The notes under the pieces: model-generated
What the model was told of the DNA's origin: nothing
Databases searched by the model: none
The model's input: only the letters and a program-made list of their open reading frames with translations
Position numbers and translations under genes: made by a program
From: Candidatus Bathyarchaeota archaeon
GTDB lineage: Archaea; Thermoproteota; Bathyarchaeia; Bathyarchaeales; Bathycorpusculaceae
Assembly: GCA_963833575.1 (NCBI GenBank)
Contig: CAWHXY010000007.1
Coordinates: 416,001-480,000 of the forward strand
DNA length: 64,000 nt
Direction of reading: 5' to 3'
In this document: in pieces, positions 1 to 64,000 of the stretch
How the letters are laid out: every line of letters begins with the position of its first letter
How positions within the stretch are numbered: position 1 is the first letter of the stretch

Positions 1-1
1 A

Positions 2-1375
2 GGTCACAACTACCACATCTACTTTTATGGATCATATATAAACACGTCATCCGTAGCGAAAACAGACTACGACGTTTACGTTTATGACCCAAGTGGAAAC
101 TTGGAAAGTACACACACAGAAGCTGCGGGTCTTCCCGAACACTTAGGAACAAACGTAAGTGTTGCACTTTTTACACCTAACCAATCGGGCAATTATACGT
201 TTTTTATTACAAATAATCCCAGTGACAGCATGGGCGCCCAACAAGCCACTTTCATGATTATTGAAACTCTGCAAACAGATCAATGGTACACCAGTAATAT
301 CGATGGTACGGATGATAACAATTCGAGAACAGCAAATACAGCTTGGGCCTATGAGTTCGTAACTAATGAGTCCTATGTTTCATTATATGTCAAGGTTGCT
401 AACACGCTTGACATGTACGAAGCTAGGCTTTACTTGATGAACAACGCTCAGTCGCCTACCTTAAATGACTATCCATTGCCTTGGGAACCGGGTCTGTACG
501 GCAACTTGAGTTCTCCCGTAGGTGGATACAACTTTGACAGCAATGCCTACAGAGGTGTAGCTTACGCTAGCTGTGAATACATGGGAAAATCTATGTTTCT
601 TAATTACACATCCGCTAACACTGGACTAAAACTTTATCATGTCGTCTTTATCGGCGAGAAAGGTTCAGGCGAAATAGAATACATGCTCAAAACTAATTTT
701 GATAATCGAACTCTAACACCCATAAATATGCCAACGAGAATTTACCCAAACAATTCCACCGAAATCTCTTTCTCAGCAAACGGTACTTCTTCTTTACAGA
801 CCGCTAAAATAGCCTACACAACTGATAATTGGACAAGCACTAACACTATTGATATGGCAGTCAACAATCAAACTTGCAACGCAACGATACCTGGTCAAAA
901 AGCAGGAACAATTGTCCAGTATAGAGTTAACGCTACAGATGTTCTTGAAAATGTCCTGGAAACGTCAGGCAACTTCACAATCAAAGAGCCCTTGACTCTA
1001 AACATTACTTCAGTTGAAGACAAGATAAAACAAGGAGAAAACGTCACAATCAACGGAAGTCTTACCCCAAGCATTCAGAATGCCACAGTTAAAGTGCAAT
1101 TCTTCAGCACAAATTCTACCGAAACAATAAATTGCACTGTTAACGATGTCGGCAATTTTACTGCCACTTTCAAACCTGACACTTCTGGACTTTGGGGTGT
1201 TACAGCTACTTTGCCTGAAACACAAACGTCTTACAGGTGCGATAGCGAACAATTAATGATAACAGTAACCCCACCGCCATTTTACGTTAAATACTCACTT
1301 TTCATCCTAATCGGTTTCATTGGTGCTGTAGCAGCAGGCTCAGTAGTTTACTTTTTAAAGTTCAAAAATAAATAA
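2..1375 (+). CDS. Secreted/membrane-anchored multidomain (Ig-like) protein, 5'-truncated by window edge
   Basis: Frame of ORF 101..1375 is open back to position 2; Thr/Asn-rich beta-strand domains and C-terminal TM helix with basic tail (…FILIGFIGAVAAGSVVYFLKFKNK). Confidence 0.75.
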   Translation, partial: GHNYHIYFYGSYINTSSVAKTDYDVYVYDPSGNLESTHTEAAGLPEHLGTNVSVALFTPNQSGNYTFFITNNPSDSMGAQQATFMIIETLQTDQWYTSNIDGTDDNNSRTANTAWAYEFVTNESYVSLYVKVANTLDMYEARLYLMNNAQSPTLNDYPLPWEPGLYGNLSSPVGGYNFDSNAYRGVAYASCEYMGKSMFLNYTSANTGLKLYHVVFIGEKGSGEIEYMLKTNFDNRTLTPINMPTRIYPNNSTEISFSANGTSSLQTAKIAYTTDNWTSTNTIDMAVNNQTCNATIPGQKAGTIVQYRVNATDVLENVLETSGNFTIKEPLTLNITSVEDKIKQGENVTINGSLTPSIQNATVKVQFFSTNSTETINCTVNDVGNFTATFKPDTSGLWGVTATLPETQTSYRCDSEQLMITVTPPPFYVKYSLFILIGFIGAVAAGSVVYFLKFKNK

Positions 1376-1389
1376 TATAGCTAAGGTAC

Positions 1390-1719
1390 ATGATTAGAAT
1401 GGATAATTTTGTCGCAGTTTTAGAAGAAAAAGAGTTACAAGAAGGAACAATGAAACTGATAAGGATTGAAGGTCTACCAGTTTTACTAATTAAGCAATCT
1501 GGCCAAATTTTCGTCATCGATAATCGATGCCCACATATGGCCTGTAGCCTCGCTGGCGGAACTTTGGATGGACCAGTAATTATTTGTCCTTGCCACGACT
1601 GGCGCTTTGACCTAAAAACAGGCGAATATGACCAAGACCCATCAATGAAATTAGTGACTTACGAATGGAAAATTGAATCAGGCAAGATATGGGTGAAAAT
1701 CGAAGAAGAAGAAGAGTAA
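1390..1719 (+). CDS. Rieske [2Fe-2S] ferredoxin
   Basis: CPH…CPCHDWRFD Rieske motifs. Confidence 0.9.
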   Translation: MIRMDNFVAVLEEKELQEGTMKLIRIEGLPVLLIKQSGQIFVIDNRCPHMACSLAGGTLDGPVIICPCHDWRFDLKTGEYDQDPSMKLVTYEWKIESGKIWVKIEEEEE

Positions 1720-1733
1720 AGAGAGAGGATTTT

Positions 1734-2666
1734 TCATTTAGCGGAACTTGAGATTACTTCATTTTTGTATTTATAATCTTTGCAAAATTCCCAGAAAGTC
1801 TCTGATATTTTTACGAGCGCTCTTTTTGGTCTAACTATATAGAGTTTTCTTGGGGTTTTGGCTTCCTTAATTTTAACAATTTTTATTAAGCCTGCTGCGT
1901 AGGCTTTTTTTGCAGCTATTGAAGAAATTATGCTTATGCCTCTTCCTTCTGAAACAGCAGTTACTATTGATTCGGTGCTTCCAAGAGCTAATGTAACCTT
2001 TAACTGTTCCAGGGAAAACTTGTTATTTTCAAGCAGGTGCTCAATTTCTTTTCTTGTTCCAGAAGTTTCTTCTCGGTCAATGAAAGGATACTTGATGATT
2101 TCACTTAGCATAGATGATTCCTGCTTGGCGAGTACATGATTGCATGGGACAATGAGTACTAAGTCTTCTTGTCCAACCTGGATGTAATCGAATTTTTCTT
2201 CATAACCGTGTATAGTTCCTACTGCGGCAAAATCAACATTGTTGGCTTGTAAGCTGTTTAGGCTGCTGAGGCTGTCTTCTGCTTTAATTCTAAATTTCAC
2301 ATGCGGATAACGATTTTGGAAGCCAGCAGCTAAACTGGGAATTATGTGCTCCTCAGGTATAGTGCTTGCAGCAATACTTATGGATCCAGATAGTTCTAGT
2401 TTAGCTGAGGAAATTTGGGCTTTTGCATTTTGAGTGTTTTTAAGTATTTTTTCTGCGGTTTCTTTGAGCGTTGCTCCTGCTTCCGTGAGTTCTACGCCGC
2501 TTGTTTTGCGTTTGAATAAGTCTGCATCGAAATATGCTTCTAATGCTGCTATGTGGTGGCTTACTGTACCTTGGCTGGTTTTAAGTTCTTTTGCTGCAAC
2601 CGAGAAGCTGCGTGTTCTAGCTACAACGAGGAATGTGTTGAGGTAATCGAATCGTATGGTTTCCAT
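1734..2666 (-). CDS. LysR-family transcriptional regulator (resembles selenium-metabolism-associated LysR)
   Basis: N-terminal LysR HTH (SFSVAAKELKTSQGTVSHHIAALE), ASTIP and REETSGTR substrate-domain motifs; divergent from dsrE-tusA-selD. Confidence 0.9.
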   Translation of the reverse strand: METIRFDYLNTFLVVARTRSFSVAAKELKTSQGTVSHHIAALEAYFDADLFKRKTSGVELTEAGATLKETAEKILKNTQNAKAQISSAKLELSGSISIAASTIPEEHIIPSLAAGFQNRYPHVKFRIKAEDSLSSLNSLQANNVDFAAVGTIHGYEEKFDYIQVGQEDLVLIVPCNHVLAKQESSMLSEIIKYPFIDREETSGTRKEIEHLLENNKFSLEQLKVTLALGSTESIVTAVSEGRGISIISSIAAKKAYAAGLIKIVKIKEAKTPRKLYIVRPKRALVKISETFWEFCKDYKYKNEVISSSAK

Positions 2667-2748
2667 GTGCTTTGTTAGAACCCTCTTTTGTCTTGTATTT
2701 AGTTTATTTAGAGTGTTTATATGTTATATGTTTTGATAGAAAGCATTA

Positions 2749-2765
2749 TATTAGTTTTTTTAATA
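2749..2765. promoter_or_regulatory. Possible LysR box (TATTA-N7-TAATA, contains T-N11-A)
   Basis: Palindrome in the lysR/dsrE divergent intergenic region; AT-rich context makes chance occurrence plausible. Confidence 0.3.
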
Positions 2766-2797
2766 ATTGTTATTCAGTAAAACTGAGGTTAAAATCT

Positions 2798-3148
2798 TTG
2801 GCAAATTTCACAATAATAATTTACGAAGCACCGTATGCAAAAGAACGCGCACTTTCAGCACTAAGATTTGCATGGACCTGCGACGTAGAAGGGCATACAG
2901 TAAGAATTTGGCTGTTCGAAGACGGCGTGTACCTGGCAAAGAAAGGCCAGAAACCAGCACAAGGCTTAACCAACTATGGCCAATTGCTAGAAGACCTCAT
3001 GAAAGGCGGCACTGAAGTGAAAGCCTGCATTGTTTGTGCGGATGCTCGCGGTTTAACTCAAGCAGACTTGATTGATGGAGTAAAAATTGCGACGGTTCAT
3101 GAACTTGTTGACTGGACAGTAAAAAGTGACAAAATAATCGTGTTTTAG
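2798..3148 (+). CDS. DsrE/DsrF-like sulfur relay protein
   Basis: APY…ALRFA, LFEDGVY and CxxC-ADARG motifs; TTG start at 2798 behind GAGGT (ORF track start 2672 is likely too far upstream). Confidence 0.85.
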   Translation: MANFTIIIYEAPYAKERALSALRFAWTCDVEGHTVRIWLFEDGVYLAKKGQKPAQGLTNYGQLLEDLMKGGTEVKACIVCADARGLTQADLIDGVKIATVHELVDWTVKSDKIIVF

Positions 3149-3158
3149 GCGGCTATTA

Positions 3159-3383
3159 TTGGAAACTGAAAAGTTAGACGTTAAAGGAAAAATGTGTCCT
3201 ATGCCCGTAGCGTTTACGAAGCGTAGGCTGGAAAATATGTTGTCTGGGCAACTGCTGGAGGTTGTTGGTGAGGGAGAGCTTGAGTTTGATAATATCCAGC
3301 GTTGGGTAAAGAATAATGGACATCAAGTTTTAGAAAGTTCTAAATTGGAAAACGAGTTCCGTTTAATAATAAAAAAACATTGA
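3159..3383 (+). CDS. tusA: TusA/SirA-family sulfur carrier
   Basis: LDVKGKMCPMP motif, 74 aa. Confidence 0.88.
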   Translation: METEKLDVKGKMCPMPVAFTKRRLENMLSGQLLEVVGEGELEFDNIQRWVKNNGHQVLESSKLENEFRLIIKKH

Positions 3384-3399
3384 TAATATGTGATGGAAG

Positions 3400-4419
3400 T
3401 TGGGGTACAGATTAACTAAAGCGGTTCCTGTTCACGGTTGCAGCTGCAAGCTTCCACAATATCAGCTGGGCGGTTTGTTGGATAAGGCTGGTTTGTCAGA
3501 GGGGTTTAGTGAGGAAGTGTTGGCTGGTCCATGGGAAAATTCCAGCGTGGTCAAAATCGCAGATAACCTTGCTGTCCTGAATACGCTTGATTTTTTCACT
3601 CCAATGGTAGATGAACCAGAAATTCAAGGCAGAATTGCAGGAAGCAACGTAACCAGCGATATCTACGCTTTGGCCGTCACAAACATTGTTAGTGTATTGT
3701 CGATTATGGCTTTTCCCGAGAATATGCCTGACGAGTTGGCCGTGGGGATGCTGAAAGGGTTTGGTGATTTTTGCCGTGAGATGGGTGCGCCTGTGGTTGG
3801 TGGTCACACGATAAGGAACCCTTGGCCAATTATTGGCGGTGCGGCAACAGGCATTGGTGACCCAGAAAAAATTGTCTACACTCGTGGAGCACAAGTGGGT
3901 GACCGATTATTTTTGACCAAGCCACTTGGGATTGCGCCCGCGATGGCTGCTTACCGTTTACGCAAAGAGGACGAAGGCAAAGAACTCCTCCAAGGCGTTT
4001 CCGAGGACTTAATTGATGCGGCTATCGAAGGTGCTATCAGTGGAATGATTACTTCTAACAAGCCTGTCGCAGAAGCTATGCAGAAAGTTCCAGTGCATGC
4101 TGCAACAGACGTAACAGGTTTCGGTCTTAAAGGTCACGCATCAAACATGGCGGTTCTTGGCAACGTTGACATCATCATTGACCAGTTGGCAGTAATTCGC
4201 GGCACGCCTGTGTTGACGGAAATTTTCGGTTACCCATTACTTCAGGGTGAAGCAAAGGAGACTGCTGGCGGAATGCTAATCGCCGTAGCTAAAGAAAATG
4301 TGGATACCTTGTTGAGCGAGTTGGATAAACGTAAGGTTAGGCACTTCGAAGTTGGCTATGTAATGCAAGGCCATGGAAACGTTAACGTCCTTAAAGACGC
4401 TAAGGTCATTGAGGCATAA
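3400..4419 (+). CDS. selD: Selenide, water dikinase (selenophosphate synthetase), Cys form
   Basis: GCSCK N-terminal motif, DFFTP, SDIYA, GGHT, LTKPLG, TDVTGFGL and ETAGGML motifs. Confidence 0.9.
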   Translation: MGYRLTKAVPVHGCSCKLPQYQLGGLLDKAGLSEGFSEEVLAGPWENSSVVKIADNLAVLNTLDFFTPMVDEPEIQGRIAGSNVTSDIYALAVTNIVSVLSIMAFPENMPDELAVGMLKGFGDFCREMGAPVVGGHTIRNPWPIIGGAATGIGDPEKIVYTRGAQVGDRLFLTKPLGIAPAMAAYRLRKEDEGKELLQGVSEDLIDAAIEGAISGMITSNKPVAEAMQKVPVHAATDVTGFGLKGHASNMAVLGNVDIIIDQLAVIRGTPVLTEIFGYPLLQGEAKETAGGMLIAVAKENVDTLLSELDKRKVRHFEVGYVMQGHGNVNVLKDAKVIEA

Positions 4420-4540
4420 TCAGCCTTTCTTTTCAAACACTTCAGTAGAGAACGTACCCGTTGTAATTTTAGCATATAATATATATTGATTAAATAACGT
4501 ATGTACTGTTAATACTTGCACATTATTTGGAGAAAGGTTC

Positions 4541-5608
4541 ATGGAAAGAAAAATAATGTCCTTAGGTAAGTCATCACTGGTTATATCTCTCCCAAAAGAA
4601 TGGATGCAATTAAACGACCTGAAAAAAGGCGACTCAGTGTCATTCAACATTCAAAGGGACCGATCCTTAGTCGTTTACCCCGGCGCTCTAAAAAAATCGG
4701 AACCAAAAGAAATAACACTTAGCGTTGGACAAAACGAAGAAGAACTACTCATATCACAGAAAATCCTCGGAGCCTTCCTAAATGGTTATTCAGGCATCAT
4801 ATTAACGTCTGAAAAAATTTTTTCAGTAACTCAAACGAAAGCGATTCGCCGCATGGCGGGCAGACTCTATATGAGAGTTATGGAAGCTGATGCAAAATGC
4901 GTTTACATTCAAAGCCTCATGGATGAGTCGAAAGCTTCTTTGGAGCAGGCTATTCAACGTATGCACCTTATCTCACGCTCAATGATTGAAGGCGCCATCA
5001 ACTCATTAAAAAGCAGCGACATCGAGCTATCAAAATCCGTGATGCCCTTGGACGATGATGTTGACCACTTTGGCTTCTTTATCCTCAGAATTCTCCGTAA
5101 CGCTGCTCAAGACCCCATCTTAGCCAACGAGTTACACGTTGATCCGCTAGATTGTATGGATCACCAAATTCTTGTCTACCGCATGGAGTACGCAGGGGAC
5201 TACGCTGCAGACATCGCGCGCCACATCATCATGCTTGACGGTGCAAAACAAAAGATTCCAGATGAAGTTTTGTCGATTATGATTTCTACTGGAAAAGAGG
5301 TTTTGGAGCTTTACATTAAAGGAATTGAAGCCTTCTTCTCAAAAGATGTCGCTGCGGCAGTTGAAATAATGAAGTACAGACAAAAAATGGACAAAGCTGA
5401 AATGGAAATAGCTACAAAATCTTTCACGGGTCCCCCAAAAAGTTCTGATCTTGTCTGCGGCATCTGCTCAATCCGCGATGATATAAAAAGAATTTGCCAC
5501 TGCGCCTTCAGTATGGCGGAAATAACAGTTAACCGTGCCTTTAAAGCGCCCAACCCTGAGTCGAGCGATTTTAGCGAATTAAACGAGCAAAAACAAAAAT
5601 TAGGTTAA
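4541..5608 (+). CDS. AbrB-PhoU archaeal phosphate-uptake-regulator family protein
   Basis: N-terminal AbrB (RKIMSLGKSSLVISLPKEW) plus two PhoU helical repeats (DDDVD; EYAGDYA). Confidence 0.85.
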   Translation: MERKIMSLGKSSLVISLPKEWMQLNDLKKGDSVSFNIQRDRSLVVYPGALKKSEPKEITLSVGQNEEELLISQKILGAFLNGYSGIILTSEKIFSVTQTKAIRRMAGRLYMRVMEADAKCVYIQSLMDESKASLEQAIQRMHLISRSMIEGAINSLKSSDIELSKSVMPLDDDVDHFGFFILRILRNAAQDPILANELHVDPLDCMDHQILVYRMEYAGDYAADIARHIIMLDGAKQKIPDEVLSIMISTGKEVLELYIKGIEAFFSKDVAAAVEIMKYRQKMDKAEMEIATKSFTGPPKSSDLVCGICSIRDDIKRICHCAFSMAEITVNRAFKAPNPESSDFSELNEQKQKLG

Positions 5609-7054
5609 CATGGCAGAGGGCGTCAAAGTCGTTTCTTTTTTACGGCAATTTAGAAAGCTGTGTATGCTTTGTGCAGCAATTCTGCCTGAGCCCATCGCAC
5701 TAATCACTGTAGCTTCACCGGTTGCTATGTCACCGCCTGCGTAAACTGCTTCTAAACTAGTTTGGCCAGTTTCTCTATCAATCGCTATTATACCGCTGCT
5801 TAGGGTTTTCAATCCTTTGGTTGTAGCTTGAATTATCGGGTTAGGTGTGCGTCCGATGGCAACAATTACTGTGTCAACATCCAAGGTGACTTCTGAACCT
5901 TTGATTGGAACCGGTTTACTTCTTCCTGTCGCGTCAGGCTCAGTAAGTTTCATCGTTACATATTCCATGCCTTTAACTTGTCCATGATCATCAGCTATGA
6001 ACCGTGTTGGCGCAACAAGGAATTTGAAGTATATCCCTTCTTCTTCAGCGTTGGATATTTCCTCTTCTCTAGCAGGCATATCGTCTCTTGACCGACGATA
6101 AACAATAGATACCTGTTCAGCACCTAGCCGCAATGCGCATCGCGCTGAATCCAAAGCTACGTTGCCTCCGCCGATGACAGCGACTTTTTTGCCGATGTGT
6201 ATTGGTGTTTTGTACTCTGGAAACTTGTAGGACTTCATGAGGTTGACTCGAATCAAAAACTCGTTTGCCGAGTAGATTCCACAGAGATTTTCCCCTACGA
6301 TACCCATGAATTTTGGAAGACCTGCGCCTGTAGCTATAAAAACGGCGTCAAAGCCATTTGCCAGCAATTCCTCGACAGTGAAGAGTCTACCTATCAAAGC
6401 GTCAGTGTGTAATTCTACACCTATACTTTTGATGTATTCAACTTCTGTTTGAACGATATGTTTAGGTAATCGAAACTCTGGAATCCCATACACCAATACG
6501 CCGCCTGCAGTATGAAGCGCTTCATAAACCGCAACTTTATACCCTAGCTTAGCCAAATCAGCCGCCACCGTCAACCCCGCAGGGCCAGCGCCGACAACCG
6601 CTACTTTTCGTCCATTCCAAGCTTTGACATGTTTAGCTGTTGTGTCTATTTCTTGTTCAAGGTCAGGGACAAAACGCTCAAGTCGCCCAATTGACACTGA
6701 TTCGCCTTTTCTGCCCATTATACAGTATTTTTGGCATTGTTCCTCTTGAGGGCAAACCCGTCCGCATATAGCGGGGAGGCTGTTTTTTTCTCTAATTTTT
6801 GAGATGGCTTCTTGGTATTTCTTTTCTTTAATGTATTTTATGAATGCGGGAATGTCAACACCCACTGGGCAGCCGCTAACGCATTGGGGGTTTGGGCAGG
6901 TTAAGCATCTTGAAGCTTCTGCCAAGGCTTGCTCTTTAGAGTAACCCAACATTACTTCTTTGAAGTTTTCAATGCGTTCTTCTGGGTCTTGTTTTGGTGC
7001 TTTAACTGATTGCCATCGGTTCGGGGAACTGTTTAAGTTTAGTGGCTGTGGCAT
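5600..7054 (-). CDS. nfnB: NfnB/SudA (GltD-like) flavin/Fe-S subunit of NADH-dependent ferredoxin:NADP+ oxidoreductase
   Basis: EASRCLTC…CP, CGRVCPQEEQC, GAGPAG, YGIPEFRLPK, GGGNVA motifs; overlaps the nfnA-like gene. Confidence 0.85.
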   Translation of the reverse strand: MPQPLNLNSSPNRWQSVKAPKQDPEERIENFKEVMLGYSKEQALAEASRCLTCPNPQCVSGCPVGVDIPAFIKYIKEKKYQEAISKIREKNSLPAICGRVCPQEEQCQKYCIMGRKGESVSIGRLERFVPDLEQEIDTTAKHVKAWNGRKVAVVGAGPAGLTVAADLAKLGYKVAVYEALHTAGGVLVYGIPEFRLPKHIVQTEVEYIKSIGVELHTDALIGRLFTVEELLANGFDAVFIATGAGLPKFMGIVGENLCGIYSANEFLIRVNLMKSYKFPEYKTPIHIGKKVAVIGGGNVALDSARCALRLGAEQVSIVYRRSRDDMPAREEEISNAEEEGIYFKFLVAPTRFIADDHGQVKGMEYVTMKLTEPDATGRSKPVPIKGSEVTLDVDTVIVAIGRTPNPIIQATTKGLKTLSSGIIAIDRETGQTSLEAVYAGGDIATGEATVISAMGSGRIAAQSIHSFLNCRKKETTLTPSAMLT

Positions 7055-7929
7055 GTGCAGGTGCCTCCTGAAGGTGCATTACTGTGAGTAGTTAACTTTT
7101 CCTCGTTGGTGTAGCTTTTGAGCCTCTGGACAAGTTCTTTAAAGTTAACTTGGTGAGCGTCAAATTCTGGACCGTCCACACAAGCGAACTGGGTTTTTTC
7201 GCCTACGGAAACCCGGCAGGCCCCACACATGCCCATGCCATCAACCATGATTGGATTTAGACTGACGATTGTTTTTATGCCGAATGGACGCGTAACTTCA
7301 GCTACAGCGTTCATCATCATCGGCGGACCAACAACAAAGACGAGATCGAATTTATAGTCTTCACTGATTAGGGCTTTTAGAACGTCGATGACGAAACCTT
7401 TCTGCCCTTTTGAACCATCGCCAGTTGAAAAATAAATTTCGTCGGAAACCGTTATCATCTCCGGCGTCAATATGAAAAGGTCTTTGTTTCGTGCACCCAT
7501 AATGGTTAAAACGCAGTTTTTTGCTTCTTTGAGAGCTTTAGCAACAGGGTACGCTACGGCAGTCCCAACGCCGCCACAAACCACTGCGACTTTGCCGTAG
7601 TTTTGGATTTCGCTAGGTTTTCCCAAAGGGCCTGCAAGGTTTTGGATTTTTTCACCGGCTTCGAGTTTGCCGAGTTCAATTGTTGAGTAACCGACTTCTT
7701 GGAATATGATGGTGATTGTACCTTCGTGTTTGTCCCAATTTGCTAAGGTTAGGGGGATTCGTTCACTGTTTGCATGTGCTTTAAGGATTACGAATTGTCC
7801 GGGTTGGGCTTTTTGAGCTATAGTTGGGGCATGGATTTTTAAGAGTTTTACTTGTGGGTTTAGTTGTTGTTTTTGGATGATTTTGTTGTTGTCTGCTTCT
7901 TTTTTTGTTTGGGTTTGAGGCATTTTCAC
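7039..7929 (-). CDS. nfnA: NfnA/SudB (PyrK-like) FAD/[2Fe-2S] subunit
   Basis: PGQFV, ERIPLT, GPLG, MVDGMGMCGACRV…CVDGPEFD motifs. Confidence 0.85.
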   Translation of the reverse strand: MKMPQTQTKKEADNNKIIQKQQLNPQVKLLKIHAPTIAQKAQPGQFVILKAHANSERIPLTLANWDKHEGTITIIFQEVGYSTIELGKLEAGEKIQNLAGPLGKPSEIQNYGKVAVVCGGVGTAVAYPVAKALKEAKNCVLTIMGARNKDLFILTPEMITVSDEIYFSTGDGSKGQKGFVIDVLKALISEDYKFDLVFVVGPPMMMNAVAEVTRPFGIKTIVSLNPIMVDGMGMCGACRVSVGEKTQFACVDGPEFDAHQVNFKELVQRLKSYTNEEKLTTHSNAPSGGTCTCHSH

Positions 7930-7994
7930 GTTCTCCCTTTACACTATACAATAAATACTCGTATAGTCGGTATATACAATATATACTATAAAAG

Positions 7995-8018
7995 CGTTAT
8001 GATTACACAAACATGACG
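7995..8018. promoter_or_regulatory. Putative ModE operator CGTTATGA-N8-ACATGACG
   Basis: Imperfect palindrome resembling the ModE-type box, between divergent nfnA and modE. Confidence 0.6.
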
Positions 8019-8099
8019 AGCTCATGTAAGAAAACTAGAACCCAAACAAGCATTAAACTTAAGTCTCCCTCTCGCACCAACATACAAACAGTGACTAAC

Positions 8100-8429
8100 A
8101 TGTGCACCCTACGCTTTGAAACCAAACTCTGGATGGTAAACGAAAAAGACGAAGCAGTTTTCGGAGACGGCTTAGCCGAACTTCTCGAAACAATAGGCAA
8201 ACACCACTCAATTTTAGGAGCAGCTGAACAGTTAAAAATGTCTTACAGATACGCCTTACACAGAATAACTTTGGCCGAAAAAAGACTAGGGCAACCATTA
8301 GTCATACGCGTTCACGGCGGAGCAAAAGGCGGCGGCTCATCAGAGGTCACGGATTTTGGCAGGGAACTTGTAAAACGGTATCGAACCGCGCAAACGGAAC
8401 TTCAACAGATTTTAGAACAAATGCATTAG
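8100..8429 (+). CDS. modE: ModE-family winged-helix regulator (DNA-binding domain only)
   Basis: FGDGLAELLETI…SILGAAEQLKMSYRYA…GGAKGGGSEVT signature; directly upstream of modABC; ATG at 8100 preferred over 8013. Confidence 0.85.
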   Translation: MCTLRFETKLWMVNEKDEAVFGDGLAELLETIGKHHSILGAAEQLKMSYRYALHRITLAEKRLGQPLVIRVHGGAKGGGSSEVTDFGRELVKRYRTAQTELQQILEQMH

Positions 8430-8536
8430 ATTCTGAGTTTTTCTCAGTCTTGTTTGTTAACAGTTCTGTTATTGTTATCATTTGTATGTTTCACTTTTTT
8501 TGCTTGGCAAGAAATGTTTATATCCAAAACAAAACT

Positions 8537-8562
8537 TCGATATGACTCAATTATAACATCGA
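8537..8562. promoter_or_regulatory. Putative ModE operator TCGATATGA-N8-TAACATCGA at modA promoter
   Basis: Palindrome between a TATA-like TTTATATC (8517-8524) and the modA ATG (8574). Confidence 0.55.
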
Positions 8563-8573
8563 GGAAAATTAGA

Positions 8574-9602
8574 ATGAACAACAAATATATTGCCATAATA
8601 TTAACAGTCATAATTATCATAGCTGCGGTAGCAGGTTACTTAGCATACTCGGGAACATTCTCCGGAAACGCCAACACTAAACCATCACCGACCCCAACCC
8701 TAACGCCCACCCCAACAATTTCGCCAACAACGACGCCAACTGCTTCACCTTCACCCACTCCAACACACACGGCATCACCGACACCAACACCCTCACCGAC
8801 CCCTACGCCCACACCCACGCCCTCTCCACCACCCACAACACTCACAGTGTTCGTAGCCTCAAGCATGTCCAACGTCATCGCAAACATGACCCAAGCATTC
8901 GACAAGCAATATAACTGCAACATAGTAGTCAACTCTGGATCTTCAAGCACACTTGAAGGACAAATCGCTCAAGGCGTACCATGCGATGTCTTCTTGTCCG
9001 CTGACATCAAATGGACCAACACACTAAACGCTACAGCCGGAACATACGGCAACTTCATCACCAACTTCACAACAAACAAACTATGTGTTATCATAGCTCC
9101 GGGCAACCCGAAAAACATCACATCACTAGCCGATTTAGCGTCTAATGCTACAGGTACTAACAAGATACATATCGTAATAGCGCAGACAACCGTACCTGTA
9201 GGCTCATACACAAACCAAACCCTGACAAACATTAGTAACACATGGGGCAACTCGAGCTCGCCAAGCTACGTCACAAACGGTTCTTACGTCAACTATTACA
9301 CGAATTTCCAAAACAACGTCATTAATACATTACAAACTGACGAACAAGTCGTTGGCGCCGTCAACCTCAACGTTGGTGTGGCTGACGCTGGTATCGTATT
9401 CTATTCTGATGAAGTTTATGCTAACATGGCACAACAAACAGTACAATTCATTTCTATACCTAACTCTGTAAACACCATTGGCACTTACGGCATTTGCATA
9501 CCTAGCGAAACAACTCAATCAGCTCTAGCGCAAGACTTCTATAATTACTGGCTTTCAACTCAAGGACAAGCGTTACTAACAGAATTCGGATTCGGGTCAT
9601 AA
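8574..9602 (+). CDS. modA: Molybdate/tungstate ABC transporter substrate-binding protein with N-terminal anchor and Pro/Thr linker
   Basis: [19 protein letters not shown]…[23 protein letters not shown] motifs; ATG 8574 precedes the hydrophobic anchor. Confidence 0.88.
8686..8840 (+). repeat. Pro/Thr/Ser low-complexity linker (coding)
   Basis: [12 protein letters not shown]…PSPPPTT tract in ModA. Confidence 0.8.
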
Positions 9603-9657
9603 AAGTGATATTAAGCACTTCTGTACCCTTTTTTTCAGTTATCAACCGGTGTGACTA

Positions 9658-10476
9658 TTGAAGCATAGCTTTGCTAATTCTATATCAGACAAAATAATAA
9701 TTATAATTATTGGTCTTATAGTATTAACATATTTTCTTTTTATAACGGTGCCCATTTTAGCAGTTTTTTTGAAAATCGAACCAAGCCAAGTCAGCGCTCA
9801 AATTCGTAACGCCGGAATCATAGAAGCAATAAAACTCAGCTTAATTACATCAGCCATAGCAACGGTAATTGCTTTTGTCTTAGCGGTCCCATCGGCTTAT
9901 TTTATAGTGACCAGGAATTTTCCGGGAAAAATAATCATCGATACTCTTATGGATTTGCCCATAGTGTTGCCGCCTGCTGTAGCGGGTGTGGCATTGCTGT
10001 ACACTTTTGCCCCCAAAGGGTTACTGGGTCCAATATTCAATAGATTTGGATACATTATCCCAGGAAGCACAATAGCTGTAATTATTGCGGAAACTTTTGT
10101 CGCATCCCCGTTTCTTTTCAGATCGGCTAAAGTTGGATTTGAAAATATGGACAGAGATATCGTTAACAGCGCTAAAATGTTAAGTGGGTCTCGCATCAGG
10201 GTATTTTTCACGGTAACCTTTCCGCTTTCAATACGAGCGATAATTTCTGGAGCCATGATGACGTGGGCAAGAGCCATGGGTGAGTTTGGCGCAACGCTTA
10301 TGTTTGCGGGAAACATTGCAGGGATAACTCAGACGATGCCCTTAGCAATTTACAACTTCTTGTATTACGATCCCTTAGCTGGAATTACTTTATCTGTTAT
10401 ATTAATCATCATTTCATTCTCAATTCTGATTATAGTTAAGCTTCTTGAACAGAAAAAGTTTGGAGCCAAAAAATGA
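9658..10476 (+). CDS. modB: Molybdate ABC transporter permease
   Basis: DLPIVLPPAVAG, WARAMGEFGATLMFAGNI, TQTMPLAIY motifs. Confidence 0.92.
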   Translation: MKHSFANSISDKIIIIIIGLIVLTYFLFITVPILAVFLKIEPSQVSAQIRNAGIIEAIKLSLITSAIATVIAFVLAVPSAYFIVTRNFPGKIIIDTLMDLPIVLPPAVAGVALLYTFAPKGLLGPIFNRFGYIIPGSTIAVIIAETFVASPFLFRSAKVGFENMDRDIVNSAKMLSGSRIRVFFTVTFPLSIRAIISGAMMTWARAMGEFGATLMFAGNIAGITQTMPLAIYNFLYYDPLAGITLSVILIIISFSILIIVKLLEQKKFGAKK

Positions 10477-11576
10477 TACAGATTAATTCAATTTCAAAAG
10501 CCTTTAGCGAAAAAAAAGTTCTGGAAAACCTCAGTCTTGAAGTCAAAGAAAACGAAATCTTGTCACTGCTTGGGCCAAACGGGTGTGGAAAAACAACGCT
10601 GTTAAACATACTTTCGGGTTTGACCAGACAAGATGAAGGCAATATTTACATTAAGGATGTCTTAGTCAGCGGAAAAATGAGCACTAAGAAAATTTACATT
10701 AAGCCATCAGACCGCAAAGTTGGTTATGTATTTCAAAATATATCTCTTTTTCCGCACATGCGAGTTAAAGATAATGTCGCTTACGGATTAAAGGCACTAC
10801 ATTTGCCCAAGCATGAAGTTAAAAAAAGAACAGAGAAACTGCTTGATTTTGTTGGCCTCAACGAATACACGAAGTTTTATCCAAGCCAACTCAGCGGTGG
10901 ACAAAAGCAGCGCATTGCTTTAGCCAGATCTTTGGCGACTGAACCTCAAGTGCTGCTTTTAGATGAACCCGTCTCCGCTGTTGATCCTCAATTAAGGGAA
11001 TCTTTCAGACTTGAACTCAAGAACTATTTGCAGGCACTTAAAATCACCGTAGTTTACGTTACACATAATTTGTCTGAGGCCTTCGTTATGTCTGACAGAA
11101 TAGCGGTGATGGGCAACGGGCGAATAGAGCAGATAGGAAACAGAACAGAAATTTTTGACAAGCCCAGTTCGTCTTACGTTGCAAAGTTTCTTGGAGTCAA
11201 TGTTTTCAAAGGAAAAAGTGTTGGAACCCAAGCTGGCTTACTGGAAATTGAAGTGAATGGTGCACAATTATTTGGGCATGCAACCGATAATTTAATTGGA
11301 AAAAGAGTAATGGCTACGGTTAAGCCAGATAACATTATTATTTCAAGGTCGGCAGATGCAGATTTTAACGGGACGCTAGTCAATGCTGTTGAGTGCACAA
11401 TAAGTGAGATGACTCAAATGCGGTCAACAGTGCAAATTACCGTCGACGCAGGATTCCTGTTAAAGACCAGACTTTCGTTAAGCGAGGTTAAAAAATTAGC
11501 TTTAGCAATAGGGGATAAAGTGTACGCCCGTTTCAGTGCCGACTCACTAAATGTCTTTGCCGACGACAACAATTAA
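10473..11576 (+). CDS. modC: Molybdate ABC transporter ATPase with C-terminal TOBE domain
   Basis: GPNGCGKT, LSGGQKQR, LLLDEP, VTH motifs; overlaps modB stop. Confidence 0.9.
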   Translation: MIQINSISKAFSEKKVLENLSLEVKENEILSLLGPNGCGKTTLLNILSGLTRQDEGNIYIKDVLVSGKMSTKKIYIKPSDRKVGYVFQNISLFPHMRVKDNVAYGLKALHLPKHEVKKRTEKLLDFVGLNEYTKFYPSQLSGGQKQRIALARSLATEPQVLLLDEPVSAVDPQLRESFRLELKNYLQALKITVVYVTHNLSEAFVMSDRIAVMGNGRIEQIGNRTEIFDKPSSSYVAKFLGVNVFKGKSVGTQAGLLEIEVNGAQLFGHATDNLIGKRVMATVKPDNIIISRSADADFNGTLVNAVECTISEMTQMRSTVQITVDAGFLLKTRLSLSEVKKLALAIGDKVYARFSADSLNVFADDNN

Positions 11577-11679
11577 TAACATTTTACATCCAAAATAGCT
11601 CTTCGTTCGACCAAATCCATCCATCTTAACTTTGGTTGATTCACATCGTTGTTCAAAGAAAACTCAAAATGGAAAGATT

Positions 11680-13008
11680 TTACGAATGATGCTGAAGAGC
11701 GTAGCGTGCAGCGTCCAAGATCATACCGTTGGTGTTACTGCCTAGCCCCGGAACTGCGCGACCGGTAGTGTCAGCTCCGTCAGAGTAGCCGGTTGTAGGG
11801 TTAGGAAGATCTTTTTCAAGGTAAACGATGGTATTCTGGGCGTAAGTTGAATTATAAAGGGCTAAGAAACTAAATGCTACTTTACTGTAAACAATGGCAT
11901 TACCTGAATATAATGCGCCTCCAGACGTAGTTATTTCCCATGGAGTGCCATCTGGTCCAACTATCCATTCCCATAGATACTGGCTTGTGAAACTGTTTCC
12001 TTCGCTAAAAGCTACGTATTGACCTGTCGCATTATAGTAGGCTTCATGTGCGAGAAGAACCTGGTTTGCCAAGGTCAATAATTTGGAGTCGGTACTGTTT
12101 ACTTCGAAAATGGAGCATAGCATTGGTTCACAAGCAAGGGGAACTTTAGGCAATGAAACGTTACCATATGTTGTCACAGTTGGAGAACTAACGATGTTGT
12201 TTATTATGCTTTCCGGGACGCTACCGAGTTGTTGAGGCCAAAAGCTCGCGTATCCTCTATCAAAATAGTACCCGTAAATACTGTTTGAACTAGCATCACT
12301 TTCAAGACCAGGTATTAAAGCAGTGTAATCTGACCTATTACCATAGTTATCGTAGACAAAGTTGTTTATCCTTTGAGCCCAGCTTGGGTTGTACGTTTTT
12401 AGATTGTTGAGGGCAACAAATAATCGTCCAGTATCAACTATATCAACGGTACCTGTTGCCGTATCAGACAGTGAATGATAATCTTTTCCAGTCGTTGCAT
12501 CGTAGAACCAGAAAGGATAATGCGTAGTTTCATTCAGAGGCCGATTTTCCAAGTAACTTAATACCTTGTCTAACCGTGCGTAAGAACCCCACGTTCCGTT
12601 AGTGCTTATCAAGCCTATTTCCTGCGCGTCAATTACCGCCTGAATATAAACGCCTAAGTCCCAATCGGTAAGAGCTTTAAAGTATATGCCCCCAGCATAA
12701 GGAAGCCCAGTGTTATCGTCCACACCGATACCAGGTTGAAAATATGCCCAAGCATTATTAGCAACTCCAAGCCACATAGCAGAATTAACGGGTTGTCCAG
12801 TCTCGATTAATCCAGAGTTTCTAGTAGGATTCTGCTTTATGCCTAACCATTTTGATAGGTTTGAACTTTGGCCTGGTACAAAAGCAAAAAAAGAAAACAG
12901 CAAAGTGGCTATGATGACAAAAGCCACAAACAATTTTATTTTTCCGCTTAAGCGGAATTTAGATAATTTTTGAGCCATTGAAGCCACTGAGGTTTTTTGA
13001 TGCAACAT
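11680..13008 (-). CDS. DUF3131-like membrane-anchored protein (putative glycoside hydrolase, alpha/alpha fold)
   Basis: N-terminal TM; AWAYF…TGLP…TDWDLG…DTGRL…AFSEG…NTNGMIL pattern recalled for DUF3131. Confidence 0.6.
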   Translation of the reverse strand: MLHQKTSVASMAQKLSKFRLSGKIKLFVAFVIIATLLFSFFAFVPGQSSNLSKWLGIKQNPTRNSGLIETGQPVNSAMWLGVANNAWAYFQPGIGVDDNTGLPYAGGIYFKALTDWDLGVYIQAVIDAQEIGLISTNGTWGSYARLDKVLSYLENRPLNETTHYPFWFYDATTGKDYHSLSDTATGTVDIVDTGRLFVALNNLKTYNPSWAQRINNFVYDNYGNRSDYTALIPGLESDASSNSIYGYYFDRGYASFWPQQLGSVPESIINNIVSSPTVTTYGNVSLPKVPLACEPMLCSIFEVNSTDSKLLTLANQVLLAHEAYYNATGQYVAFSEGNSFTSQYLWEWIVGPDGTPWEITTSGGALYSGNAIVYSKVAFSFLALYNSTYAQNTIVYLEKDLPNPTTGYSDGADTTGRAVPGLGSNTNGMILDAARYALQHHS

Positions 13009-13219
13009 GGATAAATAAGGTTTGATTTAAAACTATACCAAAATTAGGCTGCACACACGACTTAAGAAGCGGAATCAAATTCGAGTTCTCATCCGAAATA
13101 ACATATTCCAAATTAAGCATCAAGCCCCAAAAATAGAGTTTTTCGATATGCAACATGAAAAGCAAGGCGCAATTTATAAAAACGAATCGATTAATCTTCA
13201 AGCAGGAGTGTGAACCCGT

Positions 13220-13771
13220 ACGGTTTTAGTTGTTGCTGCTGTAGGCGTAAGCGGTTCAGGAAAAACAGTAACCTTAGAATACTTAGTTTCCAAGCTTTCA
13301 GCGGAAGGCTACAAAATCGGCTCAATCAAACACGTCCACCACAAGGGTTTTACGATGGACAAAGAGGGCACGAACACTTGGCGGTACGCTAAAGCAGGCG
13401 CTAAAGTAATCGTAGCCATTTCGCCTGAAGAAATAGATATCATTAGGAAAACTGAGCTTGCACTTAACGACTTAGACAATATAATCGGGTTGCTGAAACA
13501 AGAAAAACTAGATATTGTTTTCATTGAAGGCTTCCACAGTTTAATCGCTAAGAGAGCAGATGTACCTAAAATAATCACAGCAAAAGACCAAAAAGGCCTT
13601 GAGCAGACTTTGGAGGGTACTATTCAACCGATTTTGGCGATAGCGGGAATAGTAGCTGAAGAATCAAGCAGCGCAGTATACAACAACATTCCAATTATTA
13701 GGGTGCCTGAAGATGGGCAAAAACTTGTAGAACTTATCAAAAAACAGTTAACACAAAATGAAACGGCTTAA
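13220..13771 (+). CDS. mobB: Molybdopterin-guanine dinucleotide biosynthesis protein B (start codon uncertain, non-canonical)
   Basis: Frame of ORF 13355..13771 extends upstream through VLVVAAVGVSGSGKT (P-loop) and IKHVHH to a TGA at 13211; IVFIEGF motif. Confidence 0.85.
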   Translation, partial: TVLVVAAVGVSGSGKTVTLEYLVSKLSAEGYKIGSIKHVHHKGFTMDKEGTNTWRYAKAGAKVIVAISPEEIDIIRKTELALNDLDNIIGLLKQEKLDIVFIEGFHSLIAKRADVPKIITAKDQKGLEQTLEGTIQPILAIAGIVAEESSSAVYNNIPIIRVPEDGQKLVELIKKQLTQNETA

Positions 13772-14874
13772 TGAGGAAACTGGCGATGGCTAAGCGGGCT
13801 GCATTGATTTTGGCAGGAGGAAAAGCTCGCAGATTCCAATCAATAGACAAAACCTGGCAAGACAAAGCCCTCGCAGAGCTCTCAGGAAAACCCCTACTGA
13901 TACATGCCATCGAAAATGTGGCTGACGTTGTGGACGAGGTCGCAGTAAGCGTAAATGATGAAGTACGTAAAGAAAAGTACACGGAAATTCTGAAAGAATA
14001 TGCTTTACAAAATGTTGAATTGATTGTTGACGAGGATTTTAGCCATATTAGTGGTCCTAACGTTGCCATTTTGTCTGGATTGAAAGCGATTAAAGCCACT
14101 TATTGTTTAACGTTACCCTGTGACATGCCGTTTCTCCAATCAAAGGTAGCTGATTATCTATTCAACGAGGCAGAGCGTTTTGAAGTCGCTGTTCCCATGT
14201 GGCCTAACGGCAGGCTTGAAACATTGCTGATGGTTCTGAAACGCTATGTTGCTTTAGAAATCACCGAAACACTTTGCGGCTTAAAGCGGCCACGTTCAGA
14301 CGACATCCCAAGAGGCGCCTCAAAACTGCTGCTGGCTTCTCCAATGAACCATATTAAAACCCTTGATCCAGAACTTAAAAGCTTCATCAACATAAACTCC
14401 AAAGAAGACCTGTTCAAACTACAAACCCGACGTTCGCATGGCCCCGTCACAGAAAACCTCAAGCTGAACGCGAATGCTTTAGCAATTTCTGATTTGCAAC
14501 TTCTTCGGAAAGGCGCCGAATTAATACAGGAAAACGAACTTTCGGACGCGCAGATGACATTTGGTCAGTGTGCCAGCAACTTTGAGTTTTCGAACTCGCA
14601 TTTTTGGGCAGCGTTAAGTCGGGAAAACCAAGGTGAAACATTTCTGAAGATGTCCCAGCTCCAACCTGACCCTAAAACTGCTGTCGAATTGGATTTTGAT
14701 GGCAAAGAGACTTTCGTTGAGGCTGCAAACAATTATCGATTAGAAGCAGAAATGTACGATGAAAACCGCTGCCGATTGCTAGCTGAACGAGCTTGGGCTG
14801 ACAAAGCATGGTGCGAGTCATGGGCTATGGGGAAACACAGCCATGCTCACAGATATCCATCTAAAATACGTTAG
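13771..14874 (+). CDS. mobA: Molybdenum cofactor guanylyltransferase with ~140 aa C-terminal extension
   Basis: LILAGGKARRF…DKAL, PCDMPF, FININSKEDL motifs. Confidence 0.88.
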   Translation: MRKLAMAKRAALILAGGKARRFQSIDKTWQDKALAELSGKPLLIHAIENVADVVDEVAVSVNDEVRKEKYTEILKEYALQNVELIVDEDFSHISGPNVAILSGLKAIKATYCLTLPCDMPFLQSKVADYLFNEAERFEVAVPMWPNGRLETLLMVLKRYVALEITETLCGLKRPRSDDIPRGASKLLLASPMNHIKTLDPELKSFININSKEDLFKLQTRRSHGPVTENLKLNANALAISDLQLLRKGAELIQENELSDAQMTFGQCASNFEFSNSHFWAALSRENQGETFLKMSQLQPDPKTAVELDFDGKETFVEAANNYRLEAEMYDENRCRLLAERAWADKAWCESWAMGKHSHAHRYPSKIR

Positions 14875-14881
14875 AATTGGT

Positions 14882-16150
14882 TCAGGTAATCTGCGTCATT
14901 TCTAGTTTTCCGAACAAATGAACGTCTACCTTAGAGTCTTTAGCACACTTTGTGTGAGGGGGAATGATTGAGTATCCGTTTGATTTTGTAATGGTTCTTA
15001 GGGCACTCGAACCGCCTTCAACTTGCTCAGCCAAAAGCTTACCCTCAACCCGTTTTAGATGAAGGAGCAGAAACCTGAATTGCGGACCAGAATCCACCGC
15101 TTCTGACAACTCAGCAGTCAAAAATGGGAGCAAACCGTCGCCCTCTAAACCGCAGAATTGTCGGATTATTGGGGCCACAAAAAGATAGAAGCCCGCAATG
15201 CAAGAACCAATGTGACCCGGCAGCATCACAACGGGTTTATTCTTAATGATACCGAAGCCTGAAACAGCACCAGGTCTCAGCGAGATGCCCTGCACAACAA
15301 CTCCCGGTTTTCCAAGCTGGTTTATTGCGTCTGGAACAAAGTCTTTCATACCCACCGACGTGCCGCCGATGGTAACAACGATATCTGCGTCGGTTAGTGC
15401 TTCGCCGATTTTGGCTTGCACCTGTTCCAGTTTGTCAGGCATTATACCCTTCACTTCGGCTGTTGCTCCTAATTCAAACGCCAATCCCGCAATCACCAAA
15501 GCATAGTTATTTGCGATTTTGGATGGGTCTTTTCTGCATTGGTTGATGAGTTCGTCTCCGCCTGACAAGATAGCGATTGTTGGCTTTTTGTAAACTTCAG
15601 CTTCGTTCATGCCGATTGAGGCGAGCAAACCGATGTCTTGCGGTCGCAGAACCTGCCCACATCTGAGGATCAGTGTGCCTTGTCTTACGTCGTCGCCCAT
15701 AGGTATGACGCCTTCACCTAACTTGATTTCTCGAACTACCTCGATTTTGTCCCCGTTTAGGCGGGTTTCTTCCGCTTTAACGGTTGAGGCCGCTCCTTTT
15801 GGGATGGGGGCTCCGCATGCAACGTAGATGGCTTCGCCGCCTGCCACCTCAGCCGTGGTAGGGTAGTTAGCTGGAAACAACTTGCCAACAACTCTGAAGG
15901 TTGCAGGCTTAGGGGGTGAGGCGCCAGCAGTGTCTTTGGGGTTGATTGCGTAGCCGTCGATGAAAGTTTTATCATAAGCTGGTATGTTGATTTTTGAAGT
16001 CGCATCTTTGGCTAAGACTCTACCAAGTGCTTCAGCTAAATTGACTTTTTCTGTCGACAACTTTTTTGACTTCACAGCATCAAGAAGCTTAGCTTGTGCT
16101 TCTTTTGGGTCAGCGCGTTTTGGCAATCGCATAATATCAGGTCGATTCAT
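14882..16150 (-). CDS. moeA: Molybdopterin molybdenumtransferase
   Basis: ALGRVLA, DGYA, GAPIPKGA, SGGDEL, GGTSVG.KDF, LPGH motifs. Confidence 0.92.
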   Translation of the reverse strand: MNRPDIMRLPKRADPKEAQAKLLDAVKSKKLSTEKVNLAEALGRVLAKDATSKINIPAYDKTFIDGYAINPKDTAGASPPKPATFRVVGKLFPANYPTTAEVAGGEAIYVACGAPIPKGAASTVKAEETRLNGDKIEVVREIKLGEGVIPMGDDVRQGTLILRCGQVLRPQDIGLLASIGMNEAEVYKKPTIAILSGGDELINQCRKDPSKIANNYALVIAGLAFELGATAEVKGIMPDKLEQVQAKIGEALTDADIVVTIGGTSVGMKDFVPDAINQLGKPGVVVQGISLRPGAVSGFGIIKNKPVVMLPGHIGSCIAGFYLFVAPIIRQFCGLEGDGLLPFLTAELSEAVDSGPQFRFLLLHLKRVEGKLLAEQVEGGSSALRTITKSNGYSIIPPHTKCAKDSKVDVHLFGKLEMTQIT

Positions 16151-16158
16151 CAGCTCAC

Positions 16159-16944
16159 CTATAGAATGATTCTTTCGAGCCCTGTGTAAACGTTCATGCG
16201 GTGTACACGCACAAAACCCACCAATGCTATATTGGCTTTTTCAGCTGAAGAAATTCCCGAATTCAAAACTGCCGCCACCGAAGCGACAATGGGCAAACCA
16301 ACTTTTGCCGCCTTGTAAATCATGTCACCCGGCACGCGCCCCGTAATGATCATGAAACATTGGCTGAAATCCTCCCTGTTCAGCGACGCTTGCCCTATGA
16401 CTTTGTCAACAGTGTTGTGCCTTCCAACATCCTCGGAAAAAGCGACCATCTTGCCGTCTGCCGTAAAAATTCCAGAGTCATGAAGCCCTCCAGTTTCTTT
16501 GAAACCTCTTGCAAGGCTGTTCATCTGATTAATCCCTTCCATTATAACTTCTGCTTTAACTGCCAAGTTGGATTTTACGACGGGTATTTTCTCATCATGC
16601 TGATAGGGCGATGTACTTGCCTTAATCAGCGGGATTATACGGGTGCTTCGCCGTGAGTTTTTCATTCGCTCATCCAAATCAACGCTTTCCGTTAGATAGA
16701 TCTCGCACTTGTTCTTTTCCTCATCTGAGCATAATGATTTTATTTCGTCAACTGTCCTCAAAATATTCTCCGCAAGCAAGTAACCGACTGCAAGCTCCTT
16801 AAACTGTGAGGGAGAGCACCAAATGACAAACGTGTAAGAATTATTTAATGAAATTTGAAGAGGAACCTCTTCAGCAACGCAATCAATCATTTTTTCCGCT
16901 TTTCCCGTGGCTAAGTCAAGCTTTACAATTTCAACTTGGCGCAT
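16159..16944 (-). CDS. fdhD: Formate dehydrogenase accessory sulfurtransferase
   Basis: AEEVPL, TGGLH, EDVGRHNTVDKVIG, TGRV motifs. Confidence 0.92.
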   Translation of the reverse strand: MRQVEIVKLDLATGKAEKMIDCVAEEVPLQISLNNSYTFVIWCSPSQFKELAVGYLLAENILRTVDEIKSLCSDEEKNKCEIYLTESVDLDERMKNSRRSTRIIPLIKASTSPYQHDEKIPVVKSNLAVKAEVIMEGINQMNSLARGFKETGGLHDSGIFTADGKMVAFSEDVGRHNTVDKVIGQASLNREDFSQCFMIITGRVPGDMIYKAAKVGLPIVASVAAVLNSGISSAEKANIALVGFVRVHRMNVYTGLERIIL

Positions 16945-17083
16945 AACGCTGATCCTCTGTTTATTGTTTTGTTTGAGCTCAGCGGCGTTGATAAGTTATT
17001 CGGCTACCTAAAAAGTCTGCAGATGAAAAAATAAAGTGAAAAATAAAAATTAAGCTGATGCGAATAGCGTTGCTAAGTAAGAA

Positions 17084-17905
17084 TTAAAGATATTTTTCAT
17101 ATGTTTTTAGTTGGGGGTTGTTCATTTTGGAGACGAATATTTTGCCTGTGCCGTGTTCTGCGAGGTCGCCTAGGAATACGTAGAAGGGTCCTGCGACGTT
17201 TGTTGTGTCGTCTACTTTGACTTTGGGTTTGACGCTGTCTATGGTGAATGTGGGCATGATTTCTGGGATTGTGCCTGTTATGACGATTTTGCCGCCTGTC
17301 ATACATGCTCCTGCCCTTGTGTCAACTTCTTTGTCCACCAAGATTGCGCCGTCGCTCATGTGATAACCGAGGAATCTGCCTGCTCCGCCTTTGATTTTGA
17401 GTACTCCACCGTGCAAGTAACAGCCTGAGTCACTTCCGACTTTGCCGTCAACAACTATTAAGCCACCTTTCATTCCTGTAGCTGTCCCGCGGTAAGGGGA
17501 AGCTAAATAGTCGCCTGCGTCTCCATGGACTTCAATTAAGCCGCCTTTCATGTCGTTGCCTGACCATCCGCCTATGTTACCGTTGATTGTGATTTTGCCG
17601 CCGGCCATTTTTTCGCCTGTATGCATTCCTGCGTCGCCGTTGATGAGGATTTCACCTGTTTTCATTGCTTGACCGATTCGTTTGACTTTGCCTGCATCTC
17701 CGTTTATAGTGATGTAAGGTGTTTCAAGATGGTCTTCATTGATTTCGAAGACGTCGCCTAGTTTTAGGTTGCGGTTTCCTTCGGTAACGGGCAGGTTTGC
17801 TATTTCAGCTATGTCTTTGCCTTTGAATACGTCGGGGCTTATGCATGCCGCTTGGACAGGTACGTCAAATTTTCTTTTGGGGATTAAGATGGTCATTTTA
17901 GACAC
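17084..17905 (-). CDS. fwdC: Formylmethanofuran dehydrogenase subunit C
   Basis: GXGXXG beta-helix repeats (GEKMAGGKI, GMKGG), operon position. Confidence 0.93.
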   Translation of the reverse strand: MSKMTILIPKRKFDVPVQAACISPDVFKGKDIAEIANLPVTEGNRNLKLGDVFEINEDHLETPYITINGDAGKVKRIGQAMKTGEILINGDAGMHTGEKMAGGKITINGNIGGWSGNDMKGGLIEVHGDAGDYLASPYRGTATGMKGGLIVVDGKVGSDSGCYLHGGVLKIKGGAGRFLGYHMSDGAILVDKEVDTRAGACMTGGKIVITGTIPEIMPTFTIDSVKPKVKVDDTTNVAGPFYVFLGDLAEHGTGKIFVSKMNNPQLKTYEKYL

Positions 17906-19595
17906 TTGCCTTTATGGTTAATTTTTCCGGAACCTTTAGGTAATGGTCGAACACTGGGTAATTGTCGTATTCGATTGTCCAGTATTGTTTGAATTTGCGT
18001 CTCATTTCGTCATCAACCACACATGGGTTTTTGGTTTGGACATCAAGCCACATAGTTCGGCCAGGTGTGGTGTTATTTACGACTTCGCCGTCTTTTACGA
18101 CGATTTTACCGTCTTTGATCGTGTAAGCTGCGTGTTTGAAGGCTTTACGTGCTATCTTGAATTTTTGGGCTATGTCAAGTTTTTCAGGGTTAATGTTGTA
18201 TATTGCTATGTCCGCGTCTGCACCGATCCCAAGGTGGCCTTTGTTTGAAAGCCCCAAAGCCTTTGCTTGTCCTGCACGGGTCATAATGGCTATTTCGTAG
18301 AGTGTCATTTCACGGTCGATTGTCGGGAGCAAGCTCTTATTCTGAGCTTTCTTGTTGCAATGTTTGAGTGTTGCTTCGCGGGCTTTCTTGCTGTATAGCC
18401 AAGCGAGAACACGTGGGTAAGCAAAGAAAGGCCCACCGTTAGGGTGATCTGTTGTCATAAACATTTTCCAAGGATCTTTTATGAGCAAAGCTAATTCCAA
18501 CCCGATAGACCATTGCAATGCGTTTACGGGACTGTTTTTCTTGTAGTGAAAAGGTATTATTCCGCCGCTGGTTTCGGTTTCGATGTCGCTGTTAACCCAT
18601 TTGTTGTGGCCGCCTAATTCGTAGAGTGAAAACTCGAAGGGGCCGTCAGCAGTCATGGTTGTGGTGTCTGTAAATATGACTTGGCCCATATCGAAGGTCA
18701 GGTGGTTGTGGGCGTTAATGTAATTTGAAATTTCTTCTGATGCTGATTTAAAGTGTGCCCAGCCGTCGCCTGCGAAACTTGCGAATTGCAAGTGAGTAAT
18801 GTGGCCAACTGGTTTGCCGTTGTAAGGCACACTTTCTAGCGCCTTCATAGTTTCAAGTGTTGTAGTGTAGTTGCCAGGTAATCCAAGGTTGTTAGTGTGA
18901 AGATGTATAGAGTGAGGTAAGTTAAGCAATGAGTTAACTTTGGCTAAGCCACATACAATTTCACGTGGAGTAATACAGAAATTAGCCACTTGATCATCAA
19001 TGCTGTGAACGTTATGCCCGAAACCCCAAGATTCTAAACCGCCTGGGTTAACAATTTTTATCGCATAACCCTTGGTTATATCCAGCATCCAAGCGACATG
19101 TTTAGCGCATTCTTCAATGTTGCCTTTAGCCAGGTTTTCTAATACAAACCACCAGTCGCCCAAAAGTGGATAAGTGGCTTTATCAAGCAAGGGTATGTCA
19201 TTTAATTCTTCATGGGTATGTTTAGCTTGCAGTGGCGCCATTGATGGATTCATGACGGTTGTGTAACCCATTCGAGAATAACGGTAACCAGTGGTAAAAG
19301 TGGAAGGAATAGAGTAGCCAGTACCACTACGGGTCATGACTGTTTTGCGTTCCACATCTTTAACGTGATCGTCAGGGCGAATTAGTCTGCCAGTGTTAAC
19401 TTCTCCACCCGCGATGTGTGTATGAATATCAACGCCCCCGGGCATAACAGTTAAGCCTGAGGCGTCAATTACTTGGGCTTTGCTACTGATTTTTTTGACG
19501 ATTTTTCCGTCTTTGATGGCTATATCCATTTTTTCTCCGTTAATCTTGTTAATGGGGTCAAAGACGAAGCCGTTTTTTATTAGTAACTCAGTCAT
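17898..19595 (-). CDS. fwdA: Formylmethanofuran dehydrogenase subunit A (amidohydrolase)
   Basis: GGVDIHTH, HLHTNNLG, TTDHPNGGPF, GHLGIGADAD motifs. Confidence 0.95.
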   Translation of the reverse strand: MTELLIKNGFVFDPINKINGEKMDIAIKDGKIVKKISSKAQVIDASGLTVMPGGVDIHTHIAGGEVNTGRLIRPDDHVKDVERKTVMTRSGTGYSIPSTFTTGYRYSRMGYTTVMNPSMAPLQAKHTHEELNDIPLLDKATYPLLGDWWFVLENLAKGNIEECAKHVAWMLDITKGYAIKIVNPGGLESWGFGHNVHSIDDQVANFCITPREIVCGLAKVNSLLNLPHSIHLHTNNLGLPGNYTTTLETMKALESVPYNGKPVGHITHLQFASFAGDGWAHFKSASEEISNYINAHNHLTFDMGQVIFTDTTTMTADGPFEFSLYELGGHNKWVNSDIETETSGGIIPFHYKKNSPVNALQWSIGLELALLIKDPWKMFMTTDHPNGGPFFAYPRVLAWLYSKKAREATLKHCNKKAQNKSLLPTIDREMTLYEIAIMTRAGQAKALGLSNKGHLGIGADADIAIYNINPEKLDIAQKFKIARKAFKHAAYTIKDGKIVVKDGEVVNNTTPGRTMWLDVQTKNPCVVDDEMRRKFKQYWTIEYDNYPVFDHYLKVPEKLTIKASV

Positions 19596-21146
19596 TTAAG
19601 CAACCTCTGCTTTTTTTGTTTTCTTTCTTTGTTTAATTTCGATCCTTGGGGCTAGTTTGTTGCGTGCTTTGAGTTCTGCGTTAGTTTCAGTTTCTGGATT
19701 TTTAGCTTTAATTACTCGAACCTCTTCAAGTATTTTCGTTAAGAGTTCTTCGTCGTTTAGGATACCTTTTGGCGGCTCAACGACTTTGCGGAGTTGTATT
19801 GGCACTAGATCCATGCGGTAAGCAGTGCCTTCGTATTCTATACCGCACCATTGCGTGGGAAACACTACGTCGCCAAGCCTTGAGATAGCATTCATGTCTG
19901 GGTTAATGGTGATTATCGGGTGCTTCATCATATTTTGCATAGCTGCTTTGGGAAAGTGCGCGCCTGGATCTGACGAAATAACTAAGGTTGCATCGTTGTC
20001 GCCGCGTCTTAGCAAGTCGATGGTTGTGAATTCTCCAGGGTTATATTGTGGGTAGCCCTGTGAGAAGTCAAGTGCGTATGGATAGCCTGTTTGCCAAGCG
20101 AATACTACGTTTGCGCCTGTGACATTGAAGTGTCCTCGCATAGGTGAGATGACGAATTTGGTTCTTCTGTTAAGGTCACGTGTCAATGCGATTGCTATTT
20201 CGATATTTCTGAATCTGCCTGCGCTTTGAGTTAAGCCTAGTCCAAAAAAGATGCAGCCGAAATCGCAGTTTACCATTGCATCTGTTACTTCTTTAAGGTA
20301 TTCAACTGGAACACCGCCTACCTTATCAACATCAAGTTCTTGATCGGCTACTAAACATCTCATGGCGTCTAGTATTTCATAATCTTTGTTTGGTTCAACC
20401 TGAATGAAGTAATCAGCTGCCTCGGCAGTTATTGTTTTTCTGACGTCGACAACAATTAGTTTACGCCCGTTCTTGTTAATTGCCTGAGGAGGCGCGCCTA
20501 CAGCGCATGTTTGTGGATGAACTGGAGGATTATAGCTACCCAATATTCGCTTTGAAGCGGCGGCTACTTTTTTCTGGCTTGCAGCGCCCTTCAATCTTTC
20601 CATGTAATTTTTCCATTCACTACCTTCAAAACGACCTTCAGTGAAACTGGTATATCTTTCAAGATGCCTTGGGTGTGAAGCCCATGGATCGCATGCCCAG
20701 TAAATTATAAGGTCTGCACGGTGTCTAATTTGCCCAAGGGTACAGGAAGGGATACCGATTTCTTGTTCAGCCATAACTGATGGTCCGTGGCAAACGCTGC
20801 AACAGTTATCCAATGCCGAGCCTAATTCTTCAGCTAATTCAACGCCGACTCGCTGCGCTTCGCTTGTTGAACTGCTCCAGCCGAATAAAAGCGGATACTT
20901 TGCATCAGTGAGAATTTGAGCTGCTTTATGGATTGCTTCATCCATGGTTACAGGAACTAACTTGCCATCTTTTCTTATCATGGGTTTTAGAATTCTTTCT
21001 TCGCTTTTGTACCCGTGAACCATTTTGGCTTCGCATTGGGCACAACCATTCTTCATTTTTACAATTTCGTTATTTTCCACTGTAACTTCTAAGTCATCAC
21101 ATAAGCAGCCACATATTGGACAAACAACGGATTTAATTTCTGTCAT
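19596..21146 (-). CDS. fwdB: Formylmethanofuran dehydrogenase subunit B (Mo/W-bis-PGD, Cys ligand)
   Basis: CPICGCLCDD, SVCHGP, CTLGQI, HPRH, MRGHFNV motifs. Confidence 0.95.
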   Translation of the reverse strand: MTEIKSVVCPICGCLCDDLEVTVENNEIVKMKNGCAQCEAKMVHGYKSEERILKPMIRKDGKLVPVTMDEAIHKAAQILTDAKYPLLFGWSSSTSEAQRVGVELAEELGSALDNCCSVCHGPSVMAEQEIGIPSCTLGQIRHRADLIIYWACDPWASHPRHLERYTSFTEGRFEGSEWKNYMERLKGAASQKKVAAASKRILGSYNPPVHPQTCAVGAPPQAINKNGRKLIVVDVRKTITAEAADYFIQVEPNKDYEILDAMRCLVADQELDVDKVGGVPVEYLKEVTDAMVNCDFGCIFFGLGLTQSAGRFRNIEIAIALTRDLNRRTKFVISPMRGHFNVTGANVVFAWQTGYPYALDFSQGYPQYNPGEFTTIDLLRRGDNDATLVISSDPGAHFPKAAMQNMMKHPIITINPDMNAISRLGDVVFPTQWCGIEYEGTAYRMDLVPIQLRKVVEPPKGILNDEELLTKILEEVRVIKAKNPETETNAELKARNKLAPRIEIKQRKKTKKAEVA

Positions 21147-21151
21147 GCAAT

Positions 21152-21553
21152 TTACCGTCCATACTCTTTCATTAAAAGCTCGTCAAGGGTCAAGACAACT
21201 TCATTTGGGGCAGGTTGGACTTCAACTGGAAAACCTTTAAACATCGGCATACCCATGCCGTAAGTTTCGTCGCCGCAGATTGCATTTGCCCATAAACCGC
21301 ATGGTATGAAAACCATCCCGGGTGTAATTCCACTTGGAAATTTTACTGATTTAACGATTACAGAACCATATTTGGAGGACACTTGAACGTTTGTCCCACT
21401 TTTTATACCCAGTTTTTGCATATCAGATTTGTCTATAAAACAGACTGCAGCGCTGTCAAAGTATTCTTGGGAGCCTTTCCCCATCTCTTTTCCTACGCCT
21501 TGATCAATTGTTCTACCAGTAATTAGAGTAGCTTGCAATTTTTGCTCTACCAT
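21152..21553 (-). CDS. fwdD: Formylmethanofuran dehydrogenase subunit D
   Basis: LITGRTIDQG, FIPCGLWAN, GMPMFKG motifs; first gene of fwdDBAC. Confidence 0.93.
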   Translation of the reverse strand: MVEQKLQATLITGRTIDQGVGKEMGKGSQEYFDSAAVCFIDKSDMQKLGIKSGTNVQVSSKYGSVIVKSVKFPSGITPGMVFIPCGLWANAICGDETYGMGMPMFKGFPVEVQPAPNEVVLTLDELLMKEYGR

Positions 21554-21707
21554 GGTCTAAGACCTTACCCAATAGAGTTTATAGAGTCATATTTAAAATT
21601 AAGTTTAAGAAAAATGTAAAACTCCCCTTTAACTGACCCATTGTAGATGCAAAACTTTCATAGTTACTGCGAAGGATAATTACTGCTGAAAAATTTTGCT
21701 AAAGTAT

Positions 21708-22079
21708 TTATTTTAATTTAGCATGCTCAGCTTTGAAAGTAGCATTGTATGTTCGTTTGCCGCCCTCATTAAGGAAGAAGTTAACTTTTCCCTTTAAAGT
21801 GACCCCTCTTAATCGCCTCAAATCTTTAGTCATATCGGGCTCAGTATCATCAAACCAGCACATGACATAATGATCGGCTGCGCCTTTGGATGTAGACAAG
21901 TAGTCAGCGTCACCCATTAGTGTAAAAAAATCTTTGATGCCCCCAGAGTAGGTTGAGCCTTCTTCAGGCTTGAGCGTTAGCTCTTTTGCTTTAACGACTA
22001 CGAACGGGTCAATTTCTGGGTTGACATCTCTTTCCTTAAAAATGCATAAAACGGGTTTTTTCCAGACAAGTTGAGACAA
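21708..22079 (-). CDS. Hypothetical protein
   Basis: 123 aa ORF, TTG start behind GAGG, normal composition. Confidence 0.65.
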   Translation of the reverse strand: MSQLVWKKPVLCIFKERDVNPEIDPFVVVKAKELTLKPEEGSTYSGGIKDFFTLMGDADYLSTSKGAADHYVMCWFDDTEPDMTKDLRRLRGVTLKGKVNFFLNEGGKRTYNATFKAEHAKLK

Positions 22080-22219
22080 ATCGATAGCCTCAATAAGCTA
22101 GCTTAACGCAATTATTTAACCATATTGCAAAATCACAAGCTATGTAGTGCAAATTACATTGTAATTGATGGTAAGCAAATAAGTTGAAACTGAAAAATAG
22201 AATTGGTGTTTTGGGTTAA

Positions 22220-22726
22220 TCACACTGGTTTATATGTTATGTGAAATGTTGCTGGTCCGCCTGGTGGCAATACAAAGAATACAGTGTAGCTTTCTTGAGT
22301 TGAGCTACCGTATGTTGCGTTGTATGAAGTGGTGCCTTTAAGTTCAAAATCGGCGCTATTTATTCCGTTTAGAATTGAGTAGACGTCTGCTGACATGCAT
22401 TTATGGGCAGTTCCATTATCCCAGTAACCTTTGTAGATGTAGATGTCGGTGTAGCCGTTGGTGCCGCCTGGCATTTTAGTGCAATTTATCGTTAATTGCC
22501 AATGCTGATTTGCTGCTACCGTAAACGGTACATAGCCAATTGAGACTGTGCTATTCAGAAAACGTAAACAATCATTTGATCCGTTGACCGTAAAATCCAT
22601 CGCCTTAGTAGGTTGTTGAGTCGGAGCTGTTGCGGACTCCAGAAGAATAGCAGTCATCACAGCACAAATAACAAGAACACCAACAATTAAGCTTAACAAT
22701 TTCTTATTCATTTTTGCCCCTCTCAT
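22220..22726 (-). CDS. Secreted/membrane-anchored hypothetical protein
   Basis: N-terminal KK-hydrophobic signal, beta-rich mature domain. Confidence 0.7.
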   Translation of the reverse strand: MRGAKMNKKLLSLIVGVLVICAVMTAILLESATAPTQQPTKAMDFTVNGSNDCLRFLNSTVSIGYVPFTVAANQHWQLTINCTKMPGGTNGYTDIYIYKGYWDNGTAHKCMSADVYSILNGINSADFELKGTTSYNATYGSSTQESYTVFFVLPPGGPATFHITYKPV

Positions 22727-22894
22727 TTTCTTTTGCTTTTTAATATATTTCTTGCCTAATCGACAAGCTCTGACCTATTTAGCGTTCATACTATGAATTG
22801 CTATTATACGTTTTGGAAATTTGTCGTACTTGAACGAAGCAAAAATAATAGCTGCTTAATCTAAATCCGGACAAATTATCGAAATCAGAGGATA

Positions 22895-23506
22895 TTACGC
22901 CGTGATAATCTCAATTTTCACTAGAAAATATGCCCAGTACCTGCCTTGTGTTAGCAAACCTTGGGGTCCTACAAATGCAGCAGATAATGGCCCTTTATCT
23001 GAGGTCAAGTTTGTACTATTGCAATGGTAAGCAATAATCATCGTTAATCGTTGCGAAGGCTGTACAGTGGCTCTTGTCGTTGGATCATAAGTGTTTAGTC
23101 CTTGACCTTGTACCTGTTGATAGGTAAATGTAACCTTGTAGCCATCTGATCCCGTAACAGTGACGTTCTCGGTGCTTGTAATACCTCCAACCAAGTTTAA
23201 GAGAGTTAGAATAGGCACTCCTGTAAAATTTCCAACATAAGTCGTGTTCTTATCGTCGATGTATCCGCCAGTCGCCGAGTAAGATTGTAATGCGGCAAGT
23301 TGGCTTGAATCTAAAATCAATTGTCGCCCGTTAGCCCCAACGAGAGTTAAGCTCAGAGTTGGAAGAATTACTTTTGTTTTTGTGGCGTTTGAATATGGCT
23401 TATAAATTTGCCATGAAACCACGACGGCCACGATAACAATAATGATAATAGCAACCGCAAACATTTTTTTGTTAAATTTTCTTTTTACGCCCGAGTCCAT
23501 ATTCAT
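22895..23506 (-). CDS. Membrane-anchored molybdopterin-binding (sulfite-oxidase-like) domain protein
   Basis: N-terminal TM; FTGVPILTLL…GSDGY…IIAY…GPL pattern. Confidence 0.6.
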   Translation of the reverse strand: MNMDSGVKRKFNKKMFAVAIIIIVIVAVVVSWQIYKPYSNATKTKVILPTLSLTLVGANGRQLILDSSQLAALQSYSATGGYIDDKNTTYVGNFTGVPILTLLNLVGGITSTENVTVTGSDGYKVTFTYQQVQGQGLNTYDPTTRATVQPSQRLTMIIAYHCNSTNLTSDKGPLSAAFVGPQGLLTQGRYWAYFLVKIEIITA

Positions 23507-24033
23507 TTATTTTCTCCCTCTCTTAGTCGATTATTTGGCTCTTTTCTTAAGCTTATTTTCATAATAACAACAACGGCAATCGTTAGAATTGCAACAGCCA
23601 AAATAACCATTATTGCTATTGGGAATCCTGCTGCGAACAAACTTTCAGAGCTTGATTGAGTCGAATTATTAACAGAATAATCTAACGTCACATTTTTGCC
23701 TGTTGTGCAGGAGCAAAAAGTATTGTCAAAAGTTAATGTGTATGTTCCAGTAGTAGAAGCTGAAAACGAGAAATTTGTATAGGTGACATAGCTTTGGTTC
23801 AATAATTCTTTTCCATTTGGGTCTGATACATTGAAATCAACTCCTATTCCTGAGCCGCCAGAAACAGAAATGGTGCCATTAACAAAATCGCCTTTGTTCA
23901 AATTCACGTTTACAGATTGTTTGTTTCCAGGTGAAATCGTGAATGTCTCTGTCGCTTGAACAAAAGACATCAATGTCCACAAAAGTATCAAGAAAATTAT
24001 CAATGCAAAAATTTTCTTATCCAAAGATACCAA
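23503..24033 (-). CDS. GOLD / emp24-gp25L-p24-like single-pass membrane protein
   Basis: Signal peptide, VDFNVSDPNG…GTYTLTFDNTF…KNV GOLD-like motif, C-terminal TM and short tail. Confidence 0.65.
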   Translation of the reverse strand: MVSLDKKIFALIIFLILLWTLMSFVQATETFTISPGNKQSVNVNLNKGDFVNGTISVSGGSGIGVDFNVSDPNGKELLNQSYVTYTNFSFSASTTGTYTLTFDNTFCSCTTGKNVTLDYSVNNSTQSSSESLFAAGFPIAIMVILAVAILTIAVVVIMKISLRKEPNNRLREGENK

Positions 24034-24331
24034 TTATTGCTTAACCAAGTTTGTTAATAAGCCTTATGGAAACCAGCGCGCAGTAAAAAGGATTAATTTG
24101 AATCCAACCAACGACCCTACAACTAGCGACACTTCCTTAAGTTACGCTAACAATGCAAAACGGGTTTGGTAAAAACAGATGAAAACTTGGGAAAAAAGTA
24201 AATTATTAATTGTTACAATGCAAGTAAATATTATTTTGTAAAAATAGAGAACGTTAAGGATACAGAGGTTCTTAGTTAATTCGTAAAATTTTATCGAAAA
24301 TTTAAAAAGCTAACGTTCTCTCATTTCATTT

Positions 24332-25399
24332 ATGAAGTTATCTTTTAAAATTGGTTCTGCATGGGGAATTCCAATTGAGCTGCACCTTACTTTTATACTT
24401 TTAATAATTGCAGTTCTGGGTCTAGCAATCTATTATAGTCAAATTTATTCTTTCATCCTTATAGTATTTCTCTTTGTTTTCGTTCTTTTTCATGAGCTTG
24501 CCCATTCGGTTGTTGCGAGACGTTTTAACATCAAGGTGCGTAAAATCGTTCTGTACCCTATAGGCGGTGTTTCTGAAATTGAGGAAATCCCTGAAAATCC
24601 ATCGATTGAGTGGCGGATGGCCGTAGCTGGGCCTCTTACAAGTATAGTTCTTGGAGCTGCCCTTCTGGGAACTTACTATCTCTTTCCTGGAATACCTTTG
24701 TTCCCGGCGTCTTCTTTTGTGATTTCTTCTGGAAACTTGTTGCTTGATCTTGGATACCTAAATCTTTTGCTTGGCGCATTCAACTTAATTCCAGCTTTTC
24801 CTATGGATGGGGGGAGGGTTTTTAGAGCTTTATTGGCCGAACGCATGAAGTTTTCTGATGCCACCAAATATGCAGCTTATATTGGTAGGATTTTTGGGAT
24901 TCTGTTGGTGGTTGTTGGGTTCTTTTTTAATTTTGTGTTAATCTTGATTGGTGTCTTTATTTATATTGGTGCCAGTGAAGAGGCTGAGCAAACTATTGTT
25001 TCTACCACTTTGGCTAGTGTTCGTGTGAAAGATGTTATGCAATCTGCCGTGGGGTCTGTTAGCCCCGACCAAACTATTGCTGAAGCCATGGAAGTTATGT
25101 TCAAAGCTCGATATCACGATGCACTTGTCGAAAAAGAGGGTTTTTTTCAAGGCGTTGTAATCTGGAATGAAATACTCAAAATTCCCCAACAACAACGCAA
25201 CAGCATAAAAGTTGGACAAATGCCTCTCAAAAATGTTTCAACTTACCCTGACGAAGCGGTCATAGAAGCATACAAACTCATGACGAAAGAAAAAATAGAC
25301 TTGCTTCCAGTCGTAGATAAAGAAACGCCGACAAAACTAATAGGAGTTTTAACTAGCGAAGCGGTAGCTACAGCCTATGAAAAAGCGAGAAACCGTTAA
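24332..25399 (+). CDS. Site-2 protease (peptidase M50) with C-terminal CBS pair
   Basis: HELAH and FNLIPAFPMDGGR motifs, CBS domains. Confidence 0.93.
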   Translation: MKLSFKIGSAWGIPIELHLTFILLIIAVLGLAIYYSQIYSFILIVFLFVFVLFHELAHSVVARRFNIKVRKIVLYPIGGVSEIEEIPENPSIEWRMAVAGPLTSIVLGAALLGTYYLFPGIPLFPASSFVISSGNLLLDLGYLNLLLGAFNLIPAFPMDGGRVFRALLAERMKFSDATKYAAYIGRIFGILLVVVGFFFNFVLILIGVFIYIGASEEAEQTIVSTTLASVRVKDVMQSAVGSVSPDQTIAEAMEVMFKARYHDALVEKEGFFQGVVIWNEILKIPQQQRNSIKVGQMPLKNVSTYPDEAVIEAYKLMTKEKIDLLPVVDKETPTKLIGVLTSEAVATAYEKARNR

Positions 25400-25529
25400 A
25401 CAAGAACAACATACCCGCTGCTTCAGGCTTCAATTAACACTATCTGTAATCTTATGTATTACTACACAATACTTTTATAACAAGCAACCTAACTTAAAGT
25501 AGTAACTTTCCAACCAAAAGAGCCCAAAC

Positions 25530-25742
25530 GTGGAAGAGGTTCTTGTGGGAAAAGACAGGCGCAAAGCAATTGAGCTATTTTGCGACATGTGGGGGGTAAG
25601 CTCAACGACCGCTTCGTGCGAAATGCCTTTGAACACATTGAGCCTCTTCTTCAATCAACAGTTAGAGAAAAAAGTTCTAGTTGTCTATTCACAAAAAGTA
25701 CGTAATTTCTGCCATAGACAAATCCTATTATCCCAAAAATAA
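25530..25742 (+). CDS. Small hypothetical protein
   Basis: ORF following a TATA-like region; alternative GTG start at 25545 behind GAGGT. Confidence 0.4.
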   Translation: MEEVLVGKDRRKAIELFCDMWGVSSTTASCEMPLNTLSLFFNQQLEKKVLVVYSQKVRNFCHRQILLSQK

Positions 25743-25793
25743 CTAATTCTAATTTGCAACTTTAAAAAATATTAACTTTCCAATAAAAAAGGA

Positions 25794-26363
25794 GTGAAAA
25801 ATTTGGGAACCGAAATTCGTACATTTACATCGTTAAAGGATATAACAGAATATCTAGCAAATCAAACTTTGCAATACCGGACGTTATTTGAGGATTACAG
25901 CCAATGGCTAGGTACATTACTGCGTGATTTTGAAAGCGCTCACAAAAACGAAGAGTGGTATCAAAAATCAGCGGCTTTACAAAAAGGCTTAAAGACGCAA
26001 TCCAAAAAACCCGCTGAAACATCCGACAAGGGAAAAAAAGGTTCCAAGGGAAAGGAAGAATCTTCATGTTGGGTTCAATCAGGGGAAATTGCTATTTCCT
26101 ATACTGAACAAGGACAAACTGAGATTCTTTTTGAGGCCATCGAAAAACTAAGCACAAAAATTCAGGAAAATGAGAAATTTAAGGTCACGATTCAACAGCT
26201 TGCCCGTTTAGGATTGGGAACAAGTATTAACTACATAGTTTACCTTGAAGATGACGTTCCGAAAAAAATTGTCTTGAAACCGAAAGCCAACGCTAAAGGA
26301 GATGAAGCTTTCAAGTTTATGACAGAGCTTTCCGTGCCAGCATTCTATACAAGTACACCATAA
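25794..26363 (+). CDS. Hypothetical coiled-coil protein
   Basis: 189 aa ORF with SD; helical, Lys-rich central loop. Confidence 0.7.
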   Translation: MKNLGTEIRTFTSLKDITEYLANQTLQYRTLFEDYSQWLGTLLRDFESAHKNEEWYQKSAALQKGLKTQSKKPAETSDKGKKGSKGKEESSCWVQSGEIAISYTEQGQTEILFEAIEKLSTKIQENEKFKVTIQQLARLGLGTSINYIVYLEDDVPKKIVLKPKANAKGDEAFKFMTELSVPAFYTSTP

Positions 26364-26441
26364 TAAGCCCACCATGTGATTCAATAGGGGCTAAACAGTA
26401 GTAGAAATACAAAAGTTAAATATTAAAATAACGAGAATGAT

Positions 26442-26987
26442 GTAAGCGAGGTATCAGCCGTAAACCCACAGTATTCTGTTTCAGGTGTCATCGTTTCAAT
26501 AAACCTCAATAGTTTACAGGCTGAAAGAACGGGCGAGTATCTTTCAAAAGATGAATTATTTTTTGATGTCAACGCAAAACTTGAGGAGCAAAAGAAAGGA
26601 ACCAACGAAGTGACACTTGCCTTTAGTTTAGCGATTTCCACAAAGCCAAGCGTTGTTAAATATAACACGTCAGGCTTAGTCACCCTGACCGGTAAATCAG
26701 ATGATATCAAGAAAAAATTAGAGGTAAACCCTAAAACAAAAATTCCCCAAATACTCTTCACTATTTACCAACATGTTTTCAACTCAATCTACATATTATC
26801 ATCCAACCTAAACACACCATACCCACCTCCAGACCTCCTTCATCCAATGGCGGAAAAAATACAAATATTATCTAATGTAGGTCAAAATCAGTCCTCGCCA
26901 GAAAAATCTGAAACAGCACCGCCAAATCCTGCTTCAGTAGCTTCAACTGCCGCACCTACAGTAGAGAAACAAGCGGCAAGCACGTAA
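26442..26987 (+). CDS. Hypothetical protein (start uncertain; frame open about 60 codons upstream of the first GTG)
   Basis: Frame of ORF 26610..26987 is open back to a TAA at 26424 and reads as plausible protein (SEVSAVNPQYSVSGVIVSINLNSLQAER…). Confidence 0.6.
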   Translation, partial: VSEVSAVNPQYSVSGVIVSINLNSLQAERTGEYLSKDELFFDVNAKLEEQKKGTNEVTLAFSLAISTKPSVVKYNTSGLVTLTGKSDDIKKKLEVNPKTKIPQILFTIYQHVFNSIYILSSNLNTPYPPPDLLHPMAEKIQILSNVGQNQSSPEKSETAPPNPASVASTAAPTVEKQAAST

Positions 26988-27132
26988 AATTTGTGCTTTC
27001 TTATTTGGTTGAAAAAACTTTTTTTAATATTCCCATTTTTGATATGTTTTTGAAACAAAAATGATCTACAAACCAGAACCATGTTATTAAATACTTTTTA
27101 ACTATAGAGTCTCAAGAAAGGAGAAATAAACT

Positions 27133-27348
27133 TTGCAAACGACAGTAGTTACATTACTCTTAATCACCACATCAGTGGTGTTCGCTTGCGTAGTTATCGA
27201 CTACGCCGTAAACTTACTTCAAAACACTCTTAACACTACAAATATCCCGCAGCTTGATCGCGTAAAAAGCATCGAAAGCAACCTTTTGAACCAAACAGAC
27301 GCATTTAGTGGAACCCAGCCGCAACTACCAAGTGAACCGTCGCCGTAA
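27133..27348 (+). CDS. Small membrane protein with pilin-like N-terminal helix
   Basis: SD AAGGAG, TTG start, MQTTVVTLLLITTSVVFACVVIDYA hydrophobic N-terminus. Confidence 0.55.
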   Translation: MQTTVVTLLLITTSVVFACVVIDYAVNLLQNTLNTTNIPQLDRVKSIESNLLNQTDAFSGTQPQLPSEPSP

Positions 27349-27470
27349 AATTCTTAAGTATATTAGTAAGCAGCAGTTTTTGTCGAAGCTCCGGCTCTAT
27401 TTATTTGAAATCTGGTTTCCGCCTTCATAAATCCTAAAATGGTGAAGCAACAATTCGTCTGAGACGAGAA

Positions 27471-27797
27471 ATGTCGGCAGATCCTGTAGAGATTTCGCGG
27501 TTCGACGCTGAAAATGCAACATCTTTAACAGCTGACTTTCTGAAAAGGCTTGGGTACAAAGGCAATTGGTTACCCATGAAAGTTTCCCTTGATGGAGAAT
27601 TATACGTAGTTGAAATGATGTTTCAAAAGTTAAATGCTAAAGTTCAAATTAACTCTAAAACTAAAGAAATAAAAGAGTATGAACTCCAGGAAGGGGAAGG
27701 AGAATCAAAGTCATTCCTTAAATCAAAGGGAATTATGTTTATTATTGCCGCAATTCCTGCAGCTGTTCTGGTAGTAAAATTGTTAGGCATTTTCTAA
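27471..27797 (+). CDS. Hypothetical protein, PepSY-like domain plus C-terminal TM
   Basis: YVVEM…AKVQINSKTKEI pattern, hydrophobic C-terminus. Confidence 0.6.
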   Translation: MSADPVEISRFDAENATSLTADFLKRLGYKGNWLPMKVSLDGELYVVEMMFQKLNAKVQINSKTKEIKEYELQEGEGESKSFLKSKGIMFIIAAIPAAVLVVKLLGIF

Positions 27798-27922
27798 GCG
27801 TTTTTTTTAAAGAGGCAGTTTCCCAAAAATTGTGAAGCGCTTGAGAATCGGAAAAATGACGAGTTAAGTGGTTTGTTTAACTTGACATTTTTATGAGTTG
27901 CATAGATTGGAAGATTCATGAA

Positions 27923-28294
27923 TTAAATCAGCGTGATTGACTTGGGACTGAACCTGTTTTTCTCTAAGAAGAGATCCAAGACTCTAGTTTCACTAAGAAA
28001 TGTTACACTGTGCGAAGCGCCAGCAGGAATTAGATATTCATCACCCTTTCCGCAAAGCCTTAATTTATTGTCAATTCGAAGTTCCAAACTTCCCTCAACA
28101 ACTATTCCCCATTGAGGATAATTATGTCGGTGCTCAGGCACTTTCAAGTTTGCTTCAAACTCACAGAAAACCATCTGTTTCATTTCAGACTGCAGTATCC
28201 AAGCTCTAGAACCTTCAATTTCAGTCTCTGCCTCAGGCAGACTAGTTATGACCTCTGGGTAACCTGAAACATTTTGATTCTTAATATTATCCAA
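27923..28294 (-). CDS. Cupin domain protein
   Basis: PEHRH…QWGIVVEG…GDEYLIPAGASH cupin motifs. Confidence 0.85.
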   Translation of the reverse strand: MDNIKNQNVSGYPEVITSLPEAETEIEGSRAWILQSEMKQMVFCEFEANLKVPEHRHNYPQWGIVVEGSLELRIDNKLRLCGKGDEYLIPAGASHSVTFLSETRVLDLFLEKNRFSPKSITLI

Positions 28295-28366
28295 GCTAAT
28301 TCCCTCAGCACATATAGAAACTAATGAAAAAGAAAAATATTTGCTTATTTAACTTCAAAAGTAACT

Positions 28367-28444
28367 TGGTGGGGCCGGCCGGATTTGAACCGGCGTCTAT
28401 AGCGCCCGAGGCTACAAGCCTGGACCAAGCTAGCCGACGGCCCC
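28367..28444 (-). tRNA. tRNA-Pro(CGG), intronless, CCA encoded
   Basis: Reverse complement GGGGCCG…GTAGC-CTCGGGC-GCTAT…GGTTCAAATCC…CGGCCCCACCA folds as a cloverleaf. Confidence 0.95.
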
Positions 28445-28663
28445 AAAAATTTTGCTTGGAGTTTTGCGGGTTCAAAGAATAATGCTGGCTTAGGCTTTAA
28501 ACTTTAACGGTGGTAAGCTACCATAATTTCTGAAGCTATAGCTTTCTTATATGTTAGACTTATCTATAGGCGGCTTTTGAGATCTTCTGTTAGACTATAT
28601 GATAAACGCGGAAAAGAAATGAGAACAAAAATCTAATGAAAGCTTTTCAGAAAAATAGTGGAA

Positions 28664-29395
28664 TTAAGTTTCTTTGCAATTTTCTTTGTAAGGAGTAGTT
28701 AGAACTTCTTTGACTTTGTTAGTTATCACCGGACCGAGCCCATGCACGCCCTTCGACCAATCATCCACGTTAATCAACGCATTCATCGGCGTTTGATAAG
28801 AATCCAGTATGGCGGTGGCTTTTTCTCGTCCAACGTTGGGCAAACTGGCAACAAAATATACTTGGGCATCAGCCAGGGTCTCGCATCTCTTGAAGGCATG
28901 CACCACGGGGCTTCTTTTTTCAACAATCTGTTCCTGTTTTGCAGCTGTGTAGAGAAAATCAATAGTTTCCTTATAAGAGGATGTGTTTATTATTGCTACT
29001 CCGTTCTTTGCAAGGTTAAACATTGCTCCCCAAATGGCACTAGGTTGAATGTTGCTGTACTTGTAGATGATTGGCATGTAACCTTCAAGTATAAGAAGTG
29101 ATTTTGGATAGACATCTTTTAAGGTGAAAATCTGCTCAAAAAGGTAACGTCTTGTTAAAGTGTAAACAAAATCGTTAACTGTTTTGCGTTCAACAGCGCA
29201 TTGGTCAGAGAGAACGTAGTCGCCCTTTTCGAGCAATTGAGTTTTTATGTTGACTCCTTTTTCAATTAAGCCTTTGACAATTTTTTCAGCGCTGCTGGCT
29301 TCGCGGCTATCTACTATTATGGTTGGTTCCTCGCCATTCTTCTTTTTATCAGCAATGAAGGGAATCAACGTTTCAGTTCCAGACAACATAGTCAA
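28664..29395 (-). CDS. xpf: ERCC4/XPF structure-specific nuclease (short form, nuclease plus HhH)
   Basis: VDSRE, GDY…AVERK..DF, C-terminal HhH (LPNVG, VHGLG). Confidence 0.9.
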   Translation of the reverse strand: MTMLSGTETLIPFIADKKKNGEEPTIIVDSREASSAEKIVKGLIEKGVNIKTQLLEKGDYVLSDQCAVERKTVNDFVYTLTRRYLFEQIFTLKDVYPKSLLILEGYMPIIYKYSNIQPSAIWGAMFNLAKNGVAIINTSSYKETIDFLYTAAKQEQIVEKRSPVVHAFKRCETLADAQVYFVASLPNVGREKATAILDSYQTPMNALINVDDWSKGVHGLGPVITNKVKEVLTTPYKENCKET

Positions 29396-29475
29396 CTCTT
29401 AGTAGCTAAACCATTATTGCATATTTATTTTTACTTGCGCCTCAAAAAAACACGAATTAAGGATGAAACAAGGGG

Positions 29476-30201
29476 CTATTTTTTCATAAGAGTAATAATT
29501 TTGGCGGTATAAGACTCTAATATCAAAACTGCTGTGTTCGGCAAGCTCTCTTTGACTTTTTGTTCGAACTGTTGTTTCTGTTTATCCGATCCGTGCATAG
29601 CTACAGCTGCCTCTGGTTTGATGTCAGCCACCATCTTGTAGGCGTTTTCTGGCGAGGCCGTCGGCGACATTCTTCCTGTAGGAACAAATGCAATGTCAGA
29701 AGGATAATCTTTGAGAGGAACGTATCCTGAGTCGCCTCCATGAAACAAAGTGATTTCTCTCATTTTTATTTGGTAGAGCATTATTGGGCCGCGGTGAATT
29801 CCTTCAACAGCTTTAGCAGATAGGTCGCCGAAATTGTAGGTTTTTTGGTTTTCTGCAATTACGAGCTTCTCAGCGGGTATTTTTCCGTTCAGTTTTTTTG
29901 CTACTTTAGCTTCAGCCAATATAGGAGTGGCACTTGCTTTGAAAATTGCTTGGGTTGCGCCACCACTAAAATGATCAAGATGATCATGTGTGAATAACAG
30001 TAAATTGAGTGTTTTTAGGGCCAAAATCTCTTCCTTTTTGAGGAACCCAGCAGGGTCTATTAAGACTGCCTGATTACTTGTTCTTGCCAAGACGCCGGAA
30101 ACTCCCAAATAGAATACTACAACCTCGTTATTTTTCAGTACTAAATTATAGAAATTATTGATTTCGTTAGCTTTGCTTTTTCTAAACATGCAAAACACCA
30201 A
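29476..30201 (-). CDS. Metallo-beta-lactamase fold hydrolase
   Basis: THDHLDH, HGGDS, AMH motifs. Confidence 0.88.
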   Translation of the reverse strand: MVFCMFRKSKANEINNFYNLVLKNNEVVVFYLGVSGVLARTSNQAVLIDPAGFLKKEEILALKTLNLLLFTHDHLDHFSGGATQAIFKASATPILAEAKVAKKLNGKIPAEKLVIAENQKTYNFGDLSAKAVEGIHRGPIMLYQIKMREITLFHGGDSGYVPLKDYPSDIAFVPTGRMSPTASPENAYKMVADIKPEAAVAMHGSDKQKQQFEQKVKESLPNTAVLILESYTAKIITLMKK

Positions 30202-30428
30202 AATCCCATTGGGCTAATCAAGTATAAAAAATGATTCGTGCCTGACCAAAGGTGCAAATATACTTGTTGCAAATCAAGCGTTCCGAGTTCCTTCATGACA
30301 TCAAGATGCCTCTAAAAGATGTCGACAAAGGAAAAAGTGATTCAAACTACAGCGAAATCTCAAAGGTTTTAGATAAAATATTCTAAAAAAATAAAGAAAG
30401 ACTTACAGTTTACATGTTAAAATGTGAT

Positions 30429-30593
30429 TTATTCGTAACGGATTAAGAACAATGGTTTTTCTGCTTCTTTGCGCCTATTCTCAAGCGGCATGTTTTCCAA
30501 CGACACCGTCGAAAGTTTTCTATTCACCTGTTCTTTTTCAGTCCTATCAAAACTCTTTTTCTTTAAACTGGATTTTTCATTTTGATAGTCCAC
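30429..30593 (-). CDS. Small hypothetical protein (54 aa), below ORF-track cutoff
   Basis: GTG-started ORF MDYQNEKSSLKKKSFD…KPLFLIRYE preceded by AGGTGCAGGT. Confidence 0.4.
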   Translation of the reverse strand: MDYQNEKSSLKKKSFDRTEKEQVNRKLSTVSLENMPLENRRKEAEKPLFLIRYE

Positions 30594-30793
30594 TTACCTG
30601 CACCTTAAGAAGGTGACTAAACAACATAAGATATATGCAATTGTGACTGCAAGACGGCAACAACAAATCGTAATATTTTTAGATTAAAACAGGCAAAAAA
30701 TTAAATAATCTATCATCGCAACGGATAGTAAATAACAAATTTTGACAAAAACGCTAATTTGAATTGCTTGAACAAAAAATAAAATGGAAGGGT

Positions 30794-32098
30794 TTATGGT
30801 CCCTTTTTGGTAACTTCTTTGATGACGCCTGCTGCTACGGTTGTGCCCATGTCTCTAACGGCGAATCGTCCGAGTTCTGGAAAGTCAGTGTAAGCTTCGA
30901 CAGCGATTGGATGTAATGGCTCCATTCTTACCCAAGCTGCGTCTCCGGTTTTGAGGAAGCTTGGATGTTCTTCGGTTACTTGGCCTGTTCGTGGATCGAT
31001 TTTCTTTATTAGCTCTGTGAATCTGCATGCGATTTGCCCTGTATGATAGTGAAGTACTGGTGTGTATCCTGCTGCGATTGCGGTTGGGTGGTAAATTACG
31101 ATGATTTGACCAATGAATTCTTTAGCTACAGTTGGTGGATTGTCGGTTGTTCCTGCTACATCTCCTCGGTGTATGTCGGATTTTGCGATGCCTCTTACGT
31201 TCATGCCAATGTTGTCGCCTGGTTCAGCGAATGGGATTACGGTGTGGTGCATTTCTAATGATTTAAGTTCGCCTGTTTTGTTACTTGGCATGAAAATCAG
31301 GTTTTGGCCTGGTTTTAGTACGCCTGTTTCAACTCTGCCTACTGGAACTGTGCCGATCCCTGTGATGCTGTAAACGTCTTGGATTGGTACGCGTAGAGGT
31401 TTGGTAGTAGGTTTAACTGGTACCTCTAGTAAGTCTAAGCCTTCCATTAAGGTTGGACCTGTATACCAAGGTAATTTTTCAGTTTTCTTAAGTAGGTTTT
31501 CGCCTGTCCATCCTGAAACTGGTATGAAGTTTATTTTATCTACTTTAAAGCCTACCATCCGAAGCATTCTTGAAACTTCGTTCTTTATTTCGTCATATCT
31601 TTCTTTGCTGTAATTAACTGAAATATCATCCATTTTGTTAACGGCAACGATAAGTTGGCGAACACCTAAAGTGAATGCTAGAAAGGCGTGCTCTCGTGTT
31701 TGCCCGCCTGCACCGATACCTGCTTCAAACTCACCTTTTTTAGCTGAAGCAAAAAGTATAGCGGCGTCAGCTTGGCTTGCGCCTGTAATCATGTTTTTGA
31801 CGAAGTCTCTGTGTCCTGGTGCATCGATGACAGTATAGTTGTATTTTTTGGTTTGGAATTGTAAGAATCGAAGGTCAATGGTTACTCCTCTTTCTCGTTC
31901 TTCCTTAAGATTGTCCAGTACCCAGGCAAATTTGAATGTGCCTTTGCCCATTTTTTCGGCTTCTTCTTCATATGCCTTGATTGTTCTTTCGTCGATTGCG
32001 CCTGCTAAGTAAAGTAGGTGCCCTGTAGTGGTTGATTTTCCTGCGTCAACGTGCCCCATAATGATAATGTTTAAGTGGGGTTTGTCTGATTTACTCAT
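30794..32098 (-). CDS. tuf: Translation elongation factor EF-1 alpha
   Basis: [47 protein letters not shown] motifs. Confidence 0.98.
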
Positions 32099-32282
32099 TT
32101 TTTCATCCTCAATTAATCTTACCTAATTTATGAATTCGTTAACACATCAGTTCTTCCAATTATTTTAAGTTTCCGTGTCATTTACGTTTGGAAATATGAC
32201 TGAAAAATCCAAGAGAAAGTGAGAATCAAGCAATATGACTTATAAATTCAAATGCTGTGGCTATTTTTGAGTGCTTGCGTGA

Positions 32283-32927
32283 ATGGCTGAGGGCGTATCG
32301 GTGGTAACAACCACTTGGAACGAAGGGGAAAACATCAAAGAACTAATTCTTAGAGTCAGATCAACACTCAAAGATACCCCGCACGAAGTGATTGTTATCG
32401 ATGACAGCTCAACTGATGGTACACTAGAAATTGCAAAACAATACGCTGACATCGCCGTCAACAAGGTAAGAGAAGGCCAAACTAAGGGCTTACTATATGG
32501 AATGCGGTTTGCTAAGTTTCCAGTCATAGTTACGATTGATTCTGACTTAGAAAATAGCCCTGAACTGATTCCTGAGCTCATTAAAAAACTCGATAAATAC
32601 GGTGTAGTGAATGCGTCACGTTCGGTTGTTCCGCGATTTTCCGAGCGGTGGGCAGCCAAAACGCTGGGTAAAATGGTTGGGGTGTCGGATTTTTACTCGA
32701 ATTTTAGAGCTTTCAAAAAAGAAGTGACTGCAAAGTTTGATTTGAAGTGGGGAGAAACTTTCGGCGGTGAACTTTTGGTTATTGCTAAAAAGAACGGTTT
32801 CAAAATTGGCGAAGTGATCTATGAGGCCCCACCAAGGCGAAGCAAACCTAGAATAGGTGGAAACGTCAAGGCTAATTTGAGGATATCTGTTGCTTCTTCG
32901 AAATGTTTTTTGGTTTACCTATTTTGA
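32283..32927 (+). CDS. Glycosyltransferase family 2 (DPM1-like)
   Basis: WNEGENI, IDDSSTDGT, DSD motifs. Confidence 0.88.
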   Translation: MAEGVSVVTTTWNEGENIKELILRVRSTLKDTPHEVIVIDDSSTDGTLEIAKQYADIAVNKVREGQTKGLLYGMRFAKFPVIVTIDSDLENSPELIPELIKKLDKYGVVNASRSVVPRFSERWAAKTLGKMVGVSDFYSNFRAFKKEVTAKFDLKWGETFGGELLVIAKKNGFKIGEVIYEAPPRRSKPRIGGNVKANLRISVASSKCFLVYLF

Positions 32928-33038
32928 AGGCTTCTTTGACGATTATTCAAAATTCCCTTTTACTCATATATTTCGTTATATTCTATTTGAAAAGTTTGCA
33001 AAGAGAATAAGTGTTGAATCTGATCCTGTTTGAATAGT

Positions 33039-33329
33039 TTATGTGGGATCCAGGGATATTTCTATTAGTTGACCTGCTAAATTTTCGTTTTTACCACTGC
33101 ATTCGAACATTGTGGCTTTGGGAATAAATATGCGTCCGTCCTTGCCCATTTTCGCATAGAAAAATTCCCACCCTTTCCCAAACCCAGTTATTCCAACATG
33201 GAGAACTTGATTGGGCTCTAATTTAAACTGCCATCGAATAATCTTTGGAACCTGAACTTTATTGCAGCCTTCTAAAGGCCTCTCAAATGATACTCTACCC
33301 GTTAATGGCATAGCTACTTGCAACTCCAC
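33039..33329 (-). CDS. Small AbrB/MazE-like (swapped-hairpin) DNA-binding protein
   Basis: Two repeats of KVQVPK / DGRIFIPK type. Confidence 0.6.
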   Translation of the reverse strand: MELQVAMPLTGRVSFERPLEGCNKVQVPKIIRWQFKLEPNQVLHVGITGFGKGWEFFYAKMGKDGRIFIPKATMFECSGKNENLAGQLIEISLDPT

Positions 33330-33330
33330 T

Positions 33331-33400
33331 GACTTATTTTAACTATTTACGACTAATTTTAACTTTTGCTGACTTATTTTGACTTATTTTGACTCAACCT
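33331..33400. repeat. Seven tandem degenerate 10-mers (consensus GACTTATTTT)
   Basis: gacttatttt aactatttac gactaatttt aacttttgct gacttatttt gacttatttt gactcaacct. Confidence 0.85.
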
Positions 33401-33527
33401 GCAAACAAACCAAACCCCAAATCAAAAAAGCATCTCAAAACAATCTGAACAAAAGTTGCACCAAAATCACCAAAAACTCAATGCCTATCTGCGAAAGACT
33501 TAAAGTGTGTTCTGTGACTTTAGCTTT

Positions 33528-33846
33528 GGCGGTGGATCTTAGGCGGTGGGGTAGGGGTCCATTGTACCGTAAACCCTCTATACGACGGGCTGACATCTGC
33601 GGATGAGGCGCCGAAGGCCGTTTGGATCTTCATTTCCGAAACATTGACTATCCGTCCTTTGGGGCTGGCGGTCAATGAGCTGCTTCCGTAGGGGAGTTGC
33701 GTCATTGTCTACCAGGCGAACCTGGCTAGGCTCGGGAGAGAGCAACCTAAGTTTGGACGTTATGCGCTCAAGGGGATGCGGGTAAGAGCGTAGGGTTTGG
33801 ATGGTCCAGGCGGAGTCTGGGTGTCAAACTGCAGTGGTCCACCGCT
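33528..33846 (+). ncRNA. ffs: Archaeal signal recognition particle (7S) RNA
   Basis: GC-rich ~320 nt island; ends pair (GGCGGTGGA / TCCACCGCT); helix-8 motif AGGCTC-GGGA-GAGAGCA; TATA-like TTAAAG about 27 nt upstream. Confidence 0.9.
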
Positions 33847-33863
33847 ACTAATTTTGCCGCTAG

Positions 33864-34460
33864 TCACCTTTTTTCATCAAAACTTTTCTTATAAAGAGCC
33901 TTATCGATCACTCGTACATCTAAGTTTTGTTTAGCAGCAGTTTTCCTTATTGCCTCAAGTAGTTTAAGGTAATTCTGGGTTGACAACACATTGGCCGGTG
34001 GATTACCAAGCAACGCCTTCCACACTGCCACATCTAAAATACAATATTGTTTCGGATCAAAAAACGCCAAGATCACGCTGGCCAAAACTGGGTTGATGCC
34101 TTCCAGCAAAGTGAGGCAATTCATTCGGTAAGCATCTTCACAGGACGGAATACTCAAAGCTTGACAGGATAAACGATTAATAGTTGCCTCATCATTACGC
34201 ATCACTAAAGGTATAACCCGCGTTTTCTTCTCATCCTCTTCGTTATATCTCCACTCTACAACATGTACCAAATCAGCCTGCGTCAACGCTTTGGCCTTAC
34301 GGAATTTAGCACCCAACTCCCGTTCCCTCTGCGACTGCCAACCAAAAGCCTTGTCATACTTGCGGCTCCACATCAAGAAAGCAGCTTTATCCACACAAAT
34401 CACCCTATACTGCTTAATTGAGAAATAGCTTACATTTTTGCCTTTGCCTAAAACAAACAA
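33864..34460 (-). CDS. Hypothetical protein, HhH/DNA-glycosylase-like helical fold
   Basis: LEGINPVLASVIL…YCILDVAVW…RVIDKALY pattern; true start probably downstream of the ORF-track start. Confidence 0.6.
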   Translation of the reverse strand: MFVLGKGKNVSYFSIKQYRVICVDKAAFLMWSRKYDKAFGWQSQRERELGAKFRKAKALTQADLVHVVEWRYNEEDEKKTRVIPLVMRNDEATINRLSCQALSIPSCEDAYRMNCLTLLEGINPVLASVILAFFDPKQYCILDVAVWKALLGNPPANVLSTQNYLKLLEAIRKTAAKQNLDVRVIDKALYKKSFDEKR

Positions 34461-34484
34461 AATAAAATTAAGAAAAAGTTGAAT

Positions 34485-34610
34485 TTAGTTTTGATCTACC
34501 AGATGTGCTGTTCCGTCTGGACAGTATACTTTTTCATCTTTATTTACACGCCTGTAACGTTCACTGCATATATGTAAAAGCGTGCAACCGTCGCAATCTC
34601 TACTCAGCAT
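34485..34610 (-). CDS. Small Cys/His-rich protein (41 aa), below ORF-track cutoff
   Basis: MLSRDCDGCTLLHICSERYRRVNKDEKVYCPDGTAHLVDQN with AGGAGG SD upstream. Confidence 0.65.
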   Translation of the reverse strand: MLSRDCDGCTLLHICSERYRRVNKDEKVYCPDGTAHLVDQN

Positions 34611-34808
34611 ATTTTTTTTTTCGCCTCCTATTAGAGCATTGACCATCGGCGAATTTAACTTATAAAATTATGTAACATGTGTGTATATACACAAGCAAGC
34701 TTATTAGCAGCCTTTCTGGTGTGCAGCGCATGTTTCGTAGGCTATGCAAACTTCCGAGCGGGGAATAGCTGTTTTGGTTTGGCAATCCAAGACAATGTAC
34801 TGCCCTTT

Positions 34809-35318
34809 CTAAGTTTTGTCTTGCACACGGACTATCGGTTTGCCCATTACCTCGCGGATTTTATCAGCCGTTGCGAACGGGGCATGAACAAGAATTAGTT
34901 TGGTTTCGCGTTCACCTTGAGAGTTAACCGTTATTTCCCCGTAACCGAAGATTCTACCTCCAATAGATTGGTAAACCAACAAATCGCCAAACGCAGAATC
35001 TGAAACAACAAACGAATGCAGCCTGAGAATTCCATTTCTAATTTCTAAACCATCCTGCCGCAATATATAGGTGCGAGATGCCCTGAAAATCAGTAAATCC
35101 AACAAACTGAATAGCCAAACTATGATAAAAATCAGAATCGTCCATGCAAAGATCTGCAAAAACGCTAAATGTGAAAAGGCAACCTTTGCGTAAATTTCAA
35201 GCCACACAAAAATCGCCAAAACTACAAAAACAGTAATTGATCTAATAACGACTGCTGGTACAATCCAGGGCTTTCCTAACCAAACAACCTCGCCATGAAC
35301 GCCATGTTTATCAGACAA
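34809..35318 (-). CDS. Membrane protein with bacterial PH (bPH_2) domain
   Basis: Two TM helices then YIL…GIL…QSIGGRIFGYGEI. Confidence 0.8.
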   Translation of the reverse strand: MSDKHGVHGEVVWLGKPWIVPAVVIRSITVFVVLAIFVWLEIYAKVAFSHLAFLQIFAWTILIFIIVWLFSLLDLLIFRASRTYILRQDGLEIRNGILRLHSFVVSDSAFGDLLVYQSIGGRIFGYGEITVNSQGERETKLILVHAPFATADKIREVMGKPIVRVQDKT

Positions 35319-35442
35319 CTAAAACACAACCATTAGGCAATAGGCAAAAAAACTATTTAAGCATTCAAGCTTGAAATCACTCTTCAGTTAATAGGTGCAA
35401 AGGTTTCGTATGTTTATGAAAAGTGAAAAAAGGCAGACCATT

Positions 35443-35757
35443 TTACATGATAGGCCTTCGCCACAATACGCGTTCTATTGACCTTAACATTTGGTAGCCA
35501 AACAGTATTGCCACAAAATAGGTCGGCCACAAAATTATTGGCCAGTTGCCAGGGGTATAATTCCAAAGACCCATCGATACTGCGAAAAACTCCATAAGTG
35601 ATAAAGAAATCATTCCGCCAAAAGCCAAAAGCATTTGCTCTTTAACTTCGTGTTTAGCTTGCCACTTGCGGCGGAAAACCAGCAAAACTCCCCAACCTAG
35701 CAAAAATGCGAAGAAAAGCACATACCAGCTTGAGTTAAAATCAAGTAGGATATTCAT
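35443..35757 (-). CDS. Small multi-pass membrane protein
   Basis: Hydrophobic 104 aa ORF, EFFAVSMGLWNY motif. Confidence 0.65.
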   Translation of the reverse strand: MNILLDFNSSWYVLFFAFLLGWGVLLVFRRKWQAKHEVKEQMLLAFGGMISLSLMEFFAVSMGLWNYTPGNWPIILWPTYFVAILFGYQMLRSIERVLWRRPIM

Positions 35758-35796
35758 GTCCAGCCAAAACCAACATAGAGTATAAAAATGATTTGA

Positions 35797-36453
35797 TTAG
35801 TCTGCTGATTTTTTCTGGTGCTTCTTGTGGGTTCGATGTGCAGGCCAACATTTTCGGCAATATACCGGTCGATCTGCGTGGGGTTGAAAGGGCACCTCAC
35901 ATTCGCAGCCACAATCACTACATACAGCAGTATACTTGGGGTCTTCATGGAATTGTTCAAATAAATGGTAATTCTTCAGGCGTGGCCATCCGGTTTTTGC
36001 GTAACGGAGCATTTCAGGTTTGTCTTTTAGCCAACGCATCATATGGAAGAAGCTTTTGCCTCTTTTTTCTTCACGTTCAGCTAAGGGTTCATAACCTAAA
36101 TTGCGGATCTCGTCAAGATAAGCGATTTCTACTAGCCTTTGTGCTTCGCCGATTACTCTTACGCGTTTAACTCGGTCTTCGCCGTAGACTTTCACAAGTT
36201 CTGTTGCTGCCACGTCAAAGATGCAGCCTTGGCAAATGTGGATTGCTTCGTCTGGTTTAGGGTTAAAACAAGCAACAAGCTTAGAGACGATGCGTGAAGA
36301 CTCTTGCAGGTACTCTTTTTCTCGAAAATTCTCTTGATAAAACTTTACATCGATCATGTCGTATTTGAATTCGCCTGTTTCTTCTCGATAAGCGCCCACT
36401 ACAACGCCGTAAAGCAAGTCGCCACTACCTGCGTCATCAACTATAACTGTCAA
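35797..36453 (-). CDS. RNase H-like fold protein fused to C-terminal CxxC-x17-CxxC zinc ribbon
   Basis: N-terminal VDDAGSGDLLYGVVVG (compare RNase HII DEAG motif); C-terminal CSDCG…VPFQP..DRPVYCRKC. Confidence 0.7.
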   Translation of the reverse strand: MTVIVDDAGSGDLLYGVVVGAYREETGEFKYDMIDVKFYQENFREKEYLQESSRIVSKLVACFNPKPDEAIHICQGCIFDVAATELVKVYGEDRVKRVRVIGEAQRLVEIAYLDEIRNLGYEPLAEREEKRGKSFFHMMRWLKDKPEMLRYAKTGWPRLKNYHLFEQFHEDPKYTAVCSDCGCECEVPFQPHADRPVYCRKCWPAHRTHKKHQKKSAD

Positions 36454-36555
36454 CTAATACGGTTCCTTCTCTCTTTAATCTCCAATGGAGTGTTTAAGTC
36501 GGCTATAAAAATAGTCCTCCCATATAGGAAGACAACTCAAGGATTCTGCTGTAGT

Positions 36556-37224
36556 TTATGGTGCAGTTGCTATTTGCTGCTTGATAGTTTCAGCGGGAAT
36601 TTGTCGTTGGCTAAGAACTCCTTTCTTTCCAAGACGTAGCTGTCTCTCGCCTCTAAAAACGCATACGTGGGCATTTCTGATTTCAATGTTTTCTCCAACT
36701 GTAACAGAGTTAATCTGTCCTTCCCAAAGGCAAAGTTTGATTTTTCCAGTATCATCCTGGACCAAGGCATTAACAACCATAACTGTGTTGCCAAACTGCG
36801 TGTGAACTTGCACAGGCTGTGGAATCTCAAGAACCTCCGCCTTAACATTAACACGTTTCATACCAGCTCTCAAATCATTAACCGCTGTAAAAACAGACTC
36901 CGTATTTTGTTTGGCAATTTTCTTTGTTATTTTATCCGTGCTCATCCAACTTTCAAAAGGATTATCTTTTCTCAACAAAAACTGCTCATCAACCCTAAAC
37001 TGAGCAACTGCACGATCCTCTTTTTTAATCAGAAAAATTATCTCATCCTTAACCTTACCCCGATACTCAACAACAAGGTTACCGCAAACGGCTTTCTCAT
37101 TATTCTTTGCTTTAATTAGCGCCTGGAAAACTTCAGAGGGATAAATATTATGTTTAACTGAAAGAAGAGCTATGTGCTCCCCTAAGGTTGATTTTTTCTG
37201 TCTCAAATTCCCTCTCCTTGCCAT
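36556..37224 (-). CDS. OB-fold single-stranded nucleic-acid-binding protein (SSB/RPA-like) with N-terminal extension
   Basis: VNVKAEV…DDTGKIKLCLW…IEIRNA…QLRLGKKG. Confidence 0.8.
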   Translation of the reverse strand: MARRGNLRQKKSTLGEHIALLSVKHNIYPSEVFQALIKAKNNEKAVCGNLVVEYRGKVKDEIIFLIKKEDRAVAQFRVDEQFLLRKDNPFESWMSTDKITKKIAKQNTESVFTAVNDLRAGMKRVNVKAEVLEIPQPVQVHTQFGNTVMVVNALVQDDTGKIKLCLWEGQINSVTVGENIEIRNAHVCVFRGERQLRLGKKGVLSQRQIPAETIKQQIATAP

Positions 37225-37562
37225 AAGTAATTTCGAGAAAAAGCGAGTTTAAAGTTATTTCTACTTTCTCTCAATATCGAATGCCTACAATATGTCAATG
37301 GTACCTATATTAGTCTGACTATAGAAAAAGATGTTTCCAAACTATTTTATCGGAAAATAGAACATGCTTATTTTAAAAACCTCTTGTACCGTTTTTCTCC
37401 TTTATTGACTTAGATAAGGCGTTATTTTGAATAGAAAGGATGGTTTGACGTGCAAACATGAAAATGTGAGCATTCAATTTATAAGGATGGAGGACCAGAT
37501 AAAAGGGTAATGTGTAAAACAGCTTTTTGCACATCAAATATAGTAGGAGTTGAAAATAGCGA

Positions 37563-37703
37563 ATGTATAACAACCGAGAAATGCACAAGGCAACCTGTGC
37601 TGACTGCGGAAAAGAATGCGATGTTCCTTTCAAGCCAGACGGTACAAGGCCAGTTTATTGCCGAGAATGCTACTCAAAACGTAGACCACCAAGAAGATAT
37701 TAA
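37563..37703 (+). CDS. Stand-alone CxxC-x17-CxxC zinc-ribbon protein (46 aa), below ORF-track cutoff
   Basis: MYNNREMHKATCADCGKECDVPFKPDGTRPVYCRECYSKRRPPRRY, SD AGGAGTTGA upstream. Confidence 0.88.
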   Translation: MYNNREMHKATCADCGKECDVPFKPDGTRPVYCRECYSKRRPPRRY

Positions 37704-37816
37704 GCTAATCAGCTAAACATCTTTAACAAATCTCATTTATTTTCTTTTTATTTTTTAATACTTCATAGCAAAAACGGTTCAGCAAAGTCTTCGCGAGTGC
37801 GCTAAAAAGTAAAGCC

Positions 37817-38131
37817 TTATTCCTTGCAATACTTTGCTACTTCTTCTATGTAGTCTTTAATGTCTCGAAGCGTTGAAGGCGCATACAACTGCAAGCGAAT
37901 CTTGGCTTTTTTTCTGCCTTTAAAATATGCAATCAGAACTTCGTCTTTTATTTCGGCTTTTTCAAAATCGCCTAAGAAATACATTTCTGGATTCTGCCTC
38001 TCCAATATGTCAAAGCGGGCGTTATGCTTTTCATGTTGAATGATGAGGCGATGAGTAGTTACCCAACCTACGCCATTTGCAAGTTTGCAAGATAAGAGCT
38101 CTTTTTCATTTGGTAAACCATCAAATTTCAT
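37817..38131 (-). CDS. Hypothetical protein (PH-like)
   Basis: 104 aa ORF overlapping upstream gene; WVTTHRLII motif. Confidence 0.55.
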   Translation of the reverse strand: MKFDGLPNEKELLSCKLANGVGWVTTHRLIIQHEKHNARFDILERQNPEMYFLGDFEKAEIKDEVLIAYFKGRKKAKIRLQLYAPSTLRDIKDYIEEVAKYCKE

Positions 38132-38690
38132 TCGTCTTCACATGGTTAGATTTTTCTTTTAGTTTTTCTTTCCTGAGTTTGGCTATTGCCTGGTTGTGAG
38201 CTTTTCTTCTAGCTTTGACCTCTGGCCTCATATCATAGGCTTTGTTATAGGCTTTTTTCCACGCTTTCCTTTCTGGTTTTTGTTCTCTTATCTTAGATCG
38301 GGCTCTTCTTCTAGCTTTGACTTCAGGTTTTTGGTTGATTGCCTGATCGCGAGCTTTTCTTTTTGCTTTAACTTCTGGCCTCATATTGTAGGCTTTGCTG
38401 TAGGCTCGTATTGCAGCTTTTCGGTCTGGTTTTTCATTTCGTAGTTTATAACTTCGGTTTTCGGCTTCTTTTAATTTTTTGTAACTTGATTTTGGATTTG
38501 AGTTAATGTATTGATTTTTCGGCATTAATCCAAGTTTATATCGTGTTTTTTTGATGAAGACGATTGATACTTTTAGTTTTTCTGCCATTTGTCGGTCGTT
38601 AAGATCCTGGTTATATAGTTCTAAGAATTGTTGGTCTGTAAATTTTCGTTTTTGTCGCATTTTCTTTATATCCATCGCTGGAATCAACAA
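38121..38690 (-). CDS. HTH-containing basic protein with 17-aa tandem repeats
   Basis: FLELYNQDLNDRQMAEKLKVS…R.KLGL HTH; (K/R)P(E/D) every 17 aa. Confidence 0.7.
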   Translation of the reverse strand: MLIPAMDIKKMRQKRKFTDQQFLELYNQDLNDRQMAEKLKVSIVFIKKTRYKLGLMPKNQYINSNPKSSYKKLKEAENRSYKLRNEKPDRKAAIRAYSKAYNMRPEVKAKRKARDQAINQKPEVKARRRARSKIREQKPERKAWKKAYNKAYDMRPEVKARRKAHNQAIAKLRKEKLKEKSNHVKTNEI

Positions 38691-39012
38691 TACTTAGATA
38701 GTTATTGTTTGTTCGAGGGGTATAGATTATTCCGTTAGTAGCTGTTCCCAATTAGATTGCTAGTAGATATTATTGGTGCTAATTATGAGTAGAGGTTCAT
38801 TCGCGGATTTTAGTTCTGGTTTTTTGTCGATTTTTCTAATTGGGGTTTAGTGAGACCACTTTGAACTTCTGTTTTGTTTAGTTCGGCAGGGGACGAGTTT
38901 TGTTAGTAATGCATGATTGTTTGTTGCTGTCGATTTGGCTTGTCTTTTTTTAATATCAAAGATATAGTTTATTATTTCACCTTTGACATTTTGGGTAGGT
39001 TGGTTGAGAATC

Positions 39013-40119
39013 GTGTACATACCTATCAATCTTCCACAAATTGGCGATGAGGAAATTGCTGCTGTAGTTCGAGTTATGAAAAGCGGCATACTTACTAGCG
39101 GTTTGGGGGCGGGACCTCAAGTTGTTGAGTTCGAGAGGAATTTTGCTGAATTCGCCGGCGTTAAACATGCAATAGCTGTCAACACGGGCACGGCTGCGTT
39201 GCATGCAGCAATCATGGCTTCCAAGGTTAAATTTGGCGATGAAGTAATATTGCCCAGTTTTACTTTTGTCGCAACTGCAGAGGCCGTAGTGTTAGCTGGT
39301 GGCAAACCAGTGTTTGTTGATATTGATCCTGAAACCTTTACACTATCTTCACAAGCAGTTGAAAAAGCCATAACAGAAAAAACGAAGGCTATAGTTCCTG
39401 TGGACCTTTATGGGTTGCCCGCTGATATCAAACCAATCAGAGCGATTGCCGCCAAGCATAGTATATCCATAGTTGAGGATTGTGCCCAGTCGCACGGCGC
39501 AACCTACGAAGACAAGCCAGCAGGCGCGCTAGCGGATCTTGCTTGTTGGAGCCTTTATGCCGCTAAAAACATCGGTACAGGAGAGGGCGGAGTAGTTACA
39601 ACAGACAATGATGAAACGGCTGAAACAGTGCGTATGATTAGAACCCATGGAGAAAAAGTCAAGTACTCATCAACAATCTTAGGCACTAACTACCGTATGA
39701 CAGAGATACAAGCAGCCATCGGTATAGTTCAACTAAAAAAGCTACCAAATTTTCTAGATAAAAGAACAAGAAACGCAAACAACCTAACAACCTTCTTAGA
39801 GAAAAACGAGAAAATATTATTGCCGCCCAAAGTTGAAAATCGAAATCCAAGCTGGTACCTTTACACCATCCGAATAAAAAACGCCACGGAAGAAAAACGA
39901 AATAGCATAATTAAGCAAATGCATGAAAAAGGCATAGGCGCCGAAGCCTACTACCCCACGCCAGTTCACCATATGCAATATTATGAACAAAACTTTGGAA
40001 GATTCAATTTGCCTGAAACTGACAAAGCGGCTAAACAAGTACTATCATTGCCCATTCACCCAAGCGTTACTAATGAGCAGGTGGAGTTCATCGCTAAGAC
40101 ATTTCTAAATCTGTTGTGA
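39013..40119 (+). CDS. DegT/DnrJ/EryC1/StrS PLP-dependent sugar aminotransferase
   Basis: GTAALH, TFVAT, EDCAQSHG, SLYAAKNIGTGEGG, GTNYRM, SLPIHP; GTG start 39013. Confidence 0.93.
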   Translation: MYIPINLPQIGDEEIAAVVRVMKSGILTSGLGAGPQVVEFERNFAEFAGVKHAIAVNTGTAALHAAIMASKVKFGDEVILPSFTFVATAEAVVLAGGKPVFVDIDPETFTLSSQAVEKAITEKTKAIVPVDLYGLPADIKPIRAIAAKHSISIVEDCAQSHGATYEDKPAGALADLACWSLYAAKNIGTGEGGVVTTDNDETAETVRMIRTHGEKVKYSSTILGTNYRMTEIQAAIGIVQLKKLPNFLDKRTRNANNLTTFLEKNEKILLPPKVENRNPSWYLYTIRIKNATEEKRNSIIKQMHEKGIGAEAYYPTPVHHMQYYEQNFGRFNLPETDKAAKQVLSLPIHPSVTNEQVEFIAKTFLNLL

Positions 40120-40269
40120 AAGCAATAATCTAATTGCCGCAAATATCAGACTTTGTGCAATGTCTCAAATAAAATTGTCGTTGAACACATTGGTATATAT
40201 CGGTTTTTGCAATATCGTCTTAAATATGATCTCTTCATAAACAAATTATTGACAAGGACCGTGTTATCA

Positions 40270-40968
40270 TTGGAGAAAGGAGAAAAACAAGTCCAGCATT
40301 CAACTCAAGTAGTCATAGCTGCCTTAAACGAAGAAGAAGGAATTGGCCTCACAATCGCTGAGCTAAAGCATTATCTTGGCAATCCACACGTCCTGGTGGT
40401 TGATGGGAGAAGTACCGACAGAACTGCTGAAGAAGCTAAGAACACGGGGGCTAAAGTTGTCTGTCAAGATGGTTTAGGAAAAGGGGACGCCTTGAAAAAA
40501 GCCCTCAAGTATTTGGATCCAACAGTCGAGTATATTGTCATCACAGATGCTGATTACACTTACCCAGCCGAGTACTTACCTGAAATGATTCAAATTCTCC
40601 AAGAAAACCATGATGTCGGTATGGTGTGTGGCAACCGATTCAATCATCACCTAGCGGTAGAGGCATTGCCTGATGTTTTCTATTTTGGTAATCGATTAAT
40701 TGCTTTTGCTCATAATATGCTAAATGGAGTGCCTTTGAGAGATCCGTTGACAGGTTTGCGCGTGGTCAGAACAGAGATTCTGAGAGATTGGCAGGTTAAG
40801 TCAAAAGGCTTTGACATTGAAGTAGAACTAAATCATCTTGTTGAGCGAAAAGGTTTCACCATCAAAGAAGTCGACATAGCGTATCGGCCAAGATTAGGCG
40901 AAAAGAAACTTGGAATCAGACATAGCACAGAAATTTTCAAACGCATATTACTCGAGACAATATATTAG
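40270..40968 (+). CDS. Glycosyltransferase family 2
   Basis: ALNEEEGI, VDGRSTDRT, GKG, DADYTYP, GFDIEVE motifs; TTG at 40270 is the likely start. Confidence 0.88.
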   Translation: MEKGEKQVQHSTQVVIAALNEEEGIGLTIAELKHYLGNPHVLVVDGRSTDRTAEEAKNTGAKVVCQDGLGKGDALKKALKYLDPTVEYIVITDADYTYPAEYLPEMIQILQENHDVGMVCGNRFNHHLAVEALPDVFYFGNRLIAFAHNMLNGVPLRDPLTGLRVVRTEILRDWQVKSKGFDIEVELNHLVERKGFTIKEVDIAYRPRLGEKKLGIRHSTEIFKRILLETIY

Positions 40969-40986
40969 ACATTATTTAGCGCGCGC

Positions 40987-41389
40987 ATGAAAGACTGGAT
41001 GGGCTACGTTTACCAACAACAAGCTGAACCAACCAACTTTACCGGTGTTCCAGTTCAAATCGCTGTTTTGGACTCTAATGGCAACCATTATCCTATTGAC
41101 ACTGCAACAACAGATGAAAGCGGCACCTACAGCCTCACTTGGGCGCCAACTATCACAGGGCAACTACACAGTTTACGCATCTTTCGACGGCACAAACGGT
41201 TACTGGCAATCAACGGCAGAAACACATCTGTTTGCGAGTGCTCCAGCCTCAACCGCAGCACCAACTAGTACGCCTCAATCAAACCTAGCAACAATGACAG
41301 ACCTGACAACTTCCATGATCGTTGTCGCAGTCGCAATAATCATCGCAATCGCTGTAGCCACAATACTAATCCTTAGAAAACGAGCGTAA
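40987..41389 (+). pseudogene. Truncated, frameshifted C-terminal fragment of the PQQ-like beta-propeller surface protein family
   Basis: MKDWMGYVYQQQAEPTNFTGVPVQIAVLDSNGN…TWAPTITG then frame change at about 41158-41161 (extra G) to NYTVYASFDGTNGY…TM-RKRA; matches C-termini of 48305, 55681 and 58821 genes. Confidence 0.88.
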
Positions 41390-41747
41390 GACTACACAAC
41401 CAAAAAATCCATTTCCCTTTTTTTAGTTTTGAAAAGTAATTGATTGAGAACAAAATATCATTATACCAAAATTTAGTTAGCAGCTCCGAAAAATGGTTGA
41501 AATCTGCGAAAAGCTGCTGGGCAAGTAGTATTCCTTAAAAATTACAAACAATTGATCTATCAGGGTTTGTCGCTGCGTCATTTTAGTGAAATCAAAAATC
41601 ACTAATTAAATTGGTACGTTCATTTTTACCCGCAAAATGGCTTGTTGAATCATTTTGTTGGTTTGTTATGTTACGATTTTGGAATATTGCTTATATGGTT
41701 TTTTTGTGTTTGCCTTATTTAACGCGTGTGAGGGGTTGTAACTTAGT

Positions 41748-42011
41748 TTGCCGAAGCGTGGTTGGGGAACTATAACAATTGATATCTTAGAGGCGACTTT
41801 GACTCCTCAGAAGAAAATGAGAATAATGTACCGATCAAATTTGAATTATGCCCGTTTCAACAAATATTTTTCTGATTGCTTGAAGAAAGGTTTCATAGAA
41901 GCGAAAGAAGACCCTGATGGAAAAGTGTGTTATCACATTTCTCCACGAGGCAAAACTTTGTTGGCAGTTCTTAGGAAGGCACAGGAACTCACGGTTTCTA
42001 ATGAACTGTAA
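41748..42011 (+). CDS. Winged-helix transcriptional regulator (archaeal HTH_45-like)
   Basis: IDILEA…KMRIMYRSNLNYARFNKY…GFI…YHISPRG. Confidence 0.85.
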   Translation: MPKRGWGTITIDILEATLTPQKKMRIMYRSNLNYARFNKYFSDCLKKGFIEAKEDPDGKVCYHISPRGKTLLAVLRKAQELTVSNEL

Positions 42012-42122
42012 GAGTGCAGTTTCCGGAAAAACGACTATACTGGACACAACGCTGGAAACATTATAATATTATATGCGACGGGTAAACAAACTATTCGTCT
42101 CTTTTTTCGCGGTCTTTTCTTT

Positions 42123-42347
42123 TTACTCTTTTATTTTACGTTCCATCTCTGCTCTTTTATTAGTTGTCCAAGTTGCGTCTATTTTCCCTTTGTCAATCGT
42201 GCCAATTTTTATGGATAAAGCAATAATCAAAAAGGCATCCAAAAAACCTGCGATTAGAGATAACAAGTAATTAAATGAAATCAGACCAATCATTAATAGA
42301 ATGCTGCAAGGTACAACGAACCAAGTTAATTGAACCATAATCTCCAA
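42123..42347 (-). CDS. Small membrane protein
   Basis: Two hydrophobic segments, 74 aa. Confidence 0.4.
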   Translation of the reverse strand: MEIMVQLTWFVVPCSILLMIGLISFNYLLSLIAGFLDAFLIIALSIKIGTIDKGKIDATWTTNKRAEMERKIKE

Positions 42348-42653
42348 ACTCTTATCTGCGTTAAAGCAGCGTGTGACTTTATCTTTTAAGCGTTTTTAAC
42401 ATGAGGGAATATACATTAAAAGTGTTTTTCATAGTTCTCAATTTAACTAGAGAAGAAAATGCTACAATAGTCTTTTTGATTTGAATTTTGGGTTTGCTGC
42501 GGCTCTGGGCATTTTCTTCGTTAAATCTTTGAAAACGCTTCTTTAAAATAAAAACGGTGTAGTGGAGGTAGTGTCTCCAGTGAAGGGGCGTTTTAGTCTC
42601 ACCCAAATTATTGCCTGACACTTCGAGAAGCTGGTGGGTGGAGCTGGAATTAA

Positions 42654-44264
42654 TTATGTCACGGCGAAATTGGTCTTTCCTGCAAAACTTTGATACCCTT
42701 TCATTACGACATTGGTTAGTATTGTCCAAGTTCCCGTTGGAGTTCCGCTACGTGATAATTGATAGTTAAAATTGGCTACACCATTAAAGGCTGTATTTTT
42801 GTTCTGGGTCCAAACTGTCGAACCACTTGGATTTATGATGCTAACTGTTACGGATGCGCCTTGCAATGATTTTCCACTTATTGCGTCTTTCACATTAACT
42901 GTTATTGAAACAGAAGAACCTAAGTTGTATGATTGTTTGTTTGTATTTGTTGTGGCGGTTAATGTCGGAATTGGTTTTGGAGTTGATGTGGGGTTTGGAG
43001 TAGCGGTTGGTGTTGGAGACGGAGAAGCAGTAGGTGTAGGAGATGGTGAAGGAGTGGGTGAAGGCGACGGAGTTGTTCCATCGGAAAGTTGGAAGCCAAA
43101 GTGAACGTCTATTATTTGAGAAGAGGTTATGGGACCAAACTCGTTGTCAGCAAAGTATACGTTGTCATTTACAACATCTATTGCCATCCACCTGTCATTG
43201 AAACCTAAACTATTGCTTATTGCAAATAGAGGTATCATTGTTTGAGAAGTCATGTTCCATAAATATATGGTTGGTTGGAATAATTCTTGTCTTGCACATA
43301 TTTCCCACAGAAACATTGATTGTGAATCAATAGCTTCTATTGCTGGATGGTCTTCAGCTGTGGTTTCTGCAAATCCTGAGTCATACATTTGCCAATTTCC
43401 AGTTGTGCTTTTGTAAATAAAGCGGTATGTACTTACTCCTGAAGTTTCATTCGAAAGTAATCCTACTGTTATCCAATTGTTGTTTGCAGATATATGCGGA
43501 AAGTATGCTCCTGGCCCCAGATTATAAGCATAGGTTACATATTCAGTTGACCAACTTGCTAAATCTGCTGAGCTGAAAACTTTTGTTGTTACCCATCCGT
43601 TGCTTCCGCCCCCATTGTTCATGTAGGAAACATATACTTTGCCGTTAAAAATGACTGGTGTAATTTCTAAACCGCTATTCGTATCTTTTCCAATATTTAC
43701 AAAATGATAAGCTGATGGATTATTTGCTTGGTTGGGGTTTACTGACCACACACCTACAGAGTGATTTTGCATATCACAACCAAATAACAGCAAGTTGTGT
43801 AAATTGTCGTAGATAGTTTGTGTAAAGGCATTACATGTTGAGAAAGCCATTGTAACATGAGTAACTTCAGCTAAAGTTGTTTCATTGTAAACAGCAAGCA
43901 CAGTATTAGATGTTTGATACCCAATCATTGGAACATAAATCAAACCATTATAAACATACGCTTCAAAAGCCTCAGCAGTGCTTTGAGTTAAATCTGAAAG
44001 AGGCGTGGAACTTATTAACGACCCAGATAAGTCACTTTTTCTCAATGTATTGTCACTTCTACTTGAGACCATCCATAAGTACCCATCATATATGCTGGGA
44101 TAACTCAAATGGGCACTGTTGTCCGTACTAAGTACTGTATAGGAAGTTGGCACGATATCTGAACTTGATAAACTTCCCTTTGCACTATCTGCATAAATTG
44201 TTGTAACAAAAATTGAACCACAAAACATTAAAATCATAATAATAGTTATTTTTTTATATTTCAT
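42654..44264 (-). CDS. Secreted protein: beta-rich domain, Pro/Thr linker, C-terminal Ig-like domain
   Basis: SD AGGTGA then MKYKK-hydrophobic signal; PSPSPTP linker; TNKQSYNLG…V.ITV.V domain; no C-terminal TM. Confidence 0.75.
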   Translation of the reverse strand: MKYKKITIIMILMFCGSIFVTTIYADSAKGSLSSSDIVPTSYTVLSTDNSAHLSYPSIYDGYLWMVSSRSDNTLRKSDLSGSLISSTPLSDLTQSTAEAFEAYVYNGLIYVPMIGYQTSNTVLAVYNETTLAEVTHVTMAFSTCNAFTQTIYDNLHNLLLFGCDMQNHSVGVWSVNPNQANNPSAYHFVNIGKDTNSGLEITPVIFNGKVYVSYMNNGGGSNGWVTTKVFSSADLASWSTEYVTYAYNLGPGAYFPHISANNNWITVGLLSNETSGVSTYRFIYKSTTGNWQMYDSGFAETTAEDHPAIEAIDSQSMFLWEICARQELFQPTIYLWNMTSQTMIPLFAISNSLGFNDRWMAIDVVNDNVYFADNEFGPITSSQIIDVHFGFQLSDGTTPSPSPTPSPSPTPTASPSPTPTATPNPTSTPKPIPTLTATTNTNKQSYNLGSSVSITVNVKDAISGKSLQGASVTVSIINPSGSTVWTQNKNTAFNGVANFNYQLSRSGTPTGTWTILTNVVMKGYQSFAGKTNFAVT

Positions 44265-44399
44265 TTTTCTCACCTTTCTTGATAAGCGAGCGCTTCCCAT
44301 CAGTCTAAATGTCTATTACTTTCTGTTTTTGTTTTATGTTTTGTGGGTCAATTGTCCATAAAAAAGAGAAATTGCGAAAGACGCATCCAATAGCATTAA

Positions 44400-44578
44400 G
44401 GTCCACAACATCTCCAACAACTAACCCAAATATCTGCGACCTGCCAACTTCAATAACTCAATCAATGACCTCTCCAACACCTACAGTCATAGAGTTACAA
44501 ACATGGATTGTGCTACTTTTTGCAGTTACAACACTTCTATTAACTATAATTGTCAGAAGGAAGATGCCTAAAAAATAG
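44400..44578 (+). pseudogene. Orphan C-terminal sorting/anchor fragment of a surface protein
   Basis: Pro/Thr linker, PTVIEL, TM helix, RRK tail with no upstream domain. Confidence 0.4.
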
Positions 44579-44744
44579 CTCGCTTTCTCTTTTTGTCATC
44601 TTCTGTAAGTGAATGCTCGTTTTTCAAGGCCTCTGTTATTAGTTCATGAGTTTCATATGAGCTCAATTGAAGTTACGATGGTTGGGATATTCAGGGTGTA
44701 ACGTATATGAGCGCGAATAATCACTAACCATTTGGTGTTTTTAG

Positions 44745-45047
44745 ATGGTTGTTGCCAGATTTGCCAAGTTCTACTTCAAAGATGACAAACGTGAGGAAGG
44801 ATTTTCAGAGTTAGACCTTATATTAAACAAACAGGTACGAAGCGCAAAAGGTTATCGAGGCTATGTTTCGATGTTTTCATGTGACCAAGATAACGTTGCC
44901 ACAATTCTAACGATGTGGGAAGACAATGAATCTTTTTTAGGTTCTCAAGAGCTATTTTCTACAGCAATTAACAAAGTTACGCCTTTTTTTGAAAAGCAAC
45001 CTGATGTAGAACAATATAGAATTGATACAGTCAATTTCAATCCGTAG
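44745..45047 (+). CDS. Antibiotic biosynthesis monooxygenase (ABM)-like protein
   Basis: KGYRGY…ILTMWED ferredoxin-like pattern, 100 aa. Confidence 0.75.
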   Translation: MVVARFAKFYFKDDKREEGFSELDLILNKQVRSAKGYRGYVSMFSCDQDNVATILTMWEDNESFLGSQELFSTAINKVTPFFEKQPDVEQYRIDTVNFNP

Positions 45048-45186
45048 GAAGTTATTGAACCTGATTGGGCTGAGCGTTTCTTTTAGTGAAATTCTTTAGA
45101 ATTAGGCAAAAGAGGGAGTTGATCGCTCTCGGCCGAGGGGAAAACATCCTAATATATTCAGAGACTACCCAATTAGGGGCGAGTGC

Positions 45187-45798
45187 ATGACAAGAACTTT
45201 AATTGTTAACTGTTCATTGAAAGATATTGAAAACAAGGTATTGTTTGACGCAATCAGTAAGTTTAGTGACTGCAAAGTTATTCCTTTTGGAGAAATAGAT
45301 TCTGATTACCAAGTCGACAAACAAGTAGACGCTGTAGTTTTGAGTGGCTCTGCAGCTAGGATTGTTGACGATTTGCATAGAGCCATGTTTGAAGGAACCG
45401 CCAATTTGATAAGAAAATTCAATCGACCGATGTTGGGCATTTGTTTTGGTCACCAGTTGCTTTGTTGGGCATGTGGTGCAACAGTTGGCTCCCTTAATCA
45501 ACCCGTTCAGGGTAGGTTCGAAAAAATTGGTGTAATTGCAGGTAATGAGTTATTTGAGGGTATTACTCAACCCATCCTAGCTGAGAATCACTACGATTAT
45601 GTTTTAAAAGAAAGTTTAGGCAAGGCAGGCTTTGTTCTACTTGCGGATTCCCCTTCTTGTGAGACTGAAGCAGTCAAACACAGAATAAAGCCCTTTTATG
45701 GCGTTCAGTTTCATCCCGAACGAGTAAAAGTAAATAATGAGGTTCACGCGGACGGGCACAGAGTGTTAGAGAATTTTTTTAAGAATGTTGTTAGGTGA
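45187..45798 (+). CDS. Class I glutamine amidotransferase (GMP synthase A-like)
   Basis: LSGS, LGICFGHQ, GVQFHPE motifs. Confidence 0.9.
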   Translation: MTRTLIVNCSLKDIENKVLFDAISKFSDCKVIPFGEIDSDYQVDKQVDAVVLSGSAARIVDDLHRAMFEGTANLIRKFNRPMLGICFGHQLLCWACGATVGSLNQPVQGRFEKIGVIAGNELFEGITQPILAENHYDYVLKESLGKAGFVLLADSPSCETEAVKHRIKPFYGVQFHPERVKVNNEVHADGHRVLENFFKNVVR

Positions 45799-45944
45799 TT
45801 TGTTGTCCTTTCGAATGAGATGGTGTTGGAATCAAATTGGTTAGACGGTTTTGCTATCTTTAAAAACATGTCTACGAAGTTAACTGGTCAATAACTCGTA
45901 GAGCAAAATATTTGGCATAACTTCTACTAAGTTAGAAAATCTAT

Positions 45945-46202
45945 TTAGAAATGTGTTCTAGAGACTTCCGCTTCTGTCAATATTAGAGTTAAGGTTGATC
46001 GAACTTTGTCAATGTTACGAATTTTATGTGAAACTGAAGACTTTAGCTCGTCCATAGTGTCTGCCTTGACGCGTACAATCAAATCGTATACACCATACGA
46101 CACGAAAGCTTCTTCTACGTTACACATTTTCTTAAGCTCTTTTAGAACAATATCTTCTGAACCCGACTCAACATTAATCAAAATATAAGCTCGCATAATC
46201 AA
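45945..46202 (-). CDS. Lrp/AsnC ligand-binding-domain protein
   Basis: AYILIN…YGVYDLIVRV…VRSTLTL. Confidence 0.88.
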   Translation of the reverse strand: MIMRAYILINVESGSEDIVLKELKKMCNVEEAFVSYGVYDLIVRVKADTMDELKSSVSHKIRNIDKVRSTLTLILTEAEVSRTHF

Positions 46203-46285
46203 ACACCTATTTTCTAATAAGCGTGAAGTTAATTAAATAGTTTGACACGAAAAGACAAAGCAATGAAAGGGCGCGCGGCGCACGT

Positions 46286-46861
46286 TCATATCTCTTTTCC
46301 AATCGAGAACGCTTGCCCTACGCCTTTTCCAACTTTATGATATGACATCCCTGCAGCATTCCAGATGATCGGGTTCGTTTTTTCAATGTCTGGAAGGTTC
46401 TTTTCATTAAGCACGGACGAATCGGCTTTGACATCTATTATTTCACCTATGAACTCTGTGTGTAGCCCAATTTCAACAATCTTAAGAACTTTGCATTCTA
46501 TAATCAGAGAAAATTCTTTCACATAGGGTGCATCAACAAGATCACTCTTCACAGGAGTAAGTCCTGTTGCTGAGAATTTATCCACCGTTCTCCCCGATGT
46601 GATGCCAAAATAATCAGCTTCCTTGGCATAAGTTTCGGATGGAATACTCACGGTAAACGCTTTACGTTCTACAATATTACCGTAGGTATATGTTGCTTTT
46701 CTCAGAGATACATAGATACACGGCGGTTGGGAACAACAAATTCCTCCCCAAGCGGCAGTCATAACATTTGGTTTTCCCTCTCGGTCATAAGTTCCTACAA
46801 CCCAGACAGGTGTCGTGGGAACGATAGTCTTTGCTCCTAAGGATTTTTTCATGGTAAACAA
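46286..46861 (-). CDS. Flavin reductase / flavoredoxin family protein
   Basis: [23 protein letters not shown]…HTEFIGEI motifs. Confidence 0.88.
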
Positions 46862-46992
46862 TCCCTCAAGTAAATGCTATTGCCATTTTTACTTAATAAT
46901 GTGCGCTCATCTTTTCTCGCGCCACTTTAAACGATAGAGCGTAAAGTCTATAGTTAACTTTAGACATTGATTTTCTTGTTTTCGGAAAGGAG

Positions 46993-47658
46993 TTGTTTAG
47001 TTTGGATTTACCCGTAGATGTTGATTGTAATCTGATGATTGATCGAGTTATCGAGTCTCGAAGGTCGATCAGAAAGTTTAAGCCGGAAGCTCCTTCAAAA
47101 GAGCTAATAGAGCAAATTCTTCAAGCAGGCCTTCAAGCTCCATACGCCTCGGCAAGCGTCTCAAGAGAAGACTTTAGAAGATTCACAGTTATCCCGCGAG
47201 AAAGCAAAGCAACCGCTCAAGTCGCCGCAATTTTAAAACGTAAAGCTGAATTTTGGAGCAAACAAATGGAGCTTCAAATGCATCATGACGAATTCACTAA
47301 GCAACATGCAGGACCTTTTCTTGAGCGTCTCAAATTGATGGGTGAGCACGGCGTGCCAAACATAGGAAAAGCGCCTTACTATATCGTGGTGGCTGAACAA
47401 CGAGGGATTCCTCCTGTCGAGCATCTTTCGCTGGCACACTGTCTTCAAAACATGTGGTTAAAGGCGGCAGCTTTGGGCTTAGGCTTACAGCTTCTTTCAA
47501 TAACCCAACAATTAGACACGGATAGAGAATTCTGCGACCTGATAAAAATTCCGATTGGCGAATTTGTAATTGACGGCTGCCTAATAGGCTACCCCGACAT
47601 GAAGCCTCCAACACCAAAAAGACCAAACTTAGCCAATGTAACCGAATGGATAAACTAA
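46993..47658 (+). CDS. Nitroreductase family protein
   Basis: RRSIRKF, QAP, QNMWLKAAALGLG, IGYP motifs. Confidence 0.88.
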   Translation: MFSLDLPVDVDCNLMIDRVIESRRSIRKFKPEAPSKELIEQILQAGLQAPYASASVSREDFRRFTVIPRESKATAQVAAILKRKAEFWSKQMELQMHHDEFTKQHAGPFLERLKLMGEHGVPNIGKAPYYIVVAEQRGIPPVEHLSLAHCLQNMWLKAAALGLGLQLLSITQQLDTDREFCDLIKIPIGEFVIDGCLIGYPDMKPPTPKRPNLANVTEWIN

Positions 47659-48145
47659 CTCGGATTTTTTTCCTTCCTAAATAATCTTGTTACAATCGTC
47701 CAAGTTTCGTTTGGTGCAGCAATTTCCGTCGAACTTACAAAGTATTGAACTTAGTAAAGACGAAATCTTTAATTTTTTAAGCAATGAGCTCAAACCAGTT
47801 CGGGGGCAAGCTCGGTCTACCCCACTCTTAGCATGTTTTTGCCAGTAAACTAGGGATAAAATCCTCCTTTACGTTCGATAGGAGGGCGATGAGAAAGACA
47901 AATAGAGAGAGAGCGCTAAACTAAAAACGTCTCTTAGAATTAACCTATTATGATTTTAAAGTCAGTATTAAATGGAATGATATCTTAGTCGTCACGCGAT
48001 TTGCTGATTTTATCTTTTGTCCGTCCCTCGATAGAAATAATACACTTCATCAGGTGCCACCACTCAACCCAATGACATCAAGAGTTTAAATGATCTTCGA
48101 TTGCATTGTAAATAGAAGTTTATTTCAATAGTTTACATTTAGAAA

Positions 48146-48240
48146 GGGTTTGCTGAGGCTCTGGCACAGAAATATAGGACCAAAGAATGTAAAACACGAA
48201 CGTGAACATCGTGAATTTTCTCCAGAGCCTGTTCAGCCCC
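48146..48240 (-). ncRNA. Conserved bulge-helix-bulge stem element, copy 1 (candidate processed RNA)
   Basis: Minus strand GGG-GCTG-AAC-AGGCTCTGG…57 nt…CCAGAGCCT-CAGC-AAA-CCC, 64 nt after stop of 48305..50926. Confidence 0.65.
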
Positions 48241-48304
48241 AATTTTTTTCTTCATTTTGTTTTAGAGGACTAAAAAAAGGGAAAGTGGTTTTTGTTGTTG
48301 GTGT

Positions 48305-50926
48305 CTATGGTCTTTTTCTGAGCATCAGTAATGCCAGTATTGCGAATCCAATTATGATGAGGACAATTATGGCTACTACTGAGGGAATGAAGTATAGGTC
48401 AGCTGTGGATGGTGCTGGGGTTGGAGCTGGCGATGCTGTTGGTGCTGCATTTGCAACGTTGAATGATGTTTCAGCGGCAGATGGATAATATGATTCGGAG
48501 CCTGCGAATTTAGCGTAGACGGTGTAGTCGCCAGATATGTTCGGAGTCCATGTGAAGGTGAACATGCCGCTGCCGTCGCTTGTGGTGGTGCCTATTTGTC
48601 TGTAGTTGCCGTTTGCGTCAAGAACGTAGATGCTGACTGGAACACCTGTCACGTTTGTTGGGCATTGCTGTTGCATGTATACGTATTCCATCCAGCCACT
48701 TTGGCTTGCGTCAGAAACAGCTGGGACACCGCTGGGGAAGTTTGCGGCTTGCGCTTGTTGTTGGGTGCCGGCAGAGATGTCGGTTACTGTACCTCGTATC
48801 ACCATTGATGAACCAAACGGTTGAGCTTCGACGGTCATAGCGCTGGGTCCTTTGCCATAGGCGTATAGTTGGTTGTCATATGCATTAAGAGCTATCATTG
48901 TGCCATCTACAATGGGAGCCGCGTTGGTAACGTCAAATCCTAGTATCTCCCAGATTAACGATCCATCAGTAATGTTTATGGCCAGTTGCTGTGCGCCGCG
49001 GAATAATGGTGGACTGTACTCATGACCTACGTTGAGGAAATAAACTCCATCAGCAATGGATCCTCCGCTAAAGACCCAGAGAGGCCACACACCGTAAGGA
49101 GTATCAGATCCCGCTTCGCCAATGAGAGTGTTAGTGTTTGTGTACCAGTTTTCTTTTCCAGTATTTACGTCCACAGACCATATGTCGCCTCCGAAGCCTA
49201 TGATGTATAGTGTTCCATTAGCAAGTTCAGTCTGGTAGCCGCCGATGCTGTCGTAAGGATCCGGCACAGGGTAATTCCCATTATCACCAGTGAGGGCTAC
49301 TGGACCCCATACCAAAGATCCAGTATTCAAACTGTAAGCTCTGATTGTTCCCAAGTCTGCATCAAGTCTAACGTAGACGCCGTATCCAACTTTGGTGATT
49401 TGGTCTCTTGCGAAGGCATTTAGCGTTCGATTAGTTATCCATAGCTGTGCACCTGTGTTTGCATTGAAACCTGCTTCGATTCCAAAGCCAGTATTGAAGG
49501 TTCCTGACACGTCCGGAGCAGGAACCGCTGTCATTAGCACTACGCCGCTGTTGACACTGTTAATGGCGAGAGTCTGTGGCAGAGGAACATTTGAAAGGCT
49601 GGTAGGTAACGGTACTGTCCAAACTATTCCACGTTTGAAGTCAATGACTTGGTTTTGTAGAGGTCTCCAATTCCAGTTTGCCACGGTAATTCCTGGCACG
49701 AATTGGCTGGTGGGGTAAAGAATTGCTTGTGTCGAGTTCCACATGTTCAGTGTTGGGGCGGTTGGAATAGTTGAGTTGACATAGTAACCTATCAAATTCC
49801 CGCTGGCATCCTCTGTAAGTGTCATTGCAGAACCGTTTACAATGCTTAGGATGAAGTTTCCCGTTTGGGCATCATACATATTCCAAACAGCGCCATTCAC
49901 ACTGGGACCAGTGCCGAGGTTAAAGGCGTTTATCAGCAGGGGGTTGCTCCATAAGTATGCAAGAGAGCCGTATTGGTTGGGGTTCACCATTTGGAGAAGT
50001 TGCCCGCATCTTAAAATGTCGGTTGTATTCTTTGTCCATAGTGTTTGTCCCGTGCGTATGTCTACTGCAACCCAGCCGCCTGGAGTAGTGTAGGAATTTG
50101 GGTATGTTACGTAATACATGACGCCGTTTATGATAATTGGCGCCCATTTTGGCTCATACTGCGATGTTGAATAATAGTTGCTTGTGTCAGTTCCGCCGAA
50201 TTCTCCGCCAACTAAACCTCCAAACGCTACCGGCTTTGTCCACAAGATGTGGGCGGCTTTTGGCGCTTGAGAGTATGGATTATAGTCTCCGGTGATGTTG
50301 TATTTTCCAGTGTTTGCAAATGATGATGCGCCGAACCCAAGCCAGTTACCCATAATAGTAGACCACAGCACGTTTCCCGATTGCACTGGACGAGTCCAGT
50401 AGCTTGTTGGAAGCGGATTTAACGGAAGAAGTGGAACTGGGTTCTGTTGCACTGTAAGATATGCTACTTCGCTAGTGGAAGCCAGAAAAGAGTCATTAAC
50501 ATATGGACTGGCTCCTCCTCCATTTTCGCCTGTTAATATTTGACTGGGAAAGTTGAACACGAAAGAGTAGTTGCCTAGTTGGCTTGGCGTGTAAAGCGTG
50601 AATGTTCCACCTGTATCGTCCGATGTGAATGGTCCTAGTGTTTCTGTGGTTCCGTCAGGATGTGTAACTGTCACCATAAAGTTGTGCCATCTGTCTCCCG
50701 TTGCTGCGCTGGCTGAGGGCGGGGGTATTTGTAGCCACATGCCTATTGTGACTTGTTGACCGAGACCTGCAGGGTTAGGTGCAACGTTAACGAAGGCTTG
50801 CGTTGGAATCTGCCATGCTGGCGTATGTGCATTAGTAGTTGGCATTAATGTCATTGAAGCTGCCATTGAAATTGTTAAGAGTAAAGCAATCATAATAGCT
50901 GCTATTTTATTTTTTATAATTGTCAT
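48305..50926 (-). CDS. Membrane-anchored PQQ-like beta-propeller surface protein, paralog 1
   Basis: Signal peptide, PNPAGLGQ Ig-like domain, repeated 'D..TG…W' propeller blades, GHEYSPPLF, C-terminal Ig domain, TM and RKRP. Confidence 0.85.
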   Translation of the reverse strand: MTIIKNKIAAIMIALLLTISMAASMTLMPTTNAHTPAWQIPTQAFVNVAPNPAGLGQQVTIGMWLQIPPPSASAATGDRWHNFMVTVTHPDGTTETLGPFTSDDTGGTFTLYTPSQLGNYSFVFNFPSQILTGENGGGASPYVNDSFLASTSEVAYLTVQQNPVPLLPLNPLPTSYWTRPVQSGNVLWSTIMGNWLGFGASSFANTGKYNITGDYNPYSQAPKAAHILWTKPVAFGGLVGGEFGGTDTSNYYSTSQYEPKWAPIIINGVMYYVTYPNSYTTPGGWVAVDIRTGQTLWTKNTTDILRCGQLLQMVNPNQYGSLAYLWSNPLLINAFNLGTGPSVNGAVWNMYDAQTGNFILSIVNGSAMTLTEDASGNLIGYYVNSTIPTAPTLNMWNSTQAILYPTSQFVPGITVANWNWRPLQNQVIDFKRGIVWTVPLPTSLSNVPLPQTLAINSVNSGVVLMTAVPAPDVSGTFNTGFGIEAGFNANTGAQLWITNRTLNAFARDQITKVGYGVYVRLDADLGTIRAYSLNTGSLVWGPVALTGDNGNYPVPDPYDSIGGYQTELANGTLYIIGFGGDIWSVDVNTGKENWYTNTNTLIGEAGSDTPYGVWPLWVFSGGSIADGVYFLNVGHEYSPPLFRGAQQLAINITDGSLIWEILGFDVTNAAPIVDGTMIALNAYDNQLYAYGKGPSAMTVEAQPFGSSMVIRGTVTDISAGTQQQAQAANFPSGVPAVSDASQSGWMEYVYMQQQCPTNVTGVPVSIYVLDANGNYRQIGTTTSDGSGMFTFTWTPNISGDYTVYAKFAGSESYYPSAAETSFNVANAAPTASPAPTPAPSTADLYFIPSVVAIIVLIIIGFAILALLMLRKRP

Positions 50927-51118
50927 TTTTCTTTTCTCCTTTTCTTTCTGCTAACAATTTATGCGGGCGAAGTCAATTTAAGACCTGCGATAGAACAACA
51001 AAAATGTCTGACAAAGAAAACAAAAAGCAGCAGAATAGTCAATATTGTACGAAAAAAGACAACAAATATAAAACAGAAAAACACTTAAATGACACTTCAC
51101 TAACAAAATCACGAATGG

Positions 51119-52105
51119 TTGTTCTCAACGAAAGAAATTGATCATATTGATGCAATAATCATAAAGGAACTACTAAAAGACGGCCGAAGAAACTTCACTG
51201 AAATTGCAGAAGAATGCAACCTATCAAAAAGTATGATACAGAAACGGTACAGAGAACTAAAAAGCGCAGGCATAATTGTTGGCGCCACGGTTCAACTGGA
51301 TTACCCAAGTTTTGGCTTCAATGTAGTGGGAAACATTTTGTTCAAAGTCGAGCCTCAGCAAGCGGACCAGATCGTAGAGTACGTGAACAAAATGCCAAAC
51401 ATCCATGCCGCTTGGCGAACAGCCAGAACAAACGAAATAAATGCTGTAGCAGTAATGGAAGACCTTGAAAAGTTAGACAAAATCAAAGAAAGCATTAGAA
51501 AAATACCGCCAGCTTCGGAACTAAGAACGTATATTTGGACAGGCATAAGAAACATTAGAGAAAACTTGGCGATAACACCTCTGCAAATGCCGAACAAAAT
51601 GGACATAACAAACGAACATGTAACGAATAAGTCCAAAAGCACGGAAAGCAAAATTGACGAAACTGATAAGCGCATAATTGAGAAGCTTGCGGTTAATGGT
51701 AGAATATCTTTTAGGAAACTGGCGAAAGAACTGGCGATATCCACTGATACAGTTGCAAGAAGATATGAAAAACTGAAAAGAAATGGCATAATTAAGGTTT
51801 TAGTTCAAGTGGATACATCAAAGATTGGGTACAATGGTTACGCTACTTTCTATATTGCATTTCTACCTCAAAGCAGCTTGATTTCAATGGTAGAGAATCT
51901 TTGCAAAATCCCGGATGTAGTTTTGATTGTTCAGACCAGTGGAAGTTTTGACCTCTTGGTGGAAGCAATGATAAAAGATCTTGATCAATTATTATCGGTC
52001 CAAGATAGCATCACAAACATGCCTGGCGTCGCAAGGAGTGAAATGCATTTAAGTAGAACTAATGCCGTTTTTCCCACTCCCCGCGAGTATATATCAACAT
52101 TCTAA
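51119..52105 (+). CDS. Tandem (double) Lrp/AsnC transcriptional regulator
   Basis: Two HTH plus RAM units (IDHIDAIIIKELLKDGR…; IDETDKRIIEKLAVNGR…); divergent from paralog 1. Confidence 0.9.
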   Translation: MFSTKEIDHIDAIIIKELLKDGRRNFTEIAEECNLSKSMIQKRYRELKSAGIIVGATVQLDYPSFGFNVVGNILFKVEPQQADQIVEYVNKMPNIHAAWRTARTNEINAVAVMEDLEKLDKIKESIRKIPPASELRTYIWTGIRNIRENLAITPLQMPNKMDITNEHVTNKSKSTESKIDETDKRIIEKLAVNGRISFRKLAKELAISTDTVARRYEKLKRNGIIKVLVQVDTSKIGYNGYATFYIAFLPQSSLISMVENLCKIPDVVLIVQTSGSFDLLVEAMIKDLDQLLSVQDSITNMPGVARSEMHLSRTNAVFPTPREYISTF

Positions 52106-52612
52106 AAGAATTGTTCACGAGTTTGGATACTCTCAAACCTTTCTTACCACGAATTACATTTCTTGACATAAAGACTTTACCCAGCAGGACAATCGTTTTT
52201 TTCCACAAACATTCGTTTGAACGCTCTTTTGTTCACTTGATTCTAATCAGGACAATGCGGGGCTGACATACGTCCCTCAATCAATTCATTTTTTGTGTAA
52301 CTTCCAGTTCAATAAATAAAATTCTTATTAACTTTGTATCAATAAGTTAAATTCAACATTAATTATTATATCATACGAGTTCTGTTTTGGCAAATCATAA
52401 ATATCGCGTGCTATTTGGGTTCCAAATAGAGAATTGAAGTGAGAGCAGCCGCAGGCACAGAACGTGTCCTTAAAGACTAATCCTCTAAAACTGCTCATAA
52501 ACTAAATTCCTCTTAAAAATTCTTTGTTTGCTAAATCCTAACTCCAAAAATAGCACCCTTTCAGTCGCCAAAGCGGCTGAACTTCACTTCCAAAATGTAT
52601 TAAAGAACGCAA

Positions 52613-53038
52613 ATGGAGGTGAAAAAAGTGAACAAAAAGGCTTTGCTTGCCTCAATCTCGGTACTCTTGGCTTCAAGCTTAATTGCGGTGCCAGTTTTGG
52701 CCTTGAGTTTGCCGTCAGATTTTACGGCAGGGGGATGGGGGTATGTTAACATTCCTGGACATATTTATTATTCAGGCGAGACCATACGAAGCGTAACAAC
52801 GACTTTGGGGACACAGGTCGTGATAACTATACCTAGTTTTCTGCCGAATGAAGCATTTTGGAGTGTTAGTTCTTATATCATATATGGCGGTGTTGAAACT
52901 ATAAAGACTGGAATTGGATATTGGGGTTACACAGGCATCCATCTTAGTCCAATAACCGTCATTGTTCACCTAAACGCACCATACCTTGTTGTTGCATACG
53001 GTTCAGGCGTCTACTTCATCGGTACCTTGCAATCTTAA
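52613..53038 (+). CDS. Secreted hypothetical protein
   Basis: NKK-hydrophobic signal peptide ending VLA; GGAGGTGA SD suggests GTG start at 52628. Confidence 0.65.
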   Translation: MEVKKVNKKALLASISVLLASSLIAVPVLALSLPSDFTAGGWGYVNIPGHIYYSGETIRSVTTTLGTQVVITIPSFLPNEAFWSVSSYIIYGGVETIKTGIGYWGYTGIHLSPITVIVHLNAPYLVVAYGSGVYFIGTLQS

Positions 53039-53169
53039 GAAAGCGCTAAAAGCATGTTTAATTCTATCTCTTTTTTAGTTTCTCTATTTAGCCTTTGAAG
53101 CTCTACACTAATCACTGCAAAGTTATAGATTAAATTACTAACAAGTAACCCTCTTTTCTCTTGTTTGCG

Positions 53170-53202
53170 AACGATCTAACGATCTAACTAACGAGCTAAC
53201 GA
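53170..53202. repeat. Short tandem repeat (AACGATCT)2-AACT-AACGAGCT-AACGA
   Basis: Directly visible in intergenic DNA. Confidence 0.7.
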
Positions 53203-53381
53203 AAGAATGCGTGGGAGAGAGTGATAAGAAGAGTGAGTCAGTAGTCGTTAGTCATGGTTATTGATAGAGAGAAAGATTAAATTTTAGTGCACACACACAC
53301 TTGTTCTTCGGTTTGTGGCTTTAGGATTCTTCAGCGGTTAAACCTAAAAGAGAAGAAAATGCAGAAAAACTAAACATGAAA

Positions 53382-53621
53382 TTAGCCTAAAGAACGGGGT
53401 TGCGGTTGACCATGCGTCCAACGCCACTGCATAGTAAAGAAAAAGAACAAAAGAACAATCGAAACCACAACGAGAAATAAACCTAATACTAAAAGGGGCA
53501 ACGCAAACAATGAATCAGCAGAAAAGTAGAGTCGGGAAATTGCTAGGGACAAGATGCCTGAGATACCGAACGGAAGAGCCATTAAGCCGTAAGTTCGTGA
53601 ATTAAACCATTTTGCGGACAT
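53382..53621 (-). CDS. Small two-TM membrane protein
   Basis: SD GAGG, two hydrophobic helices. Confidence 0.55.
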   Translation of the reverse strand: MSAKWFNSRTYGLMALPFGISGILSLAISRLYFSADSLFALPLLVLGLFLVVVSIVLLFFFFTMQWRWTHGQPQPRSLG

Positions 53622-53964
53622 TCTTATCCCTCAGTTACAGTGGGCTTTATCAGTTTAAGAGTTTTTGCTATGAAATCAACATGGACTCTGTTTTTGCACA
53701 AGTAGAATTATCTTATAATAGTGGTGCGTAAGGCGCGCGCTTGGCGATGAAAATCCCCCTGATAATATGAACTATCTCGCCCCCTACATTTGGTACAATA
53801 CTTGTATTTACAGAATAAAAAAAGAAAAGGTTTAGGAAGCCCAGATAACAAAAACTGTCAAGTTGACTTCTCAAGAATGCAAAGGTTTCCATACAAAAAA
53901 GCGAAATGCCCTTCTTAAAAAACATTATACGGTAAGCAAGTACTAGAAACTTGAAACTGTTGGG

Positions 53965-54219
53965 GTGATTTTTATAAACAGAAATCAAGAAAATATAGCA
54001 ATTGAAGATTTAGAAAATAATACTGATAAGATTTTTAGCAAAATGCCGGTTTATAGGTGTTCATGTGGAATCGAAATTTTGGTTATTCCAGATTTACATG
54101 TCATGGTAAAAGCTATAATGAAGCACTTAACGGAACATAAAAAAGTAACAGGGCAGTGCTTAACTGAGGAACTTCTGACACAGGAAATCCTAAAAATCAT
54201 AGGTGACGTCTTCGTTTGA
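53965..54219 (+). CDS. Small putative Zn-binding protein
   Basis: CSCG…HLTEH pattern. Confidence 0.6.
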   Translation: MIFINRNQENIAIEDLENNTDKIFSKMPVYRCSCGIEILVIPDLHVMVKAIMKHLTEHKKVTGQCLTEELLTQEILKIIGDVFV

Positions 54220-54245
54220 ACTCCTTTGAGTTCTTATTCTAGGAC

Positions 54246-54348
54246 AAAAAAGAAGAGCGGACTTTTTTTAATCCTTGGGAGAGAAATCATGGCATAGAAT
54301 AGGAGTGAGAAGGCTTTTTCTTTTAGGTGAGGATTAACAAAGTCCGCC
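54246..54348 (-). ncRNA. Candidate small RNA (long terminal stem, anti-SD loop)
   Basis: IR GCGGACTTT/AAAGTCCGC plus TTAATCCT/AGGATTAA; minus-strand TTTATC box 24-29 nt upstream; U6 tract downstream. Confidence 0.55.
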
Positions 54349-54792
54349 AAGATATGTTGGGTGTTTCAAAAGATAAATGGTTGTGAGTGGCTGCTTACAA
54401 CAACAAAGGAAAATAAGAATTGAGATTTATTTTTGCTTCTTATGCTCATGATGTTTCAGAAAAAAATCGCCCTTAGACTGCCCATGTGTGGTGGAAAAAC
54501 TGAATAATTAGCCAATATGAAAAAATAGAAAAATTGCTTGTAACTAACCTCTTAAGCGCGCGGGTTTAGTCATCAATTATTTCAAGCATGGGCTGACCAC
54601 AACAAGTTGGATTCTTTTGTTCATTGAAATTCTGAGATTCAGTGCAGTCGCAAGTATCATAATCAGCCTTTATCTTCTTACCGCACGTCTTGCATTGGAA
54701 TGTAGGCATAACTCATCTATTATAACTTTAGGAAACATACCAAAAAACTTTGCTATTTTTCTTAGCACGCGCTATAAATCGGGCATGTGTCG

Positions 54793-55491
54793 CTATTTGG
54801 TCGCTAAAGGGGCATGCTCTTTGTTTTTCGCCTTAATTACGAAAGCAAAGATGATTACCACACCAGTTGAGATTGCTGTCGCAATTGCAACTGAATGCTG
54901 CTGGTAGAAGGGCAACTTTGAATTATTCCCATAAGAGTTTAAAAAGTTATAGTGGATTACGCTTACATTCTCAGTAGCGCCAGTCACGGCGACCGTTCCA
55001 TCGGGCAGCAGGTTCCAGCCGTCACCTTCACTAACAACCGTGTGGTTCCCAAAAACAACAGTCCATTCAGCAGTTGAAATCGATTCTCTTTGTCCAGAGA
55101 AAAGACCAAAGTTCAAGATTTGTTCACCATGACCATCAACTTTAAATCTTAACCTTTCGCTCTGAAAGGTAGTGCCATTATTAATTAGGAAAGAGAAAAT
55201 TGTAACATTGGAGTTTTGAGTTGAAATCCTAAAATCTCTAAGCATCTGTGACCCGTTGAGTTGTAAATCAGTGAAAACCCAAGTGTTATTTTCAAAGACT
55301 GCCGTAGAATAGGAGCCATTTACTGCAAAACTAACCGCGCCATCGAGTACCGGAATATCAAATTTGTCTGCAGGACTAAAAGTCACACTTGTTTGCGCCT
55401 GCGTATTGGGAAAGACACAAAGTAATAAGAAAACAGTAATTGCGGCAACTCCACTTGTGCTCTTGATTTTGTTCACCACCAAACTCCTCAC
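54793..55491 (-). CDS. Secreted, C-terminally anchored hypothetical protein
   Basis: Signal peptide, beta-rich domain, C-terminal TM. Confidence 0.7.
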   Translation of the reverse strand: MRSLVVNKIKSTSGVAAITVFLLLCVFPNTQAQTSVTFSPADKFDIPVLDGAVSFAVNGSYSTAVFENNTWVFTDLQLNGSQMLRDFRISTQNSNVTIFSFLINNGTTFQSERLRFKVDGHGEQILNFGLFSGQRESISTAEWTVVFGNHTVVSEGDGWNLLPDGTVAVTGATENVSVIHYNFLNSYGNNSKLPFYQQHSVAIATAISTGVVIIFAFVIKAKNKEHAPLATK

Positions 55492-55507
55492 TACTTACTT
55501 TGTTAAT

Positions 55508-55619
55508 TGGTTTGCTGAGGCTCTGGAAAACTTTAAAGGAGAAAAACAAGCAAATGAAAATGCTCTATCACGAAACTATGGCAGGTATCGTGAATTTTAA
55601 CCAGAGCCTTCTCAGCCCC
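55508..55619 (-). ncRNA. Conserved bulge-helix-bulge stem element, copy 2
   Basis: Minus strand GGG-GCTG-AGA-AGGCTCTGG…74 nt…CCAGAGCCT-CAGC-AAA-CCA, 61 nt after stop of paralog 2. Confidence 0.65.
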
Positions 55620-55680
55620 ACATTTTTATCCGATACTTTCAAGACTAAAAAAGGGGAAATGGATTTTTTGGTTGTTGTTT

Positions 55681-58266
55681 TTATGGCTTCTTTCTCATTA
55701 AAAGTAATCCGACTATAGCTATTGCGATGATTATGGCTATGACGCCTACTGCTAAGTACATCATTAGGTCTGTTGGTGTTGCGTAGTTTAGGGGTGCTGG
55801 TACGGGAGTTAAGGTTGCTGAGGCCGCTTGTACGGTTACGGCAGTTTCTGCTGACGAGCCAAAGTAAGAGTTAGATCCTGCAAAGGTAGCTGTTACCATG
55901 TAGATTCCGGGTACTGTAGGTGTCCAGTCCAATGCAAATTTCCCATTCATGTCGCTGACGGTTGTGCCAATGACGTAGGTGTTGTGGTTTGAGTCAAGAA
56001 CGCTTAGAGTTACCGGGACACCTGTAGCATTCATAGGTTCAGGTTGTTGGTCGTAGAGGTAATCCATCCATGCGGTCATGCTGTCGTCGGATATTGCGGG
56101 AGTGCCTGCTGCAGGGATACCTAAGCATGTGCTACCTGATGACTGGTCCGTAACAGTACCTTGAACTAGAACTGTCGCTCCTAATGTTTGAGCATCTTGA
56201 GGCGCAGAGACTGTTGTGGCAGTTTGTCCTTGACCATAAGCGTATAACACGTTGTTGTATGCGTTCGGTTTCACGAAGATGCCATCTGCGAGGAGTGCGC
56301 TAGCTCCGTTAGAGTCATCAAAGCTTGAATCGCTCCAAACTAAGGCTCCTGTAGTGGCGTTTATTGCGTATACTTGTGCGCCTATAAACATGGGTGGACT
56401 ATATGTATGTCCTCCTGCAACGAATACTTCGCCGCCGCCGACTGCCTCAACATGTACCAAAGGCCATATACCATATGGAGTATCGTATCCTGCGCTACCT
56501 GTTGAAAATTGCCAGACCTGTTTTCCTGTGGTAATATTATATGCATGTACTTGTCCACCGAAGTCAGATGCGTATAGCATACCGTAAGCAATGATCGGTT
56601 TATAGTTGACAAAGTATGCCCAAGGCGGGCTATTGTAGGGATCTGAAGTCCAGACTGATTGTCCAGTAAGCGCGTTGTAGGCACTCCAGGTTAATGATTC
56701 GTGATTGAATTCGAACCACATTCCATTTAAAATGCCATTCGTGTCAATTCTGGCCCATGCGCCTACCGTTTCGTTTATCGGACCCCATATTTGTTGTCCT
56801 GTGATCGAACTGTAACCTGCTATTATGCGCCAAGGTGGTAGCCAGCTAAGCCCTCCGTTCAAAGTGCTGTCAACTGAAGTCATGAGGATCATGTTTGAAC
56901 CGATTGCTCCAATTCCAAGAGTTGGGCTGAATGTCACGCCAGATATGTTGGTAGCTAGTGGCATTGACCACATTATTCCTTTACGAAAGTCTATTTGTGC
57001 ACCCTGCGTTGGTCTCCATTGCCAAGCTGCTGGACCATTGGTTCCGACTAGTATACATTGCGTTGAGTTCCACATGTTAATTGTAGGTGCATGATACGCA
57101 TTCGCTGTGCTTGTGTTAACATAGTAGCCAATCAAATCGCCACTGTCATCTTCCGTGAGAGTAAAAGTTGTAGCATTAACAATACTTAGTACGTAGTCTC
57201 CAGTCATTGCGTCAAACATGCCGTAGGTAGTTCCAGTGTTTGGACTAACCGTTGGCAATGTGCTCCAGAGGTATGGGATGCCGCCGTACTGGTTTGGTGT
57301 GATGTAGTCTAATAGTTGACCGCATAATAAGGGCAGAGTAGTGTTAATGAACCATAACTGTTTTCCAGTCCTAAGGTTTAAAGCCATCCAACCTGCGGGA
57401 TTAGACGAGCTTCCAGGTGTTTCTTGGTAGTAGAGTATACCGTTTATGACAATTCCGCCAAATTTCGGTTCATATTGTGAAGTTGAATAGTAGCTGCTGC
57501 CATATTCACTGCCGCCAAATTCGCCGCCAAGTAAGCCTCCAGCTGCTAGTGGTTGTGTCCATAAGATGTGAGCACTAGTTGGAGCGGTAGTATAGGGATT
57601 GTAGTTTCCGGTGTAGTTGTATTCGCCAGTAACCATAGTAAAACCAACTGCTGCAAGGCCAAGCCAATTTCCGCTAATTGTGTACCAGTTTAGGTTCTCG
57701 CCGTAGATTGGTCGTTGCCAGTAACCTGTTGGAAGCGGAGCAGTCGACTGAGAGGGTATGGGTGCCTCTTGTACAGCGAGCGTCACTGCTGAACTCGTGC
57801 TAGGTTGATAGTAATCTCCAATCAATGTCTGTATTGCTGCAGAGTAGCCAGCTGGTGGTGGATTGCTACCTGTTAACGTTTGTCCAGAAAAGCTGAACTG
57901 GAATGTATAATTGCCCAAGACGGCAGGTGTGTAAGTTGTATGTGCTCCTCCTGTGTCATCGGATGTAAACGGTCCTAGCGTTTCAGTGGTGCCATCAGGT
58001 TTGGTAACTTTTACTATGAAATTCTGCCATCTATCACCATAAATTGTAGCCGCTGTTGGAGGTGCCTTGTCAATCCAGAAGTTAACGTAAGCAGCTTGAC
58101 CTACGCCTACAGGGTTAGGCTCGACGCTAATGTACGCCCATGTTGGAATATTAAATGGAGGTGTATGCGCGTTAGCGCTTGGTATTAACATTGTTGAAGC
58201 TGACATCGAAATAGTCATCAAAATAACAATCGTAATAGCTGCAATTCTGTTTTTTAGATTTAACAT
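55681..58266 (-). CDS. Membrane-anchored PQQ-like beta-propeller surface protein, paralog 2
   Basis: Same architecture as paralog 1 (shared KPDGTTETLGPFTSDDTGG, STSQYEPK, NQYG, YSPP); ATG 58266 behind AAGGA. Confidence 0.85.
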   Translation of the reverse strand: MLNLKNRIAAITIVILMTISMSASTMLIPSANAHTPPFNIPTWAYISVEPNPVGVGQAAYVNFWIDKAPPTAATIYGDRWQNFIVKVTKPDGTTETLGPFTSDDTGGAHTTYTPAVLGNYTFQFSFSGQTLTGSNPPPAGYSAAIQTLIGDYYQPSTSSAVTLAVQEAPIPSQSTAPLPTGYWQRPIYGENLNWYTISGNWLGLAAVGFTMVTGEYNYTGNYNPYTTAPTSAHILWTQPLAAGGLLGGEFGGSEYGSSYYSTSQYEPKFGGIVINGILYYQETPGSSSNPAGWMALNLRTGKQLWFINTTLPLLCGQLLDYITPNQYGGIPYLWSTLPTVSPNTGTTYGMFDAMTGDYVLSIVNATTFTLTEDDSGDLIGYYVNTSTANAYHAPTINMWNSTQCILVGTNGPAAWQWRPTQGAQIDFRKGIMWSMPLATNISGVTFSPTLGIGAIGSNMILMTSVDSTLNGGLSWLPPWRIIAGYSSITGQQIWGPINETVGAWARIDTNGILNGMWFEFNHESLTWSAYNALTGQSVWTSDPYNSPPWAYFVNYKPIIAYGMLYASDFGGQVHAYNITTGKQVWQFSTGSAGYDTPYGIWPLVHVEAVGGGEVFVAGGHTYSPPMFIGAQVYAINATTGALVWSDSSFDDSNGASALLADGIFVKPNAYNNVLYAYGQGQTATTVSAPQDAQTLGATVLVQGTVTDQSSGSTCLGIPAAGTPAISDDSMTAWMDYLYDQQPEPMNATGVPVTLSVLDSNHNTYVIGTTVSDMNGKFALDWTPTVPGIYMVTATFAGSNSYFGSSAETAVTVQAASATLTPVPAPLNYATPTDLMMYLAVGVIAIIIAIAIVGLLLMRKKP

Positions 58267-58648
58267 TTTTTTTCTTCCTTTCATTTTTGGTTGTAAGAAG
58301 CATTTGTATCTGCGTTCTTCCAACTAAACAATCATCTTGTTAGAGTAAAGCTTAAATGATTTGCTTATCTCTAAACCTAGAAAAAAACTTAAAAAAATGT
58401 CCAGAGCTAAGATAATAAGAAAAATTTTGAATTATTACAAAGCAAATCGTTTAAAAAAACGCGCAGTAAAATTTTCTTGATTATCAATCAAAGATTATTT
58501 TAAGCTCTCACTCATAGAGTTGACTGGAGATAACCCATGAAAAGGCAAATTAACCTTTTCGGGGGCAACACAATTTATCTGAAGCATCGCCCGCAGAGCT
58601 GAATATGTTGCAATAGTTTTTTTGATTTGAAAATATGGTATGAATTTT

Positions 58649-58757
58649 GGGTTTGCTGAGGCTCTGGAAAACAAGGAGAAAATAAAGCAAATGCAAATGC
58701 TCTATCTTCCAAATACTTAGCTATCTCTTGAAATTCAACCAGAGCCTGCTCAGCCCC
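58649..58757 (-). ncRNA. Conserved bulge-helix-bulge stem element, copy 3
   Basis: Minus strand TGGG-GCTG-AGC-AGGCTCTGG…71 nt…CCAGAGCCT-CAGC-AAA-CCCA, 63 nt after stop of paralog 3. Confidence 0.65.
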
Positions 58758-58820
58758 ATCCATACTCATTGACTTCAAAAAAATAAAAAAGGGAAATGAT
58801 TTTTGATATGCATTTTTGGT

Positions 58821-61541
58821 TTATGGGTGTTTTCTTGTGACAAGAATTGCGAGAACAGCGCCTATTACGATTATCGCGATTATGATTGCTATCCCTATGT
58901 ATTCAAGTGTGCTTTGAGTGGCTACGTTGCCAATCGCTGTTGCTGTGGGCACTTGTGTTGCTTGTGGGAGGCTTGCGTAGAAAGCTGTTGTTGCAGATGA
59001 TTCATAGTAAGATTGGGTGCCTGCGAAAGTGGCTGTAACTGTAAAGTTGCCTGGTATTGTTGGTGTCCACGTAAGACTGTAGAAACCGCTTGGAGTTGTC
59101 GTTGCAGTGCCGATTGGGTAGCAGTTGCCGTTAGAATCAGTGACCGCTATCGTAACTGGAACGCCGGTTATGTTTGATGGCATTACCTGCTGCTCGTAGA
59201 CTGCTTCCATGAACTGTGTCATGCTAGCGTCGGATACACATGGAAGACCGTTGGGGAAGTTCGCTGCGATTGCTTCTTGCTTTGAGCCGGCTGAGATGTC
59301 CATAGCTGTGCCAGTGATTGTTACTGGCGTGGATGTTGTAACGGCATTTTGTGGAGTTGAAACCGTTGTTGCGCTGGGTCCTTTGCCGTATGCGTAGATT
59401 TGGTTGTCGTAGGCGTTCATAACTGTGGCGATACCGAAGGCGATTGCAGGGGGGTTTGTGACATCGAAACCCAATATTTTCCACACAAGTTGTCCAGTTG
59501 TAATGTTTATAGCCAATTGTTGAGCTCCGTGAAACAGCGGTGGACTGTATTCGTGACCTTCCGGTACGTATAGGATTCCGTCGGCGACTGTACCGCAATC
59601 GAAAGTCCATAAGGGCCAAGTGCCGTAGGGTGTGTTAGTTCCTGCATCACCTTGTAGCGTGTTGGTATTTGTCTGCCAAATGATAGTTCCGTTTGCCATG
59701 TTAATAGCCCAAATATCTCCTCCGAAGCCATAAAGATACATTATGCCATTAGCAAGCACGTTTCTGAAGCCTCCTGTTGAGTCGTATGGATTACAATTGG
59801 TTAACTGCAGAGTCCATAATTGAGAGCCTGTTGTGGCACTGTAACCGATGGCTTGGTAATTATCTTGGTTGATTTCCACGTAGATTTCGGAAGAAGGTGA
59901 GGTTATGTCAACTCTGGTGCCAGGTGCTTCTGTTCGATTAACTGCCCAAAGCTGTTGACCTGTTCTGGAACTGTAGGCTGCTTCAATCTGAAAACCGGTG
60001 TTGAAAAAGTTTTCACCCGGAGTTATGCAAGTCAAAAGTACCACACCACTATTTACGCTGCCCCCGATGTCTGAACCTGTTGCTCCAAAAGACAAGCTTT
60101 GAGGCAGAGGAACGCCCGTAATGTTTGTGGCTATTGGCATTGACCATTCTAGTCCATAGCTAAAGGGTATGATAGCGCCTTGTGGCGGTCGCCATTCCCA
60201 AATGTTGGTGTTGAAGTTTGTTGCTAAGTCATAGTTTTGAACGCATAATGTTGAGTTCCATTCGTTTAATGTTTCTGTTGTAGAGTTAATGTAGTAACCG
60301 ATGAGATTCCCCTGATCATCTTCTGTAAGAGTCATTGCGGTTCCGTTGACGATACTTAGAATATAGTTTCCTGTTGATGCATCGAACATGTTGTAGGTTG
60401 TGGACGCAGTGGCGGCGTGGGTAAATTGGTCGACCATAACGGTAGGTGCAATGTTTGTGGCTGCTGCTACCATGGCAGGTGTTCCAGTACTCCAAAGGTA
60501 AGTAAGCGCTCCGAATTGGTTTGGACTCACGTAATAAAGCGTCTGTCCGCATCTTAACACTGTACAGGGTCCTGCTGATGCAACGTTTGGTTGAAGCGTG
60601 GAAGTTGAGCCTATTGGGGATGGTAGCGTAAGCGGATAATCCGTCGTCCACAGAGTCTTACCAGTGTACAAGTCAACTGCGACCCACCCTGTGGGGTTAG
60701 CGATAGTGCCTTGGTATTGAGTATAGTACATGACGCCGTTCATTATTATGGGTGCAAATTTTGGTTCGTACTGAGAGGTTGCATAATAGTTGCTTGTTCC
60801 GGTTGCTCCAAATTCTCCTCCAAGTACACCTCCAGGTGCTGCGGGTCTGGTCCACATAATGTGAGCGGTTGTGGGCGATGTAGTGTAAGGATTGTAGTTT
60901 GATGTACAGTTATAATTTCCTGTATTCGCGCTAAATATTTGTCCCAAACCAAGCCAGTTTCCTGTAAGAATAGACCATGGGTATACGTTTTCGGAGTTTA
61001 CGGGTGTTTGCCAGTAGTTGGTTGGAAGTGGATTAGTAGGCAACGAAGGTATTGGTTGCTGCTGTACAGTTAGCGTTGCACTTATGTTGCTAGGTTCAAA
61101 ATAGTCTCCGATGAATGCTTTTGTGAAGGCTGTTGTTGCTGGACTGAGATTGCTGCCTGCTAGAATTTGTCCTGGAAAAGTAAAGAAGAAGCTGTAATTT
61201 CCCAGTTGAGAAGGCGTATACGTGGTGTACGTTCCACCAGTATCGTCGGAAGTAAATGGTCCGAGTGTTTCAGTTGTGCCGTCCGGTTTTGTTACTACCA
61301 CTTTGAAGTTTTGCCATCTGTCACCATACTGCACGTTCGCTGTCGGAGGGGGTTGAGCTAGCCACATGCCAATTGTTACTGTTTGTCCGACGCCTGCAGG
61401 GTTAGGTGCAACATTAAGGTATGCTATGGTCGGCAAAGAAATGTTACCGGCTTTAGCTAAAGGAGCTGCGTGAGATGCCATCGAAAGTATGAAGAATATT
61501 ACAATAGTGATTGCTGCAATTTTATTTTTTCGTGTTTTCAT
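58821..61541 (-). CDS. Membrane-anchored PQQ-like beta-propeller surface protein, paralog 3
   Basis: Same architecture and motifs; ATG 61541 behind GGAG. Confidence 0.85.
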   Translation of the reverse strand: MKTRKNKIAAITIVIFFILSMASHAAPLAKAGNISLPTIAYLNVAPNPAGVGQTVTIGMWLAQPPPTANVQYGDRWQNFKVVVTKPDGTTETLGPFTSDDTGGTYTTYTPSQLGNYSFFFTFPGQILAGSNLSPATTAFTKAFIGDYFEPSNISATLTVQQQPIPSLPTNPLPTNYWQTPVNSENVYPWSILTGNWLGLGQIFSANTGNYNCTSNYNPYTTSPTTAHIMWTRPAAPGGVLGGEFGATGTSNYYATSQYEPKFAPIIMNGVMYYTQYQGTIANPTGWVAVDLYTGKTLWTTDYPLTLPSPIGSTSTLQPNVASAGPCTVLRCGQTLYYVSPNQFGALTYLWSTGTPAMVAAATNIAPTVMVDQFTHAATASTTYNMFDASTGNYILSIVNGTAMTLTEDDQGNLIGYYINSTTETLNEWNSTLCVQNYDLATNFNTNIWEWRPPQGAIIPFSYGLEWSMPIATNITGVPLPQSLSFGATGSDIGGSVNSGVVLLTCITPGENFFNTGFQIEAAYSSRTGQQLWAVNRTEAPGTRVDITSPSSEIYVEINQDNYQAIGYSATTGSQLWTLQLTNCNPYDSTGGFRNVLANGIMYLYGFGGDIWAINMANGTIIWQTNTNTLQGDAGTNTPYGTWPLWTFDCGTVADGILYVPEGHEYSPPLFHGAQQLAINITTGQLVWKILGFDVTNPPAIAFGIATVMNAYDNQIYAYGKGPSATTVSTPQNAVTTSTPVTITGTAMDISAGSKQEAIAANFPNGLPCVSDASMTQFMEAVYEQQVMPSNITGVPVTIAVTDSNGNCYPIGTATTTPSGFYSLTWTPTIPGNFTVTATFAGTQSYYESSATTAFYASLPQATQVPTATAIGNVATQSTLEYIGIAIIIAIIVIGAVLAILVTRKHP

Positions 61542-61753
61542 TTTTCTTTTCTCCATAATCCACAATATTTTCAATTTCTTTATAATACTTTTCAAAAGTG
61601 CAGAAAATAGTGAACATAACCGTTAAATTTGTGGATTTCAAACGACTATTTCACACATTCGCGCGCGCTAGATGTAGTCAATTCCCGAAAAATCCATGCT
61701 GGTTACTTACTAATTTTTTAGTACCGTCATGTAACTGATTTTGATGATAAGTA

Positions 61754-64000
61754 ATGGAAAAGCAGTCGGATTATCGCCAGCTTTACAATTCAATGCTTGA
61801 AGCCTTTGATGCCGTTAATCTGAACTATTTTGTCGTTGAAGTAAAATGTGACAAGAATGGTAAGCCTATAGATGTTCTTTACGTTGATGTTAGTCCAGCT
61901 ACAGAACGGTTGATAGGGAAAAGTAAGAAGGAGATTTTAGGAAAAACAAGGACTGAACTTATTGAAAAAGTAAATGATGAATTTCCAGAAAAATTCTTTA
62001 AAGTTATCCAAACAGGCAAGCCTGTTCATTTTCAAAGTTACGGTGCGGCAACTAAAAAGTATTATGATGTTTACGCTTGGAAGGTTACAAACCAAGAAGT
62101 AGCTGCTATAGTAACCGATGTAACTGAACGCAAAAATGCTGAAGAAGTACTTAAAGAAAGTGAAGAGCGCTTTTCCAAAGCATTCCATAAAAACCAACAA
62201 GCGATGGCAATCTCTGAATTAGATGGCAAAATAATTGAAATTAATGATAAATTCGCGCAACTATTTGACGTTGGCCGCCAGGAATTAGTTGGGCATTATA
62301 TGTCTGGTTTTGTCAAGTACGGTGACATATCCAAAAGGGAAAAGACGTTAAAGCTACTTAATGAGGGAAAAGAAGTTGAAGATGAGCAATCATACGTGCT
62401 TCAAACAGGCAGAAAGATAGATACAATATATTTCGTCCAAGTAATCAACGTGAATGGTAAAAAGCGTCTTTTTGGCATGTGGCAAAACATAACTGAACGC
62501 AAAAAAGCAGAACAAGCCCTTAAAGAAAGTGAGGAACGATTCCGAATTGCCCTCAAGAACTCGTCCGTTTCAGTTGCAGCTCAAGATTGTAACTTAAAAT
62601 ATGTTTGGGCATTTAACCAGAGAACTGCGCTCCCTGAACAAATAATTGGTAAATTGGATAGTGAAATATTTACTGCTGAAGAAGCGCTGCATCTTGATAA
62701 AGTCAAATGTCGGGTAATTAAAGAAAACATCGAAGTGAGAGAACAGTCTTGGTACAATAGACCAGATGGAAGAATCTTTTTAGATGTTACTTGGACACCT
62801 CTTCATGATTATAAAGGCAAAGTCATTGGAGTTGCAAGTGCAACGGTTGACTTGACTAGTTCGAAACTTTCTGAATTAGCGTTGAAAGAAAGCGAGAGCC
62901 GTTTTCGCTCCGTGTTGGACAATGCCCAAGACGTTATTTATAGGTTTAACCTTCAGACCGGGAAATATGAGTACACAAGCCCCTCAGTTAGAAAAATGGG
63001 GTTTGAACCCGAAGAATTGGTTGCCTTAAGCAGTAAAGAGGTATTTTCCCGCATACATCCAGAAGATGTAAATTTGTTTCTGAAAGGGCTAAACGACGCC
63101 AACATGAATGGCAAGAGCACGGTTGAGTATCGCTGGATGGATAAAGGAGGCCGATATAGATGGTGGTCTGTGCAGCTTATTATCGTTAAAGATGATAAAG
63201 GACGACCTCTTTATCGTGATGGCTTTGCCAGAGATATTACGGAGCGTAAAGAAAGGCAGGAGAAACTGGAAGACCAAGCCTCTCTTATTGACCTCAGCCC
63301 AGATGCTATACTTATTAAGAATATGGATGATACCATAATCTTTTGGAGTAAAGGCGCTGAAGAACTCTATGGTTGGACGAAAGAGGAGGCTATAGGGCAG
63401 AAAAGCCGTGTTCTTTTCAAGACTAGGTTCCCTGAACCCTATGTGGAAATATTGGCTGCGTTGCATTCTAAGGGGACCTGGACGGGAGAAAAGACACATA
63501 CCACAAAGAGTGGTAAACAAATTGTTGTCAACAGTCGGTGGCTTGCTAAACGAAATGAAAAGAGGCAACTGATGGAAATATTTGAAACTAACGAAGATAT
63601 TAGTGACCGCAAGATAGCAGAAAAAGAATTAAAGATAACTCGTGATCGGTTCTATGATAGTCTTTCTAAAATGCATGGTGCAATTCTGCTTGTTTCTACT
63701 GAAAATAGGGTTGAGTTTGCTAACCAAGCTTTCACTGAAATTTTTGATTTAAGTGAGACCCCATCGCAACTCCAAGGGCTTACTGCTGAAGAAATAATCG
63801 AGAAAATGAAGGATGGCTATGTGTCACCTAGTAGGGAGGAAGCAAGGATAAAGGAAATTGTCGTTGGCGGCAAACCTGTAATAGGTGAGGAGGTTGAGAT
63901 GACTGGTGGAAGAACTTACCTGCGAGATTTTATACCCTTAAATAAACAAGGAAGAACTGTCAGCCGTTTGTGGCACCATCTTGACATAACTAAGCAGAAA
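61754..64000 (+). CDS. Multi-PAS sensor protein (probable histidine kinase), 3'-truncated by window edge, absent from ORF track
   Basis: ATG 61754 (MEKQSDYRQLYNSM…) with repeated PAS/PAC junctions DVTERKNAEEVLKESEERF, NITERKKAEQALKESEERF, HPED, DITERK; no stop seen before window end. Confidence 0.85.
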   Translation, partial: MEKQSDYRQLYNSMLEAFDAVNLNYFVVEVKCDKNGKPIDVLYVDVSPATERLIGKSKKEILGKTRTELIEKVNDEFPEKFFKVIQTGKPVHFQSYGAATKKYYDVYAWKVTNQEVAAIVTDVTERKNAEEVLKESEERFSKAFHKNQQAMAISELDGKIIEINDKFAQLFDVGRQELVGHYMSGFVKYGDISKREKTLKLLNEGKEVEDEQSYVLQTGRKIDTIYFVQVINVNGKKRLFGMWQNITERKKAEQALKESEERFRIALKNSSVSVAAQDCNLKYVWAFNQRTALPEQIIGKLDSEIFTAEEALHLDKVKCRVIKENIEVREQSWYNRPDGRIFLDVTWTPLHDYKGKVIGVASATVDLTSSKLSELALKESESRFRSVLDNAQDVIYRFNLQTGKYEYTSPSVRKMGFEPEELVALSSKEVFSRIHPEDVNLFLKGLNDANMNGKSTVEYRWMDKGGRYRWWSVQLIIVKDDKGRPLYRDGFARDITERKERQEKLEDQASLIDLSPDAILIKNMDDTIIFWSKGAEELYGWTKEEAIGQKSRVLFKTRFPEPYVEILAALHSKGTWTGEKTHTTKSGKQIVVNSRWLAKRNEKRQLMEIFETNEDISDRKIAEKELKITRDRFYDSLSKMHGAILLVSTENRVEFANQAFTEIFDLSETPSQLQGLTAEEIIEKMKDGYVSPSREEARIKEIVVGGKPVIGEEVEMTGGRTYLRDFIPLNKQGRTVSRLWHHLDITKQK

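Follow-up and report, generated by a model that had tools for sequence, protein, structure and literature searches.

Archaeal tRNA introns of the hBHBh′ type, such as that of tRNA-Arg(CCG) in the genome studied here (G000:C4:608391-608490), have a 4-bp helix, two 3-nt bulges 3′ of the central-helix strands, cleavage after the second bulge nucleotide, a stem-loop on the intron side and processing by EndA and RtcB. The elements that we describe have all of this in common with them, but they lie outside tRNA and rRNA as a 27-copy family tied to a protein-gene family, and their exons have no evident function, the conserved information being in the excised part. Bacterial sRNAs that mask the Shine-Dalgarno (SD) sequence and AUG display a pyrimidine-rich seed in an unpaired stretch or loop, and 3′-UTR-derived sRNAs are encoded at gene 3′ ends. 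Seed display, SD/AUG complementarity and origin at a gene 3′ end are shared with our elements, whereas the element RNA would be circular, derived from the tRNA-splicing machinery, aimed at the paralog family itself and encoded once per paralog. Outside tRNA and rRNA, the archaeal splicing-endonuclease substrates described in the available part of one source are single cases, namely the cbf5 mRNA intron and the HVO_1309 5′ UTR intron (PMC7714728). According to the same portion of that source, the HVO_1309 intron of Haloferax volcanii is BHB-bounded, 46 nt long, found as a circular RNA and cut by recombinant endonuclease; like our elements it is a BHB-bounded segment of an mRNA-associated untranslated region, but it occupies one locus only, in a 5′ UTR, and that portion reports no antisense content for it, whereas our elements are a repeated family. 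The cbf5 pre-mRNA intron of Crenarchaeota, as presented there, is like the elements removed in a BHB-dependent way from the transcript of a protein gene, and within the TACK group, but lies within the coding sequence of a single gene and restores its reading frame. A functional small RNA freed as a BHB-excised circle is exemplified by the C/D box sRNA in the tRNA-Trp intron (PMC12558985, available part), which differs in being a methylation guide with C/D boxes, the proposed target of our elements being the mRNA initiation site. No C/D boxes were found in the elements, and Rfam 15, including its C/D box sRNAs, gave nothing there at gathering thresholds (best permissive matches E 3.4 and 4.3). 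No published description of this element family was found in a search that lay outside the supplementary tables of circRNA papers, which perhaps list non-rRNA Bathyarchaeia circles.

The window, by which we mean the whole 64,000-nt stretch of Bathyarchaeia DNA analysed, carries three elements on the minus strand, each reading GGG-GCUG-NNN-AGGCUCUGG…CCAGAGCCU-CAGC-AAA-CC(C), behind three paralogous genes for membrane-anchored beta-propeller surface proteins, and its relevant features are the following.

42491..42508, minus strand: 3′-arm relic CCAGAGCCGCAGCAAACC behind a shorter MG2-domain ORF (42654-44300), with no 5′ arm
48146..48240, minus strand: element A, hBHBh′ module (covariance model E 3.1e-17), with outer GGG 48240-38, GCUG 48237-34, bulge AAC 48233-31, AGGCUCUGG 48230-22, CCAGAGCCU 48164-56, CAGC 48155-52, AAA 48151-49 and CCC 48148-46
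48150-48231: predicted excised RNA of element A, 82 nt
about 48189-48175: antisense tract of element A, CAUUCUUUGGUCCU, degenerate
48272..48280, minus strand: T-tract CCUUUUUUU between the A stop codon and element A
48305..50926, minus strand: paralog A, 873 aa, with a PQQ_2 beta-propeller, Ig-like domains and a C-terminal membrane anchor ending RKRP; 22-nt antisense match (95%)
50940-50924: paralog A initiation region AAGGAGAAAAGAAAAAUG
55508..55619, minus strand: element B, hBHBh′ module, first bulge AGA (covariance model E 1.7e-27)
55512-55610: predicted excised RNA of element B, 99 nt
55556-55536: antisense tract of element B, CAUUUGCUUGUUUUUCUCCUU
55645..55660, minus strand: conserved AUUUCCCCUUUUUUAG motif (T-tract) between the B stop codon and element B
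55681..58323, minus strand: paralog B, 880 aa as listed
58649..58757, minus strand: element C, hBHBh′ module, first bulge AGC (covariance model E 4.6e-22)
58653-58748: predicted excised RNA of element C, 96 nt
58693-58673: antisense tract of element C, CAUUUGCUUUAUUUUCUCCUU
58777..58797, minus strand: conserved UUUCCCUUUUUUAUUUUUUU motif (T-tract) between the C stop codon and element C
58821..61595, minus strand: paralog C, 924 aa as listed, 16-nt exact antisense match

The likely start of paralog B is its second AUG, at 58266 after AAGGAAGAAAAAAAA (58280-58267), and that of paralog C the AUG at 61541 after GGAGAAAAGAAAA (61554-61542). The T-tract between gene and element, which is also kept by paralogs without an element, is probably the terminator of the gene. 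Reading of the sequence confirmed the positions and layout that an earlier note on this DNA had given for the three minus-strand elements, and we reproduced both its distances from stop codon to element (64, 61 and 63 nt for A, B and C, measured from ORF ends 48305, 55681 and 58821) and its predicted RNA sizes. The loops of the three elements measure 57, 74 and 71 nt respectively, and element B has an outer helix of GGG/CCA and hence two pairs only. The 5′ arm pattern has three exact matches and, with up to two mismatches, 8 matches against 0.77 expected, a number reached in 0/100 shuffles; the 18-nt 3′ arm has three exact matches and one with a single mismatch, against 0.02 expected. The element stems have fold z-scores of -2.3 to -3.5 with both strands about equal in fold strength, and the plus strand folds in the mirror geometry, as had been claimed.

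The helices were examined in an alignment of 83 distinct copies that were not selected by pattern (A3), another alignment (A2) having been set aside as biased because most of its loci had been chosen by an exact 3′ arm match. Helix cells were paired in 93.5% of cases, compared with 26-52% when the partners were slid, and changes on both sides were found in 14 of the 16 pairs, the observed values being reached by 0/500 shuffles. The central helix GCUG/CAGC was paired in 97.3%, with compensatory UA and CG variants; the outer GGG/CCC was paired in 92.3%, with compensatory variants at all three pairs, and grows to 8 bp in the G040 copies; and the inner 9-bp helix was paired in 92.2%, with covariation at 9/9 pairs. 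The first bulge has three letters in 82 of the 83 copies and the second in all 83, reading AAA in 77. The minimum-energy fold favours a register of 5 bp plus 8 bp; against this, ten copies carry G…C at the pair that distinguishes the registers, which rules out the 5-bp one, and covariation and the RNA junction described below both back the 4 + 9 register originally proposed. Two tallies of G:U against A·C pairs (36 versus 28, and 44 versus 23) lean weakly to the sense strand. By the definition in the available part of its source (PMC7714728), an hBHBh′ substrate combines two 3-nt bulges with a 4-bp helix that is flanked on either side by two or more Watson-Crick pairs. Our elements show this arrangement: the central helix has 4 bp, a 3-nt bulge follows it on the 3′ side of each of its opposite strands, and the flanking helices reach 2 bp or more.

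The geometry and cut positions of the elements are those of the tRNA-Arg(CCG) intron of the same genome, which folds UCGGC-CUCC-GG/a…ggag-uu/A-GCCGA. This genome encodes two tRNA_int_endo ORFs of 203 and 198 aa that score over the family cut-off, in addition to RtcB (494 aa, E 6e-177). Among RNA contigs from peat metatranscriptomes, one from run X3 (depth 4.31) has position 58747 joined back to 58653 through a single letter, the third of the bulge, and one from run X4 (depth 8.18) has 58717 joined back to 58653 through 32 letters that look like a diverged 5′ part with the third bulge letter at its end. Both give …CAGCAA/UAGGCU…, i.e. a joint after the second nucleotide of each bulge, and among the window elements these back-splice joints align to copy C; they come from two low-depth, strandless Logan contigs representing relatives' copies, aligned at 88% likeness. 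A permuted or tandem DNA copy was considered as the source of the junction and rejected: the 15-nt junction core occurs in the DNA of 8/61 genus genomes, and the six loci fetched from these are chance matches in unrelated coding sequence without arms. Taken together, the definition, the covariation in 83 copies, the likeness to the tRNA-Arg intron, the enzymes and the RNA junction support the earlier note's view of the elements as canonical EndA substrates. Of the two RNA-level signatures that it had named, the back-splice junction is thus present in two runs (in related copies, on strandless contigs), whereas no exon-exon junction was seen among the matches listed. The junction in RNA contigs makes excision and circularization well supported, and we consider it highly probable that the elements are excised and circularized. 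RNA contig depth was low over elements and spacers compared with the genes; since the contigs are relatives at 88% likeness and cannot show absence, we read this low depth as neither for nor against. Small word shares in 16 RNA runs were no evidence about the strain.

A covariance model, a scan with which had been suggested at the outset, found 27 copies in this 2.75-Mb genome; among 24 further genomes of the genus it matched in 21, and among 16 from other families in one. An order-wide search gave matches in 17/35 for family f1, 17/35 for f7, 1/25 for f6 and 0/55 for nine other families, and the model matched none of seven bacterial loci in which the 18-mer recurs by chance. The copies also show co-location with the gene family: a homolog of the surface proteins ends 40-131 nt upstream in 58 of 84 copies, those of the second family included. 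This placement speaks against a miniature inverted-repeat mobile element, for which scattered sites would be expected. The claim that an element stands behind every intact paralog holds in the window (3/3), but not genome-wide, where 17 of the 31 family ORFs of at least 600 aa are followed by an element and 14 are without one. Nine of the 27 copies in the genome are orphans with no gene in front, tandem copies and decayed relics are also present, and some paralogs appear to have lost the element cleanly.

The loops had been described as diverged, and the interior is indeed variable, but a conserved sequence antisense to the initiation site had been overlooked. This is a pyrimidine tract, CAU-(5-12 nt)-YUCCU, accessible in predicted folds and similar to the 16S rRNA 3′ end, which mirrors the Shine-Dalgarno/AUG region in the surface-protein paralogs. 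The three tracts in the window belong to the weaker examples; that of copy A reads GGUCCU. Reverse complements of 27 interiors were searched against the genome, with reversed or complemented queries as controls. Seven of the eight best sites (at least 36 bits), and 8/13 at 34 bits or more, were starts of family genes, compared with no family matches for the control queries; three of the seven top targets were paralogs without an element of their own. Exact complementary runs of at least 14 nt were found at the start windows of 10/32 family genes versus 2/1971 other ORFs (0/32 and 1/1971 for the reversed control), and runs of at least 16 nt at 8/32 versus 1/1971, statistics that are overstated because the paralogs are not independent. 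In predicted circular folds, calculated for the 75 of 83 copies with the motif, the anti-SD was unpaired with a mean probability of 0.85, compared with 0.46 over the circle as a whole, and in many copies it is predicted to lie in a hairpin loop. Masking of the tract by the purine-rich leader (…AAUGGAGAAAAAAU) before GGG was rejected, with a predicted pairing probability of 0.03. The possibility that each element is tuned to its own gene was also discarded (own -22.8 versus other -24.3 kcal/mol, permutation p 0.92).

In a second genus (G040) the tract motif is UUUUUUCAUUUUUUCACCUU and the gene starts read AAGGUGAAAAAAUGAAAAAA, both differing from those of the first genus. There, 24 real matches (nine of them inside the elements themselves) compare with 12 for a backwards control, and family starts account for four of the 15 matches outside elements; the tract is rich in A/U and of low complexity. 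Genus g16 differs from g1 in both tract and gene starts, and the own-genus signal from ungapped (16-nt) complementarity was modest in g1 and g16 and absent in g21 (n=6). The g18 loci were left out, the simple arm pattern having failed in most and the stretch containing few complete genes. By predicted energy, duplexes were more stable within a genus (-24.3 and -26.0) than across genera (-19.1 and -20.5) or with shuffled sequences (-18.2 and -14.3).

On these grounds we propose that a minus-strand transcript, arising presumably by read-through of the terminator or from a promoter of its own, would fold into the canonical helix-bulge-helix-bulge-helix; that EndA, probably in a heterotetrameric form given the two EndA-type subunits encoded, would cut after the second nucleotide of each 3-nt bulge; and that RtcB would join the ends into a circle of 70-115 nt, presumably of that strand. 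Such a circle would show CAU, 5-12 nt of U/C and YUCCU in a mostly unpaired stretch or hairpin loop and, being stable, may pair in trans in vivo with the initiation regions of paralog mRNAs, including those of paralogs without an element, with a presumed lowering of their translation. We put it at about an even chance that the circles are trans-acting anti-initiation-site RNAs. A bolder reading, which we hold only tentatively and consider rather doubtful, is that the expressed paralogs each emit a nuclease-resistant circle, a mimic of the 16S 3′ end that would cover the SD/AUG of sister mRNAs, the family thereby policing itself in translation.

The same complementarity to family starts might instead serve in cis, the tract closing the initiation region of its own mRNA in read-through transcripts and EndA excision re-opening translation or trimming or defining the 3′ end, with the circle as a by-product. 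Such a role would suit the fixed position 40-131 nt behind the stop codon and has a precedent in the HVO_1309 5′ UTR BHB intron, the removal of which matters for expression according to the available part of its source (PMC7714728). We nevertheless regard it as unlikely: pairing with the own gene is no better than with other paralogs, a third of the copies in the genome (9/27) have no gene in front, the T-tract precedes the element, and the circle reached an abundance that allowed its assembly from two RNA runs. The multiple copies, with their orphans, tandem arrangements and decayed relics, the apparently clean losses and the otherwise variable interior could also be those of a neutral or selfish intron-like repeat that is harmlessly excised and has spread by duplications of the gene family, the likeness to start regions being what is left of a gene 5′ end once duplicated in inverted orientation. 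A relic of this kind is difficult to reconcile with an SD-spacer-AUG mirror image that three families of the order have retained in an otherwise diverging interior, with a tract that seems to vary from genus to genus along with the gene starts, with an anti-SD that is predicted to be kept unpaired or in a hairpin loop, or with a site that is fixed and not random, and this explanation appears to us improbable.

A strong stem behind a gene that folds about equally on both strands could be an inverted repeat that acts in the DNA or has a structural role only (as terminator hairpin or recombination site, for example) and undergoes no EndA processing. The conservation of offset 3-nt bulges and of a 4-bp helix, needless for a hairpin, the occurrence of G:U pairs and the RNA contigs joined exactly at the bulges, in a form not seen in the six DNA loci inspected, make this very improbable. 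The plus strand reads AGGAGAAAAA…AUG, and ORFs of 112 and 72 aa overlap elements A and B, as if a small protein were encoded with its ribosome-binding site and start codon inside the element. The frames from that AUG, however, are 1-104 aa long (median 13), the arm is entered in frames 0, 1 and 2 by 21, 27 and 17 copies respectively, the AUG context is not found in 14/83 copies and interior indels are not multiples of three. With such lengths and evenly spread frames the plus-strand small ORF was rejected, and we attach almost no probability to it.

Unlike the single cases described outside tRNA and rRNA, the present elements are a family of hundreds of copies in three families of an uncultured Bathyarchaeia order, with a junction at the RNA level and a sequence content that points to a function. 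This content suggests a circular anti-ribosome-binding-site RNA directed against the gene family that carries the element. If true, this would be the first regulatory RNA class derived from the tRNA-splicing machinery in archaea, the splicing endonuclease would gain a regulatory role outside tRNA and rRNA maturation, and the element would represent a design found in nature for the production of stable circular antisense RNAs. The control of a large surface-protein repertoire in these abundant peat archaea would also become easier to approach; self-policing of the family, if it occurs, could amount to control of dosage or to surface coats excluding one another, an archaeal counterpart of antigenic-variation circuits.

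Direct read-out of the sequence confirmed three bulge-helix-bulge (hBHBh') elements on the minus strand of the window, here called A, B and C, which share the layout GGG-GCUG-NNN-AGGCUCUGG … CCAGAGCCU-CAGC-AAA-CC(C). As the earlier note had claimed, each of them follows a long minus-strand ORF, starting 64, 61 and 63 nt past its stop codon. The three ORFs are paralogs, each with a PQQ_2 beta-propeller, Ig-like domains and a C-terminal membrane anchor. Arm matches with at most two mismatches numbered eight, against 0.77 expected, and the other arm search gave four against 0.02 expected. The SRP RNA encoded in the window is of archaeal type and marks this DNA as archaeal. The elements, examples of the conserved leader described below and two ordinary RNA genes are located as follows.

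48146-48240, minus strand, element A (direct sequence read-out)
55508-55619, minus strand, element B (direct sequence read-out)
58649-58757, minus strand, element C (direct sequence read-out)
55620-55645, minus strand, purine-rich leader, conserved
58758-58776, minus strand, purine-rich leader, conserved
33530-33844, plus strand, archaeal SRP RNA (151.6 bits), ordinary
28367-28444, minus strand, tRNA-Pro(CGG), ordinary

A relic of the 3' arm, with one mismatch, was also seen at 42491-42508 (minus), approx. 145 nt behind a 548-aa MG2-domain ORF (42654-44300, minus) and with the same flank as copy C (AAAAUUCA…AUCAAAAA); the 5' arm is absent there, and the relic is thus a copy that has decayed, the ORF ahead of it being a shorter family relative.

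The covariance-model scan of this and related genomes that had been proposed revealed a large family. A pattern search of G000, the window's own 2.75-Mb genome, gave 16 copies (a looser script gave more), and a model trained on these 16 raised the number there to 27. The model also had matches in 21 of 24 further genomes of this genus, and in one of 16 that represent other families of the order. An order-wide draw, with wider sampling and stricter filters, gave matches in families f1 (17/35), f7 (17/35) and f6 (1/25) and none in the nine other families (0/55), which amounts to 7 of 63 genera. Among the 80 matches listed for the exact 18-nt arm in public records, 71 carried titles of peat, fen, bog and soil MAGs of Bathyarchaeota or Bathyarchaeia, one was titled ‘uncultured archaeon’ and eight were bacterial chance matches; the covariance model matched none of seven bacterial loci sharing the 18-mer by chance. 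No Rfam family matched the elements, and no such element family was found in the literature searched. Outside tRNA and rRNA, the part of PMC7714728 consulted names two BHB introns, in the cbf5 mRNA and in the HVO_1309 5' UTR, and no others. Among the copies in G000, a tandem pair lies between two paralogs on contig C4 (949043-949168 and 949341-949451, plus strand, approx. 190 nt apart), the second element being the more diverged, and an orphan at C4:745034-745163 (minus), approx. 200 nt from an intron-bearing tRNA-Ser(CGA) (C4:744701-744822), retains a gene-end relic (…ACGACCAUUAG) and the T-tract.

A homolog of the window's surface proteins ends 40-131 nt upstream of 58 of 84 distinct copies, including most of those in G040, a genome from another family of the order. 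In G000, an ORF of at least 825 aa immediately precedes 18 of the 27 copies; the remaining nine are either orphans, relics or the second member of a tandem pair. The claim that an element follows every intact paralog therefore holds for all three in the window, but not genome-wide, where 17 of 31 family ORFs of at least 600 aa have one. Of the 14 element-free family ORFs, 13 were inspected, and these keep the conserved UUUCCCUUUUUUAG tract without the element, which indicates that this T-tract belongs to the gene; it is probably the gene's terminator and, on this comparison, the element is an addition 3' of it. Many copies have a conserved purine-rich leader of approx. 30 nt, of the type AAAAGCAAUGGAGAAAAAAU, between the T-tract and the GGG, which looks like a ribosome-binding site or may contain a promoter; the element would be transcribed either by read-through or from a promoter of its own in this leader. 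Behind one family gene in G000 (contig C7, ending at 389418, minus), the T-tract and the start of the leader (AGAAAAGCAUUGGAG) are kept and the element is missing, which looks like a clean loss.

To characterize the structure, we aligned 83 distinct copies (the G000 copies, one or two per genus genome and all from two divergent genomes), none of which was picked via an exact arm match. Helix cells were paired in 93.5% of cases, compared with 26-52% when the partners were slid by one to three columns, 14 of 16 helix pairs showed changes on both sides, and none of 500 shuffles reached the observed pairing values, although these figures are inflated by the fitting of the alignment to the model's structure and by the kinship of the copies. 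Compensatory variants can readily be recognized by eye (GUUG/CAAC, CUCAAG/CUUGAG and AGACUCUGG/CCAGAGUCU), and these substitutions indicate that the structure is under selection. All 83 rows carry three letters in bulge 2 (AAA in 77), and all but one do so in bulge 1 (82 of 83; AGA 26, AAA 25, AGU 23, and others). Energy minimization favours a register of 5 bp plus 8 bp, since one U has two As as possible partners; despite this, the 4-bp central and 9-bp inner helices originally described are backed both by ten copies in which that U is replaced by a C paired to G, compatible with the 4 + 9 register only, and by the RNA junction described below. Counts of G:U against A·C (36 versus 28 in one count, 44 versus 23 in another) favour the gene strand only weakly. 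The outer helix is mostly 3-6 bp in the window's genus and is lengthened to 8 bp (GAAAUGGG/CCCAUUUC) in G040 copies such as L058 and L187.

The proposed canonical substrate geometry was borne out by comparison with the hBHBh' motif definition in the consulted part of PMC7714728 and with an intron of the organism itself. Intron-bearing tRNAs are present in G000 (ARAGORN). One precursor, tRNA-Arg(CCG), adopts the fold UCGGC-CUCC-GG|a … ggag-uu|A-GCCGA and shares the geometry of the elements: each strand of its 4-bp helix is followed on the 3' side by a 3-nt bulge, and both cuts fall past the second bulge nucleotide. G000 also encodes two tRNA_int_endo proteins (ORFs at C7:351219 and C6:37209) and RtcB (C4:637563-638873); according to the same part of PMC7714728, the TACK-group two-subunit enzyme, for which Bathyarchaeota are listed, accepts even broader substrates.

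The predicted back-splice junction was present in RNA, in two unstranded contigs only, both from copies of relatives of the window's organism. The search covered sixteen runs, all of them peat or permafrost metatranscriptome contigs with 5-7% of the region's sampled words, four of which were compared with the window at 88% likeness. In run X3, position 58747 is joined back to 58653 with one letter between (A, plus strand; depth 4.31), and in run X4 58717 is joined back to 58653 with 32 letters between (depth 8.18), a stretch that corresponds to 58718-58748 in diverged form. In gene-strand orientation, the two joints read …CCUCAGCAA|UAGGCU…, that is, a 3' cut past the second A of the AAA bulge followed by the third nucleotide of an AGU bulge, one of the three commonest bulge 1 sequences (23 of 83 copies), in agreement with the 4-bp and not the 5-bp register. 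The predicted exon-exon junction, GGGGCUGAG|ACCC, was not seen among the matches listed. A DNA source of the X3/X4 junction is unlikely: of 61 genus genomes, eight contain its 15-nt core, at one site apiece, and the six of these loci that were inspected are unrelated coding sequence without arms. It is highly probable that EndA and RtcB excise and circularize the element. Archaeal circles are described in the consulted parts of PMC12918454 (rRNA circles in Bathyarchaeia) and PMC12558985 (rRNA, tRNA and IS-associated circles in model archaea). A same-strand 232-aa ORF without a Pfam match (54793-55491, minus) starts 17 nt past element B, and GUG codons there have GAGGAG just 5' of them. If element B were spliced from a read-through transcript, this ORF would be brought beside the surface gene's 3' UTR.

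The predicted excised RNAs, or interiors, are 70-115 nt long (median 95; 82, 99 and 96 nt for A, B and C) and variable, with one or two covarying hairpins (CACGA/UCGUG to CACGC/GCGUG; GAGCA/UGCUC to ACGCA/UGCGU) and one conserved pyrimidine tract in common, …UUUGCAUUUUUCUUUUCUCCUAA…. Comparison with the 5' regions of the paralogs, …UUAGGAGAAAAGAAAAAUG(C/A)AAA…, shows this tract to be the reverse complement of Shine-Dalgarno, spacer, AUG and first codons; its YUCCU end resembles the 16S rRNA 3' end of G000, …GAUCACCUCCU. Both strands of G000, with the elements masked, were queried with the 27 interiors in reverse-complemented form. Family gene starts made up 7 of 8 sites at 36 bits or more, 8 of 13 at 34 or more and 11 of 22 at 32 or more, with none on the opposite strand at any of the three thresholds, and reversed or complemented queries gave no family match and no site of at least 36 bits. 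We also determined the longest exact complementary run between the start windows (-28 to +12) of 2003 ORFs and any interior. Runs of at least 12, 14 and 16 nt were found for 18, 10 and 8 of 32 family ORFs, compared with 32, 2 and 1 of 1971 others, and the reversed-interior control at 14 nt or more gave 0/32 and 1/1971; the rank-test p-value is overstated because the paralogs are kin. In predicted circular folds of the 75 of 83 copies with a recognizable motif, mean unpaired probability was 0.85 for the anti-SD, 0.63 for the anti-AUG and 0.46 for the whole circle, and in many copies a predicted UUUUCUUUU/AAAAGAAAA hairpin has UCUCCU as its loop. Interiors of the window's genus, g1, and of g16 share the conserved motif GUGAUAG(U)AGCA (e.g. 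55571-55561, minus) across two families of the order and within differing surroundings.

In G040 the tract reads GUUUUUUCAUUUUUUCACCUUC or …CAUUCCUUC, and gene starts read …GAAGGUGAAAAAAUGAAAAAA… or …GAAGGAAU…AUG. The 20-nt reverse complement of this tract had 24 matches at three or fewer mismatches, of which nine were the elements themselves and four of the other 15 were family gene starts; the backwards control had 12 matches. In genus g21 a CAU-(Y-rich)-UCUCC design recurs opposite GGAGA-(R-rich)-AUGAAAC. Duplex energies were -24.3 and -26.0 kcal/mol within a genus and weaker across genera (-19.1 and -20.5), with controls of -19.9 and -16.8 (reversed) and -18.2 and -14.3 (shuffled). By a stricter ungapped measure, the own-genus excess was modest for g1 and g16 and nil for g21 (n = 6).

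What the tract does can be read in several ways. A real plus-strand start site is unlikely, as the ORFs that its AUG would open span 1-104 aa (median 13) and run into the arm in each of the three frames (in 21, 27 and 17 copies), and masking of the tract by the purine-rich leader is not predicted. A cis role of the module within the 3' UTR, which the position behind surface-protein genes would suit, we regard as doubtful; elements pair no better with their own gene than with other paralogs. It is improbable that the element is a tolerated intron-like repeat and the tract a relic. Three of the seven top target starts belong to paralogs without an element of their own, and we give roughly even odds to the reading, drawn from these complementarities, that the circle would be a trans-acting antisense RNA against the initiation regions of the surface-protein family.
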